A DNA stretch of 39,730 nt, from positions 1-39,730 of the forward strand of contig JBLIRT010000005.1 of NCBI GenBank assembly GCA_049472445.1. Reading direction: 5' to 3'. The translations under genes were made by a program, and so were the position numbers. This stretch comes from a bacterium (GTDB lineage: Bacteria; SZUA-182; DTGQ01). Shown here in pieces: positions 1 through 39,730 of the stretch. The first letter of the stretch is position 1; the number at the start of each line of letters is the position of its first letter. The notes below the pieces were generated by a model. It saw nothing but the letters and a program-made list of their open reading frames with translations, was not told the origin of the DNA and searched no databases.

Positions 1-1342
1 CGGGAGGGATAGGTACATCCATGAGTTTCAGAATGGTGGGAGCAAGGGCGCATATATCAAAGTCGGTCTCTGCGATTTTCCTGCCCTTGATATGGAAGAA
101 GGCATCATGATACGTGTGCATGCCTGTCAATTCAGTTCTGCCGGTTAAAGTGGGCCGATCAAGATTGCCTTTGAGGTCGTATCCATCCTTAGGGATGGCA
201 ATCAAATCCGCAGCTTTATCCAGATGCGGACCATGGTAAATTTCCTCTCTCTTCACCACCCTTTCCAGGATAACCTCTCCCGCTTCAGGATCTTTCATCT
301 CCATCAGGGATTCAATTAACTGGTCGCGAACACTCTCATAGTGCGTACCAGGCTTTATACAACCACAAGGTTCCCGCCCCTCAAGATTGAGAAAGATGCG
401 GCCGGGAATAAGACTATAGGCCATGGTCTCGCGGTGCATCTCCTTGAGGGATGCCTTCTTCTCAGAAGAGAATTTAAGCCAGCCTTTTTCCCGGAGCCAT
501 TGGTTTACATAAACCTCCTGCCGAATTCTACAAAATCCATGATCTGAGAGCAGGATAAATTGAACCTCCGGATGCGGCTTTACAAACTGGTCATAAAGCT
601 CACCTACGAGGTGGTCGATCTTCTGATAAAAGCGGATAAATTCAGTGCCCCATCGAGGGTCATCATCCTCCCAGGCATCCCAGAGAAAATGATTAATACG
701 ATCTGTACCCATGACATGAAGCTGAAAGTAATCCCATTCCTCTTGACGGAGAAAATGCCTGGCTGTGGCAAAGCGCCTTTCCAGGGTCATGTCTAAGTCC
801 TCAAGGAATTTTTGCCTGTCCTTTCTGGCCAGCCAGGCATCCGCATCAATCCGGTAGCCCAAATCCTTGAGCTGAGTAATAACTGAGGATGGATAAGCTG
901 CCTTTTCTAATTTGGTAGTCAAAAAACAGGACACCAGAATCCCATGTACCGGCTTCGGCGGATAGGTAACCGGCACATTCATGACTATCACCCGCTTCCG
1001 GGCCTCACTTAAAATGTGCCACAGGGCGCTGCATTGCATGTTGGAATTGGTCGGTATGTAAGGCTCAAAGGGATTCGGTATTCGATCGATAAAACCATAG
1101 ATGTTGTGTTTGGCCGGGTTTCGCCCGGTCATAAAAGATGACCAGGCCACAGAGGAGACCGTTGGAATTACCGAACGCATCCGTAGAAAGGATCCCTTCG
1201 GATCATGGAAGAAGGCCTGCATCCTGGGAAATTTGCCGTCGTTTTTCGGATGAGTAAGAAAGGTATAGGGCACTCCATCCAGTCCGATGACAAAGACCTT
1301 TTGAGACCTGAATATTCCTTTGAGCTTCGGCAGCCAGGTCAT
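1..1342 (-). CDS. Alkaline phosphatase superfamily protein (type I phosphodiesterase/nucleotide pyrophosphatase-like); 3' end runs off the window
   Basis: Absent from the ORF track because there is no stop in the window. Manual translation from ATG 1342 gives MTWLPKLKGIFRSQKVFVIGLDGVPY...MRSVIPTVSSVAWSSFMTGRNPAKHNIYGFIDR, and near position 1 TGMHT...ALAPTILKLMDVPIPP. The IGLDG, AWxSFxTGxNPxxHxIYGF and GxH motifs are typical of this family. Starts 2 nt after the cysC stop. Confidence 0.88.
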   Translation of the reverse strand, partial: MTWLPKLKGIFRSQKVFVIGLDGVPYTFLTHPKNDGKFPRMQAFFHDPKGSFLRMRSVIPTVSSVAWSSFMTGRNPAKHNIYGFIDRIPNPFEPYIPTNSNMQCSALWHILSEARKRVIVMNVPVTYPPKPVHGILVSCFLTTKLEKAAYPSSVITQLKDLGYRIDADAWLARKDRQKFLEDLDMTLERRFATARHFLRQEEWDYFQLHVMGTDRINHFLWDAWEDDDPRWGTEFIRFYQKIDHLVGELYDQFVKPHPEVQFILLSDHGFCRIRQEVYVNQWLREKGWLKFSSEKKASLKEMHRETMAYSLIPGRIFLNLEGREPCGCIKPGTHYESVRDQLIESLMEMKDPEAGEVILERVVKREEIYHGPHLDKAADLIAIPKDGYDLKGNLDRPTLTGRTELTGMHTYHDAFFHIKGRKIAETDFDICALAPTILKLMDVPIPP

Positions 1343-1344
1343 GA

Positions 1345-1998
1345 TCAGATATATCCCAGATCCTGTAACCGCTGTTTTATTTTTTCCTCTTCCTCTTCAG
1401 TGTAAACATCATCGCCTTCGGTTGATTGCCCGGCAGCGGCCAGGTTTTCTCCCATAGCCTCCAGGTATCCGAGATTCTGCAAGGCATTCAGAATTTTGCC
1501 TACACTTTCTTCCACTGATTCCTTATCCGTCTCAACCACTACTTCCGGGCTGAGCGGCTCTTCATAAGGGTCGGAAACTCCCGTATAGTTCTTAATCTCT
1601 CCGGCCAGAGCCTTCTTGTATAGTCCCTTAACGTCCCGATTAATGCAGGTATCCAGAGAACATTTTACAAAGACCTCAACGAAGTCTCCGATGAGCTGAC
1701 GATTATGATCCCTGACCGCCCGGTAGGGGGAAATGGCTGAGGCAATGGCAATGACGCCGTTGCGGCTCAGGAGATGACAGACAAAGCCGATTCGTTTTAT
1801 ATTTATATCGCGGTCTTCCTTGCTGAATCCTAATCCTTTGCTGAGGTTGGTACGAACAACATCGCCGTCCAGCAATTCCACCTTAAGCCCTTTATCCCTG
1901 AGCATCTGTTCGATTTTTTGAGCTATGGTCGTTTTACCGGCACCGGACAAGCCGGTAAACCAGAGGGTGAAGCCTTTTTGTCCGCCGTTATATTTCAT
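1345..1998 (-). CDS. cysC: Adenylyl-sulfate (APS) kinase with a C-terminal extension
   Basis: WFTGLSGAGKTT P-loop, LDGDVVR, LGFSKEDRDINIKRIG, ISPY, RDVKGLYKKA, YTGVSDPYEEP. GGAGG RBS upstream. Confidence 0.96.
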   Translation of the reverse strand: MKYNGGQKGFTLWFTGLSGAGKTTIAQKIEQMLRDKGLKVELLDGDVVRTNLSKGLGFSKEDRDINIKRIGFVCHLLSRNGVIAIASAISPYRAVRDHNRQLIGDFVEVFVKCSLDTCINRDVKGLYKKALAGEIKNYTGVSDPYEEPLSPEVVVETDKESVEESVGKILNALQNLGYLEAMGENLAAAGQSTEGDDVYTEEEEEKIKQRLQDLGYI

Positions 1999-2057
1999 AA
2001 GAAATCAATGCCTCCCTTAACAATAGCAAGTAACAATAGCAAGGTTAAAAGCTTGGT

Positions 2058-3230
2058 TTAGGCCTGTGTTTGACGAAGCCCTTGAATTAAAATTTCAGCC
2101 ACTTCCCGCCGGGTGAATTCCAGAGGAGGAATCTCGCCGCGGCTGAGCATTTCCCGCACCTTGGTTCCGCTTAAAAATACATGCGCACTGCTGTCATGAG
2201 GGCATGTTTTGTTTGAAGCCATTCCCCCACATTCCTTGCAGTAAAAGGTATGTTCAAAGAAAAAGGGTGTGATTTCCAGCTCTTTGGGGTCAAATTCCTG
2301 AAAGATATTGTGAGCATCATAGGTTCCGTAATAGTTCCCTACTCCTGCATGGTCCCGGCCGACAATGAAATGTGTGCATCCATAATTTTTCCTCATGATC
2401 GAGTGAAATATAGCCTCCCTGGGGCCCGCATACCGCATATTGACCGGCATGACCGAGAAGAGAGTACGCTGCGGATGATAGTACTTATCAACGATGACCT
2501 CATAGCACCTGATTCGTATATCGGTGGGGATGTCATCGCTTTTTGTTTCCCCTACCAGCGGGTGGAGGAGCAGACCATCTACGACCTCGAGGGCACACTT
2601 TTGAATGTACTCATGGGCACGGTGTACCGGGTTTCTGGTTTGAAAGGCAACGATGGTATGCCAGCCCTTTTCTTTAAATATGGCCCGTGTTTGTCTGGGA
2701 GATAGATTATAGCGGGCGTAAGGGTCGGGTTTTCTTTTGAGCAGATCAATCTTTCCGCCCAGGAGGACCTCCCCCATGGCATAGATCTTCTTAACTCCCG
2801 GGTGTTTATCTTCAGTGGTTTTGAACACCTTTTGGGCTAACCGCTCCCGGTCATAAAAGTATTTGTCGTCAAGAGAGAGAATTGCTGCTGCCTCACCGTG
2901 AGGATCCATGATGGCTATTTCGGAATCCAGTGACAACTGGTCGGCTACTTCCCGGCTTACGTCCAGGGTGATGGGTATCGTCCAGGGAATCCCGCTGGCT
3001 AATCGCATATGTTCAACAACGCTTTCAAAATCGGCCCTACTCATAAACCCCTCAAGGGGGCTGAAGATCCCATCAGCAATGTTTTCAATATCAGTCAGGG
3101 TATCTTGACTGGCCGGGATCTTTGGCAGATTCCGGACCTTTTCCAGGGCCGCTTCCCTGTCCGGCTCATTCAGAACCCGATTAATGAGTGTTCCTCCATG
3201 TGGTTTGATCATGTTATTCTCCCCATCCAT
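2058..3230 (-). CDS. sat: Sulfate adenylyltransferase (ATP sulfurylase, Sat type)
   Basis: PHGG N-terminus, FSPLEGFM, FQTRNPVHRAHEY, MRYAGPREAIFH, GRDHAGVG, Zn site CxxC...CPH, SGTKVR. The true start may be ATG 3212. Confidence 0.96.
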   Translation of the reverse strand: MDGENNMIKPHGGTLINRVLNEPDREAALEKVRNLPKIPASQDTLTDIENIADGIFSPLEGFMSRADFESVVEHMRLASGIPWTIPITLDVSREVADQLSLDSEIAIMDPHGEAAAILSLDDKYFYDRERLAQKVFKTTEDKHPGVKKIYAMGEVLLGGKIDLLKRKPDPYARYNLSPRQTRAIFKEKGWHTIVAFQTRNPVHRAHEYIQKCALEVVDGLLLHPLVGETKSDDIPTDIRIRCYEVIVDKYYHPQRTLFSVMPVNMRYAGPREAIFHSIMRKNYGCTHFIVGRDHAGVGNYYGTYDAHNIFQEFDPKELEITPFFFEHTFYCKECGGMASNKTCPHDSSAHVFLSGTKVREMLSRGEIPPLEFTRREVAEILIQGLRQTQA

Positions 3231-3232
3231 TC

Positions 3233-3478
3233 TTACTGAATATAGCCCAGAGCCCGCAACCGCTTTCGGATCATTTCCATTTCTTCCTGGCTCAAGGCAT
3301 CCTGTTTTTGTAGTTTCCCGCCGGCCACAATATCCCGCAAAACATAAACAACAAATTCTGTCACACTACTGAAACCTGTATCGGCAATTAATTTTATAAC
3401 CTCTTCGTATAATCTCCTGGGAATTTTGATCGTGACTTTTTCTCTACTGTCTCTCTGGCTCATCATACTGCTCTCCAT
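3233..3478 (-). CDS. CopG/ribbon-helix-helix DNA-binding protein with C-terminal RLRALGY tail
   Basis: VTIKIPRRLYEEV...GFSSVTEFVVYVLR has the RHH pattern. First gene of the operon, 2 nt from sat. Confidence 0.85.
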   Translation of the reverse strand: MESSMMSQRDSREKVTIKIPRRLYEEVIKLIADTGFSSVTEFVVYVLRDIVAGGKLQKQDALSQEEMEMIRKRLRALGYIQ

Positions 3479-3541
3479 TCTTTATACTCTATTAGGAATC
3501 TAATAGGAGTGTTAAAACCATACCATGCTGACCTGGACTTG

Positions 3542-4706
3542 TCAATGGGAAAATGGTGGGCTACACGAAGCTACAGAAAAAATCTCCACCTCCGGCGATA
3601 CATTCTTTAAGGCTAATTTTCCCAGGGAATCAAAGGTAAAATATTCATGCAGCCTGTCCACAGTGGATTTTAAGACAAGAATGGCACCTCCGGAAGCAAA
3701 CGCGCTAATGCGTGCCGTCACGTTCGTAACCGTACCCCGTGCAGTATAGGTGCATCGACAACCGGTAAGGCTTTTGAAGGTTGAGATACCCAGGAAGGCC
3801 GTACCCGAGTTGATCCCTATATTGACCACAAGGGTACCAACTATCTCAGGCCTGCAGGCAATCTGCGCGATCCTTTCCCTTATCATCAATGTGGTTCGCA
3901 CCGCCTCCAAGGCATTCGCCTTCCTGTCCTCATTGTGAAAAATGACCATGAGCCCGTCTCCTGTCGTCTCATTCACATCACCATTATTCGCATAAATAGC
4001 CTCAATGAATACCGAAAAATATAATTCCACGATGGCATTGAGACCGGCCCCGTCCAATTTTTCACTTAACAGGCTATAGCCCTGTATGTCAATGAAAAGG
4101 ACTGATACATCCTGCTCCTTCGATTCAGGGAGGGAGGCTGTCGGGGAGATCTCCATCACCTTGGTTACGGTGGCAGGAACGAATTTACAGAGAGTCGCCT
4201 TGATATCTTCCAGAATTTCCACCTTTCTTTCGGCCATCTGCAGCTCATGAAGGGTTGTTCCCAGCAGACAGTGCGTTTACGCAAGGTCCCTGTTCAACTC
4301 ATCGAGTTTGCGGCGCTGAGCATCGACCCTCTCAAAAAGCAGGGCGTTAGACATCCCGATCGCTCCAGCGATGCCTATGGCATCGAGGATCTCCAGGTCC
4401 TCCCTCGAGTACGGCTTCAGGTTCTCCTTCTCACCCAAAAAAACCAGGCCGAGCACGTCCTTACTGTAAATCAGGGGGAGGCAGACCTGCACCCTCTCCT
4501 GCTCGAACCTTCTCCTGGCGATATTCTGGAAGCCCCTGAAGGCCGTGATAAGATCGATGTGGCTCTGGCCGACCGCCGACCTATAGGCGGTGATCTTCTC
4601 GACGAACAGATCCTGCTCATTGATTCCCGGCCCTTTGGTCGGCTCACCAGCAGGCAGGCTGCCTCGGCTCGTCTCCAGGACCTCTCTGCTGTACTGTGTC
4701 CTTCCG
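3542..4706 (-). pseudogene. GAF-coiled coil-class III adenylate/guanylate cyclase pseudogene (in-frame TAA; 5' part removed at the IS66 boundary)
   Basis: Cyclase motifs VLFIDIQGYS, GDGLM, IGINSG and TNVTARI in 3542-4237. The GAF C-terminus (CLPL...LGLVFLGEKENLKPYSREDLEIL) in 4277-4492 is in the same frame, separated by TAA at 4277-4279. The frame stays open upstream to about 4705 and abuts the IS end. Confidence 0.8.
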
Positions 4707-4779
4707 GTGAGCCTGCATGAAAATAAATTAAGAAAGGCTTAACATAGATCATCCAATCAACCAGAAAGGGGGATGATTT

Positions 4780-5196
4780 ATGAAAGCAGATCACATCTCA
4801 GTTACTAAACCAGCCTTATGTACTAAACCAACCCTGGAAGAGATCAAAAAACAATTTGCTGTGTGGCGCAGCAAGAGAAGATGCCGTGGGTCAGTGCCGG
4901 AAGAGCTATGGGAGGCAGCAGTAGGATTGGCCAAAGACCATCCACCCGCGCAAATCGCAAAGATCTTGGGTTTGGATTATGGAAAATTAAAGAGGAGGAT
5001 TCAGGCCAAAGACGAGTGTGTGATGGAGGGATCTCACCATTTCATTGAATTATCACTTGGGAATCCTGTATCTGATTCTGGGTGTATGATGGAGATTGAA
5101 GATCAAAAGGGTGGCAGGGTCAAGGTGCATATGAGAGAAGGATTTTGTTTGGAGCTGTTGAAATTAGCAGAAGCATTCTGGAGAAGGCAGGTATGA
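4780..5196 (+). CDS. tnpA: IS66 accessory protein TnpA-like
   Basis: FAVWR...VPEELWEAAV..LGLDYGKLK HTH-like segment followed by FIEL. First ORF of the element. Confidence 0.7.
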   Translation: MKADHISVTKPALCTKPTLEEIKKQFAVWRSKRRCRGSVPEELWEAAVGLAKDHPPAQIAKILGLDYGKLKRRIQAKDECVMEGSHHFIELSLGNPVSDSGCMMEIEDQKGGRVKVHMREGFCLELLKLAEAFWRRQV

Positions 5197-5564
5197 TTCA
5201 GATCACACCCCAGATGAGGATATTGGTCGCGGTTGAGGCGGTGGATTTTCGCCGGGGAATAGATGGGATGGCAAAGCTGTGCAGGCAGGTGATGAGATCA
5301 GACCCTTTCTCAGGATATGTGTTTGTATTTGTGAATCGAAGAAAAACATCAATAAAAATATTGAGTTATGATGGCCAAGGGTTTTGGTTATCTCAAAAGC
5401 GATTATCCAAAGGTCATTTTTTGTGGTGGCCAGACAGAACTGACTGTAAAGTAAGTCAGTTAGCAGCTCATGATTTACAGCTTCTGCTGTGGAATGGCAA
5501 TCCAGAGAATGCACACGTGGCACCTATGTGGAAGAGGGTACAGCCACTGGAAGATAGAGTGTAA
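5193..5564 (+). CDS. tnpB: IS66 accessory protein TnpB
   Basis: MIQITPQMRILVAVEAVDFRRGIDG...DPFSGYVFVFVNRR..IKILSYDGQGFWLSQKRLSKGHF. ATG 5193 overlaps the tnpA stop. Confidence 0.92.
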   Translation: MIQITPQMRILVAVEAVDFRRGIDGMAKLCRQVMRSDPFSGYVFVFVNRRKTSIKILSYDGQGFWLSQKRLSKGHFLWWPDRTDCKVSQLAAHDLQLLLWNGNPENAHVAPMWKRVQPLEDRV

Positions 5565-5679
5565 GTATTTTATGCATAAAAACTGTTCTATTATGAGGTT
5601 GACAAGGAGATTGTTTTTATGTAACCTTATGAACTGTTTACAGAAAAGTTCCGCACCATTTTGAAATAGTAAAGAGAAA

Positions 5680-7005
5680 ATGAAACCCCCGCACCGTATA
5701 GAACTTGAGCCCCATCAGGTCGATGCCCTTCGTCAGAGGATAGCAGCACGAGCTTTAGAGGAAGCCGATTATCTGCTCATCGAGGGGATGATCGAGACCA
5801 TCGTTTTCTTAAGCCAAGCCTTAGAAGAGAAGGATATTTCTGTAAAGAGACTTCTTGGGATGATATTTGGCCTAAAGACAGAGAAGGCAAAGAATGTGCT
5901 GGGGAAGTCGCCGGAAGAAGACAAAACCTCTCAAGATCCCGCCGATATCTGCCCTGATGACAAAGAGGGTGATGAGAAAAAAGTGCGCAAGGGGCATGGT
6001 CGAAATGGTGTGGATACCTACAGTGGGGCCGAGAAAGCATTTATTTCTCATGCAACCATCAAATCCGGAGATCCCTGTCCTTTGTGTGTGAAGGGAAAGG
6101 TATATCGGATGAAAACACCCAAAGTTGTGGTGCGGGTGGTGGGAAGGGCACTCCTTACCGCCAGGGTATGGGAGTTGGAGAGCCTGCGCTGTAATCTGTG
6201 TGGTGAGGTATTTACCGCACAGGCACCACAAGAGGTGGGTGAAGAAAAGTATGATGCAACCTGCGGAGCCATGATTGCTCTTTTAAAATATGGAAGCGGG
6301 TTTCCCTTCTATCGGCTGGAGGGGCTTCAAAGGAGCCTTGGTATTCCTTTACCTGCCTCAACCCAATGGGATATAGTAGAGGGGTGTGCCGATAAGATCT
6401 ATCCTGCTTATGAGGAGCTAATAAGACAGGCTGCTCAAGGGCAGGTTCTGCACAATGATGATACGGTGATAAAAGTCCTGGCCTTAATGAAAAGCACCCA
6501 GGATCAAGAAGGCCAAAGAGATGATCCTTCCCGAAAGGGGCTGTTTACCACGGCCATCCTCTCGGTAAAGGAAGGAATAAGAGTAGCTCTCTTTTTTACC
6601 GGTCGAAAACATGCGGGAGAAAACCTGGCTGATGTGCTAAAGAAGAGACAAGCAGGACTAAGCCCACCAATACAGATGTGTGATACTCTCAGTCGAAATC
6701 TTCCCCAAAACCTTAAGACTCTTCTGGCCAATTGCCTGTCGCATGCTCGAAGAAAATTCATCGAGGTGATCTTCTGCTTTCCGGAAGAGTGCCGCCACTT
6801 GGTTGAGGTCTTAGCCAAGGTATATCATTACGATGATATCGCCAAAGAGCAGAACCTCTCAGATGATGAGCGCCTCAAGTTTCATCAGGAGAAAAGCGGC
6901 CCTCTCATGGAGCAGCTCAAGGTATGGGCTGCTTTTGCTATTATCTGTCTTCTTTGCTATTATAATATAAAAGAACATATTCAGCCTGACTGTGACAGGA
7001 AATAA
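5680..7005 (+). pseudogene. tnpC: IS66 transposase TnpC, C-terminally truncated (last ~25 codons read into unrelated DNA)
   Basis: Zinc finger CPLC...CNLCG, PFYRLE, LHNDDT, MCD and CLSHARRKF are present. The C-terminal DNNxxER catalytic-Glu region is absent. Confidence 0.85.
6935..6966 (+). promoter_or_regulatory. Putative sigma70 promoter for the cysteine hydrolase
   Basis: TTGCTA-17 nt-TATTAT with an extended TG, plus an overlapping TATAAT at 6961, immediately after the IS breakpoint. Confidence 0.45.
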
Positions 7006-7078
7006 AGCAGGTAACCAAAGAGGTATACAGTAAACAGCCAAAGAGAAGGATTAGCTTGAGCGGAGAGGAGACTTACAC

Positions 7079-7603
7079 ATGGCTAAAAGGGCACTTATCA
7101 TCATTGATATGCTTAATGACTTTGTGCAAAGGGGTGCTCCCCTGGAAGTACCTGAGACCAGAAAAGTAATACCGTCTATCAAGAGGCAGATAGAGGAATC
7201 ACATAAGGAGGGAAGCCCGGTTATTTATGTGTGTGATGCCCATGAGCCGGATGATAGCGAATTCAGGCAGTTCGGATGGCCCCCTCATGCCGTCAGGGGA
7301 ACTTCGGGAGCCGAAGTGGTCAATGAATTAAAGCCCTCGGGGAAGGATATCGTGGTTGAAAAAACGAGCTATTCGGGATTCTATCATACGGAACTGGACA
7401 AGGTTCTGAAGAATCATGGCGTAGATACAGTTCGTCTCACCGGGTGCGTCACGCATATCTGTGTTTTATTCGCTGCTCTTGAGGCAGGGGTGAGAGGGTA
7501 CCGGATTGAAGTGGTAGGTGATGGAGTGGCCGGACTTGCTCCTGAAGATCATGAAGCTGCCCTTCGAATCATGAAGAATGTAACCCGTGCCCAGATAGTG
7601 TAA
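7079..7603 (+). CDS. Isochorismatase-family cysteine hydrolase (nicotinamidase-like)
   Basis: ALIIIDMLNDF, DAH, WPPHAVRGT, KTSYSGF, GCVTHICV (Asp/Lys/Cys triad). GAGGAG RBS. Confidence 0.9.
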   Translation: MAKRALIIIDMLNDFVQRGAPLEVPETRKVIPSIKRQIEESHKEGSPVIYVCDAHEPDDSEFRQFGWPPHAVRGTSGAEVVNELKPSGKDIVVEKTSYSGFYHTELDKVLKNHGVDTVRLTGCVTHICVLFAALEAGVRGYRIEVVGDGVAGLAPEDHEAALRIMKNVTRAQIV

Positions 7604-7627
7604 TGGAAGGGCAGGGTATCAGGAAAA

Positions 7628-9292
7628 ATGCTTTTCAAAAGATATATTGTTCTCGTGCTGGCCATCGTGCTGAGCCTCTCCTGTGTCGGCCCGGCCACAG
7701 GTGAGCCCTTTATCCTCGATGATTTTGAATACTGGGATTCTCCCTATAACCATGGCTGGATGAGCTCGGATTATCCTTTTCCGGTTATGGGCTATGGCGT
7801 GGGATACGGTTCCTGTTTCACCCAACTTGATCCTGGTGAGGGGAGCAGGGTGCTGGTAGTTCAGAGCCGGCCAACGGTTTTTAACCAGTTACAGCCATAC
7901 CATATAGCCCGCTATCTCAGACAGAATCAGTCTAACAATCAGGTACCCACCCAACCCGTGCTCAGCTATAAGATAAGGGCACTCTTTTCAATTGAGAGCT
8001 TCAACCATGTCTGGTGCTATCTTCTCGTGAAAACCGAGGAGGATGAATGGCTCTGGTTGGGCTATGTACCGGTTGAAGGGAACGGTCCCAAAATTCTCGG
8101 TGATTTCCTTCCCTTCAGTTCCCGCCTTTTACCTCCCTGGCCTGAGGCTTCAATTCCCCGAACCTGCCTCGGTTATCCTCTGGGGCGGGGAATTCAGGAT
8201 TCAACCTGGCATGTTGTGGTCAGGAATCTCCAGGATGACCTTGATCAGGCCGCAGAGGATGGCTTGCTCTCCGGGCTGCAACGTCTTGAAGGAGTGTATG
8301 GGATCGTATTCGCCGGAAATCAGTTCTCCATTGATGAGATCATGTTTCTGGAAGATCAATCAGCCTATGAGAATCACCATCCTTTTATCTGGGATCCGGG
8401 AGTGCAGTGGGCCACACTCTTTGAACCCTTTGAATTGATCCTCCACGCTTCCGATCCGGAACATGATGAACTCTCCTTTGATTTACAGGTTGGGGGCTGG
8501 GGGAGGTATGGAGCCGGTACTCATATCACTCTTGAACCTCTCCCCTGTGATCCCAATGATCCGCTGGCTCCTTATATCTGCGCCCGGGCCGCTTTACGAT
8601 TCACGCCTCAGGTCATGGAAGATCTCATGCTTACGGTTACGGTGTCCGATCAGTATACCAGTGACATAACGATCATCCCCCTTTCAGTGGTCAACTTTCA
8701 CGTGGATAATCATCCGCCGGTTATCCAGAGGAGCGGATCGACTTCCAAATGGGTGGGCTATGTGAATGAGCCTTTTACCTACCAGGTCACGGCCATTGAC
8801 CAGGATGGCGACTGCCTTACCTATATGGCTATGATCAATGGCCTGCCATCATATCAATATGGCCCATGGCAGGAGCCGCTTATAAATCCTCAAACAGGTC
8901 TTGTCCGGTTTATCCCCCATTTTGAGGGTAATTTTGAGGTTACCGTTCTTGTCCGGGACGGGAAGGGAGCTCTGTCCATAACGAGTTGGGATTTATTTGT
9001 GGTTAACCGGGGCACATGGCTTAACCATTTTCCGGTTCGGGTGGTGAACATCAAAAGCCCCCAACTGGCCCGGGCAGGCAACTTCTTTACCGTAGCTACC
9101 GGCTTTGTGGATCCTGATGGTGACACATTGTATTACAGCGCCAATATCGGCAGTGTCACGAGTGATGGTGCTTACTCATTTCTCACCTATTTCCCAGGCC
9201 GGTACCAGATAACCATTACAGCCTATGATATAAGGGGAGGGGCTGCTACCCTCCATTTTCTCCTTGATGTGCAACCCTGGTGGAGCTATTAG
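7628..9292 (+). CDS. Secreted protein with an N-terminal beta-sandwich-like domain and about three Ig/cadherin-like repeats
   Basis: Signal peptide; DDFEYW start; repeated NHxP...(A)xDP(E/D)xDxLx(F/Y)...(I/V)TVxD motifs. Confidence 0.72.
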   Translation: MLFKRYIVLVLAIVLSLSCVGPATGEPFILDDFEYWDSPYNHGWMSSDYPFPVMGYGVGYGSCFTQLDPGEGSRVLVVQSRPTVFNQLQPYHIARYLRQNQSNNQVPTQPVLSYKIRALFSIESFNHVWCYLLVKTEEDEWLWLGYVPVEGNGPKILGDFLPFSSRLLPPWPEASIPRTCLGYPLGRGIQDSTWHVVVRNLQDDLDQAAEDGLLSGLQRLEGVYGIVFAGNQFSIDEIMFLEDQSAYENHHPFIWDPGVQWATLFEPFELILHASDPEHDELSFDLQVGGWGRYGAGTHITLEPLPCDPNDPLAPYICARAALRFTPQVMEDLMLTVTVSDQYTSDITIIPLSVVNFHVDNHPPVIQRSGSTSKWVGYVNEPFTYQVTAIDQDGDCLTYMAMINGLPSYQYGPWQEPLINPQTGLVRFIPHFEGNFEVTVLVRDGKGALSITSWDLFVVNRGTWLNHFPVRVVNIKSPQLARAGNFFTVATGFVDPDGDTLYYSANIGSVTSDGAYSFLTYFPGRYQITITAYDIRGGAATLHFLLDVQPWWSY

Positions 9293-9484
9293 CGTTGCCG
9301 CCCGGCAGGGTGAGCACAATTTGAACGGGCAAGGAAGCAAAAAGCATAATCCATCAGGTAACAGAGTCGCCTCTGGTATGAATAATTTGAAAGGGCCGGG
9401 AAATCGAGTATTGTTTTCCCCCTGGTCGGGGCAACATCTGTTTCTCTCAACAGATCGGGTTAGCCCGCTCCGCTGGGCAAACAC

Positions 9485-9516
9485 AAAAAAGGCCATCAGC
9501 CGAAAGCTGATGGCCT
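9485..9516 (-). terminator. Intrinsic terminator downstream of the Gly/Tyr-rich gene
   Basis: GGCCATCAGC-cgaaa-GCTGATGGCC stem preceded by A6, which is the U-tract on the minus strand. Confidence 0.85.
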
Positions 9517-9565
9517 GAGCGGCTTTATCATTCATTCATAACCGGTAAAAGGAGGCTTCAGGAGA

Positions 9566-10141
9566 TCAAAATCCGCCGAAATAGTACACATTCATCGGCC
9601 ATCCAAAACCGCCGAGTCCACCATAGCCGAGTCCGCCGAATAAGCCTCCCATCAAACCAAACATAGGCTGGGCCTGATAGAAGTTACTATAATTTCCAAA
9701 AGCGCTTCCGGAAGTATAGCCTTGGGTACTCCAGCCAGGGGTTGGAGCAACCTGCGGATTCTGGCCATAGGAGAAGGGGCCGTATGATATCTGGGCCATG
9801 GGGCTGAACATGCCCTGGTAGCCGAGTAAGGGTCCGCCCAATCCCATGCCGAGACCTGAGCTGGAATAATTAACGAAGGAGCCGGTCAGAGGATTATAGG
9901 ACTGGTAGGTGTAACCCTGCTCTCCAATTCCATAATCCGGTCCGTATCTACCGACCATCCAGGTTTGACCAAACGGTCCTGAGCCATACTGCGACTCGTA
10001 CCAATCAGCATATCTGGTTGTAGTACTGCTATTATCACTTCTTTCGGCTGCATTGATAACCGGACAGGTGATAAAGGCTAACGCTATCAGGCAGATGGAA
10101 AAAACGTGAATAATACTGATAATACATTCCCCCCGCTTCAT
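9566..10141 (-). CDS. Secreted Gly/Tyr-rich low-complexity protein
   Basis: AAGGAGG RBS before ATG 10141; signal peptide ending INA-A; mature part rich in G/Y/S/Q/F (GGLFGGLGYGGLGGFG); terminator follows. Confidence 0.75.
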   Translation of the reverse strand: MKRGECIISIIHVFSICLIALAFITCPVINAAERSDNSSTTTRYADWYESQYGSGPFGQTWMVGRYGPDYGIGEQGYTYQSYNPLTGSFVNYSSSGLGMGLGGPLLGYQGMFSPMAQISYGPFSYGQNPQVAPTPGWSTQGYTSGSAFGNYSNFYQAQPMFGLMGGLFGGLGYGGLGGFGWPMNVYYFGGF

Positions 10142-10599
10142 TTTAAAATCCTCCTTGCTTCTTTTTTTCATTTGAAAAATTCATTGACCCTCTCCTTGGT
10201 ATGCCTGTTGAGTATGAGGGCTTCATGTTTCAGGTATGAGGCATAGACACATCACCTCCTTTTCAGCTTGGAACCGTTGATAATCTTAAGAAGCTTAAGA
10301 ATAATAGAAATGATATGAAATATTACAATTATAATTATATAAAATTTTAATATGGTGTTTATCATCTTAGACGAATTGAACAAAAAGTAATTACGCAAAT
10401 ACAAGAAGGAAGAAGAAAATTTTTAAATCAATTTTATTTGAAATTTATTAGTAATATATAGTATAATAATAGTATATATATTTATTTAATATTTCATACT
10501 TCTATTTATTACTTATAATTTATTCCCGATTATTTTTACTCCTCCATGAAAAGTACTCATGGCTAAGATGAGAGATAACTATCTTACGTTATCCCTTTC

Positions 10600-11679
10600 A
10601 TGAAATCATCACTTCATCATAGAAAGGAGAGCCTTACCATGTCTTCAGGAGAAGAAAGTACTATAAACGTTCCATTTATCAATCCTTTTGGCAAGACTGC
10701 CGCAAGCCAGGTCTTTTTTTTCTCCCTTTTGATTATATTTATGGCCGTTTCCCCTGCTCAATCCTGCTTCCCACCGGGGCAACCAGCAAAAGGCCCCGGC
10801 GGCTCAGACTATTCGTATAATGCAATTATCTGTAATCTTTACGGGAGTGGTGCCCAGGGATATTATCTTTTCGAACCCGTAGTCGAATCGGATGAACAAA
10901 GGCCGGAATCTTTACCTGTGATTGTCTTTGTCCATGGATTGCTCCTAACCAACCCGGATATTTATGGCGGATGGATTAACCACATAGTAAGAAAGGGTAA
11001 TATTGTTATCTTTCCGATATACCAAACGTTATTCACCCCTTATGGTCATTTTGTCACCAACGTCATGGCCTCAATTAAGGCAGCTCTTGAAGAGTTACAT
11101 CGGGACGATCATATAAGGCCGGATACAACAAAGTTTGCCTTAGTTGGCCACTCCTGCGGTGGAGTACTCGTTGTCAACGTTGCTGCTTTGGCCGGAAGCG
11201 CAGGGTTACCTCTTCCTGATGCTATCATGGCCGTTGCTCCAGGGCTCTCATCAGCAATTGGTTTTGAGAATTTAAGGGAAATTGATTCTGGAACTCTTTT
11301 ACTGGCGACAGCAGGTGATGCAGACTTCATGACCAGAGATGTTGATGCAAGGGCGATTTATCAGGGCACTACTAACATCCATCCTGATAATAAAGATCTT
11401 GTTATCTTTCGTTCAGATTACCATGGATTTCCCTTTCTGGTGGCCGGCCATTTTGCACCTTGCGGTTCAACGTCTGATTGCGGCCTTTGTATTGGTATTG
11501 ACGCTCTCGATTATTATGGCTACTGGAAATTATTCGAGGCACTCACTGATGCTGCCTTTGATAAGATAAACCGGGAATATGCACTTGGAAATACTGATGA
11601 ACAGCGCGACATGGGTGATTGGAGCGATGGCACTTGTGTGAATGAACTGATTGTTCTTGATCTCGATGCTGAGCCTTAA
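10600..11679 (+). CDS. Alpha/beta hydrolase (chlorophyllase/lipase-like), probably exported
   Basis: PVIVFVHG, nucleophile elbow GHSCGG, candidate Asp (GDAD) and His (AGHFAP); hydrophobic signal-like stretch. The start may be ATG 10639 (AAGGAG RBS). Confidence 0.82.
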   Translation: MKSSLHHRKESLTMSSGEESTINVPFINPFGKTAASQVFFFSLLIIFMAVSPAQSCFPPGQPAKGPGGSDYSYNAIICNLYGSGAQGYYLFEPVVESDEQRPESLPVIVFVHGLLLTNPDIYGGWINHIVRKGNIVIFPIYQTLFTPYGHFVTNVMASIKAALEELHRDDHIRPDTTKFALVGHSCGGVLVVNVAALAGSAGLPLPDAIMAVAPGLSSAIGFENLREIDSGTLLLATAGDADFMTRDVDARAIYQGTTNIHPDNKDLVIFRSDYHGFPFLVAGHFAPCGSTSDCGLCIGIDALDYYGYWKLFEALTDAAFDKINREYALGNTDEQRDMGDWSDGTCVNELIVLDLDAEP

Positions 11680-12001
11680 ATTGACCTTGATTCATTTTAC
11701 GAAATATGTAGCCGTTACGATGTAAAATCAAGAGTTCATGATATCCGGCGATAAAGAAGCACCTCAGGTATCAAACCTGCAGGAAATCATAATATGGGGG
11801 ATATAGATTCTTTCAATGAGGTAGGATGGCTGATATCTGGGGTGCTTTTTTTCCTGTGAAACCTTCATGACCCATTTCGAGTCAGCAATGAGCATGGACA
11901 TGGGGGTAAACTCTATTCATAATACATGGCGGCCTGTCCTGAAAGATGTAACCGTTGCCCCGGGCCTGGGCTTGATTTACCTGCCCCTGGAAATCCGACT
12001 C

Positions 12002-12030
12002 TTGACACCTGATCAATAATTTTATACATT
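12002..12030 (+). promoter_or_regulatory. Putative sigma70 promoter for the MFS gene
   Basis: TTGACA-17 nt-TACATT. Confidence 0.55.
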
Positions 12031-12103
12031 CGATGAATTCGGTCAGGTTACGAACAATGAGCCTGTCTGGGAAATGTAAATATCTTCGGGGTGAGAGGGC
12101 AGG

Positions 12104-13435
12104 ATGAAATCATCAGGCGGACTGGCCAGGGTCCTTCGTTATCGCTGGTTTATTTTTTCCACCTTAGCCTTCAGCTACATTCTCGTTTATTTCCATCGGC
12201 TGTGTCCGGCAGTGGTGGCCGTGGACATGATGCGTGATCTGAAGGCCACGGGTGTTCTCCTGGGGCTTCTTGGCTCGGCTTACTTTTATCCATATGCCGT
12301 CATGCAGCTCCCGGCCGGTCTTCTGGCCGATTCGTGGGGGCCGCGCAAAACCATCACCACCTTTTTCGGGGTTGCTTTTGTGGGCTCAATCATGCTTGGC
12401 TGGTCTCCTTCGGTCTTCTGGGCTATTTTAGGGCGAACCCTGGTCGGACTCGGAGTTTCCATGCTGTTCGTGCCTACCATGAAGGTCCTGGCCGTATGGT
12501 TCCGGAAAAACGAATTTGCCGGTATGGCCGGCATCCTGGTGGCCATGGGCGGCCTGGGATCGATAACGGCTACATCTCCTCTGGCCTGGCTGAGCAGGGC
12601 CGTAGGTTGGCGATACTCCTTCATTATGGTCGGAATAATTACCTTTCTCATGGGTAGCCTGGTCTGGATGATCGTAAGAGATCACCCGGCGGATATGGGC
12701 TGGCCATCACCTCTGGAAAATGCACCCGCCGGGCAGACTTCCCTCAGCTTATGGGAAGGAATAAAAAAGGTGGTACGTTACGGTCCTTTCTGGCCTCTGG
12801 CCATCTGGTTTTTTGCCGGCTGTGCCATATTCTTTTCCTTTATTGGATTATGGGGAGGGCCTTACCTTATGCATGTCTATGGTTTTACCAAACCGCAGGC
12901 AGGTAATATTCTCATGATGTCAGCTTTGGGTATGGTGTTCGGCAGCCCCCTCTTGAGCTTCTTCTCAAACCGGGTGTGTAAGGGCCGTAAGCCAGTTTTG
13001 GTCATAGCCAGTTTCGTCACCCTTCTCCTGACGGCTGTTCTGGCCTTTTTCCCTCATACACTGCCCATACCGGCTCTCTATTTCCTTTGCTTTTCCATGG
13101 GAGTTTTCACCAATGCTATTGTGGCCATCGGTTTTACGGCCACCAAGGAGCTTTTTCCCATCCAGATCGCCGGCACGTCAACCGGCCTGATCAATTTTTT
13201 CCCCTTCCTGGGTGGAGCTCTCCTTCAGCCCATCATGGGATACCTGCTGGAGCAGGGTGGAAAAACCGGCCATACGTTCACCATAGCCGGCTATCAGAAG
13301 GCTTTCATGGCCCTGTTTATCTGCGGAATCATAACCTTTCTGGCCAGCCTGTTCATCAAGGAGACCATGAGCGGGAAGGTTGGAGTTCAAGAAGAAGGAG
13401 GGGAAATCTCCTCCCTGGTGAAAACCTCTACCTGA
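12104..13435 (+). CDS. MFS transporter (GlpT/ACS-like)
   Basis: About 12 hydrophobic segments; YFHR, motif A-like GLLADSWGPRK, WF, GWR. Confidence 0.92.
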   Translation: MKSSGGLARVLRYRWFIFSTLAFSYILVYFHRLCPAVVAVDMMRDLKATGVLLGLLGSAYFYPYAVMQLPAGLLADSWGPRKTITTFFGVAFVGSIMLGWSPSVFWAILGRTLVGLGVSMLFVPTMKVLAVWFRKNEFAGMAGILVAMGGLGSITATSPLAWLSRAVGWRYSFIMVGIITFLMGSLVWMIVRDHPADMGWPSPLENAPAGQTSLSLWEGIKKVVRYGPFWPLAIWFFAGCAIFFSFIGLWGGPYLMHVYGFTKPQAGNILMMSALGMVFGSPLLSFFSNRVCKGRKPVLVIASFVTLLLTAVLAFFPHTLPIPALYFLCFSMGVFTNAIVAIGFTATKELFPIQIAGTSTGLINFFPFLGGALLQPIMGYLLEQGGKTGHTFTIAGYQKAFMALFICGIITFLASLFIKETMSGKVGVQEEGGEISSLVKTST

Positions 13436-15162
13436 TCGTGCAGGTGAAAACGGGTAAATTTTCCGGTAAGGAGAATACCACAGGTATTCCCCTCTCCAAT
13501 CTCATCCACGAATTCATCGTAATGCTTCAAAGAAGCAATCTTCCCGGTATAAAGAACAATTCCCCGATGAATTATTCGCGCCTGATAACCCTTGAAAAAC
13601 TTTCCCCGCTGAACGAGACAGCCGGCTACTGTGCCAACCTGGGGTATATGGAATACTTTTATTATTTCCCCCTGGCCGACAATTTCTTCGCGATATTGGG
13701 GGACAACCAATCCTTGAGCAGCTCTGGCCATCTCATCCATGAGTTCATAGATGAGATTATAGAGACGTATTTCCACTCTCTCCTGCTGAGCCAATCTGGT
13801 GGCTTTGGGATCAGGCTTGACATTGAAACCTATGACCATTCCATGAGAGGCAGAGGCAAGCAGGACATCTGATTCTGATATGGGGCCTACTCCATGGTGA
13901 ATAATCTCGATCCTGGCCCCAGGGACCTGAAGGTTTTTTATTGACTGCACAATGGGCTGTAAAGACCCGAAAACATCAACCTTGACCACCAGGAAGAGTA
14001 CGGGTATCTTTCCCTTTTCAATCTCCTGCTGATAAGCCTTCAGATCGACGGGTTTCCTTTTGAAACCAAATCCGCTGACGACCTCATATTGTTTCGCTAT
14101 GAGCTCGGACAATTTCCTGGCATCCCTTTCATCAGAGAGCTGAAAGAAAGGATCACCTGCCTTGGGCATTTCGGAAAAGGAAGAGATCTGAACCGGTGTT
14201 GAAGGAGGGGCTGAGGTTACCTGCCTTCCATATTCATTCATCATGAATCGAACACGACCATAGGTTTGACCGCAAACAAAGGAATCCTTCACCTGGATTG
14301 TCCCATCCTGAATCAGGACTGTGGCCAGTGATCCCAAGTGCCTGTCGAGCCGACTCTCCACAACCGTTCCTCGAGCCATTCGACCCGGATCAGCTTTTAA
14401 TTCCAGGATCTCGGCCAGGAGGAGAATCATTTCTAAAAGGTGGTCCAGGTTTTTCTGAAATTTGGCGGAGATATCCACATAAATAGTTTCCCCCTGCCAT
14501 TCTTCCGGGATCAATCCGTGCCCGGCTAACTGTTCACGGACCCGCTGAGGGTTCGCCCCGGGCTTGTCAATTTTATTTACGGCCACCAGAATAGGTACAT
14601 GAGCTGCTCTGGCATGTTGGACAGCTTCAAGAGTCTGGGCCTTAACTCCATCATCAGCAGCAACAACCAGGACGACAATATCCGTTATCAGAGCACCTCT
14701 GGCTCTCATGGACACGAAGGCCTCGTGTCCCGGAGTATCAAGAAAAACGATATCGCCACCAGGCACATGAATCTTATACGCTCCAATGTGCTGGGTTATG
14801 GCTCCCGGTTCCCGGGCAGCCAGATTCGTATGCCGAATAGCATCCAGGAGCACGGTTTTGCCATGATCTACATGCCCCATAACCGTTACGACCGGCGGCC
14901 GGTTTTCGAGTATCTTCTTCGGCCCCGGTTCTATGGAAAGAATATCCTCTTTGCCTCTGGTTGAAACTTTGATACGAAAGCCTTCTTGCTCAATAATCCA
15001 GACAGCCTGCTCAATCTTCAGCCGATCTCCATCCGTGGTGTACCTTCCCATAGAGTGGAGGGACTTCTCAATTTCCGCTGGCGCTTTCTGTAACGCTCTT
15101 GCCAGTTGCCGGGTTGTTATAGGCGGCTCCAGCTCTATGACCATAATTTTTTCCTTTGTCAA
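13387..15162 (-). CDS. infB: Translation initiation factor IF-2, short and divergent
   Basis: [59 protein letters not shown]. The start may be ATG 15144. Confidence 0.88.
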
Positions 15163-15389
15163 TCTCTCTCTCTAAGTCTCTTACCCTCATGGTACGACCA
15201 ATTGATAATTCGGTTCATCGTATTTTCCCCCTTGCCCTTCGCTTTGAAATTATGATATAACCGTCAAAGAGGACGACTTTGATTTTGTGCTTCGATCCTC
15301 AATTTTTTTCCTCATAACTCCAATGATGATTTTCCTGACTCTTTAAACTTCATGATCATACCGGCTGGAGAGGAATTGGATGAGAACTC

Positions 15390-17873
15390 ATGGCAGGTAA
15401 AGAGTCAGCAGGAGCTTACAGTATACCTATGGATGATAAAGATCAGAAAGTAACGGAACTGCAACAGGATCAGGAAGAGAAGGATGTTGTTCTGGCCTCG
15501 GAAATTCTTCCCAAGAACCTGGCTATCATACCGATTCGAGACCGGCCAATATTCCCGGGACTGGTCATCCCTATCATTATAGAAAATGCGACCATGAGCC
15601 ATGCGGTAGAGCATGTCTATCAAAATTCATCCCAAAAAATTATTGGTCTGTTTCTCACCACGAGTGAAGAGGATGGTGAAGAGAATAATGGAGGAAGCCA
15701 GAAGACCTACCGCCTGGAAGATATTTACTCGGTCGGAGTAGCTGCCAAGATCATCAAGATTATTCCTACGGAGAGCAATGAAGAGCTGCACGTACTTATC
15801 TCGGCTTTAGAACGAGTTGAATTGAAAGAGATTATGGCCCAGGATCCATTTCCGATGGGGCTCGTGGAATACCACTTTGAACCGAAATTTTCCATGAATG
15901 AGGAGTTGAAAGCTTACTCTATGGCTATCGTCTCCTCCATAAAGGAACTGCTGAAATTCAATCCTCTTTTTAAGGAAGAGTTAAAGATCTTTTTGACCCG
16001 ATCCACCCTGGAAGAACCTGGAAAACTCGCTGATTTTGCCGCTTCCCTTACGACGGCGGACCGTGAACAGCTCCAGATAGTATTGGAGACGTTTAAGATC
16101 CGGGAGCGGATTGACAAGGTTTTATTATTACTCCGGAAGGAATTGGATGTAACCAGGCTGCAGGCAAAAATCACCAAACAGATTGAAGATAAAATTTCCA
16201 GTCATCAGCGTACCTTTTTTCTGAGAGAGCAGTTAAAAGCCATTCAGAAAGAATTGGGAATTATCAAAGATGAGCGTACTGCTGTTCTGGAAAAATTCAC
16301 CAACCGGATAAAAAAGCTGAAAATGTCCAAGGAGGCCATGAAGGTAGTCGAGGAAGAGCTGGAAAAGGTCATGATGCTGGAGCCATCTTCTCCGGAGTAT
16401 CACGTCTCCTACAATTACCTTGACTGGCTGACATCTTTACCCTGGGGGAGAAAATCAAAAGATAATTACAATCTGGAAAAAGCTCAAAAGACTCTCGACC
16501 AGGACCACTATGGCCTGGAAGATGTAAAGGAAAGAATTCTGGAATTCATCAGTGTCGGTAAGCTCCGTAAGAACATTACCGGCTCTATTCTTTGCTTTAT
16601 CGGGCCCCCGGGGGTTGGTAAAACCTCCCTCGGGAAATCCATTGCTCATACCCTGGGCAGAAAATTTTACCGTTTCTCGTTGGGTGGGATGAGGGATGAA
16701 GCTGAAATCAAAGGGCACAGGCGGACCTATATCGGGGCCATGCCCGGGAAATTCATGCAGAGCCTCAAGGTGGTTCAGACTTGTAATCCTGTCATTATGC
16801 TTGATGAGATTGATAAGGTTGGCAAGAGTTATCAGGGTGATCCCGCCTCCGCTCTCCTGGAGGTACTCGATCCTGAACAGAATGTTGAATTTTTAGACCA
16901 CTTTATTGATGTCCGCTTCGATTTTTCTAATATTCTCTTTATCGCCACGGCTAATCAGCCTGATACCATTCCTGCTCCCCTCCGTGATCGAATGGAGACT
17001 TTAAGGCTCTCCGGATATGTGCTTCAGGAAAAGGTTGAAATCGCCAAGAGATTCTTAATTCCAAAGCAGCTTAAAAATCACGGATTAACGAGGAAAAAGG
17101 TGATTATTCAGGATGAGGCCCTCAAGCAGATGATCGATGAATACGCCCGTGAGGCCGGTGTCCGCAGTTTGGAAAACAACATAAAAAAAATTTTTCGGAA
17201 AACAGCCCGATACTTTGCCAACGGCGGAAAAGGCTCTGTGATCATCACGCCGAAGAATTTATCTCACTATTTGGGGAAACCGGTATTTTTTGATGATGAA
17301 ATGAATAAGGACAAAATACCAGGCGTCGTAACCGGCTTGGCCTGGACAGAGACGGGCGGCACTACTCTCTCAATTGAGGCCACGGGCATTTTATCAAGAA
17401 GAAAAGGATTCAAGCAGACCGGCCAATTGGGAGATATCATGATCGAGTCATCCGAAACTGCTTATAGTTATATCATGTCCTCCCTGGCTAAATATCAGGC
17501 TGATCACCATTATTTCGACAAGCATTTTGTCCACATCCATGTTCCGGCCGGGGCTACACCGAAAGATGGTCCCTCAGCAGGTATGACTATGGCTACGGCC
17601 TTACTTTCCCTGGTTCTCAAGAAACCGATATCATCAGAAACAGCCATGACCGGGGAGATCACCCTCACCGGCCGAATCTTGCCTATTGGAGGGGTGAAAG
17701 AGAAAACTATTGCCGCCAGACGGGCCAAAATAAAAGAGGTTATTTTTCCAAAGGGCAATGAGAAAGATTTTGAGGAACTTCCCTGTTACATAAAAGAGGG
17801 GATCACTTCTCATTTTGTTGAAAAATTTGATGATATTTACCATATTTTATTCCAGAGCCGCCCATCCGCCTGA
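15390..17873 (+). CDS. lon: ATP-dependent Lon protease
   Basis: LON N-domain, DHYGL, GPPGVGKTS, RRTYIGAMPG, PKDGPSAG (catalytic Ser), IGGVKEK (catalytic Lys). Confidence 0.97.
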   Translation: MAGKESAGAYSIPMDDKDQKVTELQQDQEEKDVVLASEILPKNLAIIPIRDRPIFPGLVIPIIIENATMSHAVEHVYQNSSQKIIGLFLTTSEEDGEENNGGSQKTYRLEDIYSVGVAAKIIKIIPTESNEELHVLISALERVELKEIMAQDPFPMGLVEYHFEPKFSMNEELKAYSMAIVSSIKELLKFNPLFKEELKIFLTRSTLEEPGKLADFAASLTTADREQLQIVLETFKIRERIDKVLLLLRKELDVTRLQAKITKQIEDKISSHQRTFFLREQLKAIQKELGIIKDERTAVLEKFTNRIKKLKMSKEAMKVVEEELEKVMMLEPSSPEYHVSYNYLDWLTSLPWGRKSKDNYNLEKAQKTLDQDHYGLEDVKERILEFISVGKLRKNITGSILCFIGPPGVGKTSLGKSIAHTLGRKFYRFSLGGMRDEAEIKGHRRTYIGAMPGKFMQSLKVVQTCNPVIMLDEIDKVGKSYQGDPASALLEVLDPEQNVEFLDHFIDVRFDFSNILFIATANQPDTIPAPLRDRMETLRLSGYVLQEKVEIAKRFLIPKQLKNHGLTRKKVIIQDEALKQMIDEYAREAGVRSLENNIKKIFRKTARYFANGGKGSVIITPKNLSHYLGKPVFFDDEMNKDKIPGVVTGLAWTETGGTTLSIEATGILSRRKGFKQTGQLGDIMIESSETAYSYIMSSLAKYQADHHYFDKHFVHIHVPAGATPKDGPSAGMTMATALLSLVLKKPISSETAMTGEITLTGRILPIGGVKEKTIAARRAKIKEVIFPKGNEKDFEELPCYIKEGITSHFVEKFDDIYHILFQSRPSA

Positions 17874-18014
17874 TTCCTGGTGGCGATTTTTAAAAAAAAG
17901 GCCGATGTAATCACTATCTTCAAACCATATGACCTTTCAGGTCACCACGAACCATGAATATGAGAGACCCGTTTTCAAGTCAAATGAATGGTAAACCCCG
18001 GCTAAGAAGCGAGG

Positions 18015-18833
18015 ATGAAAGGAAACGACATGTTGGGCATTGGGAAAAATATTCGACTTGAGAGAATCATAGACCGAAATACAAGAAGGACTGTTATCGT
18101 GCCCATGGACCATGGAGTGACCCTTGGTCCGATTGAAGGGATTATTAATATGCAGAATATGGTGAATGAAATCGCTGAAGGGGGAGCCAATGCCGTCCTG
18201 GGCCACATCGGCCTTCCCTTGCACGGTCACCGGAAACATGGGCGGGATATAGGGCTTATCCTCCACCTTTCAGGGAGTACTGTCTGGGCTCCTGATCCAA
18301 ATGCCAAGGTTCTTGTTAATACGGTTGATATGGCTTTAAAGATCGGGGCTGATGCCGTATCGGTCCATATCAATATCGGAGCTGAGAGTGAATCCAAGAT
18401 GCTGCAGGACCTGGGAGAGGTATCCGTCAGGTGCCTGGAGTGGGGAATGCCCCTATTAGCCATGATGTATACGAGAGGGGAAAAATTTCACGAGGAGAGT
18501 TCATCTGAGGGAGTGAAACATGCCGCCCGGATTGCTGCTGAACTGGGGGCTGATCTCGTCAAGGTAAGCTATACCGGATCAAAAGAATCCTTCCAGGAGG
18601 TCGTCAAGGGTTGTCCCATTCCGGTGCTTATAGCGGGTGGGGAAAAAGCAAAAAATGAACGCGAGATCTTTAGAATAATAAAAGATGCACTTGAGGCCGG
18701 AGGCTCGGGCGTCTCGATAGGGCGTAATATCTTTCAGCATGAGAAAAAGCAATTAATGGTCAAGGCCATTTGCAGCATGGTTCACGACGATATCAGTGTG
18801 GATGAGGCCATGAGGATCGTGGGGTCTGATTAG
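18015..18833 (+). CDS. DhnA-type class I aldolase (2-amino-3,7-dideoxy-D-threo-hept-6-ulosonate synthase / FBP aldolase-like)
   Basis: IVPMDHG, GADAVSVHINIG, AAELGADLVK (Schiff-base Lys), IAGG, GRNIFQ. The start may be ATG 18030. Confidence 0.88.
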   Translation: MKGNDMLGIGKNIRLERIIDRNTRRTVIVPMDHGVTLGPIEGIINMQNMVNEIAEGGANAVLGHIGLPLHGHRKHGRDIGLILHLSGSTVWAPDPNAKVLVNTVDMALKIGADAVSVHINIGAESESKMLQDLGEVSVRCLEWGMPLLAMMYTRGEKFHEESSSEGVKHAARIAAELGADLVKVSYTGSKESFQEVVKGCPIPVLIAGGEKAKNEREIFRIIKDALEAGGSGVSIGRNIFQHEKKQLMVKAICSMVHDDISVDEAMRIVGSD

Positions 18834-19032
18834 TATCCGATCCGTATGTTCTATGTAAAAGGGCCATACATTGTATGGACCTGGTAAGTATATGTTCTTT
18901 TGAGAAATTTACCTGCCTTTTTCGCTTACCTTGTTCGTTTTATGCATCCTGCTTATCTTCCATCGGAAGATAAAGGAGGACCCGTCACAACCTATATCTA
19001 AGATAATCCTCACCTTACCTGCTTTTCGCTTT

Positions 19033-19050
19033 CAGGCATTAAATTTGCCT
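19033..19050 (+). promoter_or_regulatory. Putative sigma54 (-24/-12) promoter
   Basis: CAGGCATTAAATTTGCCT has GG-N10-GC with TTGC, upstream of the Gly/Tyr-rich gene. Confidence 0.6.
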
Positions 19051-19359
19051 ATCACCAAAATGAACCACTAACGTGAAACCTTCTCTCTTCCAACTAGGAG
19101 CTTGTAGTTTGACTATATCTTTTTTTATTAGAGCTTAAGGAGGTGAACGGTAACACACATAAGGCAAGGTCAGTTTTAGTCGATACCCGCATCAACCCTA
19201 ACTGGTCCAATCGCCAACAAAATATGTCATTGGAAACGGCTAGAGGGAGTCACTTCTAACTTTAGCCGCACTGATTAATGCATTATGTACTTAACGATTG
19301 GACCACTAACATTCATTAGCTGATAAAGACTCAGGAAAGTGTATGAGGAGGAAGGAAGT

Positions 19360-20133
19360 ATGAGATTGGGAAAGGTTAAAATTTCATTAGTCATTTTGCT
19401 GTTCCTCATGATCTCACCCTTTGCAGGCCAGATGGGAAAAGGATATGCCTATTACGGCTTAGGTGGATTATACGGCGGCCTTTATGGTGGTTCAGGTGGA
19501 TTATACGGAGGACTATATGGTGGTTTAGGTTTGTATGGCATGGGTGGATTATACGGCGGCCTGATGGGCATGATGGGTGGTTTGTATGGTATGTATGGCG
19601 GCCTCTATGGTGGTGGGCTCACGAGTCCCTTTGGACTGCAAAACATGTACTATTCTATTAATACGGGATCAGGATTAAATTACCAGGTGCCCTTCCTCCA
19701 GATTGCTCCGCTTCTTGGTATGGCCGGTATGTATAATTCCCTTTTCCCGTCCCTGTTTAATCCGGTGGCCGCAGCGGCCGTAGCTGCTGAACAGGCCGGA
19801 ACATGGACGGGTGTCTGGACCGGAGATCTTGTTTCCGGCCCCATAACCCTCAACCTGGTCACTGATCCAATTCTCGGAGTCATAACCGGTTATGTGCAAT
19901 TACTGGGGAATCCGTATTTAGGCTCACTCGTTCCTGTTGATGGAACGGTTTTAAATAGCCAAATATATCTTGATGGATCAGGTTTAGGTATTGGCAGCCA
20001 GACTATTAAGATGGAGATTATCGGTACCCTGACTTCAGCTACGACGATGACAGGTACCTATACCTTGATTAACTCTACTTCAATCATTGGAACCGGTATC
20101 TTTTCGGCTGACCTGACTACTCCTGTAATTTAA
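19360..20133 (+). CDS. Secreted protein with an N-terminal YGGL repeat region and a C-terminal beta-rich domain
   Basis: GAGGAGGAAGG RBS; signal peptide; (YGGL)n / MGGLYG repeats; Ala linker, then AEQAGTWTGVW and a beta-rich domain. Confidence 0.8.
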   Translation: MRLGKVKISLVILLFLMISPFAGQMGKGYAYYGLGGLYGGLYGGSGGLYGGLYGGLGLYGMGGLYGGLMGMMGGLYGMYGGLYGGGLTSPFGLQNMYYSINTGSGLNYQVPFLQIAPLLGMAGMYNSLFPSLFNPVAAAAVAAEQAGTWTGVWTGDLVSGPITLNLVTDPILGVITGYVQLLGNPYLGSLVPVDGTVLNSQIYLDGSGLGIGSQTIKMEIIGTLTSATTMTGTYTLINSTSIIGTGIFSADLTTPVI

Positions 20134-20151
20134 TTGATCGTATCGCTGCAT

Positions 20152-20188
20152 GAGGTGAGGCTTTTGCCTCACCTCGGCTTCCTTTTTT
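20152..20188 (+). terminator. Intrinsic terminator
   Basis: GAGGTGAGGC-tttt-GCCTCACCTC perfect stem with a T-rich tail. Confidence 0.7.
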
Positions 20189-20190
20189 GA

Positions 20191-20252
20191 GGTTTCAGGT
20201 TTCAGTGTTCAGGTTTCAGTTCTTGCCTTTATTAGTTCTGACACCTGACGCC
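20191..20252. repeat. Intergenic heptamer-based palindromic repeat, copy 1
   Basis: GGTTTCAGGTTTCAGTGTTCAGGTTTCAG...CTGACACCTGACGCC; 29 bp identical to the copy at 39510. Confidence 0.8.
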
Positions 20253-20312
20253 TTGTTTGAACGAAAGGCAAAAAGGTATCTTCCCATTCACTAGCTTGGT
20301 TGTGAAAGGGTA

Positions 20313-20651
20313 CTAGGCTGAGACTGAAGCAGGGGAAGAGGACTTATCAGTCGGGGAAGAGGACTTATCGGCCTGAGATCCCTTGGCCTGAGATCCCTTG
20401 ACTTCCGATTCGCTCTTGGCTTCCGGTTTTTTGGTGTCACCTTTTTCGGCGGTTGTCCCCTTTTTCCTGTCTTTTGATGGATAATCTGTTACATACCATC
20501 CATCGCCTTTCAAAACGAAAGAGCACCGTGAGATGAGCCGCTCGACAGATCCGCCACACGTCGGACAGGAACTGAGCGGTGGATCGACGATACGCTGTTC
20601 CGATTCAAAAATAAGCCCACAATTCTTACACTCATATTCATAGGTTGGCAC
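20313..20651 (-). CDS. FmdB-family zinc ribbon protein with a low-complexity tail
   Basis: GTG 20651 after GAAGGAG; PTYEYECKNC...CPTCGG...FVLKGDGWYVTDY; tail contains short tandem duplications (KGSQA x2, DKSSSP x2). Confidence 0.88.
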   Translation of the reverse strand: MPTYEYECKNCGLIFESEQRIVDPPLSSCPTCGGSVERLISRCSFVLKGDGWYVTDYPSKDRKKGTTAEKGDTKKPEAKSESEVKGSQAKGSQADKSSSPTDKSSSPASVSA

Positions 20652-20740
20652 GTCTACTCTCCTTCTGCTGATTTCTCCAACAGCTAACTCCACGTGAGCA
20701 TAATCCCTTTGAAGTGTTATCATGCTCAATTTCAATTCCA

Positions 20741-21334
20741 TCACATACTGATAGATTCAATACTACAAAATTTAATGAAGCCGATGACTACACCGATGAT
20801 GTGTACCCGACTGGCCGGAAAATACCTTAATTTTTCAGTAACAGGATTATAAAATCCTGTTTTTCCGTCTTTTATCTGAAATCTTCGAAAGAGCCGCTTT
20901 CGTTCCAATTCCATGAAAACAATGTCTCCTGAGCTGCAGTCTCTTTCCGTATGAATGATGGCCAAATCTCCCTTTTCTACGCCATACGTCCGTAAACAGG
21001 AACTGGCAACCTGCACCGCATAACAGGATGTTTGATCATTTTTGAGAATCTGAAATCCGCCTTCCTCTTTCCTGTTACTCAACCTGGAGGGAAAGGAAAA
21101 TTCGAGTAAAAGCTTATGGGATGGGTGAGCCATGCTCAGGGAGCGGGCAAGCCCTCCCGACAGATGAATGTAGCCTTTCCTGGCCAAAGCCCTTAAATGA
21201 TCCCTGGCGGTGGCCGTTGATGTCCAGCCGAATTGCTGGCACAGCTCCCGGTAGGTTGGCGTGGGCATTCCTTCATCAATATTTTTGCGAAGGAATTCGA
21301 GCAGATGCTTCTGGATGAGTGTTAAATCCTTCAT
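20741..21334 (-). CDS. LexA-like repressor with a degenerate S24 peptidase domain
   Basis: LTLIQKHLLEFL...PTYRELCQQFGWTSTATARDHLRALARKGYI..GGLARSL winged HTH. The C-domain keeps GDL/GDIV/IIGVVIG but has no AG cleavage site and no GDSM. Confidence 0.8.
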   Translation of the reverse strand: MKDLTLIQKHLLEFLRKNIDEGMPTPTYRELCQQFGWTSTATARDHLRALARKGYIHLSGGLARSLSMAHPSHKLLLEFSFPSRLSNRKEEGGFQILKNDQTSCYAVQVASSCLRTYGVEKGDLAIIHTERDCSSGDIVFMELERKRLFRRFQIKDGKTGFYNPVTEKLRYFPASRVHIIGVVIGFIKFCSIESISM

Positions 21335-21342
21335 AGAGAGAT

Positions 21343-21372
21343 AAAATACCACTCATGAGAGTGGTATGTCAA
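21343..21372 (-). promoter_or_regulatory. sigma70 promoter with an embedded 9-bp inverted repeat (candidate operator)
   Basis: Minus strand TTGACA-18 nt-TATTTT with an extended TG; ATACCACTC-N4-GAGTGGTAT at 21346-21367. Confidence 0.65.
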
Positions 21373-21379
21373 GAAAAAA

Positions 21380-24217
21380 TTATTTGACAGCCTCTATGAA
21401 GCAGAATCCAAGGTTGCTGTCATTCTCTTCGGGAGGAGTCAGGTATCTTTTTGTACTCTCATAAGGAGTGGCATATACATAGTCGGAATATTCGCTTTCG
21501 GTGCCGTAGATGTTATAGGCTGTAACCTTCAGGACATAGGTGGTACCATTAACCAAGCCCTCAACCTTATAGAAGGTTTTATAACCGGCGTCTCTTCGCA
21601 CACTGGGATCCTGGCGGCTGGTTTCAATATCATTTTCCGTTCGGTAATAGACATAATAACCAACGACCTCCGGATCATCGGCGGGGTTCCAGGTAAGAAG
21701 GATACTTGCATTCTCAGCAGTGCCTATTAAGCGTGTCGGAATATCAGGGGCCTGACTGATGCCACGGTTTCCAAATATCTCTTTAATCCTGGCCTTATGT
21801 ATTCCCCCATACATTTCCTGATCCTGCATCAATACTGACACCAAAAAATCGGCAAGGGTTGTATCTCCATTATATCGAGCAAAATGAAAAAGAGTATCTG
21901 CAACTTCTGAGCCTAATTCTCTCCGAACATCCCACATGGCACCGGACAGGATTAAGCTGTTGGCATAGGGATCATCCCCGTAATCATCAGGGTATTTAAA
22001 AGAATTGTCCAAATTGCGTATATACGAATGTCCTATCCAAAGATCCCCATCGCCAATCAAAGGATCATCATTGAGAGTGGCAGCCCAATAATCTGAAAAA
22101 GCTTCATGAATAGCATCCAGTTCTGTTGTTATGATACGATTTTGCGTAGATGTATCACTATCATCGGTGGTTATATCTGTTGGGGAATTTCCTGACACCG
22201 GAATAAAGCCTGAAACCGGAATAAAATGGGAATAAAAGCTCTCGGTCAGGGCGTGAGTATATTCATGATAGATGATGTCTGAAAACAAAGCGAAGTTACG
22301 GTATCCATCCGCCTTGTTGTCTCCACCCCCCAAATAGATTCTATGGTCCGGAGACCAGTAGGCATTATTATAATCATCACCCCAATTGATGAAAACTTTT
22401 ATCGGCCCCTTTTGATCCATTGCTCCAAATTCAGGCTCAATACTTTCCATGTATTGAATCATCCGATTGATATGATAATAAGCATTCAATTCACCATAGC
22501 TGCCTGAGAGGTTGTCATTATTGGGATCCTGGGGATCAAGGGAATGATCGATAACATAATCTGAGGGAATATCTTCAAACACATAGAATGGATCGCGAGT
22601 ATTCTCATTGAAGACCTGGACATATTTACCGGCCAGCCTGGCTGTGACAGTGTTCTTTACCCATTCGGAAGAAAAGGTGAATTCCCCATTGGGATCAGTA
22701 TACGAAGAGACACTTTCCGCTATTTCCACATCATCGATGTTCCAGCCGCAGAAGACTCCGGAGCTGTCAGTTGGGCCCATACACCATCGTACATATATAA
22801 TCTGATTATCAGCATACCGGGAAATATCAAAGGTTTGCAGGTTCCATCCATACCAGGTACTATTCAGGCTGTTATAGACGCCATCATCAACCTGGTTCAT
22901 ACCATTGGACCAGAGAGTGGTCCAGATGATTCCATCGTAAGAGATATCTATTGAGGCACGATCAAAATAGCCATATCTATCCAACTCATCACCGCTGTAT
23001 TCTTTAGAGACACCCAACCAGCGCCAGAATCTCAAGACTAATCCGGATTTATTGAGGCAATTGATAGGATTAGTGGTCAGATATTTAGGTCTCATGAAAT
23101 CGGAATAATCGCCCGTTAGATTATAGCCGTAGACATTCAACCCTGTATGTCCTGAGCCTGGGTCAGGTGCCCCGGAGTGCCCCGGCGTATTGAGGTTCAT
23201 CAGGTTGGCAGGAGTCGGCTGGCCATACTGCCACAAGCCCTCCACCTGCCACCCTGGATCACTATCCAGGAATTCCTGATATACCGGCTCGCTTTTATTC
23301 AGTAAATACACTTTCTGGTTACTGAGGGTTACTCTCACTGGCGCATCGTTGTAGTATCGGGGCAGGATCATGCCTTGAATTCGACCGGATATAGCGGGGC
23401 GGGACCAATTATACCGGAAAAGCAGTTCTCCTGTCCGTGCATCCACAAGGTATCGCCACACATCCTTTTCAACTACCCAGGCCAGATGGTACTCCAAGTC
23501 GTCATCAACATAAAAGGGGAAAATTACCAGGCTGGTTGTATTATTCATGCCTTGAGAAGTCAGGTTCAAGTCCTGATTCACTACCCTTTGAGCTTCGGTC
23601 TCGTCAATGAGAGGAATCACTTCAAGAGAAATGTCCGGATAGGTATCCGCTCCGAAAGCCAGCAACTGGTACATCTCATCAAAGCGAAGCCCTATTCGAC
23701 TTCCATATACCGGGATATTTCGATATCTTTGTTGAAAATCCAGATACCAGATTCCTCCTCTTTTGTTGATTCTGGTAAGATAGATCTCAGAATCTCCGAG
23801 CCGAAAGAGCTCTTTATTTTCTTCGATGAACTGTTCAGCATAGTTCACCAACTCCTCCTGGCCCCATACCAAAGGCCGCCATAATCCTTCTAACGGAGAA
23901 AAGCTCTTTCGCACCACCCGATGAGGAACCTTGGTTGTTTTATTCCAGGTGGCCTGCCACTCAGAGCCATACCTCCTTAAAAATTCGTGCCAAGATTTAT
24001 CTTTTGCTTCTTCAGAAATCTTTCGAACAGCAGTGCGTTGCCTGATTTTTTTTCCTGTCAGATAGGTATCGTGCCGGACATTCTCATAGGACAAAAAAGC
24101 CAAGGCCTTACTTGTAAAAAAAGGTATGCTCTCTAAAATAACTACTGAAAGAAGTATTAAGATATTTAAAAAAGCTGCATTTTTACGTATATCAGATTGG
24201 CCATATATTCGTTTCAT
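21380..24217 (-). CDS. Secreted M4/M36-like zinc metallopeptidase: FTP/PepSY propeptide, inserted beta-sandwich domain, FN3 domain, CFI-box-type C-terminus
   Basis: FQQRYRNIPVYG, YLVDARTGELL, NNAYW, HEYTH, AIHEAFSD, FN3 (LTWNP..VGYYVYY...GLVNGTTY.LKVTAYN), ends LGFCFIEAVK. Confidence 0.85.
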   Translation of the reverse strand: MKRIYGQSDIRKNAAFLNILILLSVVILESIPFFTSKALAFLSYENVRHDTYLTGKKIRQRTAVRKISEEAKDKSWHEFLRRYGSEWQATWNKTTKVPHRVVRKSFSPLEGLWRPLVWGQEELVNYAEQFIEENKELFRLGDSEIYLTRINKRGGIWYLDFQQRYRNIPVYGSRIGLRFDEMYQLLAFGADTYPDISLEVIPLIDETEAQRVVNQDLNLTSQGMNNTTSLVIFPFYVDDDLEYHLAWVVEKDVWRYLVDARTGELLFRYNWSRPAISGRIQGMILPRYYNDAPVRVTLSNQKVYLLNKSEPVYQEFLDSDPGWQVEGLWQYGQPTPANLMNLNTPGHSGAPDPGSGHTGLNVYGYNLTGDYSDFMRPKYLTTNPINCLNKSGLVLRFWRWLGVSKEYSGDELDRYGYFDRASIDISYDGIIWTTLWSNGMNQVDDGVYNSLNSTWYGWNLQTFDISRYADNQIIYVRWCMGPTDSSGVFCGWNIDDVEIAESVSSYTDPNGEFTFSSEWVKNTVTARLAGKYVQVFNENTRDPFYVFEDIPSDYVIDHSLDPQDPNNDNLSGSYGELNAYYHINRMIQYMESIEPEFGAMDQKGPIKVFINWGDDYNNAYWSPDHRIYLGGGDNKADGYRNFALFSDIIYHEYTHALTESFYSHFIPVSGFIPVSGNSPTDITTDDSDTSTQNRIITTELDAIHEAFSDYWAATLNDDPLIGDGDLWIGHSYIRNLDNSFKYPDDYGDDPYANSLILSGAMWDVRRELGSEVADTLFHFARYNGDTTLADFLVSVLMQDQEMYGGIHKARIKEIFGNRGISQAPDIPTRLIGTAENASILLTWNPADDPEVVGYYVYYRTENDIETSRQDPSVRRDAGYKTFYKVEGLVNGTTYVLKVTAYNIYGTESEYSDYVYATPYESTKRYLTPPEENDSNLGFCFIEAVK

Positions 24218-24372
24218 AATGTACTCCCCCTTTTAATTTTCAGGATCTTGAGGATCTATCCATCCTGATAGCCCTTACCTGCATGAGCTTCCCCCGATAA
24301 AAATCTCTCATGTATGGAAATCCTGGTGGATAGAGTTATGTGTGGAGATTCGGCCTTCTCAGATTTGGATGA

Positions 24373-24390
24373 TAGCAAGTTAGATGCCAA
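24373..24390 (-). promoter_or_regulatory. sigma54 (-24/-12) promoter for the peptidase gene
   Basis: Minus strand TTGGCATCTAACTTGCTA, near-consensus TGGCA-N6-TTGC. Confidence 0.75.
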
Positions 24391-24492
24391 TGGTAAGTAA
24401 TAAAATACCCTGTGAGATCATAGGAATTGTGCTGATAATTGGTTGATATGTTACATCGGAGGTGTTCACAAAAGGTGGGCCTTGCACCACAT

Positions 24493-24511
24493 GTATTGCA
24501 GCCTTGAAACA
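24493..24511 (-). promoter_or_regulatory. Candidate enhancer (UAS), copy A
   Basis: Minus strand TGTTTCA-AGGC-TGCAATAC, about 105 bp upstream of the -24 GG; same motif at 28569. Confidence 0.65.
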
Positions 24512-24598
24512 TAGGGAATGAAGAGGATTATTGAGAAAAGAATGCAGAAGGGGAGACCATCGGCAGCATAGTGCTTTGGCGAAAGGATTGAATAAACG

Positions 24599-27451
24599 CT
24601 AGCCGGCCATTACCTCCAAATTCTCCGGTTTCGATATCTTATGCCTCTTCATCTTTCGCCACAGGGTTGTCCGGCTGATACTCAGTTTCATAGCTGCCCT
24701 GGAGATATTCCATTGACAATTCTCCAAGGTATCAAGCAGAGTTGATTTTTCAGTACCTGTCATTAATTCCTGCATGGAAGGGGTTTTTTCCATTTCAAAG
24801 ACAGGATCAAGGTTGGTTATTTCTGCCGGGAGATCCCTCACCTTAATTTCCAGATCACGGCAGCGGATGACTGCATATTCTATCGTATTTTCCAACTGGC
24901 GAACATTCCCGGGCCAGTCATATTCCCACAATATATTTAAGGCCTTCTGAGAGATACCTTTAATCTGTTTCCCGATTTTGGTATTCATCTTTTGAATAAA
25001 ATGCTCTGCCAGCAAAGGAATATCTTCTTTTCTCTCCCGTAAGGAGGGAACAGTGATCGGCACCACGTTCAGGCGGTAATACAAGTCCTCCCGGAACGTT
25101 CCCCTGGCTACAGCATCTTTCAAATCCTTATTGGTAGCTGCAATAATTCGAACATCGATCTTAATCCTTTCTCTGCCTCCCACTCTTACAATTTCCCGTT
25201 CCTGGACAACCCGAAGCAATTTGATTTGCTCATTCAGGTTGATATCCCCAATCTCATCGAGAAAAATGGTCCCCCCATTGGCCTGCTCAAAGCGGCCCGG
25301 TTTATCACTGATAGCGCCGGTAAAGGCTCCCTTGACATGTCCAAACAGTTCACTCTCCAGCAAGTGCTCAGACAGCACCGAGCACGTCACCTCAACAAAG
25401 GGATAATCACACCGGGGGCTGTGGTAGTGAATGGCCTGGGCGATCAATTCTTTTCCCGTTCCGCTTTCACCTTTCAACAGCACCGTACTGTTATTTTGAG
25501 AGACGGTATTGATCAGATCGTAGATTTCCAGCATCTTCATACCGTTGCCGATGATGTTGCCAAACTGGTATGTCTTTATCTTAGCTTCCGATCTTCTTTC
25601 CTGCCAATCCCGCAGTTGCTCCTCCAGCCTCTTTCTTTCGGAAATATCCCGGCCGATGCCCATGATTTGGGTTATTTCTCCCTTTTTCCCCAGGAATGGC
25701 GTCTCATTAATTTCCAGAAAAATCTTTTTGCCATCCCTGGTCAAAAATTCAGTCCAATAAGGCTCAAGAGGCTCCCCCCTGGTACATAGCCGAATAGGTG
25801 ATTCCATAAAGCTTTGGTTAATCGGGTTTGAACTGAGAATTTTTTCTTCAGGGAGACTCTTGAATTCCTCCGGCGAGTATCCAAGGATACGCTGAACCGC
25901 ATGGCTGACAAAGGTAATGGCACCCTGAGGGTTACGGATAAAAATCAAGTCATTGGTTGTATTGATCAGGGTATTTAATTTATCCCGCTCTTCCTTGATT
26001 TCTCGCTCTGCCTCTGTTTTTTCCCGAATGTCCCGGGCGATGCCGACAATTTCCAAAAGGTGCTGTTCTTCATCCAGCATGGGCCATCCTAAAAAGCTGA
26101 CAGGAATGGTTTCGCCGGATTTCGTGACCATGGCACAGGAATGATCATCGATTACTCCTCTTTGAGCGATAGTATCGAGATCTATCTCTTTCAAGGGGCA
26201 ATTCTTTTGAAAGAGACAATCAAATGGCTTGCCTATCAATTCATCTCTCTCATACCCTAATATCTTCAAGGTAGCCTGGTTGACAAAGGTGATTCTTTGC
26301 TCGGGCGAAATAATGATCAGAAGGTCGTGGATGGTGTTAATAATGGAGTGAAAATAATTTTTGGAAATCAAGGTACGCTGTAGATTTTCATTCATGGCAT
26401 TGAAAGCCTTCGATAGGGTTATGAGCTCCTTGTGGGAGTCTATTTCCTCTCTGGTGGTCAAATCTCCTGCCGACACACGATGAGTGGCTTGAATTAATTG
26501 CTCAATGGGGCTGGTTATTCCCTTACTGATGAGGAAGCCGAGGAAGAGAAGTAACGTTCCTCCTATGATGCCGGCCCACAGCAGTTTCAGAATAATTTTT
26601 CTGAGGCTTTTCTTTTTATCCTGCAGGCTTGAGGCAAGCATGAGAGTTCCCACGGTTTGTCCCCGGATGTCTTGAAAAGGAAAAGAAAGCGCATGATACT
26701 GGGTGTCGTAGATATAAATCTGCTCGAAGGCCTGTGGTGATTTTTTCCTGGCCTGAAGAATGCTTTCCTGGATTTCCGGCGGAATGGAGAGTGACTCGCC
26801 TGCTTTGGTGGGAATAGTACTGAAAATAGCCTTGACACCTTTAAAAATCAAAACATCCAGGCCGGTCAGCCGGTGTATTTTTCTAAAAAAATCATCACCG
26901 AGAAAACGGATGGCGGATACATATCCCATGATTACACCCGGAGAATGATAAACAGGAGAGATTATTTTCAAGATAAAACCCTGACCTGTATTGCCAAATC
27001 CGAAAATATCCCCGGTAATTTCCCCTTTTCCAATCAGGCCCTGGAATTCACGTATCTCTTCTGCCCTTTGATTGAGCGGGGAATTCTGCTGAGCCACTAA
27101 TTTTCCCCTCTCATCAAAGAGGGCGATGAGATCAAGGTCGAGATCATGTTGCCACCTGGACAGATGAGCAGAAAATTCCTTCCGGTCTTCCCTCATATTC
27201 TGCAAGATATCCGGAAAAATGGCACTGGACATACAACGTAACATCTGTTTCAGATGGTGTATCTCGTCAGGCAGAAGCTCTTTCTCCAGGAATTGTATTT
27301 GGGCCGCTATTCTCTTATTTATGGCCTTATCAAGTTCCTGGTCAACTATTTTTGTTTCCATACCCATATGAGTCAGAAAGAGAGTAAGAAATACCAGGAG
27401 AAAGGGGATTAAAATGCCTTTCAATATGGTATTCGGCTTCTTTTTATCCAT
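24599..27451 (-). CDS. Membrane-anchored one-component sigma54 activator (TM, extracytoplasmic Cache-like sensor, TM, HAMP, PAS, PAS, AAA+, Fis-type HTH)
   Basis: Two TM helices, HAMP (ITSPIEQL...GDL...EL..LSKAFNAM), two PAS domains ending RDI, GESGTGKE, ESELFGHVKGAFTGA, FLDEIG, FREDLYYRL, WPGNVRQL, HTH ISRTTLWRKM. No receiver or kinase domain. Confidence 0.94.
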   Translation of the reverse strand: MDKKKPNTILKGILIPFLLVFLTLFLTHMGMETKIVDQELDKAINKRIAAQIQFLEKELLPDEIHHLKQMLRCMSSAIFPDILQNMREDRKEFSAHLSRWQHDLDLDLIALFDERGKLVAQQNSPLNQRAEEIREFQGLIGKGEITGDIFGFGNTGQGFILKIISPVYHSPGVIMGYVSAIRFLGDDFFRKIHRLTGLDVLIFKGVKAIFSTIPTKAGESLSIPPEIQESILQARKKSPQAFEQIYIYDTQYHALSFPFQDIRGQTVGTLMLASSLQDKKKSLRKIILKLLWAGIIGGTLLLFLGFLISKGITSPIEQLIQATHRVSAGDLTTREEIDSHKELITLSKAFNAMNENLQRTLISKNYFHSIINTIHDLLIIISPEQRITFVNQATLKILGYERDELIGKPFDCLFQKNCPLKEIDLDTIAQRGVIDDHSCAMVTKSGETIPVSFLGWPMLDEEQHLLEIVGIARDIREKTEAEREIKEERDKLNTLINTTNDLIFIRNPQGAITFVSHAVQRILGYSPEEFKSLPEEKILSSNPINQSFMESPIRLCTRGEPLEPYWTEFLTRDGKKIFLEINETPFLGKKGEITQIMGIGRDISERKRLEEQLRDWQERRSEAKIKTYQFGNIIGNGMKMLEIYDLINTVSQNNSTVLLKGESGTGKELIAQAIHYHSPRCDYPFVEVTCSVLSEHLLESELFGHVKGAFTGAISDKPGRFEQANGGTIFLDEIGDINLNEQIKLLRVVQEREIVRVGGRERIKIDVRIIAATNKDLKDAVARGTFREDLYYRLNVVPITVPSLRERKEDIPLLAEHFIQKMNTKIGKQIKGISQKALNILWEYDWPGNVRQLENTIEYAVIRCRDLEIKVRDLPAEITNLDPVFEMEKTPSMQELMTGTEKSTLLDTLENCQWNISRAAMKLSISRTTLWRKMKRHKISKPENLEVMAG

Positions 27452-28440
27452 TATACCTCTTCAATTCCTGCCTTTTCATTCAAAACTGAAACCTGACTAC
27501 CCTCTGCACCTTTCGAGGACAGAATGCCTACCCCTGAAAAACAGAGGAGAAAGGTAGCCATCGTGCCAAAGGTCCCTCCAAGGATTTTGGCCAGCTTTTG
27601 ATTCTTGATACCAGGAAGATGATAGTCCGGGATTGGCGCATGATAGGGGGCTATAATCTGAGGTGAGTTTACCTGAACACGGTTTAGGGCAAACTTTTTC
27701 AATCCGTCAGCAGATCTGGAAGCACAGGGTGAAATAACCAGACTAATCAGCAAGGCCATACTGAGCAGGACATAGGCTGTCTTCCGGGATGATCTTAATG
27801 AGTCCTGGCCTTGATAATGAGGGCCTCTTGGAGCCAGGAGCCGGAAACAACCCAGAAGAAAAACGGTCAGAATCCCTTCGGCAATTCCAACTTCTACATG
27901 AGGGCCCAGCATAGGGCTGATAGTGCCTGAAAATTTTTCAATTTCACAGATGGCTAACATTCCGCAGACTGTCAAGCTGGTAATTAACAGGGTGAGCCAG
28001 GCTGAAAGAAACGCACTCAGGTAGCTGCCATACGGCTCAATGACCAGGTTTTTCAGCAGTGAGTAAAGATAGTATCCTCCGAAGGTACTGACGCAAACAA
28101 TAGTCAGCAAATTGGGTCCGAAGGCCATGATCCCACCATCTTGAAAAATAAGGACCTGGATAATGTGGGCAAGTGTCATGACTATGGTGGCCAGGTAAGG
28201 GCCAAGGACAAGAGAGGCAAAAACACCTCCCATAAAGTGACAGGAAGAGCCGCGAGTTACTTCAAAATTAGCCATTTCCAGGGCAAAACAAAAGGCTCCT
28301 ATAGAGCCGGCTAATAAGACCTCATGGGTGGTATCTACCTTTTTCCAGATTTTCTTCAGGCTGTAAGCCAGAACTCCCCCACAGGCCAGATCCATAACCA
28401 GACAAAGGCCGTTACTATAGAATCCATCCGGAGCATGCAT
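27451..28440 (-). CDS. CbiM/NikM-like ECF S-component fused to a PDGLE-like domain
   Basis: ATG 28440 gives MHAPDGF; SCHFMGG, QVLIFQDGGIMAFGPN, HVEVGIAEGILT; ASRSADGLK...APIPDY (PDGLE-like). The stop overlaps the activator start (TAATG). Confidence 0.85.
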   Translation of the reverse strand: MHAPDGFYSNGLCLVMDLACGGVLAYSLKKIWKKVDTTHEVLLAGSIGAFCFALEMANFEVTRGSSCHFMGGVFASLVLGPYLATIVMTLAHIIQVLIFQDGGIMAFGPNLLTIVCVSTFGGYYLYSLLKNLVIEPYGSYLSAFLSAWLTLLITSLTVCGMLAICEIEKFSGTISPMLGPHVEVGIAEGILTVFLLGCFRLLAPRGPHYQGQDSLRSSRKTAYVLLSMALLISLVISPCASRSADGLKKFALNRVQVNSPQIIAPYHAPIPDYHLPGIKNQKLAKILGGTFGTMATFLLCFSGVGILSSKGAEGSQVSVLNEKAGIEEV

Positions 28441-28568
28441 TATTGGTGTGGCCCTCTCTTTCCTGAAATGAAAAGGTGTGTTGCACAGGAGGCTCATTTA
28501 TTTTATTCGGCAGGAACATGCTTTTTCATAAGGAAATCCTTTCAATTTTTACCTCTTGATCGTTTCTT

Positions 28569-28587
28569 TGTTTCAGAGATGCAATAC
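28569..28587 (+). promoter_or_regulatory. Candidate enhancer (UAS), copy B
   Basis: TGTTTCA-GAGA-TGCAATAC, about 111 bp upstream of the -24 GG; further TGAAAC half-sites at 28608-28620. Confidence 0.65.
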
Positions 28588-28695
28588 CTCGAACATATCC
28601 TTTTGAAACATGAAACCAGGTACATTGGTTATGGCTTTTTGGGAATACCTTACCTTTTTTGATTACCCTGTGTGCCGGGCACCCAGGTCATCCTT

Positions 28696-28712
28696 ATGGT
28701 ATAAATCTTGCT
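28696..28712 (+). promoter_or_regulatory. sigma54 (-24/-12) promoter for the cytochrome c/Rieske cluster
   Basis: ATGGTATAAATCTTGCT has TGG-N10-GC with TTGC. Confidence 0.7.
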
Positions 28713-28864
28713 CTTTTTTCGGCCCGATTATTCTGCTTTCAAATCATGGGGGATAATAACTATGCGACGATGTAATAAGAGGGGGGAAAATTATCTTTAC
28801 TGAAATAGCATCTTATTTTAAAAAAAGATTCATTATCTGATAGGCCTGAAAGGAGTGAGCTTGC

Positions 28865-29251
28865 ATGCGGTCTAAGGGGGGTATAGGAATAGCCATGTTT
28901 GTTCTGGGATTTTTGACGGCTGTAACGATGCCATATGGAGTCGCACGGAATGCGTACGCCCAAGGTAATAAGAAAAAAGATGTGTTGCAACTGGCTGAGG
29001 CCGGCAAGGTTTTACTCAGGGAAGGAAATTGCCTCATGTGCCACTCCTTGAATGGGGAGGGCGGGAACTCTGGAAAGGCTACAGATATAAGCGGCCTGGG
29101 TATACGCTATGAGCGGTCCGATTTGCGGGAATTGTTAATTAAGCATCTTTTTAAAAAGCCTGACATCAAAAGGTATGAGGGAGTATTTACTGAAGAAGAC
29201 ATTGAGGCACTGACTCAATATCTTTCCACCGTAAAAAATCCCGGCTTCTAA
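28865..29251 (+). CDS. Exported monoheme c-type cytochrome
   Basis: AAGGAG RBS; signal peptide; GKVLLREGNCLMCH; C-terminal TEEDIEALTQYL helix. Confidence 0.88.
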   Translation: MRSKGGIGIAMFVLGFLTAVTMPYGVARNAYAQGNKKKDVLQLAEAGKVLLREGNCLMCHSLNGEGGNSGKATDISGLGIRYERSDLRELLIKHLFKKPDIKRYEGVFTEEDIEALTQYLSTVKNPGF

Positions 29252-29345
29252 AAATGGTAGCCTCACTTTGGTAAAGTTATTATAACAGATAAGAAAAGCT
29301 GAAAAGGTTCTTCACTTAAGTCAAGGTACGTTGGAGCGTAATATC

Positions 29346-29816
29346 ATGGAGCTTATCGTTGTGGAATCGAATAAGACGCTGAAATCTTCTCTGGCAGCTA
29401 TGACTCGCCGGATTTTCCTGAACATTCTTTCGAAAGGAATCTGGGGAGGTATCATGGTGTATCTCCTTTATCCCATCGTCCATTTTCTCATCCCCCCTAA
29501 AGAATCTTCCCGCGACCTGGATATTGTTCAACTGAATGCGACCGAAGTTGAGGTTGGAAAAGCCAAAATCATCAGCTATCAAGATACTCCAACCATAGTT
29601 ATTAATACGAGCCAGGGAGTTCTTGCTCTTTCGGCTGTGTGTACTCATCTGGGATGTATTGTTCAATGGGATGAGAGCAAGCAGGAGATCGTTTGTCCCT
29701 GCCATGGTGCAAAGTATGACCTTAATGGAAATGTGATAACAGGCCCTGCACCGAAACCGCTAGCTATGGTCAAGGCCAGAATGATAGATGATAAAATTTA
29801 TATCGGAGAGGCTTGA
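29346..29816 (+). CDS. Rieske [2Fe-2S] protein (bc/b6f type) with a Tat-like anchor
   Basis: TRRIFL plus a TM helix; CTHLGC, CPCHG and GPAPKPL. Start uncertain (29331, 29346 or 29400). Confidence 0.92.
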   Translation: MELIVVESNKTLKSSLAAMTRRIFLNILSKGIWGGIMVYLLYPIVHFLIPPKESSRDLDIVQLNATEVEVGKAKIISYQDTPTIVINTSQGVLALSAVCTHLGCIVQWDESKQEIVCPCHGAKYDLNGNVITGPAPKPLAMVKARMIDDKIYIGEA

Positions 29817-29899
29817 TCCCACCAAAATCAGAATTTATGTTATTCGCTCTTTATTCTCACTCATTGGCTGAAGCTGAATATGGTATATGTGGAGGAACT

Positions 29900-31570
29900 A
29901 TGCGCAGCGACTTTTCACGTGGATGGTACGAAACGGTTATTCTTGCCTTGGGGGCTATTCTTACCGCTTTCTTATTTGCTTTTGGATGCGGCGGCAGTTC
30001 ATCATCTGATGATAGCCGAATCATTTCTGAATTTTCTGAAAAATCGAACCTTCCGACTGGTATTACCATTTCAGGAACATTAGGCTCTCTATTTTATGTC
30101 AAGTCTCTGTTTAAAGGGTCGGGCAACCCAGGGCCGGATGGTACGGCAGGGCCGCCCGCTAATGCTCCCGGCCCAGGCAGTATGGAAGATACATCAGGAG
30201 ATGAGGACGTATCCACGGAAACCGAATCCTCAGAGACCGATGTGGCCACAGGAAGCAGCCCTCCGGATGGCATGCCAGGCCCTCCGGCTGGCACCTCAGG
30301 CCCTTCGGATGGAACTGCCGGTCCCCCGGACGGCACCCCAGGACCTCCGGACGAAACTGCCGGCCCTCCGAATAATACGACAGGGACAGGTACCGGCCCC
30401 GGTTCAGGAAGTGGTACAGGGAGAGGCGGCAGAACCGCAGGTATCAGTATCAGTCAATATCCCCTGGCCATGGTTTTGGAGGGGACTACCTTATACGGTG
30501 TTCCTGATCTGATGGGATCTTTTAAGATTCAAACATGCCCTGCCGGAGATTATACCCTGGTTTTATATAGCTATGGAGAGGTAATAGCCAAAAAATACAT
30601 CCGCATATCTGCCAAGTACGATCTTACGTTGGGTGAAATAACAGATGTTGACGAGGATGGATTTCTGATCTGTAATGGCTTTGATGGGTATCGTTTCCCC
30701 TGGAAAGATGATGATGGGGATGGGGTTAACGATAATTTCACCGATGCTGACGGGGATGGAATAAATGATCTGACCGGCCAGGCTTATACACACGGATGTG
30801 GCTGGCAGGATGCTGACGGGGATGGGATCAATGATCATCTTATCGATGCTGATGGTGATGGAATCAATGATATTACCGGCCGTAGCTATGGTTTTACCTT
30901 TGGTTTCATTGATCAGAATGATGATGGATTACATGATCTTTTTCAGGATAATAATGGAGATGGAATTAATGATCTTCATGGAGTGGCTTATGCCCATGGA
31001 TTCGGCTGGCAGGATGCTGATGATAATGGGATAAATGATAATTTTACTGATGCTGATGGCGATGGAGCCAACGATCTGACCGGCCGACCGGTTATTTATG
31101 GATATCGGTTTGGATTTGTCGATTCAAATGGAGATGGAATCAACGACAACTTTGCTGATGCTGATGGAGACGGAATCTGTGATCAGGGAACGCCCTGCCA
31201 GGGAATGCCTTACGCCCATGGATTCGGCTGGCAGGATGCTGATGATAACGGAATCAACGATAATTTCACCGATGCTGACGGGGATGGAGTCAGAGATCTG
31301 ACCGGCCTGGGCTATACATATGGAAGAGATCGATACAGCTTTCATGACCAGGATGGAGACGGGCAAAATGATTCTTTCATGGACAGGAACGGTGACGGCA
31401 TCAATGATAAGTTTGCCGATGCCAACGGTGATGGTATCAATGATCTGGAAGAGGGGGATTCCTTCCGTCATGGCTTTGGCTGGCAGGATGAGAATAGAGA
31501 TGGAATCAATGATAATTTTACCGATACTGATGGCGATGGTATCAACGATCTTACAGGAATTCCTTATTGA
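29900..31570 (+). CDS. Lipoprotein with a Pro/Gly-rich linker and many DxDGDG Ca-binding-type repeats
   Basis: GGAGGA RBS before ATG 29900; lipobox FAFG-C; DGTAGPP repeats; repeated HGFGWQDADDNGINDNFTDADGDG units. Confidence 0.82.
   Translation: MRSDFSRGWYETVILALGAILTAFLFAFGCGGSSSSDDSRIISEFSEKSNLPTGITISGTLGSLFYVKSLFKGSGNPGPDGTAGPPANAPGPGSMEDTSGDEDVSTETESSETDVATGSSPPDGMPGPPAGTSGPSDGTAGPPDGTPGPPDETAGPPNNTTGTGTGPGSGSGTGRGGRTAGISISQYPLAMVLEGTTLYGVPDLMGSFKIQTCPAGDYTLVLYSYGEVIAKKYIRISAKYDLTLGEITDVDEDGFLICNGFDGYRFPWKDDDGDGVNDNFTDADGDGINDLTGQAYTHGCGWQDADGDGINDHLIDADGDGINDITGRSYGFTFGFIDQNDDGLHDLFQDNNGDGINDLHGVAYAHGFGWQDADDNGINDNFTDADGDGANDLTGRPVIYGYRFGFVDSNGDGINDNFADADGDGICDQGTPCQGMPYAHGFGWQDADDNGINDNFTDADGDGVRDLTGLGYTYGRDRYSFHDQDGDGQNDSFMDRNGDGINDKFADANGDGINDLEEGDSFRHGFGWQDENRDGINDNFTDTDGDGINDLTGIPY
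30705..31560 (+). repeat. Intragenic tandem repeats encoding D-x-D-G-D-G-I-N-D units
   Basis: GCCCATGGATTCGGCTGGCAGGATGCTGATGATAA recurs at about 30992 and 31214; degenerate units of roughly 32-40 aa throughout. Confidence 0.8.
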
Positions 31571-31897
31571 AATAAGAATATGCTCACCCAATAATAGCTC
31601 CAGGAGAAGCCTATGATAAAGGTTATGTTCAGACTTCCGCGTTCTGGTTTCTGAAATGGAGAAGTATGAAGAAGTATGTACCGAAAAATAAATCGAGATG
31701 TTCGTTCAATGTCTATCCGTCCTGAAGGCTTCATCTCCGAAATAAGCTATGCTTTGGCTATAATATTTAATATGCTGTTTATCTTATGAAAAAGGTAAAG
31801 TATGATAGATCGACATCAATGTTTTCATGTCTTAACTCTGTTGGGGGCGCTCCAGGTAAGGTACTTTTCTAGGTAAAATACTTATGATGGGATATGT

Positions 31898-33205
31898 ATG
31901 AATAGATACAGAGGAAAATTCATTACCTTACTTGGCCTTTTTTTGGTGATACTGATTATCTTTCAGGGGATTGGAAAAGCGGCCGGGCAAAGTGATGCGG
32001 AGAAAAAATCTAGCAGGAAAAGCCCAAAAAAGAAAAAAATCACCTGCATCACCTGTCATAATCACCTGGGTAAAGACAAAGCCGAATGGGTTAAACAGTG
32101 GCAGGAAAGTGTCCATGGGAAAAGCGATGTCTCGTGTCCGGACTGCCATGGGGGAAATCCTGCTTCCTTTAATAAGCCTAAAATCGAGGGAACAAATTTT
32201 AGAGGAAAGCCTTCACGTCTGGAAATTCCCGAATTTTGTGGTTCCTGCCATTCAGACCCCGCCCGGATGCGGCAGTTTCAAAAACGAATCGATCAGCTTG
32301 CCCAATATAAAACCAGCAGGCATGGGATAGGTTTGTTTCAGGCTAAGGATACGAAGGTAGCCGTATGTGTAGATTGCCATGGAAGACATGATATCGCCAA
32401 AGTCAGTGAATCTTCCTCTCCGGCTCATCATGGGAACATTGCCGAAACCTGCGGTGGATGCCACGCCAACAGCGATTACATGTCGCCCTATGGCCTTCCC
32501 ACAGATCAACTTACCTGCTACTATAAGAGTTACCACGGGATGATTATGAAAAATAAGATAGAAGGCAAAAATCCATCCCTGGTGCCCTCCTGCCCGGATT
32601 GTCACAGTCCTCATGGGCCTAAACCACCTGAAGTGTCTGAAGTGTCCAACATTTGTGGAAATTGTCATATGAATACGGCCAAATATTTTCATGAGGGAGA
32701 ACATAAAATCGCCCTGGAAGAACAAAACACTCCCAGATGCATTGATTGCCATGATAATCACGAGATAATTTTTCCCACCACCGAACTTTTTACGGGAGAA
32801 TCAGAGCATCATTGCGGCTTTTGCCATGCGACCACCTCGGAAGCTTATCAAAGGGGGCTTCGAATGAAAAAGGCACTGGAAAAGGCGGAGCAGGAAATAC
32901 ATGAAATAGAAAAAATAACTCACCAGCTTCAAAAAAAGCCTGGATATGACCCAAGGGACTTCGAAGAAAACATCCAGAAAGCCAAGCAAAGTATGGTACA
33001 GGCCATTCCGATAACTCACGTATTAAAAGAGGAAGAGGTAGCCCAATATACGGATGAAGCCCTTGCTTTCACACAAGATATCAGACACATGATTGATAGG
33101 GTAGGTGAGGAGTTAAGGAAGAGAAAAAAGTACCTTATGGCCAGTCTGGTAATTATTCTCATGATCATTTGCTTTTTATGGTATAAGCGGTCACGCATTG
33201 CCTAA
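31898..33205 (+). CDS. Multiheme cytochrome c (9 CxxCH) with a coiled coil and a C-terminal membrane anchor
   Basis: CITCH, CPDCH, CGSCH, CVDCH, CGGCH, CPDCH, CGNCH, CIDCH, CGFCH; N-terminal signal; C-terminal TM followed by YKRSR. Confidence 0.92.
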   Translation: MNRYRGKFITLLGLFLVILIIFQGIGKAAGQSDAEKKSSRKSPKKKKITCITCHNHLGKDKAEWVKQWQESVHGKSDVSCPDCHGGNPASFNKPKIEGTNFRGKPSRLEIPEFCGSCHSDPARMRQFQKRIDQLAQYKTSRHGIGLFQAKDTKVAVCVDCHGRHDIAKVSESSSPAHHGNIAETCGGCHANSDYMSPYGLPTDQLTCYYKSYHGMIMKNKIEGKNPSLVPSCPDCHSPHGPKPPEVSEVSNICGNCHMNTAKYFHEGEHKIALEEQNTPRCIDCHDNHEIIFPTTELFTGESEHHCGFCHATTSEAYQRGLRMKKALEKAEQEIHEIEKITHQLQKKPGYDPRDFEENIQKAKQSMVQAIPITHVLKEEEVAQYTDEALAFTQDIRHMIDRVGEELRKRKKYLMASLVIILMIICFLWYKRSRIA

Positions 33206-33488
33206 ACTGGCCATCCTCATCGTTCAGGCAACGAAAACCTTTCCTGATACCCCGCCCGATTCAGCCTTGTTTAGCCGTCTTTAAGCTGTTAAAAACACAG
33301 CTCGTAAAAGAAGTCATGATTCCAGCCTGGGGAACATCTGACTCAATACATACTTTTTTTTATCAGACCGATTAACTAACAGAGGGCAGAAAGGGTATTT
33401 TTCCCTTTATTGGTGAACGTGTTAAAAGGCTTTATGAAAAGAAGAAAAATAGTATAATAGAACATGAAGGGTTGAGGGGGTGAGACAC

Positions 33489-33950
33489 ATGAAGGGATTG
33501 AAATCACTTTCAGTATGTGTGATGCTCTTTTCCCTGGCTCTGGCCGGGTGTGCCCACGTGATTTCCGGTGAATCAAGAAGATTGGCGGCAACGAACGTCC
33601 CATTCCAATGGATCGCCCATAATCCTGAAGGATACAAAGGCGTTTTCGTTATCTGGGGTGGCCAGATCATTGAAACCCGGAACCTGCGGGAAGGGGCACA
33701 TCTTGTTATTTTGCAGAGGCCCCTTGGGTACTCTGAAGAGCCTCTTATAGAGAGCAATTCGGGAGGCCGTTTTCTGGTCCTGTATAAGGGATTTTTAGAT
33801 CCGTCTATCTATCAGAGTGGAAAGATAGTTACCGTGGCTGGAATCATCGAAGGCGAAAAGACATTGCCGCTCGATGAAATCGAATATAGATATCCTTACC
33901 TGAATGCCAAAGAGATTCACCTTTGGAAACGGAGTGAATTGAGCTGGTAA
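33489..33950 (+). CDS. Slp-family outer membrane lipoprotein
   Basis: LAGC lipobox; VIWGGQII, GGRFL, GFLDPSIY..GKIVTVAG, YRYP, IHLW. Confidence 0.9.
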   Translation: MKGLKSLSVCVMLFSLALAGCAHVISGESRRLAATNVPFQWIAHNPEGYKGVFVIWGGQIIETRNLREGAHLVILQRPLGYSEEPLIESNSGGRFLVLYKGFLDPSIYQSGKIVTVAGIIEGEKTLPLDEIEYRYPYLNAKEIHLWKRSELSW

Positions 33951-34053
33951 ATTACAGGCCTTAAAAAAACGGGTACGAAGTGCCGAAAACCTCTCTTTGG
34001 TGCAGCGGTTCTGCCTGTTGCCGGAGGTTTCCGGATAAGCTTTACGTGGGAAG

Positions 34054-34099
34054 GCCCATTACCTGCTGATCATTTTCAAGGTAATGGGTTTTTCGTTTT
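34054..34099 (+). terminator. Intrinsic terminator downstream of the Slp gene
   Basis: GCCCATTACCT...AGGTAATGGGT followed by TTTTCGTTTT. Confidence 0.7.
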
Positions 34100-34219
34100 A
34101 AAGAGTTTGAAGTTCTTGCCTTTACCAGTCGATAAGAGAGTTGTCGGCGGGCTGTCTTTCATGTATCCAGATTGATCTTCCGGCAGTGGTCCTTATGAGA
34201 CTAATTTGAAATTTTTTCC

Positions 34220-34249
34220 TTGACATTTACTCATTCTATCTATTAACCT
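34220..34249 (+). promoter_or_regulatory. Putative sigma70 promoter for the Ni/Co transporter operon
   Basis: TTGACA at 34220 after a T-rich tract; -10 candidate TAACCT at 18-nt spacing. Confidence 0.45.
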
Positions 34250-34409
34250 TATTATAAGAGCCTTAAAAAGGCTTTAAGAAAAGGAATTTATTTTTTGGAA
34301 ATTGACCATGAGCCACCGGCATGAAGCTGTGGCTCAAAAGCATGAAGCTTGAGTATCTAGAAAACCGAGCCTCTGATTTTTGTAACATTTTTATCAAAAA
34401 AGCAACGGG

Positions 34410-34459
34410 AACCACGAAGGTCCTACCAATATAAGTTAAGGATTTTCGTGGTTTTTTTT
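34410..34459 (+). terminator. Terminator/attenuator in the 5' leader of the transporter operon
   Basis: AACCACGAAGGTCCT / AGGATTTTCGTGGTT stem (with G-U pairs) running into a T8 tract, about 120 nt before the first gene and on the same strand. Confidence 0.7.
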
Positions 34460-34581
34460 ATGGGTAAAGGCAGTCCAGCCATGGAGAAGAGGCCTCTCGG
34501 GGCTATGATTCAGGATTATTCCGGAATAAGAACGTTTTTATGAACCTGTAACCAGTAACTATAACTATGGGGAGATACTTT

Positions 34582-35394
34582 ATGAAAAAGGGAAAAATGA
34601 TCTCGGTTCTTTGCGTTCTATGCTTGTTTGCTTTCGTGATGGCGGGCTCTGTTTCCGCACACTTTGGAGTGGTCAAACCGTCAGATGATATTATTACCCA
34701 GGAAGATAGTAAGACCATTCAGGTCGAGGTTAAATTCATTCATCCTCATGAAGGACATTACATGGAAATGGCCAAACCGCAGCAGTTCGGGGTCATGGCC
34801 GGCGGCCAGAAGATTGATCTGCTCAATACCTTAACGGCTCAAAAAGGAAAATGGCAGGATCAGGAACAGGAGTTTACCTACTGGAGAGCCGATTATAAGA
34901 TTAAAAGGCCTGGTGATTATACCTTTTACGTAGTGCCGACTCCATATTGGGAACCGGCCGAAGATTGTTTTATTGTTCACTATACCAAGGCCTGCGTGCA
35001 GGCGCTGGGTTTGGAAGAGGGATGGGATGAGCCTCTTGGACTGAAAACAGAGATTGTTCCTCTAACCAGACCCTATGGATTATGGGTGGGAAATATCTTT
35101 ACCGGTGTGGTGCTCGTAGATGGGAAGCCGGTTCCTGATTCAGAAGTGGAAATTGAATATCTCAATGAAGATGCTGAAAACGGCAGCTTACTCAAAGCCC
35201 CCTCAGACCCTTATATCACTCAGATTGTGAAAACAGATCGAAACGGTGTATTTTCCTATGCCATGCCAAAGGCTGGATGGTGGGGATTTGCTGCCCTGAA
35301 TGAGGACTCAAAAACCATAAAGGGACCTGACGGTAAAGAGAAACCAATAGAAATTGGAGCAGTCTATTGGGTAAAAGCTGCAGCCGTCAAGTAA
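34582..35394 (+). CDS. DUF4198-family periplasmic component of a Ni/Co transporter (NikK-like)
   Basis: Signal peptide ending VSA-H; [40 protein letters not shown]. Confidence 0.88.
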
Positions 35395-35450
35395 TATTGC
35401 TTATTGAACAGGAGTGGCTTCCGGACGGCCATTCCGCACATCCGGATAAT

Positions 35451-35478
35451 CCTCCCTTGCCTCTTTCGGCAAGGGAGG
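35451..35478 (+). other. Intercistronic GC-rich hairpin
   Basis: CCTCCCTTGCC-tctttc-GGCAAGGGAGG perfect 11-bp stem with no U-tract. Confidence 0.6.
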
Positions 35479-35524
35479 TGAAGACTTTATGGAGAAATGA
35501 ACAGACAGAAAGAGGGGATTTTCA

Positions 35525-36178
35525 ATGGAGAGATTCTGTTACAGGCAGGGTAAGGTGCTGATCTTCCTCCTTACCTCTCTTTTCATGGTGCTGGCGGTTA
35601 TTTCAGACTCATATGCCCACAAGGTAAATATCTTTGCCTATGTTGAGGGTGATCTGGTTTATACGGAGAGCTACTTTCCGGATGGCCGAAAGGTTGAGGG
35701 AGGGACCGTAGAAGTTTATGACAGCATGGGAACAAAACTTCTCTCCGGTACTACTGATCAGGATGGCCGATTCAACTTCCGTCCCCCCGGGAAAGATGAT
35801 CTGAAGATTGTCCTGATAGCGAGTATGGGTCACCAAAATAGCTACACCCTCTCATCTGATGAATTAGCTGGGATTTCAGAAGGGAAAACCCATGATACAT
35901 CGGATAAAGGTGAATTGACGGGGAAGATGAGCGATGATCACAGCATCCCGGAAAATAAGCCGGTGGACGAGGCGGTCACATCCTCTCAGCCGATCAATCT
36001 TAGAGAGATCAGGAAAATTATTGATCAGTCTCTGGATCAAAAATTACAGCCGGTAGTAAGAGAATTGGCCAAGTCCCGGCATCAGGAAAGGATATCAGCT
36101 ACAGAAATCTTTGGTGGCATAGGTTATATTTTTGGTCTTATCGGCATGGCCCTGTATTTTTCAAAAAGGACTTCCTAA
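35525..36178 (+). CDS. NikL/CbiL-like accessory membrane protein
   Basis: Signal ending SYA-HKVNIFAYVEG; C-terminal IFGGIGYIFGL TM; located between DUF4198 and cbiM. Confidence 0.78.
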   Translation: MERFCYRQGKVLIFLLTSLFMVLAVISDSYAHKVNIFAYVEGDLVYTESYFPDGRKVEGGTVEVYDSMGTKLLSGTTDQDGRFNFRPPGKDDLKIVLIASMGHQNSYTLSSDELAGISEGKTHDTSDKGELTGKMSDDHSIPENKPVDEAVTSSQPINLREIRKIIDQSLDQKLQPVVRELAKSRHQERISATEIFGGIGYIFGLIGMALYFSKRTS

Positions 36179-36217
36179 TCACAGAGTACTTGAGCGTTTT
36201 CTCAAAAAGGAGTCTAC

Positions 36218-36832
36218 ATGCATATTTCTGATGGAGTGTTGCCTAATACGATCTGTATCGGCGGATATCTTCTGGCCATGGGGGTAAGTGCCGTATGCAT
36301 TAAGAAGTGCATGGAACCGAAAGAACTTCCCAAAATAGCAGTTATGACCTCTGTCTTCTTTGTAGCTTCCCTGATCAGCGTTCCGCTCGGCCCCACCAGT
36401 GTTCATCTTATCCTGCCGGGCCTGGTGGGAGTTACCCTGGGCGCCATGGCCTTTCCATCAGTTATGTTAGGTCTGGTCTTACAATCCATTCTCTTTCAGC
36501 ATGGCGGATTGACTGCCATCGGGGCCAATACCCTGATGATGGGCATACCGGCTATCATGAGCGGCCTCTTATTCCGGCAGGTCAGGAATTCAGACAATCG
36601 AAGCTTTATAATAAGTACCGGTTCTTTCTGCGGTGCCCTGGGGACCTTGCTGGCCGGTATCATACTGGCCCTTCTTTTATTCACCTCCGGTGAGGATTTC
36701 CTTGGAGTGGCCAAGGTGGCTCTGGCAGCTCACGTACCGGTCATCATCATTGAAGCTGTTATAACCGGTGTGGTGGTATCCTTTCTTCTGAAGGTGAAGC
36801 CAGACCTTATAGGAGCACGGAGAAGACCATGA
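36218..36832 (+). CDS. cbiM: Ni/Co ECF transporter S-component CbiM/NikM
   Basis: N-terminal MHISDGVL metal-binding motif, TSVHL, LQSILFQHGGLTAIGAN, HVPVIIIEAVITG. Confidence 0.92.
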   Translation: MHISDGVLPNTICIGGYLLAMGVSAVCIKKCMEPKELPKIAVMTSVFFVASLISVPLGPTSVHLILPGLVGVTLGAMAFPSVMLGLVLQSILFQHGGLTAIGANTLMMGIPAIMSGLLFRQVRNSDNRSFIISTGSFCGALGTLLAGIILALLLFTSGEDFLGVAKVALAAHVPVIIIEAVITGVVVSFLLKVKPDLIGARRRP

Positions 36833-37035
36833 TTGCCCTTTTTTCTTTTCTTTTTTCGATCCTTGGATTCCCCGGAGGGCTTAACGTAGTCTATGCTCTG
36901 GCCAGTGGAGATGAGGCACTCATAGTTCATCGTATTGAGCTGCCGACCTATTTTCTCCTCTTTATTATTCTCGGATTGATGGCCATTGCCTGGGGAGTTT
37001 TGAAAATTTTCCGCCATGTGGACCATGACCGTTAA
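36829..37035 (+). CDS. Small membrane protein coupled to cbiM
   Basis: ATGA overlap with the cbiM stop; two hydrophobic segments; ends RHVDHDR. Confidence 0.55.
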   Translation: MIALFSFLFSILGFPGGLNVVYALASGDEALIVHRIELPTYFLLFIILGLMAIAWGVLKIFRHVDHDR

Positions 37036-37067
37036 AAATCCATGATCCCGAAGACAGGGGCATTTTT

Positions 37068-37844
37068 ATGAAGCCTGACATAGACCGCTACTGGAAGCTT
37101 GAGTCTCCCATTCACGTCTGGGATCCGCGCTTTAAGATTTTTTCTCTGATCTTCCTGGCCTTTACCATCTCATCCGTCCAGCGGATTTCTACAGCTCTGG
37201 CCTGCCTTGTTCTTTCCCTTCTGCTCCTGCAATTGACCAGGATTCCCTTCTCCTTTTCGTTGAAACGATTAGCTGCGGTGACCATGTTTGTCGGCCCCTT
37301 TTTTGTTATTATGCCGCTGACTACCAGGGTTCAGCCCGGTGACACCATTTATTTCTTTACTCACCTGCGGTTTCTTGAGATCAATACCCGAGGGCTGCTT
37401 CTAGCCGGCCAGGTGTATATAAAAGCTGTCGCTATTGTCTTACTGGTGGTTCCCATGTTCGGTACGAATCGTTTCGATATCTCCATAAAGGCCATGGAGA
37501 GGCTCAAGGTTCCGAATAGCGTGATCCAGATGATATTATTTTCGTACAGATACATCTTTGTCTTCCTGGCCGAATTAAAACGGATGTCACTGGCTATGAG
37601 GATTCGGAAATTTACACCGTCGACAGATCTTCACACCCTGAAAACCTATGGCAATTTTTTAGGCACCCTGCTGGTGAGGAGCTTTGAAAGAACCGAGGAG
37701 GTTTATCAGGCCATGTTGAGCCGAGGCTATAGAGGTGTTCTGAAGATCCATTTCGATTATCAGACCGGGGCTAAAGATCTGGTGAAAAGTACTTTGATCT
37801 TTGCGGCTATTTCCGGTATTATCTATTTTGATCGATTCTTTTAA
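37068..37844 (+). CDS. cbiQ: ECF transmembrane T component CbiQ/NikQ
   Basis: SPIHVWDPRFK, YRYIFVF, LLVRSFER, AMLSRGY. Confidence 0.92.
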   Translation: MKPDIDRYWKLESPIHVWDPRFKIFSLIFLAFTISSVQRISTALACLVLSLLLLQLTRIPFSFSLKRLAAVTMFVGPFFVIMPLTTRVQPGDTIYFFTHLRFLEINTRGLLLAGQVYIKAVAIVLLVVPMFGTNRFDISIKAMERLKVPNSVIQMILFSYRYIFVFLAELKRMSLAMRIRKFTPSTDLHTLKTYGNFLGTLLVRSFERTEEVYQAMLSRGYRGVLKIHFDYQTGAKDLVKSTLIFAAISGIIYFDRFF

Positions 37845-37857
37845 GGGAGCCTTATTC

Positions 37858-38643
37858 GTGGCTGAAAGATTGCCGGCTATTACCATAGAGGACCTGCATT
37901 TCACCTATCCTGACGGCACTATAGCCCTGCGCGGTGTTCATCTGACGATTTATGAGGGAGAGGCAGTCGCTCTGGTAGGCAGGAACGGATCGGGGAAATC
38001 AACCCTGATTAAGCATCTGAACGGTATCTACCAGGCTGATAAGGGAAAGATTACCGTCGATGGTTTGCCGGTTATCGAAGAAAATCTGCAGCTTATTCGC
38101 TCCCGGATAGGCATTGTCTTTCAGGATCCGGATAATCAGCTTTTTTGTTCTACTCTTTACGATGATGTAGCTTTCGGGCCGATCAATATGGATAAGGACA
38201 GAGAGACAATAGGCCGGAGGGTTCGAGAATCGCTTGAACAGGTAGGTCTTTGGCCGCTGGCTGAACTGCCTCCCCATGATCTGAGCTTTGGCCAGAGGAA
38301 GCGGGCAGCCATGGCTACGGTTCTTTCCATGCAGCCAAGAATTATGATTTTCGATGAACCTACCAGCAATCTTGATCCCAAAAACGAGGCTGTCATGACC
38401 GATATTATTGCTAACCTTGGCTGTACAAGAATATTAATCAGTCACGACCTGCCCATTCTCTATCAGGTCTGTGAGAAGGTGATTATCATGAAGGAGGGTC
38501 AGATTGAGCATATTCTTCCCATGCAGGATTTTATTTCAGATCGCGAGCTGCTCCGGGCCAATGGTCTGGACTTTACCTTCAAATGCGACTGCTGCAGTAA
38601 CCATGATCACCCGTCACCTCCTGACCTTGAGTTAAGATCATGA
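37858..38643 (+). CDS. cbiO: ECF ATPase CbiO/NikO, copy 1
   Basis: GTG 37858 after AAGGGAG; GRNGSGKST, FQDPDNQLF, LSFGQRKR, FDEPT, SHD. Confidence 0.92.
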   Translation: MAERLPAITIEDLHFTYPDGTIALRGVHLTIYEGEAVALVGRNGSGKSTLIKHLNGIYQADKGKITVDGLPVIEENLQLIRSRIGIVFQDPDNQLFCSTLYDDVAFGPINMDKDRETIGRRVRESLEQVGLWPLAELPPHDLSFGQRKRAAMATVLSMQPRIMIFDEPTSNLDPKNEAVMTDIIANLGCTRILISHDLPILYQVCEKVIIMKEGQIEHILPMQDFISDRELLRANGLDFTFKCDCCSNHDHPSPPDLELRS

Positions 38644-39443
38644 GTCACAAGAAACCGATTGTTCAGGTCCAGAATATTTTCTTTTCCTACCATCACAGCC
38701 GAACCGATTCCTTACGGGGAATCAGTTTTGAAATCCGTGAGGGAGAGTCGGTAGCTCTGGTCGGGCCCAACGGGGCCGGCAAATCAACCCTGGCCAGGCA
38801 TCTTACCGGCATACTTTTTGCCCGCTCAGGGTCGGTGCTCATCGACGGCGTATCAGCAGGTCCCTCTACCCTGAAACATATCCGCGATGTAGTCGGTCTT
38901 GTTTTCCAGAATCCTGATGACCAGCTTTTCTGTCCAACCGTAGGTGAAGAGATTGAATTCGGATTGACGAATATGAAGTTGTCTCCTTCCGTGATTCATA
39001 ACCGGACTATTGAATCAGCAAAAGCCATGAATATCCAGCATCTCCTTCGGAAACCGGCCCACCACCTGAGCGGAGGAGAAAAGAAAAGAGCGGCTATAGC
39101 CGCTGTACTGGCCATGAATCCCAAAATCCTTATCCTCGACGAACCTACAGCTAATCTGGATCCGCAAAATGAAAAGGCACTCACCGATCTTATCAATTCC
39201 CTGAACTGCACGAAGCTGATCATCAGCCATGACCTGCCTATCTTATTCCAGACGTGCCAGCGTATTCTGGTCATGGTTGATGGCCAGGTACGGAAGGATT
39301 GTTCCGTACCGGCGTTTATGCTTGACCGGAATCTCATTCTGGAGCATGGTTTGGATTACCGGTTTAAATGCAAGTGTTGTAAGGCCATTCATCCTGAACG
39401 ATTCCTGGCTACCACAACAAGTGTAAATGCCCTGGAGCCTTAG
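38640..39443 (+). CDS. cbiO: ECF ATPase CbiO/NikO, copy 2
   Basis: ATGA overlap; GPNGAGKST, FQNPDDQLF, LSGGEKKR, LDEPT, SHD. Confidence 0.92.
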   Translation: MSHKKPIVQVQNIFFSYHHSRTDSLRGISFEIREGESVALVGPNGAGKSTLARHLTGILFARSGSVLIDGVSAGPSTLKHIRDVVGLVFQNPDDQLFCPTVGEEIEFGLTNMKLSPSVIHNRTIESAKAMNIQHLLRKPAHHLSGGEKKRAAIAAVLAMNPKILILDEPTANLDPQNEKALTDLINSLNCTKLIISHDLPILFQTCQRILVMVDGQVRKDCSVPAFMLDRNLILEHGLDYRFKCKCCKAIHPERFLATTTSVNALEP

Positions 39444-39509
39444 TACACGGCGACTTACTTACGCAACCAGATAGCCCCCTCACCCTACCATCTCCCCCGA
39501 AAGGGACTC

Positions 39510-39586
39510 GGTTTCAGGTTTCAGTGTTCAGGTTTCAGATCTTGTCCTTTTCAATGCTGACACCTGAAACCTGACACCTGGCACCT
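39510..39586. repeat. Intergenic heptamer-based palindromic repeat, copy 2
   Basis: GGTTTCAGGTTTCAGTGTTCAGGTTTCAG...CTGACACCTGAAACCTGACACCTGGCACCT. Confidence 0.8.
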
Positions 39587-39730
39587 CTATGAAAAGAGGG
39601 ATAAAGGAAGGCAACCTTAAAGACCAACCGGCTGCGTAATTCCCGCTACGTGTACTTAGAGCCTTACCTTACCCTGACTGTTCCGGACAGAAGAGTATAC
39701 CTGAGGGCAGACCTCAGAGAACAAAGATTA

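Follow-up and report, generated by a model that had tools for sequence, protein, structure and literature searches.

Why should a CopG-like RHH repressor and an APS kinase encoded in one operon end in the same short peptide? The window analysed here, a stretch of 39,730 nucleotides, is the whole of one contig (C155) of a 2.85-Mb genome that is 77% complete. An operon on its minus strand has the order promoter, RHH gene, sat, cysC and a PF01663 gene, the last of which is cut by the contig end. The promoter (3517..3545, minus strand) is sigma-70-like, TTGACA-17-TATGGT (10/12, with extended TG). The first gene (3233..3478, minus strand) encodes a repressor of the RHH1 subfamily, assigned through its homologues: the protein follows a beta-alpha-alpha sequence pattern, it has no Pfam match of its own and no NCBIfam model above cut-off, several homologues carry PF01402, and a paralogue on contig C207 reaches 22.7 bits with that family (cut-off 20.5). 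Its true start is probably at 3463 or 3466, the Atlas entry beginning at residue 5. The second gene (2058..3230, minus strand) encodes Sat, an ATP sulfurylase (PF01747; NF003166 above cut-off) without a tail, and the third (1345..1998, minus strand) encodes the APS kinase CysC, identified by PF01583 (210 bits, cut-off 21.1) and NF002059 (281.9, cut-off 244). The truncated last gene (2..1342, minus strand; 3' end cut by the contig edge) encodes AlkP-A, an NPP-like PF01663 enzyme that carries the Ser nucleophile motif PTVSSVAW and the conserved Asp/His metal-ligand set. RNA contigs from one run overlap parts of cysC, sat and the RHH gene, an overlap that is not proof of transcription.

The RHH protein ends in LSQEEMEMIRKRLRALGYIQ, the tail occupying its last 20 residues (3236..3295, minus strand), and CysC ends in YTEEEEEKIKQRLQDLGYI, its last 19 residues (1348..1404, minus strand; its stop codon comes 2 nt ahead of the start of AlkP-A). 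In CysC the tail is an addition: it is preceded by a 16-residue linker (1405-1452), itself behind the native last helix (..NLGYLEAM), and alignments to solved CysC structures reach residue 170-183 of 217, up to the native helix, and do not run over the tail. CysC thus has two caps, a variable native one and the invariant added tail; the parse of the native cap is out of register in about 9 of 53 rows, which makes the count of its Tyr residues a rough one. An earlier note on this DNA had described a shared C-terminal tag on these two proteins, and the ends are indeed as it described: 10 of 19 residues are identical, and the tail is the sole similarity between the proteins (BLASTP 13/30 identities, E 7e-6 for the pair). 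Its consensus is R-L-x-x-L-G-Y-[ILM], with an acidic half, a basic half and one hydrophobic face, and extensions of up to ~11 residues past it are tolerated. Of the 3,800 closed ORFs in this genome that encode at least 100 aa, four terminate in the motif, compared with 0.025 expected from shuffled C-termini.

Two other identities were considered. A Shine-Dalgarno/ribosome-binding-site artefact was excluded: all four Gly codons are used (106/99/89/62), an ATG lies 6-16 nt past the Gly codon in just 43 of 356 tails, and tails also terminate the final genes of operons. Identity with a peptidoglycan-binding domain (PF01471/PF08823) was rejected as no whole-domain match was above the cut-off; PF08823 was touched weakly by 10 of 39 tails (best E 0.002), and the CysC tail of the window scored 13.7 bits against a cut-off of 21.1. 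No Pfam, NCBIfam or PDB model describes the tail, and the best match of its profile to PDB chains had an E-value of 0.12.

The same genome holds five further terminal copies, on two RHH-like proteins, on AlkP-T (a 537-aa PF01663 enzyme), on the CysA of an sbp-cysTWA operon (TIGR00968 above cut-off) and on an orphan ABC ATPase. In the best 80 of 351 RHH loci, from Thermodesulfobacteriota, Chloroflexota, Planctomycetota, ANME-1, Methanosarcinales and others, the tail is found on 107/108 RHH proteins, 27/30 PF01507 proteins and 9/20 CysC, and more rarely on DUF2061 proteins (2/13), ABC ATPases (1/10) and PF01663 enzymes (1/37); it was found on none of the 20 Sat and none of the 24 CysN. The PF01507 proteins of these loci are CysD and two PAPS-reductase-like proteins, both of which end in the tail. 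When proteins were collected through their cores alone, 18 of 18 RHH1 and 120 of 120 AlkP-T were tailed. A stop-free pattern searched in metagenome DNA matched at least 119 stretches, of which 80 were examined and 79 had a host ORF; among these matches listed, no more than one residue separates the motif from the stop in any of the 79 hosts, which comprise 38 RHH-like proteins, 23 CysC, 14 AP-superfamily proteins and 4 others. A profile search over 1.84 billion representatives gave 330 matches, and the best 150 include many stand-alone peptides of 30-67 aa, though some of these may have been cut at contig edges; 4 of the 150 are false positives, among them 3 peptidoglycan-binding repeats. The strict pattern had no match in viral contigs and matched 1 of 72,556 plasmid records. 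The motif is internal in apparently exported sulfatase-TPR lipoproteins, where T-L-P-S-H replaces CxPxR in the three with an intact N-terminus. A formylglycine sulfatase identity was rejected, CxPxR being absent from the first 200 residues of the sulfatase-TPR hosts and AlkP-A having PTVSSVAW.

The earlier note had proposed that a profile of the tail be built and its hosts and neighbourhoods tabulated; the hosts recovered are RHH, CysC, CysD, CysA, AP-superfamily enzymes, ABC ATPases and free peptides. It had also offered to give up the idea should the tag not co-occur within operons elsewhere; co-occurrence is seen across many bacterial and archaeal lineages, and that outcome did not arise. 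Taken together, these data identify the tail as a portable C-terminal element, predicted to be helical, that unrelated folds carry in the sulfate-activation operons of a wide range of bacteria and archaea. In the literature covered, main texts outside subscription journals, no paper contained 'RLRALGY' and none described the tail, which is real, widespread and apparently unpublished.

The note had further expected the tag on the neighbouring AlkP protein. Here the pattern is reversed: none of 119 AlkP-A homologues is tailed, and since homologues at 69-73% identity terminate ~11 residues beyond the contig edge, AlkP-A of the window almost certainly has no tail. The sole tailed AlkP of the RHH loci is of a longer, separate type, and the operon enzymes AlkP-A, -B and -C are tail-less. 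The commonest operon, found in distant bacteria, is RHH-sat-alkP-B-cysC-alkP-A, in which only RHH and CysC are tailed; a second type is RHH-RHH-cysD-cysN-short alkP. Across 301 genomes, a tail match occurred in 40 of the 47 with AlkP-A or -B and in 13 of the 254 without, a tally in which the tail profile was trained in part on sequences of three genomes (G000, G001, G004); with 12 same-class genomes excluded, the figures were 28/35 and 13/254. Neither enzyme was thus present in 13 of the 53 tail-positive genomes, and PF01663 in general occurred in 138 of the 301. Within the 80 RHH loci, AlkP-A accompanied all nine tailed CysC, and neither A nor B accompanied 10 of 11 tail-less CysC. As two of these contigs stop right after cysC and 43 of 46 tailed CysC fall in a single clade of a quick tree, this association largely reflects shared descent. 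AlkP-A, -B and -T retain the Ser/Thr nucleophile and the metal ligands, and together with PF01663 and an NPP fold, the latter taken from models of AlkP-B (against Xac NPP: Z 30.4, rmsd 3.4, 346 aligned) and AlkP-T (against ENPP1: E 2e-17), these features place them with NPP-type AP-superfamily enzymes. A search of this genome, 77% complete, found no AlkP-B. The tail-less operon enzymes AlkP-A/B/C look like readers of the tail.

A second feature links these genes. A predicted RHH operator (3484..3512) follows the -10 box of the window operon and precedes the start codon; it is made of two overlapping copies of the palindrome ACACTCYWATWRGAGTGT that score 16.1 bits (3495-3512) and 10.6 bits (3484-3501). 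This conserved 18-bp palindrome, the predicted RHH operator, is new here. Upstream of RHH1 genes it is often tandem and sits just past bacterial -35/-10 or archaeal TATA-like boxes; 56 of 78 upstream regions, the same from which the motif was derived, hold it with at most 4 mismatches, versus 0.3 in shuffles. The 588 kb of non-training loci contain 12 sites above 15 bits, and each of these precedes RHH1 (9), tailed CysD (2) or TauE (1). In this genome the top site, 22.9 bits, precedes the tailed orphan ABC ATPase on contig C101 and was matched in 0 of 10 shuffled genomes, and the second-best covers the promoter region of the window operon (3495-3512). Sites above 15 bits are not enriched genome-wide (2 versus 6.0 in shuffles), so the 16.1-bit site of the window rests on its position and conservation. 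In the close family of the C101 ATPase the tail is present in 4/4 and the operator in 3/4 members; among distant homologues both are 0/4, including that of a genome (G264) which has the RHH system. One contig of another genome (G008) carries the operon together with a tailed cysA operon, and the sites there score 16.1 and 13.9 bits. Tail and regulon overlap in part: no operator of at least 11 bits precedes the tailed genes on C207, C106 and C90, and just 10 of 18 RHH1 genes have a site of at least 10 bits. The cysA gene of genome G002 likewise has no preceding operator of at least 11 bits, and an exact-pattern search in five relatives found 5 sites; the reversed control had more, and none of the 5 preceded a recognised regulon gene.

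Natural rearrangements bear on what the tail may contact. In three genomes (G006, G009 and G012) sat and cysC are deleted, yet the CysC tail persists: it continues the reading frame of the RHH tail and immediately precedes alkP-A; in G010/G011 the operon is intact. G009 and G012 possess other sat and tail-less cysC genes, and no Sat or CysC was found in G006, which is 97% complete and keeps the tails and AlkP-A. The RHH-tail-tail fusion could be the simple outcome of recombination between two LGYLP-like stretches. One locus (L133) encodes a natural CysC-AlkP-B-tail fusion and another (L130) an AlkP-B-tail fragment; in two more (L122, L155), CysC proteins that look decayed by eye have intact tails and adjoin alkP-B. 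In the AlphaFold2 model of the AlkP-B-tail part of L133, the tail has a pLDDT of 87-90 to the last residues and the linker one below 50; pLDDT is a measure of local confidence, and this model was made with an alignment in which 26 of 77 rows are tail-only and with no matched control. In the model of an AlkP-T host, the tail helix is at 40-56 and the core above 90. The structure alignments stop at residue 480 or earlier, ahead of the tail. The predicted ordering of the L133 tail fits docking on AlkP-B.

We therefore favour, with a probability of about one half, a reading in which the tail would be a docking peptide, bound in trans by the tail-less AlkP-A/B as its readers. By prediction, the tail is a short helix that is amphipathic, capped by LGY and attached through a flexible linker. 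Carried by RHH, CysC, CysD, CysA and sulfatase-fold enzymes, it would plug into the tail-less NPP-like AlkP-A and AlkP-B of the operon and so bring the repressor and the proteins of sulfate import and APS/PAPS synthesis to enzymes acting on activated sulfate. A single site would thereby serve both assembly and feedback; the RHH is of the autoregulatory type and is presumed to bind its own operator. Docking is the simplest account because a mobile end helix on unrelated pathway members adjoins enzymes whose relatives in the family bear the tail in cis. The earlier note had suggested a portable docking or oligomerisation peptide: the portability and the unrelated folds are borne out, and the docking role fits the evidence.

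The observations that speak for docking are the terminal portability, the sulfate-handling hosts, the tail-less AlkP partners, the tail retained before alkP-A, the pLDDT of L133, the link between operator and tail at the C101 ATPase and the ends of Agl30/Agl31 described below. Others speak against it. The hosts are not independent: tailed CysC form one clade, and the gain by the ABC ATPase is one event. Neither Sat nor CysN bears the tag, some tailed genes have no preceding operator of at least 11 bits, AlkP-A/B is missing from 13 of 53 tail-positive genomes, no Sat or CysC was found in G006, and AlkP-B, the basis of the high-pLDDT model, was not found in this genome. The exported sulfatase-TPR copies cannot meet a cytoplasmic reader, and need either an extracytoplasmic one or action of the tail inside their own oligomer.

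A more tentative proposal, which extends docking and is not exclusive of it, sees in the tail a covalent carrier of sulfuryl groups or a site of modification: AlkP-A/B would load its tyrosine with sulfate taken from PAPS (or APS), and the aryl sulfate would be a direct donor on sulfatase-fold transferases and a feedback mark on RHH, CysC, CysD and CysA. The Tyr is kept in 119 of 120 AlkP-T tails (Phe in 0) and in 51 of 51 CysC tails; this invariance is no proof of chemistry, as the structural L..LGY repeats of peptidoglycan-binding domains also have Tyr in 20 of 21. A predicted mobile helix on a flexible linker, the stand-alone tail peptides and the tailed 'sulfatases' with T-L-P-S-H, not CxPxR, would suit a carrier. 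PAPS reductases have a Cys-bearing carrier arm at the C-terminal position where the two PAPS-reductase-like PF01507 proteins bear the tail. ABC ATPases and a repressor, in turn, need no carrier arm. The AP-fold enzymes Agl30 and Agl31 are genetically shown to be needed for archaeal glycan sulfation by a mechanism that is unstated in the main text of PMC11980604, where the words PAPS, tyrosine and donor have 0 occurrences, and a C-terminal Tyr shuttle has a precedent in DltX/PatA, as presented in PMC12148441. Taken to its end, and with the same low odds, this proposal would yield a bacterial and archaeal sulfotyrosine system with NPP-like loaders, a sulfated tail as the immediate donor for a large, misnamed clade of Agl30/Agl31-type 'sulfatases' that would sulfate glycans, and feedback on PAPS status in an undescribed regulon.

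Less likely still, the tails might bind each other in antiparallel fashion, acidic half against basic half, to form homo- or hetero-oligomers without a dedicated reader. Their charge pattern and single hydrophobic face would allow it, C-terminal arms oligomerise choline sulfatase and PMH (in the text of PMC5870055), and such pairing would be workable for the exported hosts too. It gives no account, however, of the tight tie to tail-less AlkP-A/B, of the retention before alkP-A or of the ordering predicted in the AlkP-B fusion, which has a single tail. We consider it improbable that the tail acts as a tag for degradation or stability through which a protease adaptor would couple the turnover of sulfate-activation proteins: its terminal position, its presence on regulon members of unrelated folds and its gain together with the operator would agree with a degron, whereas the tolerated extensions, the internal copies of exported proteins and the activity of C-terminally tagged Agl30/Agl31 in the text of PMC11980604 do not, and by inspection the 80 RHH loci contain no recurring protease/adaptor family except opposite-strand hslUV-like genes in 3. 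Last, separate origins of L..LGY in each family as a common helix cap with host-specific structural roles, by duplication of the last helix in CysC and drift of the native end in CysD, appear very improbable: native CysC has a similar cap (8a8h ends KLGYL), canonical CysD (1zun) ends MEEKKRQGY at the same alignment position and peptidoglycan-binding repeats score in the profile search, but near-identical strings of 15-19 residues recur on RHH, CysC, AlkP-T and free peptides, the excess of motif-terminated ORFs in one genome is large (4 against 0.025), the hosts are confined to sulfate-related proteins and CysC has its variable native cap in addition to the invariant tail. To judge from these ends, the native end helices of canonical CysD and CysC may be the origin of the tail.

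In many uncultured bacteria and archaea, including ANME-1, unexplained PF01663 enzymes are encoded next to Sat/CysDN and CysC. The common operator, the tail and its candidate readers, themselves tail-less, would join these genes into one system for the supply and use of activated sulfate. They also offer a handle on the question of how the sulfatase-fold Agl30/Agl31 sulfate glycans without a classical PAPS-binding fold, and tail and operator could serve as re-annotation markers for thousands of 'sulfatase/phosphodiesterase' genes.

Short terminal motifs that bring unrelated proteins to a common partner are familiar from microcompartment encapsulation, encapsulin cargo and clamp- or SSB-binding peptides. 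The LGY tail differs from these in that its candidate reader is an enzyme; no recurring shell or scaffold family was seen in the 80 RHH loci. A likeness among AP-superfamily enzymes is with Agl30/Agl31 of Halobacterium salinarum (VNG1056C/VNG1057C; PMC11980604), which share the AP fold, a role in glycan sulfation and LGY-cap ends: translation of the reverse primers gives HLEDLGYL and LEELGYT, respectively, and KELGYIE for VNG1063H. This likeness is known from the last 7-8 residues, and the text covered in that paper makes no mention of the tail and leaves the sulfate donor undiscussed. The arms of SmCS, SpAS1 and RlPMH, as far as described in the text of PMC5870055, are likewise helical C-terminal extensions behind an AP-superfamily core that reach another subunit, and that of SmCS also reaches the active-site entrance; they are family-specific and act within a homo-oligomer, whereas the LGY tail extends to hosts with RHH, kinase, PP-loop and ABC folds and is also found on stand-alone peptides. 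An oligomerisation arm restricted to the AP superfamily was rejected as an identity, 61 of the 79 hosts among the matches listed being RHH-like or CysC. The DltX/PatA acyl shuttles (MBOAT-SGNH), in the text of PMC12148441, resemble the tail in an invariant near-C-terminal Tyr, in being enzyme-fused or microproteins and in serving envelope-modification pathways; they differ in their FXYXXF motif, absent here, in acyl rather than sulfuryl chemistry and in their MBOAT/SGNH partners, and are not known on regulators. Finally, the repressor resembles the CopG/MetJ/Arc autorepressors (PF01402) in its beta-alpha-alpha pattern and in tandem palindromic operators, predicted here, over its own promoter, and is set apart from them by the LGY tail and by a predicted operator that is shared from bacteria to archaea over genes of sulfate import and activation.

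The strongest RHH1 operator predicted in the genome that holds the window (G000) lies at an operon encoding an orphan ABC ATPase, a CobW/HypB-like GTPase and an Fe-S protein (contig C101, 22802-25281, L084), also found on contig C49 of genome G005 (L294). An unrecognised part in sulfur metabolism is suggested for this operon, in which the LGY tail (the short C-terminal RLxxLGY-type helix) is lineage-specific. Within the window, an operator-like AT-rich site of 14.1 bits (10458-10475), a score within the chance range, lies 142 nt upstream of a chlorophyllase-like hydrolase gene (10600-11679).

G000 encodes five sulfatase-TPR proteins (C88, two on C124, C146 and C52), in which an internal RLxSLGY separates the sulfatase and TPR domains. 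At least two of the five have lipoprotein-like starts, and in those with an intact N-terminus T-L-P-S-H replaces CxPxR. A recurring operon (C90, 3-2597, L083; also L286, L289, L290 and L292) combines two tail-less PF01663 proteins of 640-750 aa with an RHH-like tail protein (65-80 aa) and a membrane protein (~270 aa), and may be the tail system in trans-membrane form. The tail-bearing PF01663 enzyme AlkP-T is enclosed by a PKS cluster (AT, DH, ACP, hydrolase) in G000 (C106, 1-6095, L082) and in genome G002 (C71, L330), a position hinting at polyketide or lipid sulfation.

Three ORFs of 138, 139 and 441 aa in the window (4780-7005) look by eye like an IS66-type element; to judge from an ORF carrying an adenylate/guanylate cyclase domain (3542-4237) and another at 4277-4492, this element may have interrupted a cyclase gene upstream of the RHH1 operon. 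Nickel/cobalt uptake genes (two CbiM, CbiQ, two ABC ATPases, DUF4198; 27451-28497 and 34567-39443) have genes for cytochrome c, Rieske and multiheme cytochrome proteins nearby (28865-33205).

Natural fusions were found as Sat-AlkP-B (L170, 1236-3833), CysC-RHH-tail (L141, 3231-3995) and CysC-AlkP-B-tail (L133, 1883-4051). The tail also ends short PAPS-reductase-domain proteins (L057, 6889-7482; L075, 2747-3412), whose genes, at Methanoperedens-like and euryarchaeal loci, adjoin members of the sulfatase family. It further ends an incomplete protein of 152 aa (L119, 1-459) that belongs to a different family, one lacking annotation, with alkP-B directly 3' of its gene. An RHH-like tail protein annotated as hypothetical (L337, 9001-9237) is encoded in a glycosyltransferase-sulfatase cluster on Halomarina plasmid NZ_CP100449.1; this cultured haloarchaeon is a possible experimental host.

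Follow-up and report, generated by a model that had tools for sequence, protein, structure and literature searches.

The window, i.e., the whole 39,730-nt stretch of bacterial DNA that was analyzed, contains a two-gene operon encoding a CbiM-like membrane protein and a sigma-54 activator, bracketed by two outward-facing sigma-54 promoters and by two copies of a shared 19-base enhancer-type (UAS) motif. The genes and sites, from left to right, are as follows.

21380..24217, minus strand: secreted-type protein of 945 aa whose catalytic domain is of the M4 (thermolysin-like) type, with fn3 at the C-terminus (Pfam); left target
24374..24389, minus strand: left sigma-54 -24/-12 promoter, TGGCATCTAACTTGCT (direct reading; score 6.5 of 6.5)
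24436..24448, minus strand: sequence resembling the IHF consensus, TATCAACCAATTA, in the interval from the left UAS to the left promoter
24493..24511, minus strand: left UAS copy, TGTTTCAAGGCTGCAATAC; the site lies 88 bp past the activator stop codon, its centre ∼139 bp ahead of the predicted start
24599..27451, minus strand: sigma-54 activator (bEBP), 950 aa (Pfam and sequence reading)
27451..28440, minus strand: membrane protein resembling CbiM, its C-terminal part PDGLE/CbiN-like (Pfam CbiM and PDGLE)
28503..28512, plus strand: conserved 10-mer, TTATTCGGCA, between the right UAS and the CbiM-like gene
28569..28587, plus strand: right UAS copy, TGTTTCAGAGATGCAATAC; centre ∼145 bp upstream of the predicted start
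28604..28617, plus strand: two extra half-sites, TGAAACA and TGAAACC, 17 nt past the right UAS
28697..28712, plus strand: right sigma-54 -24/-12 promoter, TGGTATAAATCTTGCT (direct reading; score 6.0 of maximum 6.5)
28865..29251, plus strand: 128-aa monohaem cytochrome c (Pfam Cytochrom_C); first right target
29331..29816, plus strand: Rieske 2Fe-2S protein with a PetC-like membrane anchor (Pfam; NCBIfam scores below cut-offs)
29813..31570, plus strand: probable lipoprotein (585 aa) rich in DxDxDG-type acidic repeats and containing a low-complexity linker (sequence)
31898..33205, plus strand: nine-haem c-type cytochrome with a C-terminal hydrophobic tail (nine CXXCH motifs; Pfam multihaem families)

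The initial annotation had spoken of an activator operon between the two promoters; the activator is indeed enclosed by them, and the operon comprises two genes, with the stop codon of the CbiM-like gene overlapping the activator ATG by one base. By Pfam domains and hydrophobicity, the activator has the order TM, dCache_3, TM, HAMP, PAS, PAS, AAA+ (GAFTGA), HTH_8, with Sigma54_activat (PF00158) at residues 633-799 (E = 2.6e-68; a Walker A motif, GESGTGKE, and GAFTGA can be read directly), HTH_8 (PF02954) at residues 901-936, and the two hydrophobic segments near residues 6-32 and 285-313. No NCBIfam equivalog matches the activator at its cut-off, the best being PrdR with 395 bits versus 795. 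The recognition-helix core, SRTTLWR, is invariant in all eight activator family members, which fits a half-site common to the family.

The CbiM-like gene is translationally coupled to the activator gene in 12 loci, and its true start is likely the ATG at 28440, giving the N-terminus MHAPDGF, as judged from the conservation of M/V/L-HAPDG in 8/8 homologues. The protein matches Pfam CbiM (E = 3.3e-40), and its best NCBIfam CbiM score is 117 bits versus a cut-off of 401. Neither a CbiQ nor an ABC ATPase gene was found at this locus or in the mapped related loci. A separate, canonical CbiM-CbiQ-2xATPase cluster lies elsewhere in the window, at 36218-39443.

As the initial annotation had proposed, a -24/-12 element faces outward on either side of the operon, and direct reading places the two at 24389-24374 (minus) and 28697-28712 (plus). 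The sigma-54 consensus has a TGGCAC-N5-TTGCW-like context with GG and GC exactly 10 nt apart, and this GG-N10-GC signature is present in both the left (TGGCATCTAACTTGCT) and the right (TGGTATAAATCTTGCT) site. Both promoters are intergenic and aimed at the next gene, i.e., the peptidase (ATG at 24217, preceded by the ribosome-binding sequence GGGGGAG) and the cytochrome c (ATG at 28865, preceded by AAAGGAG). Transcription would be expected to start near 24363 on the left and near 28723 on the right, leaving 5′ UTRs of ∼146 and ∼142 nt, respectively. A loose pattern, TGG-N8-TTGC, matches the window 6 times, no more often than the 6.58 expected by chance. The promoter class itself is real: strict scoring (≥6, on a simple consensus score with a maximum of 6.5 and no trained matrix) returns 56 sites genome-wide versus 5 in a reversed-sequence control, and 50 of the 56 fall in non-ORF DNA, which makes up 16% of the genome when ORFs of ≥100 aa are counted. 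Sigma-54 is encoded in the genome by rpoN on contig C197 (a 499-aa open frame; Sigma54_DBD, E = 3.5e-61), together with 22 Sigma54_activat matches, 20 of them strong, corresponding to about 20 activator genes.

The shared motif that the initial annotation had described upstream of both promoters is borne out in every particular: TGTTTCA-N4-TGCAATAC occurs at 24493-24511 (minus) and 28569-28587 (plus) with all 15 specified bases the same and in the same orientation relative to its promoter, the TGTTTCA half being promoter-distal in both copies. Counted from the promoter-proximal edge of the motif, the first G of the GG is 105 bp away on the left and 111 bp away on the right (114.5 and 120.5 bp from the motif centre). 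At ≤2 mismatches there are two matches in the window versus 0.09 expected, a number reached in none of 100 shuffles. A genome-wide scan had been suggested in the initial annotation, and it shows the motif to be uncommon: in the whole assembly (2,849,299 bp), there are only two copies at 0 or 1 mismatch, 5 at ≤2, and 76 at ≤3, the count of two being a lower bound because the genome is only 77% complete. Outside the motif, no likeness was detected between the left and right intergenic regions, which therefore do not represent duplicated DNA. Two features count against an enhancer reading: the 6-bp difference between the left and right distances to the -24 element, equal to half a helical turn, and the presence of one full dyad per promoter. 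The half-sites at 28604..28617 may provide a second activator-dimer site on the right, and a related sequence, GTGAAC-N3-TGAAACC, is found in the same place in three orthologous loci (L022, L060, and L063); the left region contains a GTGAACA-like word and no clear second dyad. Matches to the IHF consensus number 3 in the window versus 2.97 expected over 39.7 kb, and TATCAACCAATTA was picked out from among them post hoc; its position between the left UAS and the left promoter is suggestive.

We compared the locus with 12 related loci, drawn from five genomes, four metagenome contigs, and one paralog within the window's own genome; these are kin rather than independent samples. A divergent sigma-54-like promoter with an upstream dyad (≤3 mismatches) is present in 12 of the 13 loci that encode the activator subfamily. 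The dyad at the related loci is TGTTTCA-N4-TGAAACA, a perfect form from which the window motif departs at two positions. Both outward promoters are kept in 5/5 orthologous loci, with the right one represented by TGGTAT-N5-CTTGC(T/G) in each, and a dyad precedes the downstream promoter, as the counterpart of the left UAS, in 4/5. The right UAS aligns with CGTTTCAAAATTGGAACA in L022 and TGTTCCATAATTGAAACA in L023 amid otherwise diverged intergenic DNA, and dyads hold the same position in L060 and L063. Across five related genomes, the dyad is found at ≤1 mismatch at 28 sites versus 3 for the reversed pattern (∼9-fold). A sigma-54-like site follows 12 of the 28 at a distance of 40-220 bp, and in 9 of these cases the spacing is fixed at 70.5-73.5 bp.

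The target genes are less constant than the sites. The initial annotation had linked a secreted protease to an electron-transfer cluster, and genes for both are present here. The left peptidase (HExxH at residue 651), however, gave no BLAST match to the same-position genes of L022, L023, and L060, so that this half of the link is not conserved in the orthologous loci. On the right, the genes for the Rieske protein and the Ca-repeat lipoprotein are both kept beside the module in L022, L023, L060, and L063, whereas neither the 128-aa cytochrome c nor the nine-haem cytochrome was found in the orthologous loci. The electron-transfer label does not fit the 585-aa product, a Ca-repeat lipoprotein with no haem motif and no Pfam or NCBIfam family. 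Membership of the nine-haem cytochrome in the right operon is uncertain because its gene is preceded by a 328-bp gap.

Between the right UAS and the CbiM-like gene lies the 10-mer TTATTCGGCA, invariant in 5/5 orthologous loci at 56, 56, 56, 56, and 57 nt from the UAS. A sigma-70-like match running from 28529 to 28500 on the minus strand (9/12 positions) overlaps this region, and the 10-mer may contribute to the core promoter from which the CbiM-activator operon is transcribed. In the orthologous divergent regions, the distance from the dyad to the 10-mer is fixed (56-57 nt), whereas that to the sigma-54 promoter varies (110-300 nt), so that the dyad might act primarily at the CbiM promoter. 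No such 10-mer accompanies the left UAS copy.

Taken together, these data make it probable that the membrane-anchored sigma-54 activator uses the 19-bp elements on either side of its operon as enhancer sites. The proposal in the initial annotation that the motif is the binding site, and the two promoters the local regulon, of the enclosed activator is supported by the comparison, with a dyad before the divergent promoter in 12/13 loci and both outward promoters in 5/5 orthologous loci. Because the shared site flanks the activator gene and the layout recurs in related uncultured bacteria, the locus very probably constitutes a small, self-contained regulatory circuit of a general kind that is already known. 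In mechanistic terms, a protein with the domains assigned above (a periplasmic dCache sensor, HAMP, two PAS, a GAFTGA AAA+ domain, and a Fis-type HTH) would bind as dimers to TGTTTCA-N4-TG(A/C)AA(C/T)A ∼140 bp upstream of each promoter, as suggested by the conserved placement of the dyad across the related loci. By analogy with the known working of the protein family, the ATPase ring would then form and DNA looping would bring it to the sigma-54 holoenzyme at -24/-12 and open the promoters, the left loop possibly being aided by the IHF-like site. The leftward promoter would drive the secreted M4-type peptidase and the rightward one the cytochrome c, the Rieske protein, and the Ca-repeat lipoprotein, and the right site may, given its fixed 56-nt distance to the CbiM-side 10-mer, also act on the activator's own operon. 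The CbiM-like protein, being conserved and translationally coupled, is the best, if speculative, candidate for a co-sensor.

Other readings of the motif need to be weighed against this one. It might be an enhancer used mainly, or also, by the activator paralog encoded on contig C204 (59% identical), in which case the circuit would be cross-regulated rather than local. The paralog has the same SRTTLWR core as the window activator and all other family members, so that the two cannot be told apart by sequence at this level, and in its own module a sigma-54-like promoter is preceded, at 71.5 bp, by a related site, TGTTTCAGATTTGAAATT. However, the first HTH helix differs between the paralogs, the exact TGCAATAC variant is found only beside the window's activator, and the dyads adjoin the activator gene in every locus, as local control predicts; we consider use by the paralog improbable.

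We think it still less likely that the motif is an operator bound by some protein outside the sigma-54 activator class, or that only the sigma-70-type promoter of the CbiM-activator operon makes use of it, its nearness to sigma-54 promoters being incidental. The fixed spacing to the 10-mer and the variable spacing to the sigma-54 promoter speak for such a role of the right copy, but the left copy lies downstream of the operon, without a 10-mer and 105 bp before a sigma-54 promoter, and nine dyads in the relatives keep a fixed 70.5-73.5 bp to sigma-54-like sites that are not close to any activator operon promoter. Hardly credible, finally, is a structural origin of the two copies as terminal inverted repeats, or a duplication remnant, bounding a 4.1-kb mobile cassette that consists of the CbiM-like gene and the activator gene. 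The copies are mutually inverted and bracket exactly the two-gene operon, and the repeat arms (22 nt) are 82% complementary, but the 4.1-kb segment contains no transposase, the DNA flanking the two copies is otherwise dissimilar, and the orthologous loci have their dyads in the same places by the same neighbor genes; moreover, the two copies agree at all 15 flanking bases but not in the four-base spacer, as is typical of a dyad recognized by a protein.

If the enhancer reading is true, it assigns to an uncharacterized activator subfamily a DNA site (TGTTTCA-N4-TGAAACA, with TGCAATA as a variant half), defines two target promoters and a testable regulon in an uncultured lineage, and points to an unusual input, namely a sigma-54 ATPase directly fused to a periplasmic dCache sensor, with a gene that always follows one for a CbiM-like protein. 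The gain would be an annotation with good support and a new candidate for a sensor pairing; no new mechanism of transcription is involved.

How the pairing relates to CbiM/NikM ECF S-components bears on its possible function. The CbiM-like protein shares with them the Pfam CbiM domain and a PDGLE/CbiN-like tail, and its M-H-A-P-D-G N-terminus resembles the metal-binding N-terminus of NikM/CbiM; unlike them, it scores far below every CbiM equivalog cut-off and has no adjacent CbiQ/CbiO. A bolder idea, which we regard as unlikely, is that it is an orphan paralog of the cobalt/nickel ECF S-component that has kept the M-H-x-x-D-G N-terminus and acts here not in transport but as the metal-sensing partner of the membrane-anchored one-component sigma-54 activator. 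The two would then form a previously undescribed, membrane-tethered signaling module that switches on two flanking sigma-54 promoters for exported proteins: the protease and the Rieske/cytochrome/Ca-repeat lipoprotein set here. In the paralogous modules, the corresponding products would be small secreted proteins and an exosortase-like system.

With respect to the site, TyrR/PhhR boxes (TGTAAA-N6-TTTACA) are likewise 18-bp palindromes that begin with TGT and end with ACA, and the protein that binds them is also of the NtrC family, with its HTH at the C-terminus. Their inner bases differ from those of the dyad, however, and the activator scores 252 bits against a TyrR NCBIfam cut-off of 576; E. 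coli TyrR acts on sigma-70 promoters. The predicted sigma-54 control of secreted or surface proteins is reminiscent of PrsK-PrsR (PEP-CTERM/exosortase, NCBIfam TIGR02915), and the gene after the activator in the paralogous (class II) loci is exosortase-like, although none of this type is present at the window's own locus. In contrast to PrsR, for which it scores 332 bits versus a cut-off of 503, the activator, a one-component membrane sensor, has neither a receiver domain nor a partner kinase.

The closest parallels are the classical pairs of bEBP enhancers and sigma-54 promoters, such as NtrC at glnAp2, NifA with its TGT-N10-ACA UAS, and XylR/DmpR. As in these, a dyad lies ∼70-150 bp upstream of GG-N10-GC, the protein combines a GAFTGA AAA+ domain with a C-terminal Fis-type HTH, the activator gene adjoins its targets, and an IHF-like site possibly lies in between. 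The spacing is different from that of the NifA UAS, TGTTTCA-N4-TGAAACA being TGT-N12-ACA (18 bp), and a literature search found no printed description of this dyad as a UAS. Unlike the classical bEBPs, which are soluble response regulators or ligand-binding proteins, the activator is membrane-anchored with a periplasmic dCache domain. The regulatory principle, an enhancer and a sigma-54 promoter beside the activator gene, is textbook and ordinary in kind; the unusual part of the circuit is the pairing of the membrane-anchored activator with a CbiM-like protein.

Two elements of the -24/-12 type with the spacing expected for sigma-54 (GG-N10-GC) flank the activator operon and face outward from it, as the initial annotation had claimed; both were located by direct reading and are intergenic, and two copies of the motif TGTTTCA-N4-TGCAATAC were found by pattern search.

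Elements of the two control regions and adjoining genes (window coordinates)
21380-24217, minus: 945-aa gene at which the left promoter aims
24389 to 24374, minus: left sigma-54 element TGGCATCTAACTTGCT
24493-24511, minus: left copy of the motif
24599-27451, minus: gene for the 950-aa membrane-anchored sigma-54 activator
27451-28440, minus: CbiM-like gene
28503-28512, plus: 10-mer TTATTCGGCA
28569-28587, plus: right copy of the motif
28697-28712, plus: right sigma-54 element TGGTATAAATCTTGCT
28865-29251, plus: 128-aa gene at which the right promoter aims

The remaining geometry was likewise borne out: all 15 specified bases are identical between the two motif copies, the TGTTTCA half is promoter-distal in both, and the first G of the GG stands 105 bp (left) and 111 bp (right) from the proximal end of the motif. 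Transcription is predicted to start at ∼24363 (minus) and ∼28723 (plus), which would give leaders of ∼146 and ∼142 nt; an Rfam scan of the whole window returned no family at the gathering score, and hence no riboswitch accounts for these ∼145-nt leaders or for the CbiM leader. Global alignment of the two intergenic regions reveals no similarity outside the motif, and an origin by duplication was therefore rejected. A match to the IHF consensus is present at 24436-24448, between the left motif copy and the left promoter (three matches in the window, compared with 2.97 expected window-wide); the right region has no such match, the best being a two-mismatch version seen by eye. No terminator-like hairpin was found between the activator stop codon and the left promoter.

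At up to two mismatches, the motif is found twice in the window, compared with 0.09 expected, and none of 100 shuffles gave two. A scan of the whole assembly (2,849,299 bp in 209 contigs, 77% complete) gave exactly 2 sites at 0-1 mismatch; the count rises to 5 when two mismatches are allowed and to 76 when three are. Because TGG-N8-TTGC, a loose promoter pattern, shows no enrichment in the window (6 versus 6.58 expected), GG-N10-GC sites were instead scored by their agreement with the sigma-54 consensus TGGCAC-N5-TTGCW (maximum score 6.5). Scores of at least 6 are reached by 56 sites in the genome and by 5 when the sequence is reversed without being complemented; 50 of the 56 lie outside open reading frames of at least 100 aa, in sequence that makes up 16% of the genome. 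With scores of 6.5 and 6.0, the window promoters belong to an overwhelmingly non-random class of sites. The genome encodes rpoN, and its 22 matches to the sigma-54 interaction domain include 20 strong ones; at least 50 intergenic high-scoring promoter-like sites and ∼20 activator genes make for a sigma-54 regulon that is large relative to genome size (2.85 Mb assembled, 77% complete).

The operon enclosed by the two promoters does contain the activator gene, as described, but consists of two genes with a CbiM-like gene first, not of the activator alone. The CbiM-like protein carries a PDGLE (CbiN-like) tail, and its stop codon (minus strand) overlaps the activator ATG by one base; because all eight CbiM-like homologues compared begin with M/V/L-H-A-P-D-G, its start is likely the ATG at 28440 and not the upstream ATG at 28497. 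Separate from this orphan gene, at a distance of ∼6 kb, is a canonical ECF-type cobalt/nickel uptake cluster (34567-39443, plus) encoding a DUF4198 protein, a small bMG3-like protein, a 204-aa CbiM, CbiQ, and two ABC ATPases. The activator is composed, in order, of a hydrophobic segment (residues ∼6-32), dCache_3, a second hydrophobic segment (∼285-313), HAMP, two PAS domains, a Sigma54_activat AAA+ domain (E = 2.6e-68), a lid, and HTH_8, with Walker A (GESGTGKE) and GAFTGA intact. Its N-terminal 640 residues resemble the sensory portions of histidine kinases and GGDEF proteins, and it reaches no NCBIfam equivalog (the best, PrdR, at 395 bits versus a cut-off of 795; the PrsR, NifA, NtrC, and TyrR models likewise stay below cut-off). 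A fold-based interaction test between the CbiM-like protein and activator residues 1-360, with alignments for both, scored 0.06 against a mark of 0.32 and gives no verdict.

When the class was searched with the sensor part of the activator (20 genomes), 10 full-length matches with E < 1e-160 were obtained in 6 genomes, the next best match being at 2e-43; among these 20 genomes, full-length relatives are restricted to the window's own taxonomic family, and one of them is a paralog within the same genome (contig C204, 59% identity). Nine related loci from genomes and five from metagenome contigs were mapped, one of which (L061) begins at the activator gene, so that its upstream side is not assessable. 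In 12 loci (the window, L022-L027, L029, L059, L060, L062, and L063), the CbiM-like gene comes immediately before the activator; L028 lacks it in the stretch upstream of the activator gene, and no match was found in L040. By identity and neighboring genes, the loci were split into two classes. In class I (the window, L022, L023, L060, and L063; activators 67-69% identical), the Rieske and Ca-repeat lipoprotein genes diverge from the CbiM-like gene, and the activator is followed downstream by a gene for a large secreted protein. In class II (52-59%), the divergent gene encodes a small secreted protein, famB, and an exosortase-like gene often lies downstream (629-690 aa; after the activator in L024, L025, L027, L059, and L062). 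In six class II loci, a member of the famB family (LDAPEYV(R/H)C..(V/I)CEF(L/M)E, C-terminal ..TSII(R/T)(S/C)) is encoded first after the divergent sigma-54 promoter, and in L026 one lies within the divergent block (members at L024:5399-5992, L025:3615-4232, L027:407-874, L028:538-996, L026:3901-4434, L059:2177-2644, and L062:2312-2932).

The site that recurs beside these modules is a palindrome, TGTTTCA-N4-TGAAACA, from which the window's TGTTTCA-N4-TGCAATA differs at two right-half positions, the same two in both copies. With thresholds of at least 5 for the promoter score and at most three mismatches for this dyad, 12 of 13 loci have a divergent sigma-54-like promoter with an upstream dyad (L026 alone shows the dyad and no promoter above threshold), although, the loci being kin, counts across them overstate independence. 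An outward promoter downstream of the activator is found in all five class I loci and in one of the seven assessable class II loci; the pair of outward-facing promoters is thus conserved throughout the orthologous group. A dyad precedes the downstream promoter in four of the five class I loci (not in L023). Across five related genomes, the dyad (up to one mismatch) occurs 28 times versus 3 for the reversed pattern, and a sigma-54-like site follows 12 of these dyads at 40-220 bp (∼0.5 of 28 estimated by chance from the density in the window's genome, i.e., 286 sites scoring at least 5), with the distance from dyad centre to GG fixed at 70.5-73.5 bp in 9 of the 12. In the window's genome, dyad-promoter pairs number 13 upstream versus 4 in a mirrored downstream control. 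A dyad-like site at 10226-10243 (TGTTTCAGGTATGAGGCA, two mismatches) has no sigma-54-like site nearby and was not counted in the circuit; it is followed by a ∼270-bp extremely A+T-rich stretch (10290-10560) and then an alpha/beta-hydrolase gene. An IS66-family transposase gene lies at 5680-7005 (plus).

Several of the fixed-distance promoters precede genes of a ∼190-aa secreted family, famA, with a conserved QNW(A/V)ALPPYNTLWPLWSP and no Pfam family (L022:2822-3382, L023:3272-3835, L024:1534-2115, L025:290-868, and L026:4615-5271); in L022-L025, the famA TGGCAC promoter is preceded, at 79-80 bp, by a dyad that is perfect or nearly so. The window's genome has 10 famA tblastn hits (∼10 paralogs, on contigs C172, C46, C114, C75, C79, C108, C131, C6, C158, and C64), one at a contig edge. 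A sigma-54-like site was found within 400 bp upstream of 1 of the 10 and a dyad, by eye, of none; membership of famA in the regulon is not supported for this genome.

On the right-hand side, the 10-mer is invariant in 5/5 class I loci, on the CbiM side of the dyad and at a nearly constant distance from it (56, 56, 56, 56, and 57 nt); it was not found in the seven class II regions, and it occurs 13 times in the genome versus ∼5 expected. No other spacing in the region is constant. That between dyad and TGGTAT promoter varies (110, 134, 135, 300, and 285 nt), the two long values being caused by inserted tandem repeats, and this variability would fit enhancer action by looping. Short tandem repeats (units, e.g., CTTTGTGCCTCTGTGCC and CTGACTCCTGA) are seen in the divergent control regions at L063:3150-3430, between the dyad and the sigma-54 promoter (spacing stretched to ∼285 bp), and at L023:6560-6640, on the CbiM side of the 10-mer. 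Half-sites follow the dyad as GTGAAC-N3-TGAAACC in L022, L060, and L063 and as TGAAACA TGAAACC at 28604-28617 in the window. The rigid 10-mer spacing suggests that the same dyad may also serve the CbiM-activator operon's own promoter. A search of the minus strand (28441-28568) found no sigma-54 promoter for this operon, and TTATTCGGCA followed by TGC was rejected as one because its GG-to-GC spacing is 9, one short of the expected 10, and because L023 lacks it.

For the left target, the designation as a secreted protease appears reasonable: it combines an M4 (thermolysin-type) catalytic domain (HExxH at residue 651) with an fn3 domain, and its N-terminus is hydrophobic. It has no BLAST match to the proteins at the same position in L022, L023, and L060, which are CarboxypepD_reg-domain proteins 53-62% identical among themselves. 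Directly downstream of the peptidase gene are genes for a LexA-like repressor and a zinc-ribbon protein (20313-21352, minus). On the right, a monohaem cytochrome c gene comes first, followed by those for a Rieske protein whose anchor is PetC-like and a probable lipoprotein of 585 aa (29813-31570, plus); a nine-haem cytochrome is encoded past a 328-bp gap. The designation as an electron-transfer cluster is thus accurate only in part. The probable lipoprotein has no CXXCH, combines a Pro/Gly-rich linker with acidic DxDxDG-type repeats (more than 20), matches no Pfam or NCBIfam family, and its gene is kept beside the Rieske gene in four related loci.

By analogy with NtrC-family activators, activator dimers would bind the dyads via the Fis-type HTH, a signal sensed through dCache/HAMP/PAS would free the AAA+ domain for ring formation, and the ring would touch sigma-54 through GAFTGA and open both promoters. 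Of this mechanism, the analysis establishes the sequence elements with their statistics, the domain composition, and the conserved co-location. The conserved co-location of dyad and promoter in relatives supports the enhancer and local-regulon reading of the initial annotation, and we consider it quite probable that the motif is a functional enhancer of the activator subfamily at both window promoters. The recognition-helix core SRTTLWR, invariant in 8/8 aligned family members, would fit a half-site shared across the activator family; the same identity counts against the reading, because the C204 paralog, with an identical core, may also bind the window sites. Also counting against it are the single full dyad per promoter, the 6-bp difference in helical phase between the two promoters, and the lack of conservation of the left target.

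The matches listed by full-text literature searches included no description of the dyad as an upstream activating sequence (only unrelated eukaryotic matches) and nothing on a CbiM-like/sigma-54 activator pair or on a membrane-anchored dCache sigma-54 activator; the membrane anchoring and the constant CbiM-like companion appear unusual. In its outline the dyad agrees with the 18-bp TGT-N12-ACA of TyrR-type boxes and differs from the TGT-N10-ACA spacing of NifA. The circuit resembles classical enhancer/sigma-54 circuits in kind, with the activator gene here adjoining its putative targets, and what would be new within the sigma-54 activator paradigm is the enhancer sequence and the sensor architecture.

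What the first reader, a model, noticed from the sequence alone, without database searches (positions are those of the whole stretch)
24599..28440. Stand-alone CbiM/PDGLE-like S-component translationally coupled to a membrane-bound sigma54 activator: candidate Ni/Co-sensing module
Seen: a CbiM-like protein that keeps the N-terminal Met-His motif (MHAPDG) and has a PDGLE-like C-terminus (ADGLK..APIPDY). It has no adjacent T or ATPase gene. Its stop overlaps (TAATG) the start of a 2TM-HAMP-PAS-PAS-AAA+(GAFTGA)-HTH protein. A separate complete CbiM/Q/O transporter with its own cbiM lies about 6 kb away. Known: CbiM/NikM binds Ni/Co through Met1/His2 and normally pairs with Q and O. Inference: this copy is repurposed as a metal-sensing co-receptor for a one-component enhancer-binding protein.
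Basis: partly seen in the sequence, partly recalled or inferred. Interest (0 to 1): 0.85.

Follow-up and report, generated by a model that had tools for sequence, protein, structure and literature searches.

The report
Nickel/cobalt-transporter subunit wired to membrane sensors
A distinct branch of the nickel/cobalt-binding subunit of ECF transporters has no transporter partner genes nearby and instead sits almost always directly in front of a membrane signalling protein, so it probably serves as the metal-binding partner of a gene switch.

Summary
On the minus strand, 27454-28440 encodes a 329-aa CbiM+PDGLE protein starting Met-His. Its stop overlaps (TAATG) the start of a 950-aa TM-dCache_3-TM-HAMP-PAS-PAS-AAA+(GAFTGA)-HTH sigma54 activator at 24599-27451.

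- The same genome holds a second, paralogous pair with the same TAATG junction.
- The CbiM-PDGLE protein belongs to a small clade (SH-aLRT 100). It was found in 10 of the 20 species genomes of one unnamed phylum.
- In 15 of the 17 loci with readable downstream DNA, the next gene is a homologue of the same membrane sensor module.
- The sensor's output differs between loci: a sigma54 AAA+ domain in one family, a histidine kinase (twice followed by an NtrC-type regulator) in the other.
- No subfamily locus from the genome-contig scan has CbiQ/CbiO nearby, whereas 53 of 55 ordinary CbiM-PDGLE loci do.
- All NikM metal-site residues are conserved.
- A complex prediction passes its controls (0.62 against 0.00).

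Best reading: a metal-binding co-sensor of the "trigger transporter" kind. Loss of transport, the identity of the metal and the binding itself are not shown. It is a new variant of a known kind.

The parts
27454..28440 (-). Sensor-linked CbiM-PDGLE (Nik(MN)-like) S-component, 329 aa (P0003). The CbiM domain lies at about 27838-28437 and the PDGLE domain at about 27529-27786.
   Evidence: Pfam. NikM2 alignment and fold. Metal-site residues conserved. Subfamily clade.
24599..27451 (-). Membrane-anchored sigma54 enhancer-binding protein, 950 aa (P0002). Layout: TM1, dCache_3 (about 26624-27193), TM2, HAMP (about 26378-26530), PAS (about 26021-26317), PAS (about 25643-25978), AAA+ with GAFTGA (about 25055-25555), lid, HTH_8 (about 24644-24751).
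   Evidence: Pfam, translation, NCBIfam.
27449..27453 (-). TAATG stop/start overlap that couples the two genes.
   Evidence: The same TAATG is seen in the paralogous pair and in L118. Overlaps of 1-23 nt occur in 8 of 17 loci, and in up to 11 depending on which start codon is taken.
28697..28712 (+). Sigma54-like -24/-12 element TGGTATAAATCTTGCT. It points to the divergent cyt c-Rieske-orf585 operon, 153 bp before the ATG at 28865.
   Evidence: A near-identical element is found at the same relative place in L013 and L119.
28569..28616 (.). Conserved inverted repeat TGTTTCA-N28-TGAAACA (plus a second TGAAAC). It is a candidate upstream activator site, about 90-130 bp upstream of the -24 element.
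   Evidence: Conserved block in 5 orthologous intergenic regions (A3).
24374..24389 (-). Sigma54-like -24/-12 element TGGCATCTAACTTGCT. It lies 210 bp after the activator's stop and 157 bp before the ATG of the 945-aa gene.
   Evidence: 6 of 11 EBP-type loci have such an element 41-247 bp after the stop.
28865..33205 (+). Probable target operon: cytochrome c (28865-29251), Rieske protein (29331-29816), Asp-rich repeat lipoprotein orf585 (29813-31570) and a multihaem cytochrome (31898-33205).
   Evidence: Pfam, translation. orf585 and Rieske are the divergent neighbours in L013, L092, L093 and L119.
21380..24217 (-). Possible downstream target: a 945-aa secreted protein with a weak M4-peptidase match and an fn3 domain.
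   Evidence: Pfam; sigma54-like element upstream. This gene is not conserved in the orthologous loci, where CarboxypepD_reg proteins stand instead.
34567..39443 (+). Separate complete Ni/Co ECF transporter: DUF4198, NikL family, CbiM (36218-36832), a 68-aa TM ORF (36829-37035), CbiQ and two CbiO genes.
   Evidence: Its CbiM is only 24% identical to P0003.

Best explanation
The CbiM-PDGLE protein is a bona fide NikM-type metal-binding S-component. It works as the ligand-binding partner (co-sensor, or "trigger transporter") of the membrane sensor encoded directly behind it.

Proposed chain of events:
1. A divalent transition metal, most likely Ni2+ or Co2+, binds at the extracytoplasmic Met1/His2/His68 site under the PDGLE loop.
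2. The resulting change passes through helix-helix contacts to TM1/TM2 and the membrane-proximal part of the sensor's dCache_3 domain.
3. The signal then runs through HAMP and the two PAS domains to the AAA+ domain.
4. The AAA+ domain activates sigma54 promoters that flank the operon. One is divergent, towards the cytochrome c-Rieske-Asp-rich lipoprotein genes. The other lies downstream.
5. In the sister family the same input pair feeds a histidine kinase and an NtrC-type regulator instead.

What is shown and what is inferred:
- Shown: the gene anatomy, the conserved synteny with swapped output domains, the distinct clade, the intact metal site, and the presence of rpoN.
- Inferred: physical binding (a prediction only), the identity of the metal, the sign of regulation, the targets, and whether the protein still transports.
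For: 1. A second, paralogous pair with the same TAATG junction lies on another contig of the same genome. The two pairs are 63% (CbiM-PDGLE) and 59% (activator) identical.
2. The subfamily is sharply bounded. In one search, 30 foreign clusters have at least 45% identity and E <= 6.5e-85; the next hit has 38% identity and E 1e-30. In the tree, 22 subfamily rows form one side of a branch with SH-aLRT 100 against 113 other CbiM rows.
3. Synteny, counted from the CbiM-PDGLE gene. The phylum holds 18 loci in 10 of 20 genomes, and 17 of them have at least 680 bp of downstream DNA. In 15 of those 17, a homologue of the sensor's N-terminal module follows directly. The same holds for 4 of 4 readable metagenome loci.
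4. Synteny, counted from the sensor. Of 13 sensor homologues, 11 have the CbiM-PDGLE gene directly upstream.
5. The output domain differs while the input module stays. Eleven loci carry the AAA+ sigma54 fusion. L014-L018 carry HisKA-HATPase kinases; L018 is cut at a contig end after HisKA. L014 and L016 are followed by REC-AAA+-HTH regulators.
6. None of the 7 subfamily loci from the genome-contig scan has CbiQ/CbiO within the fetched flanks. Among ordinary CbiM-PDGLE loci (27-37% identity), 53 of the 55 with at least 2.5 kb of downstream DNA have CbiQ/CbiO there, and 0 of 55 have a sensor.
7. The metal site is intact. His2, Pro4, Asp5, Gly6, His68, Gln95, Gly102, Gly103, Asn110, His181 and Glu188 are conserved in 91-100% of 22 subfamily rows. 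They align to the NikM2 ligands Met1/His2/His67 (roles read in passages of PMC3945884). The fold matches NikM2 with TM-score 0.79 normalised to the target and rmsd 2.8 A.
8. Complex prediction of the sensor (residues 1-365) with the CbiM-PDGLE protein: ipSAE median 0.62 (runs 0.62, 0.65, 0.54), best of 3 controls 0.00. Runs agree in at least 83% of contacts, and the partner's pLDDT is at least 73. This mark was reached by 58 of 80 solved complexes and 2 of 110 mismatched pairs, counts that hold only roughly because my own alignments were used. No like complex is known to me, so recall of a solved structure is unlikely.
9. Sigma54-like elements. In 9 of 11 EBP-type loci one lies on the opposite strand within 1 kb upstream. 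That is 10 sites in 11 kb, against 39 sites in 136 kb counted on both strands. In 6 of 11 loci one lies 41-247 bp after the stop.
10. rpoN is present in the genome.
11. A conserved inverted repeat lies at typical activator-site distance from the divergent promoter.
Against: - The predicted interface positions are no more conserved than the rest of the protein: 0.69 against 0.70, Mann-Whitney p 0.63.
- The AxxxA motif of core helix 1 (A49, A53) is kept, as in the transporter-type proteins. Its loss marks the receptor derivatives described in PMC11109136 (section 10 read). Docking to an ECF module therefore remains possible.
- The genome has three further CbiQ/EcfT genes, one of them solitary.
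- According to the review PMC7689651 (passages read), CbiM plus CbiN suffice for basal cobalt transport.
- The sensor has its own dCache_3 domain, which could bind the signal by itself.
- Synteny is broken in G005, which has one CbiM-PDGLE gene without a sensor and two sensors without one. It is also broken at G001:C89.
- No fusion protein was found (weak evidence).
- The putative targets are cytochromes, a Rieske protein, PFOR and surface proteins. None is an obvious Ni/Co enzyme.
- The related genomes are kin, so the loci are not independent.
- Window-wide, the number of sigma54-like matches is not above chance: 13 found against 17 expected.
Confidence: 0.55

Rival explanations
1. The protein is a co-transcribed importer only. 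It is a working Ni/Co uptake S-component, acting alone or with a CbiQ/CbiO or EcfT/EcfA module supplied in trans. It shares an operon with a regulator that senses its own ligand through dCache_3 and the PAS domains. There is no signalling contact between the two proteins.
For: - The metal site is intact and AxxxA is kept.
- CbiM plus CbiN are the minimal unit for cobalt transport (PMC7689651, passages read).
- Other ECF modules exist in the genome.
- The sensor has its own extracytoplasmic domain.
- The predicted interface is not specially conserved.
- Synteny is broken in G005.
Against: - This reading does not explain why this clade alone among the CbiM-PDGLE proteins examined lacks adjacent CbiQ/CbiO: 0 of 7 loci against 53 of 55.
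- It does not explain why the clade keeps the same sensor input module across two different output types, often with overlapping stop and start.
- The complex prediction passes its controls.
- The sensor module was found only in genomes that hold the subfamily: 8 of 8 genomes with a sensor match.
Confidence: 0.3
2. The protein is a pure receptor that has lost transport and binds something other than Ni/Co. The subfamily-specific SSCH motif, with Cys next to the His ligand where transporters have Gly, would alter the site towards a softer metal or a redox signal. That would fit the cytochrome, Rieske and PFOR neighbours.
For: - Cys67 is present in 91% of subfamily rows, against Gly in 100% of 73 transporter-type rows.
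- Further near-invariant cysteines are C20 and C159.
- The neighbours are redox proteins.
- The protein scores below all NCBIfam CbiM cut-offs.
Against: - All four NikM nitrogen ligands and their hydrogen-bond network are unchanged.
- AxxxA is kept.
- No test of ligand or redox chemistry is possible with these tools.
Confidence: 0.12
3. The adjacency is chance or a relic, with no functional link between the two genes.
For: All loci come from one order of one small phylum, so shared ancestry inflates the counts.
Against: - The pair persists through duplication, with up to 4 copies per genome.
- It persists through a change of output domain.
- It persists down to 45-50% (CbiM-PDGLE) and 22-26% (sensor) identity.
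- It persists while the flanking genes differ.
Confidence: 0.03

Closest known systems
Nik(MN)/CbiMN S-units of group-I ECF Ni/Co transporters (TtNikM2, PDB 4M58/4M5B; RcCbiMQO, 5X3X; the naturally fused RcNik(MN))
   Same: - Pfam CbiM plus PDGLE domains.
- NikM2-like fold.
- N-terminal Met-His, the His68 ligand and the Gln/Gly-Gly/Asn/His/Glu network (PMC3945884, passages read).
- AxxxA kept.
   Different: - No adjacent CbiQ/CbiO.
- A separate clade, 24-37% identical to transporter-type proteins.
- Below all NCBIfam equivalog cut-offs.
- SSCH instead of TSGH before the His ligand, and a subfamily-specific VIEPYG loop.
- Always partnered with a sensor gene.
Transporter/sensor co-sensing pairs ("trigger transporters"), e.g. 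DctA-DcuS
   Same: A transport protein and a membrane sensor are encoded or act together, and the transporter serves as a co-regulator. DctA/DcuS sensor units are described in the abstract of PMC4280142 (search listing). BceAB-BceS and LysP-CadC are recalled from memory, not from any call.
   Different: - The partner here is an ECF S-component, not a secondary carrier or an ABC permease.
- The sensor is a membrane-anchored sigma54 activator in one family and a kinase in the other.
- Dependence of signalling on the transporter is untested.
5TMR-LYT sensor histidine kinases with an S-component fold (Partipilo and Slotboom 2024, PMC11109136)
   Same: They link the ECF S-component fold to signal sensing. 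That paper suggests solitary S-components as possible intermediates between ECF transporters and sensor kinases (abstract and sections 10 and 11 read).
   Different: - There the likeness is at fold level only, the domain is fused to the kinase and AxxxA is lost.
- Here the protein is a sequence-level CbiM family member and a separate polypeptide, AxxxA is kept, and the metal site is intact.
- The words CbiM, NikM and sigma do not occur in that paper's main text.
Bacterial enhancer-binding proteins (NtrC/NifA class)
   Same: Sigma54 interaction domain with GAFTGA, lid, and a Fis-type HTH. rpoN is present. -24/-12-like elements lie nearby.
   Different: The input is a two-TM module with a periplasmic dCache_3 domain and HAMP, so the protein is a one-component, membrane-anchored activator. 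It passes no NCBIfam equivalog cut-off.

Membership tests
CbiM/NikM S-component (PF01891) | Match to the family profile above the curated cut-off | tested here: met
   138.9 bits against a cut-off of 23.1.
CbiM/NikM S-component (PF01891) | N-terminal Met1-His2 plus the His67-equivalent ligand, with the Gln94/Gly101/Gly102/Asn109/His190/Glu198-equivalent network | tested here: met
   Alignment to 4M58. His68, Gln95, Gly102, Gly103, Asn110, His181 and Glu188 are conserved in 100% of 22 rows and His2 in 91%. A start codon followed by His is seen in 17 of 17 loci. Residue roles come from passages of PMC3945884. The match of His181/Glu188 to His190/Glu198 is by motif, because the alignment to 4M58 ends at residue 145.
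CbiM/NikM S-component (PF01891) | NikM2-like multi-helix fold with an extra N-terminal helix | tested here: met
   AF2 model with pLDDT 81.6. Best PDB hits are 4M5B/4M58, TM-score 0.78-0.79 normalised to the target, rmsd 2.8 A.
Group-I Ni/Co ECF transporter (NikMNQO/CbiMNQO) | A dedicated CbiQ (T) and CbiO (A) encoded next to the S unit | tested here: not met
   None between 20313 and 34567. 0 of 7 subfamily loci have them, against 53 of 55 ordinary loci.
Group-I Ni/Co ECF transporter (NikMNQO/CbiMNQO) | NCBIfam CbiM equivalog score | tested here: not met
   Best is NF005598, 117 bits against a cut-off of 401. The window's transporter CbiM passes NF004905, 205 against 173.
Group-I Ni/Co ECF transporter (NikMNQO/CbiMNQO) | Ni/Co uptake activity | not testable with these tools
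   Needs an uptake assay.
Nik(MN) fused S unit (PDGLE, PF13190) | A C-terminal two-helix PDGLE/NikN-like domain | tested here: met
   PF13190, 39.6 bits against a cut-off of 27. Helices 213-239 and 281-307 flank an exposed segment. The motif reads ADGLK here and AEGLE or PDGLE in relatives.
Sigma54 enhancer-binding protein | AAA+ sigma54-interaction domain with GAFTGA, a DNA-binding HTH, and rpoN in the genome | tested here: met
   PF00158 at 229 bits and HTH_8. GAFTGA in the translation. rpoN on C197.
Sigma54 enhancer-binding protein | Cognate -24/-12 promoters and an activator site | tested here: inconclusive
   Positioned elements are enriched beside the pairs and a conserved inverted repeat is present. 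Window-wide counts are not above chance, and there are no transcript data.
Transporter-sensor co-sensing pair | Physical complex of the transporter protein with the sensor | tested here: inconclusive
   Prediction only: ipSAE 0.62 against a best control of 0.00. The interface is not extra-conserved.
Transporter-sensor co-sensing pair | Sensor output depends on the transporter protein | not testable with these tools
   Needs genetics or a reporter assay.
S-component-fold receptors (5TMR-LYT kinases) | S-component fold fused to the kinase, with AxxxA lost | tested here: not met
   The polypeptides are separate, and no fusion was found among longer proteins. A49xxxA53 is kept.

The most novel reading that the evidence does not exclude
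A sequence-level member of the ECF S-component family (Nik(MN)) has become the dedicated metal-binding receptor subunit of a two-protein membrane sensor. Its conformational response to metal is read by the TM helices and the dCache_3 domain of a partner. That partner can carry either a sigma54 AAA+ output or a histidine-kinase output. This would be the first natural intermediate between ECF transporters and receptors, and a new way for bacteria to sense extracytoplasmic Ni/Co.
Probability: 0.4. Interest if true: 0.85.

Novelty: new variant of a known kind. Interest (0 to 1): 0.72.

Why it matters
Extracytoplasmic sensing of nickel and cobalt is poorly understood, and ECF S-components have so far been known only as transport subunits. 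A CbiM/NikM clade that has shed its Q/O genes and travels with a membrane sensor would have three consequences:
- it would give a concrete, testable example of the transporter-to-receptor transition proposed from fold comparisons (PMC11109136);
- it would add an ECF member to the known transporter co-sensors;
- it would describe an unusual membrane-anchored sigma54 activator.

It also warns annotators that "energy-coupling factor ABC transporter permease" is probably the wrong functional label for this clade.

Tried and rejected
- Fusion search: among proteins of 577-2000 aa only one CbiM-CbiQ fusion appeared, and no CbiM-sensor fusion. The tool itself calls this weak evidence.
- Interface conservation: the predicted contact positions are not better conserved than the rest, and their consensus residues do not differ more from transporter-type proteins (7 of 26 the same, against 91 of 274 elsewhere).
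- Rfam: no riboswitch or other RNA family reached threshold anywhere in the window, so there is no cobalamin or NiCo riboswitch link.
- Expression: no RNA holder was listed for 24300-28900.
- A bug in my first sigma54 scan script returned nothing. It was corrected.
- My first synteny script flagged the sensor in only 4 of the 7 subfamily loci, because it required a non-negative gap or a minimum score. The raw hits and Pfam show the sensor in all 7.
- Downstream target: the 945-aa M4/fn3 gene is not conserved in the orthologous loci, so I do not count it as a firm target.
- Literature: five searches returned no paper on a CbiM/NikM protein paired with a sensor. They were CbiM + sigma-54 + sensor, PDGLE, S component / ECF transporter / histidine kinase / co-sensor, transceptor / ECF / nickel / two-component, and CbiM / histidine kinase / gene neighborhood. 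The library lacks most subscription journals, and supplements were not consulted.
- I could not name the phylum.

Full report
**What is there.** The window is contig C155 of a 2.85-Mb genome assembled from a metagenome. The assembly has 209 contigs and is 77% complete.

Two genes lie on the minus strand.
- 27454-28440 encodes a 329-aa protein that starts MHAPDG. It has a CbiM domain (PF01891, E 2.6e-40) and a C-terminal PDGLE domain (PF13190, E 5e-10).
- Its TAA stop shares one base with the ATG of a 950-aa protein at 24599-27451.
- The domain order of that second protein is TM1, periplasmic dCache_3 (E 1.6e-12), TM2, HAMP, two PAS domains, a sigma54-interaction AAA+ domain with GAFTGA, a lid, and HTH_8.

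No CbiQ or CbiO gene lies between 20313 and 34567. A complete Ni/Co ECF cluster lies at 34567-39443: DUF4198, a NikL-family protein, CbiM, a 68-aa TM ORF, CbiQ and two CbiO genes. Its CbiM is only 24% identical to the sensor-linked protein.

**The pair is a conserved module.** The same genome has a second pair on contig C204 with the same TAATG junction. It is 63% and 59% identical to the window's pair.
- A search of 5.8 billion proteins gave 30 foreign clusters at 45% identity or more (E <= 6.5e-85). There is then a gap to 38% identity and E 1e-30.
- In a tree of 135 CbiM sequences, the 22 subfamily rows form one side of a branch with SH-aLRT 100. This was a quick search with LG+G4, rooted on one long-branched outgroup, so I rely on the split and not on the root.
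- The protein lies below every NCBIfam CbiM cut-off: 117 bits against 401 for the best model.

**Distribution and synteny.** The genome's phylum has only 20 species genomes in the collection. The subfamily occurs in 10 of them, all in two families of one order, with up to four copies per genome.
- Of the 18 loci, 17 have at least 680 bp of DNA downstream.
- In 15 of those 17, a homologue of the sensor's N-terminal module follows directly.
- The two exceptions are G005:C140 and G001:C89. A third locus, G001:C114, ends 257 bp after the gene.
- Four of four readable metagenome loci also carry the activator.
- Counting from the sensor instead, 11 of 13 sensor homologues have the CbiM-PDGLE gene directly upstream. 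The two that lack it are both in G005.
- Sensor homologues were found only in genomes that also hold the subfamily.
- These genomes are kin, so the counts overstate independence.

**The output changes but the input does not.** Eleven loci carry the AAA+ sigma54 fusion. L014-L018 carry HAMP-PAS-HisKA-HATPase kinases, some with a REC domain; L018 is cut by a contig end after HisKA. L014 and L016 are followed by REC-AAA+-HTH regulators. These kinases share only 22-26% identity with the window's sensor. Even so, they align over TM1, the periplasmic domain, TM2 and HAMP, including an I/L-x-x-P-F motif in TM1. So what travels with the CbiM-PDGLE gene is the membrane input module.

**Contrast with ordinary Nik(MN).** The genome-contig scan returned 73 other CbiM-PDGLE loci at 27-37% identity, mostly from Chloroflexota.
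- Of the 55 with at least 2.5 kb of downstream DNA, 53 have CbiQ/CbiO directly downstream.
- None of the 55 has a sensor there.
- None of the 7 subfamily loci from that scan has CbiQ/CbiO within its fetched flanks.

**Metal site and fold.** The protein aligns from residue 1 to TtNikM2 (4M58/4M5B, E 2e-20). Met1, His2 and His68 fall on the nickel ligands Met1, His2 and His67 (ligand roles read in passages of PMC3945884).
- His68, Gln95, Gly102, Gly103, Asn110, His181 and Glu188 are conserved in 100% of the 22 subfamily rows and His2 in 91%. All of them are 100% conserved in the 73 transporter-type rows.
- In 17 of 17 loci the gene starts with ATG, GTG or TTG followed by a His codon.
- An AlphaFold2 model (pLDDT 81.6) matches NikM2 best, with TM-score 0.79 normalised to the target and rmsd 2.8 A.
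- Subfamily-specific features are SSCH in place of TSGH before the His ligand, and a conserved VIEPYG loop.

**Predicted contact.** The sensor (residues 1-365, alignment of 18 rows) was folded together with the CbiM-PDGLE protein (alignment of 32 rows).
- The ipSAE scores were 0.62, 0.65 and 0.54. The best of three controls scored 0.00.
- The runs agreed in at least 83% of contacts, and the partner's pLDDT was at least 73.
- The mark was reached by 58 of 80 solved complexes and 2 of 110 mismatched pairs. Those counts hold only roughly, because my own alignments were used.
- The interface joins sensor TM1 (residues 12-37), TM2 (280-288) and periplasmic residues 223 and 245-247 to CbiM residues 125-132, 145-156 and 169-182 and to PDGLE residues 250-255.
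- This supports binding but does not show it. The contact positions are not more conserved than the rest of the protein.

**Likely outputs.** rpoN is present in the genome.
- A -24/-12-like element, TGGTATAAATCTTGCT, lies at 28697-28712 (+), 153 bp before the divergent cytochrome c gene.
- A second element, TGGCATCTAACTTGCT, lies at 24374-24389 (-), 210 bp after the activator's stop.
- Across the 11 EBP-type loci, 9 have such an element on the opposite strand within 1 kb upstream. Six have one 41-247 bp after the stop. The overall background is 39 sites in 136 kb, both strands counted.
- The divergent neighbours orf585 and the Rieske protein recur in L013, L092, L093 and L119. orf585 is a lipoprotein-like protein with many Asp-rich DADGDGIND-type repeats.
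- An inverted repeat, TGTTTCA-N28-TGAAACA, lies at 28569-28610, about 90-130 bp upstream of the -24 element. It sits in a block conserved across five orthologous intergenic regions.
- The C204-type paralogues sit beside PFOR or a Big_9 surface protein.
- None of these neighbours is an obvious Ni/Co enzyme.

**What weighs against a pure receptor.** The AxxxA motif of core helix 1 (A49, A53) is retained, as in the transporter-type proteins. Its loss marks the S-component-fold kinases in PMC11109136. The genome has three further CbiQ/EcfT genes, one of them solitary beside ftsZ. CbiM plus CbiN are reported to be sufficient for basal cobalt transport (PMC7689651). I therefore favour a co-sensor that may still transport, in the manner of a trigger transporter, over a receptor that has lost transport.

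**Verdict.** Five full-text searches returned no paper on such a pair. The closest published idea is the fold-level link between S-components and 5TMR kinases (PMC11109136). I rate it a new variant of a known kind, with interest 0.72.

Noticed in passing
window 29813-31570 (+): orf585 has a lipoprotein-like N-terminus and a Pro/Gly-rich linker, followed by at least ten Asp-rich DADGDGIND..TD repeats that look calcium- or cation-binding. It has no Pfam or NCBIfam family. It is conserved next to a Rieske protein beside the orthologous pairs.
   Followed up: partly
window 28569-28616: Inverted repeat TGTTTCA-N28-TGAAACA, lying in a block conserved across five orthologous intergenic regions. It is a candidate activator binding site.
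   Followed up: partly
G005:C140 (L116), G005:C165 (L125), G005:C615 (L131): One related genome breaks the synteny. It has a CbiM-PDGLE gene without a sensor, lying next to PFOR, and two sensor genes with 700-900 bp of empty upstream DNA. One CbiM-PDGLE protein may serve both sensors in trans, or the assembly may be fragmented.
   Followed up: partly
L008 (G000:C204) 1723-5349 and L116: A pyruvate:ferredoxin oxidoreductase gene lies divergent to the paralogous pair in two genera. In L008 a sigma54-like element (5786-5801, minus strand) points towards it.
   Followed up: partly
window 24599-27451: A sigma54 activator anchored in the membrane by two TM helices, with a periplasmic dCache_3 domain. 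From memory, most described enhancer-binding proteins are soluble.
   Followed up: no
window 20313-21352 (-): A LexA-like repressor (LexA_DNA_bind plus Peptidase_S24) whose gene overlaps that of a zinc-ribbon protein of 143 aa.
   Followed up: no
window 10001-12000: A GC dip to 0.40, against 0.44-0.52 elsewhere in the window.
   Followed up: no
L009 (G000:C20) 6665-7492: A solitary CbiQ/EcfT gene between ftsZ and tyrS, with no adjacent ATPase. It could serve as a shared ECF module.
   Followed up: no
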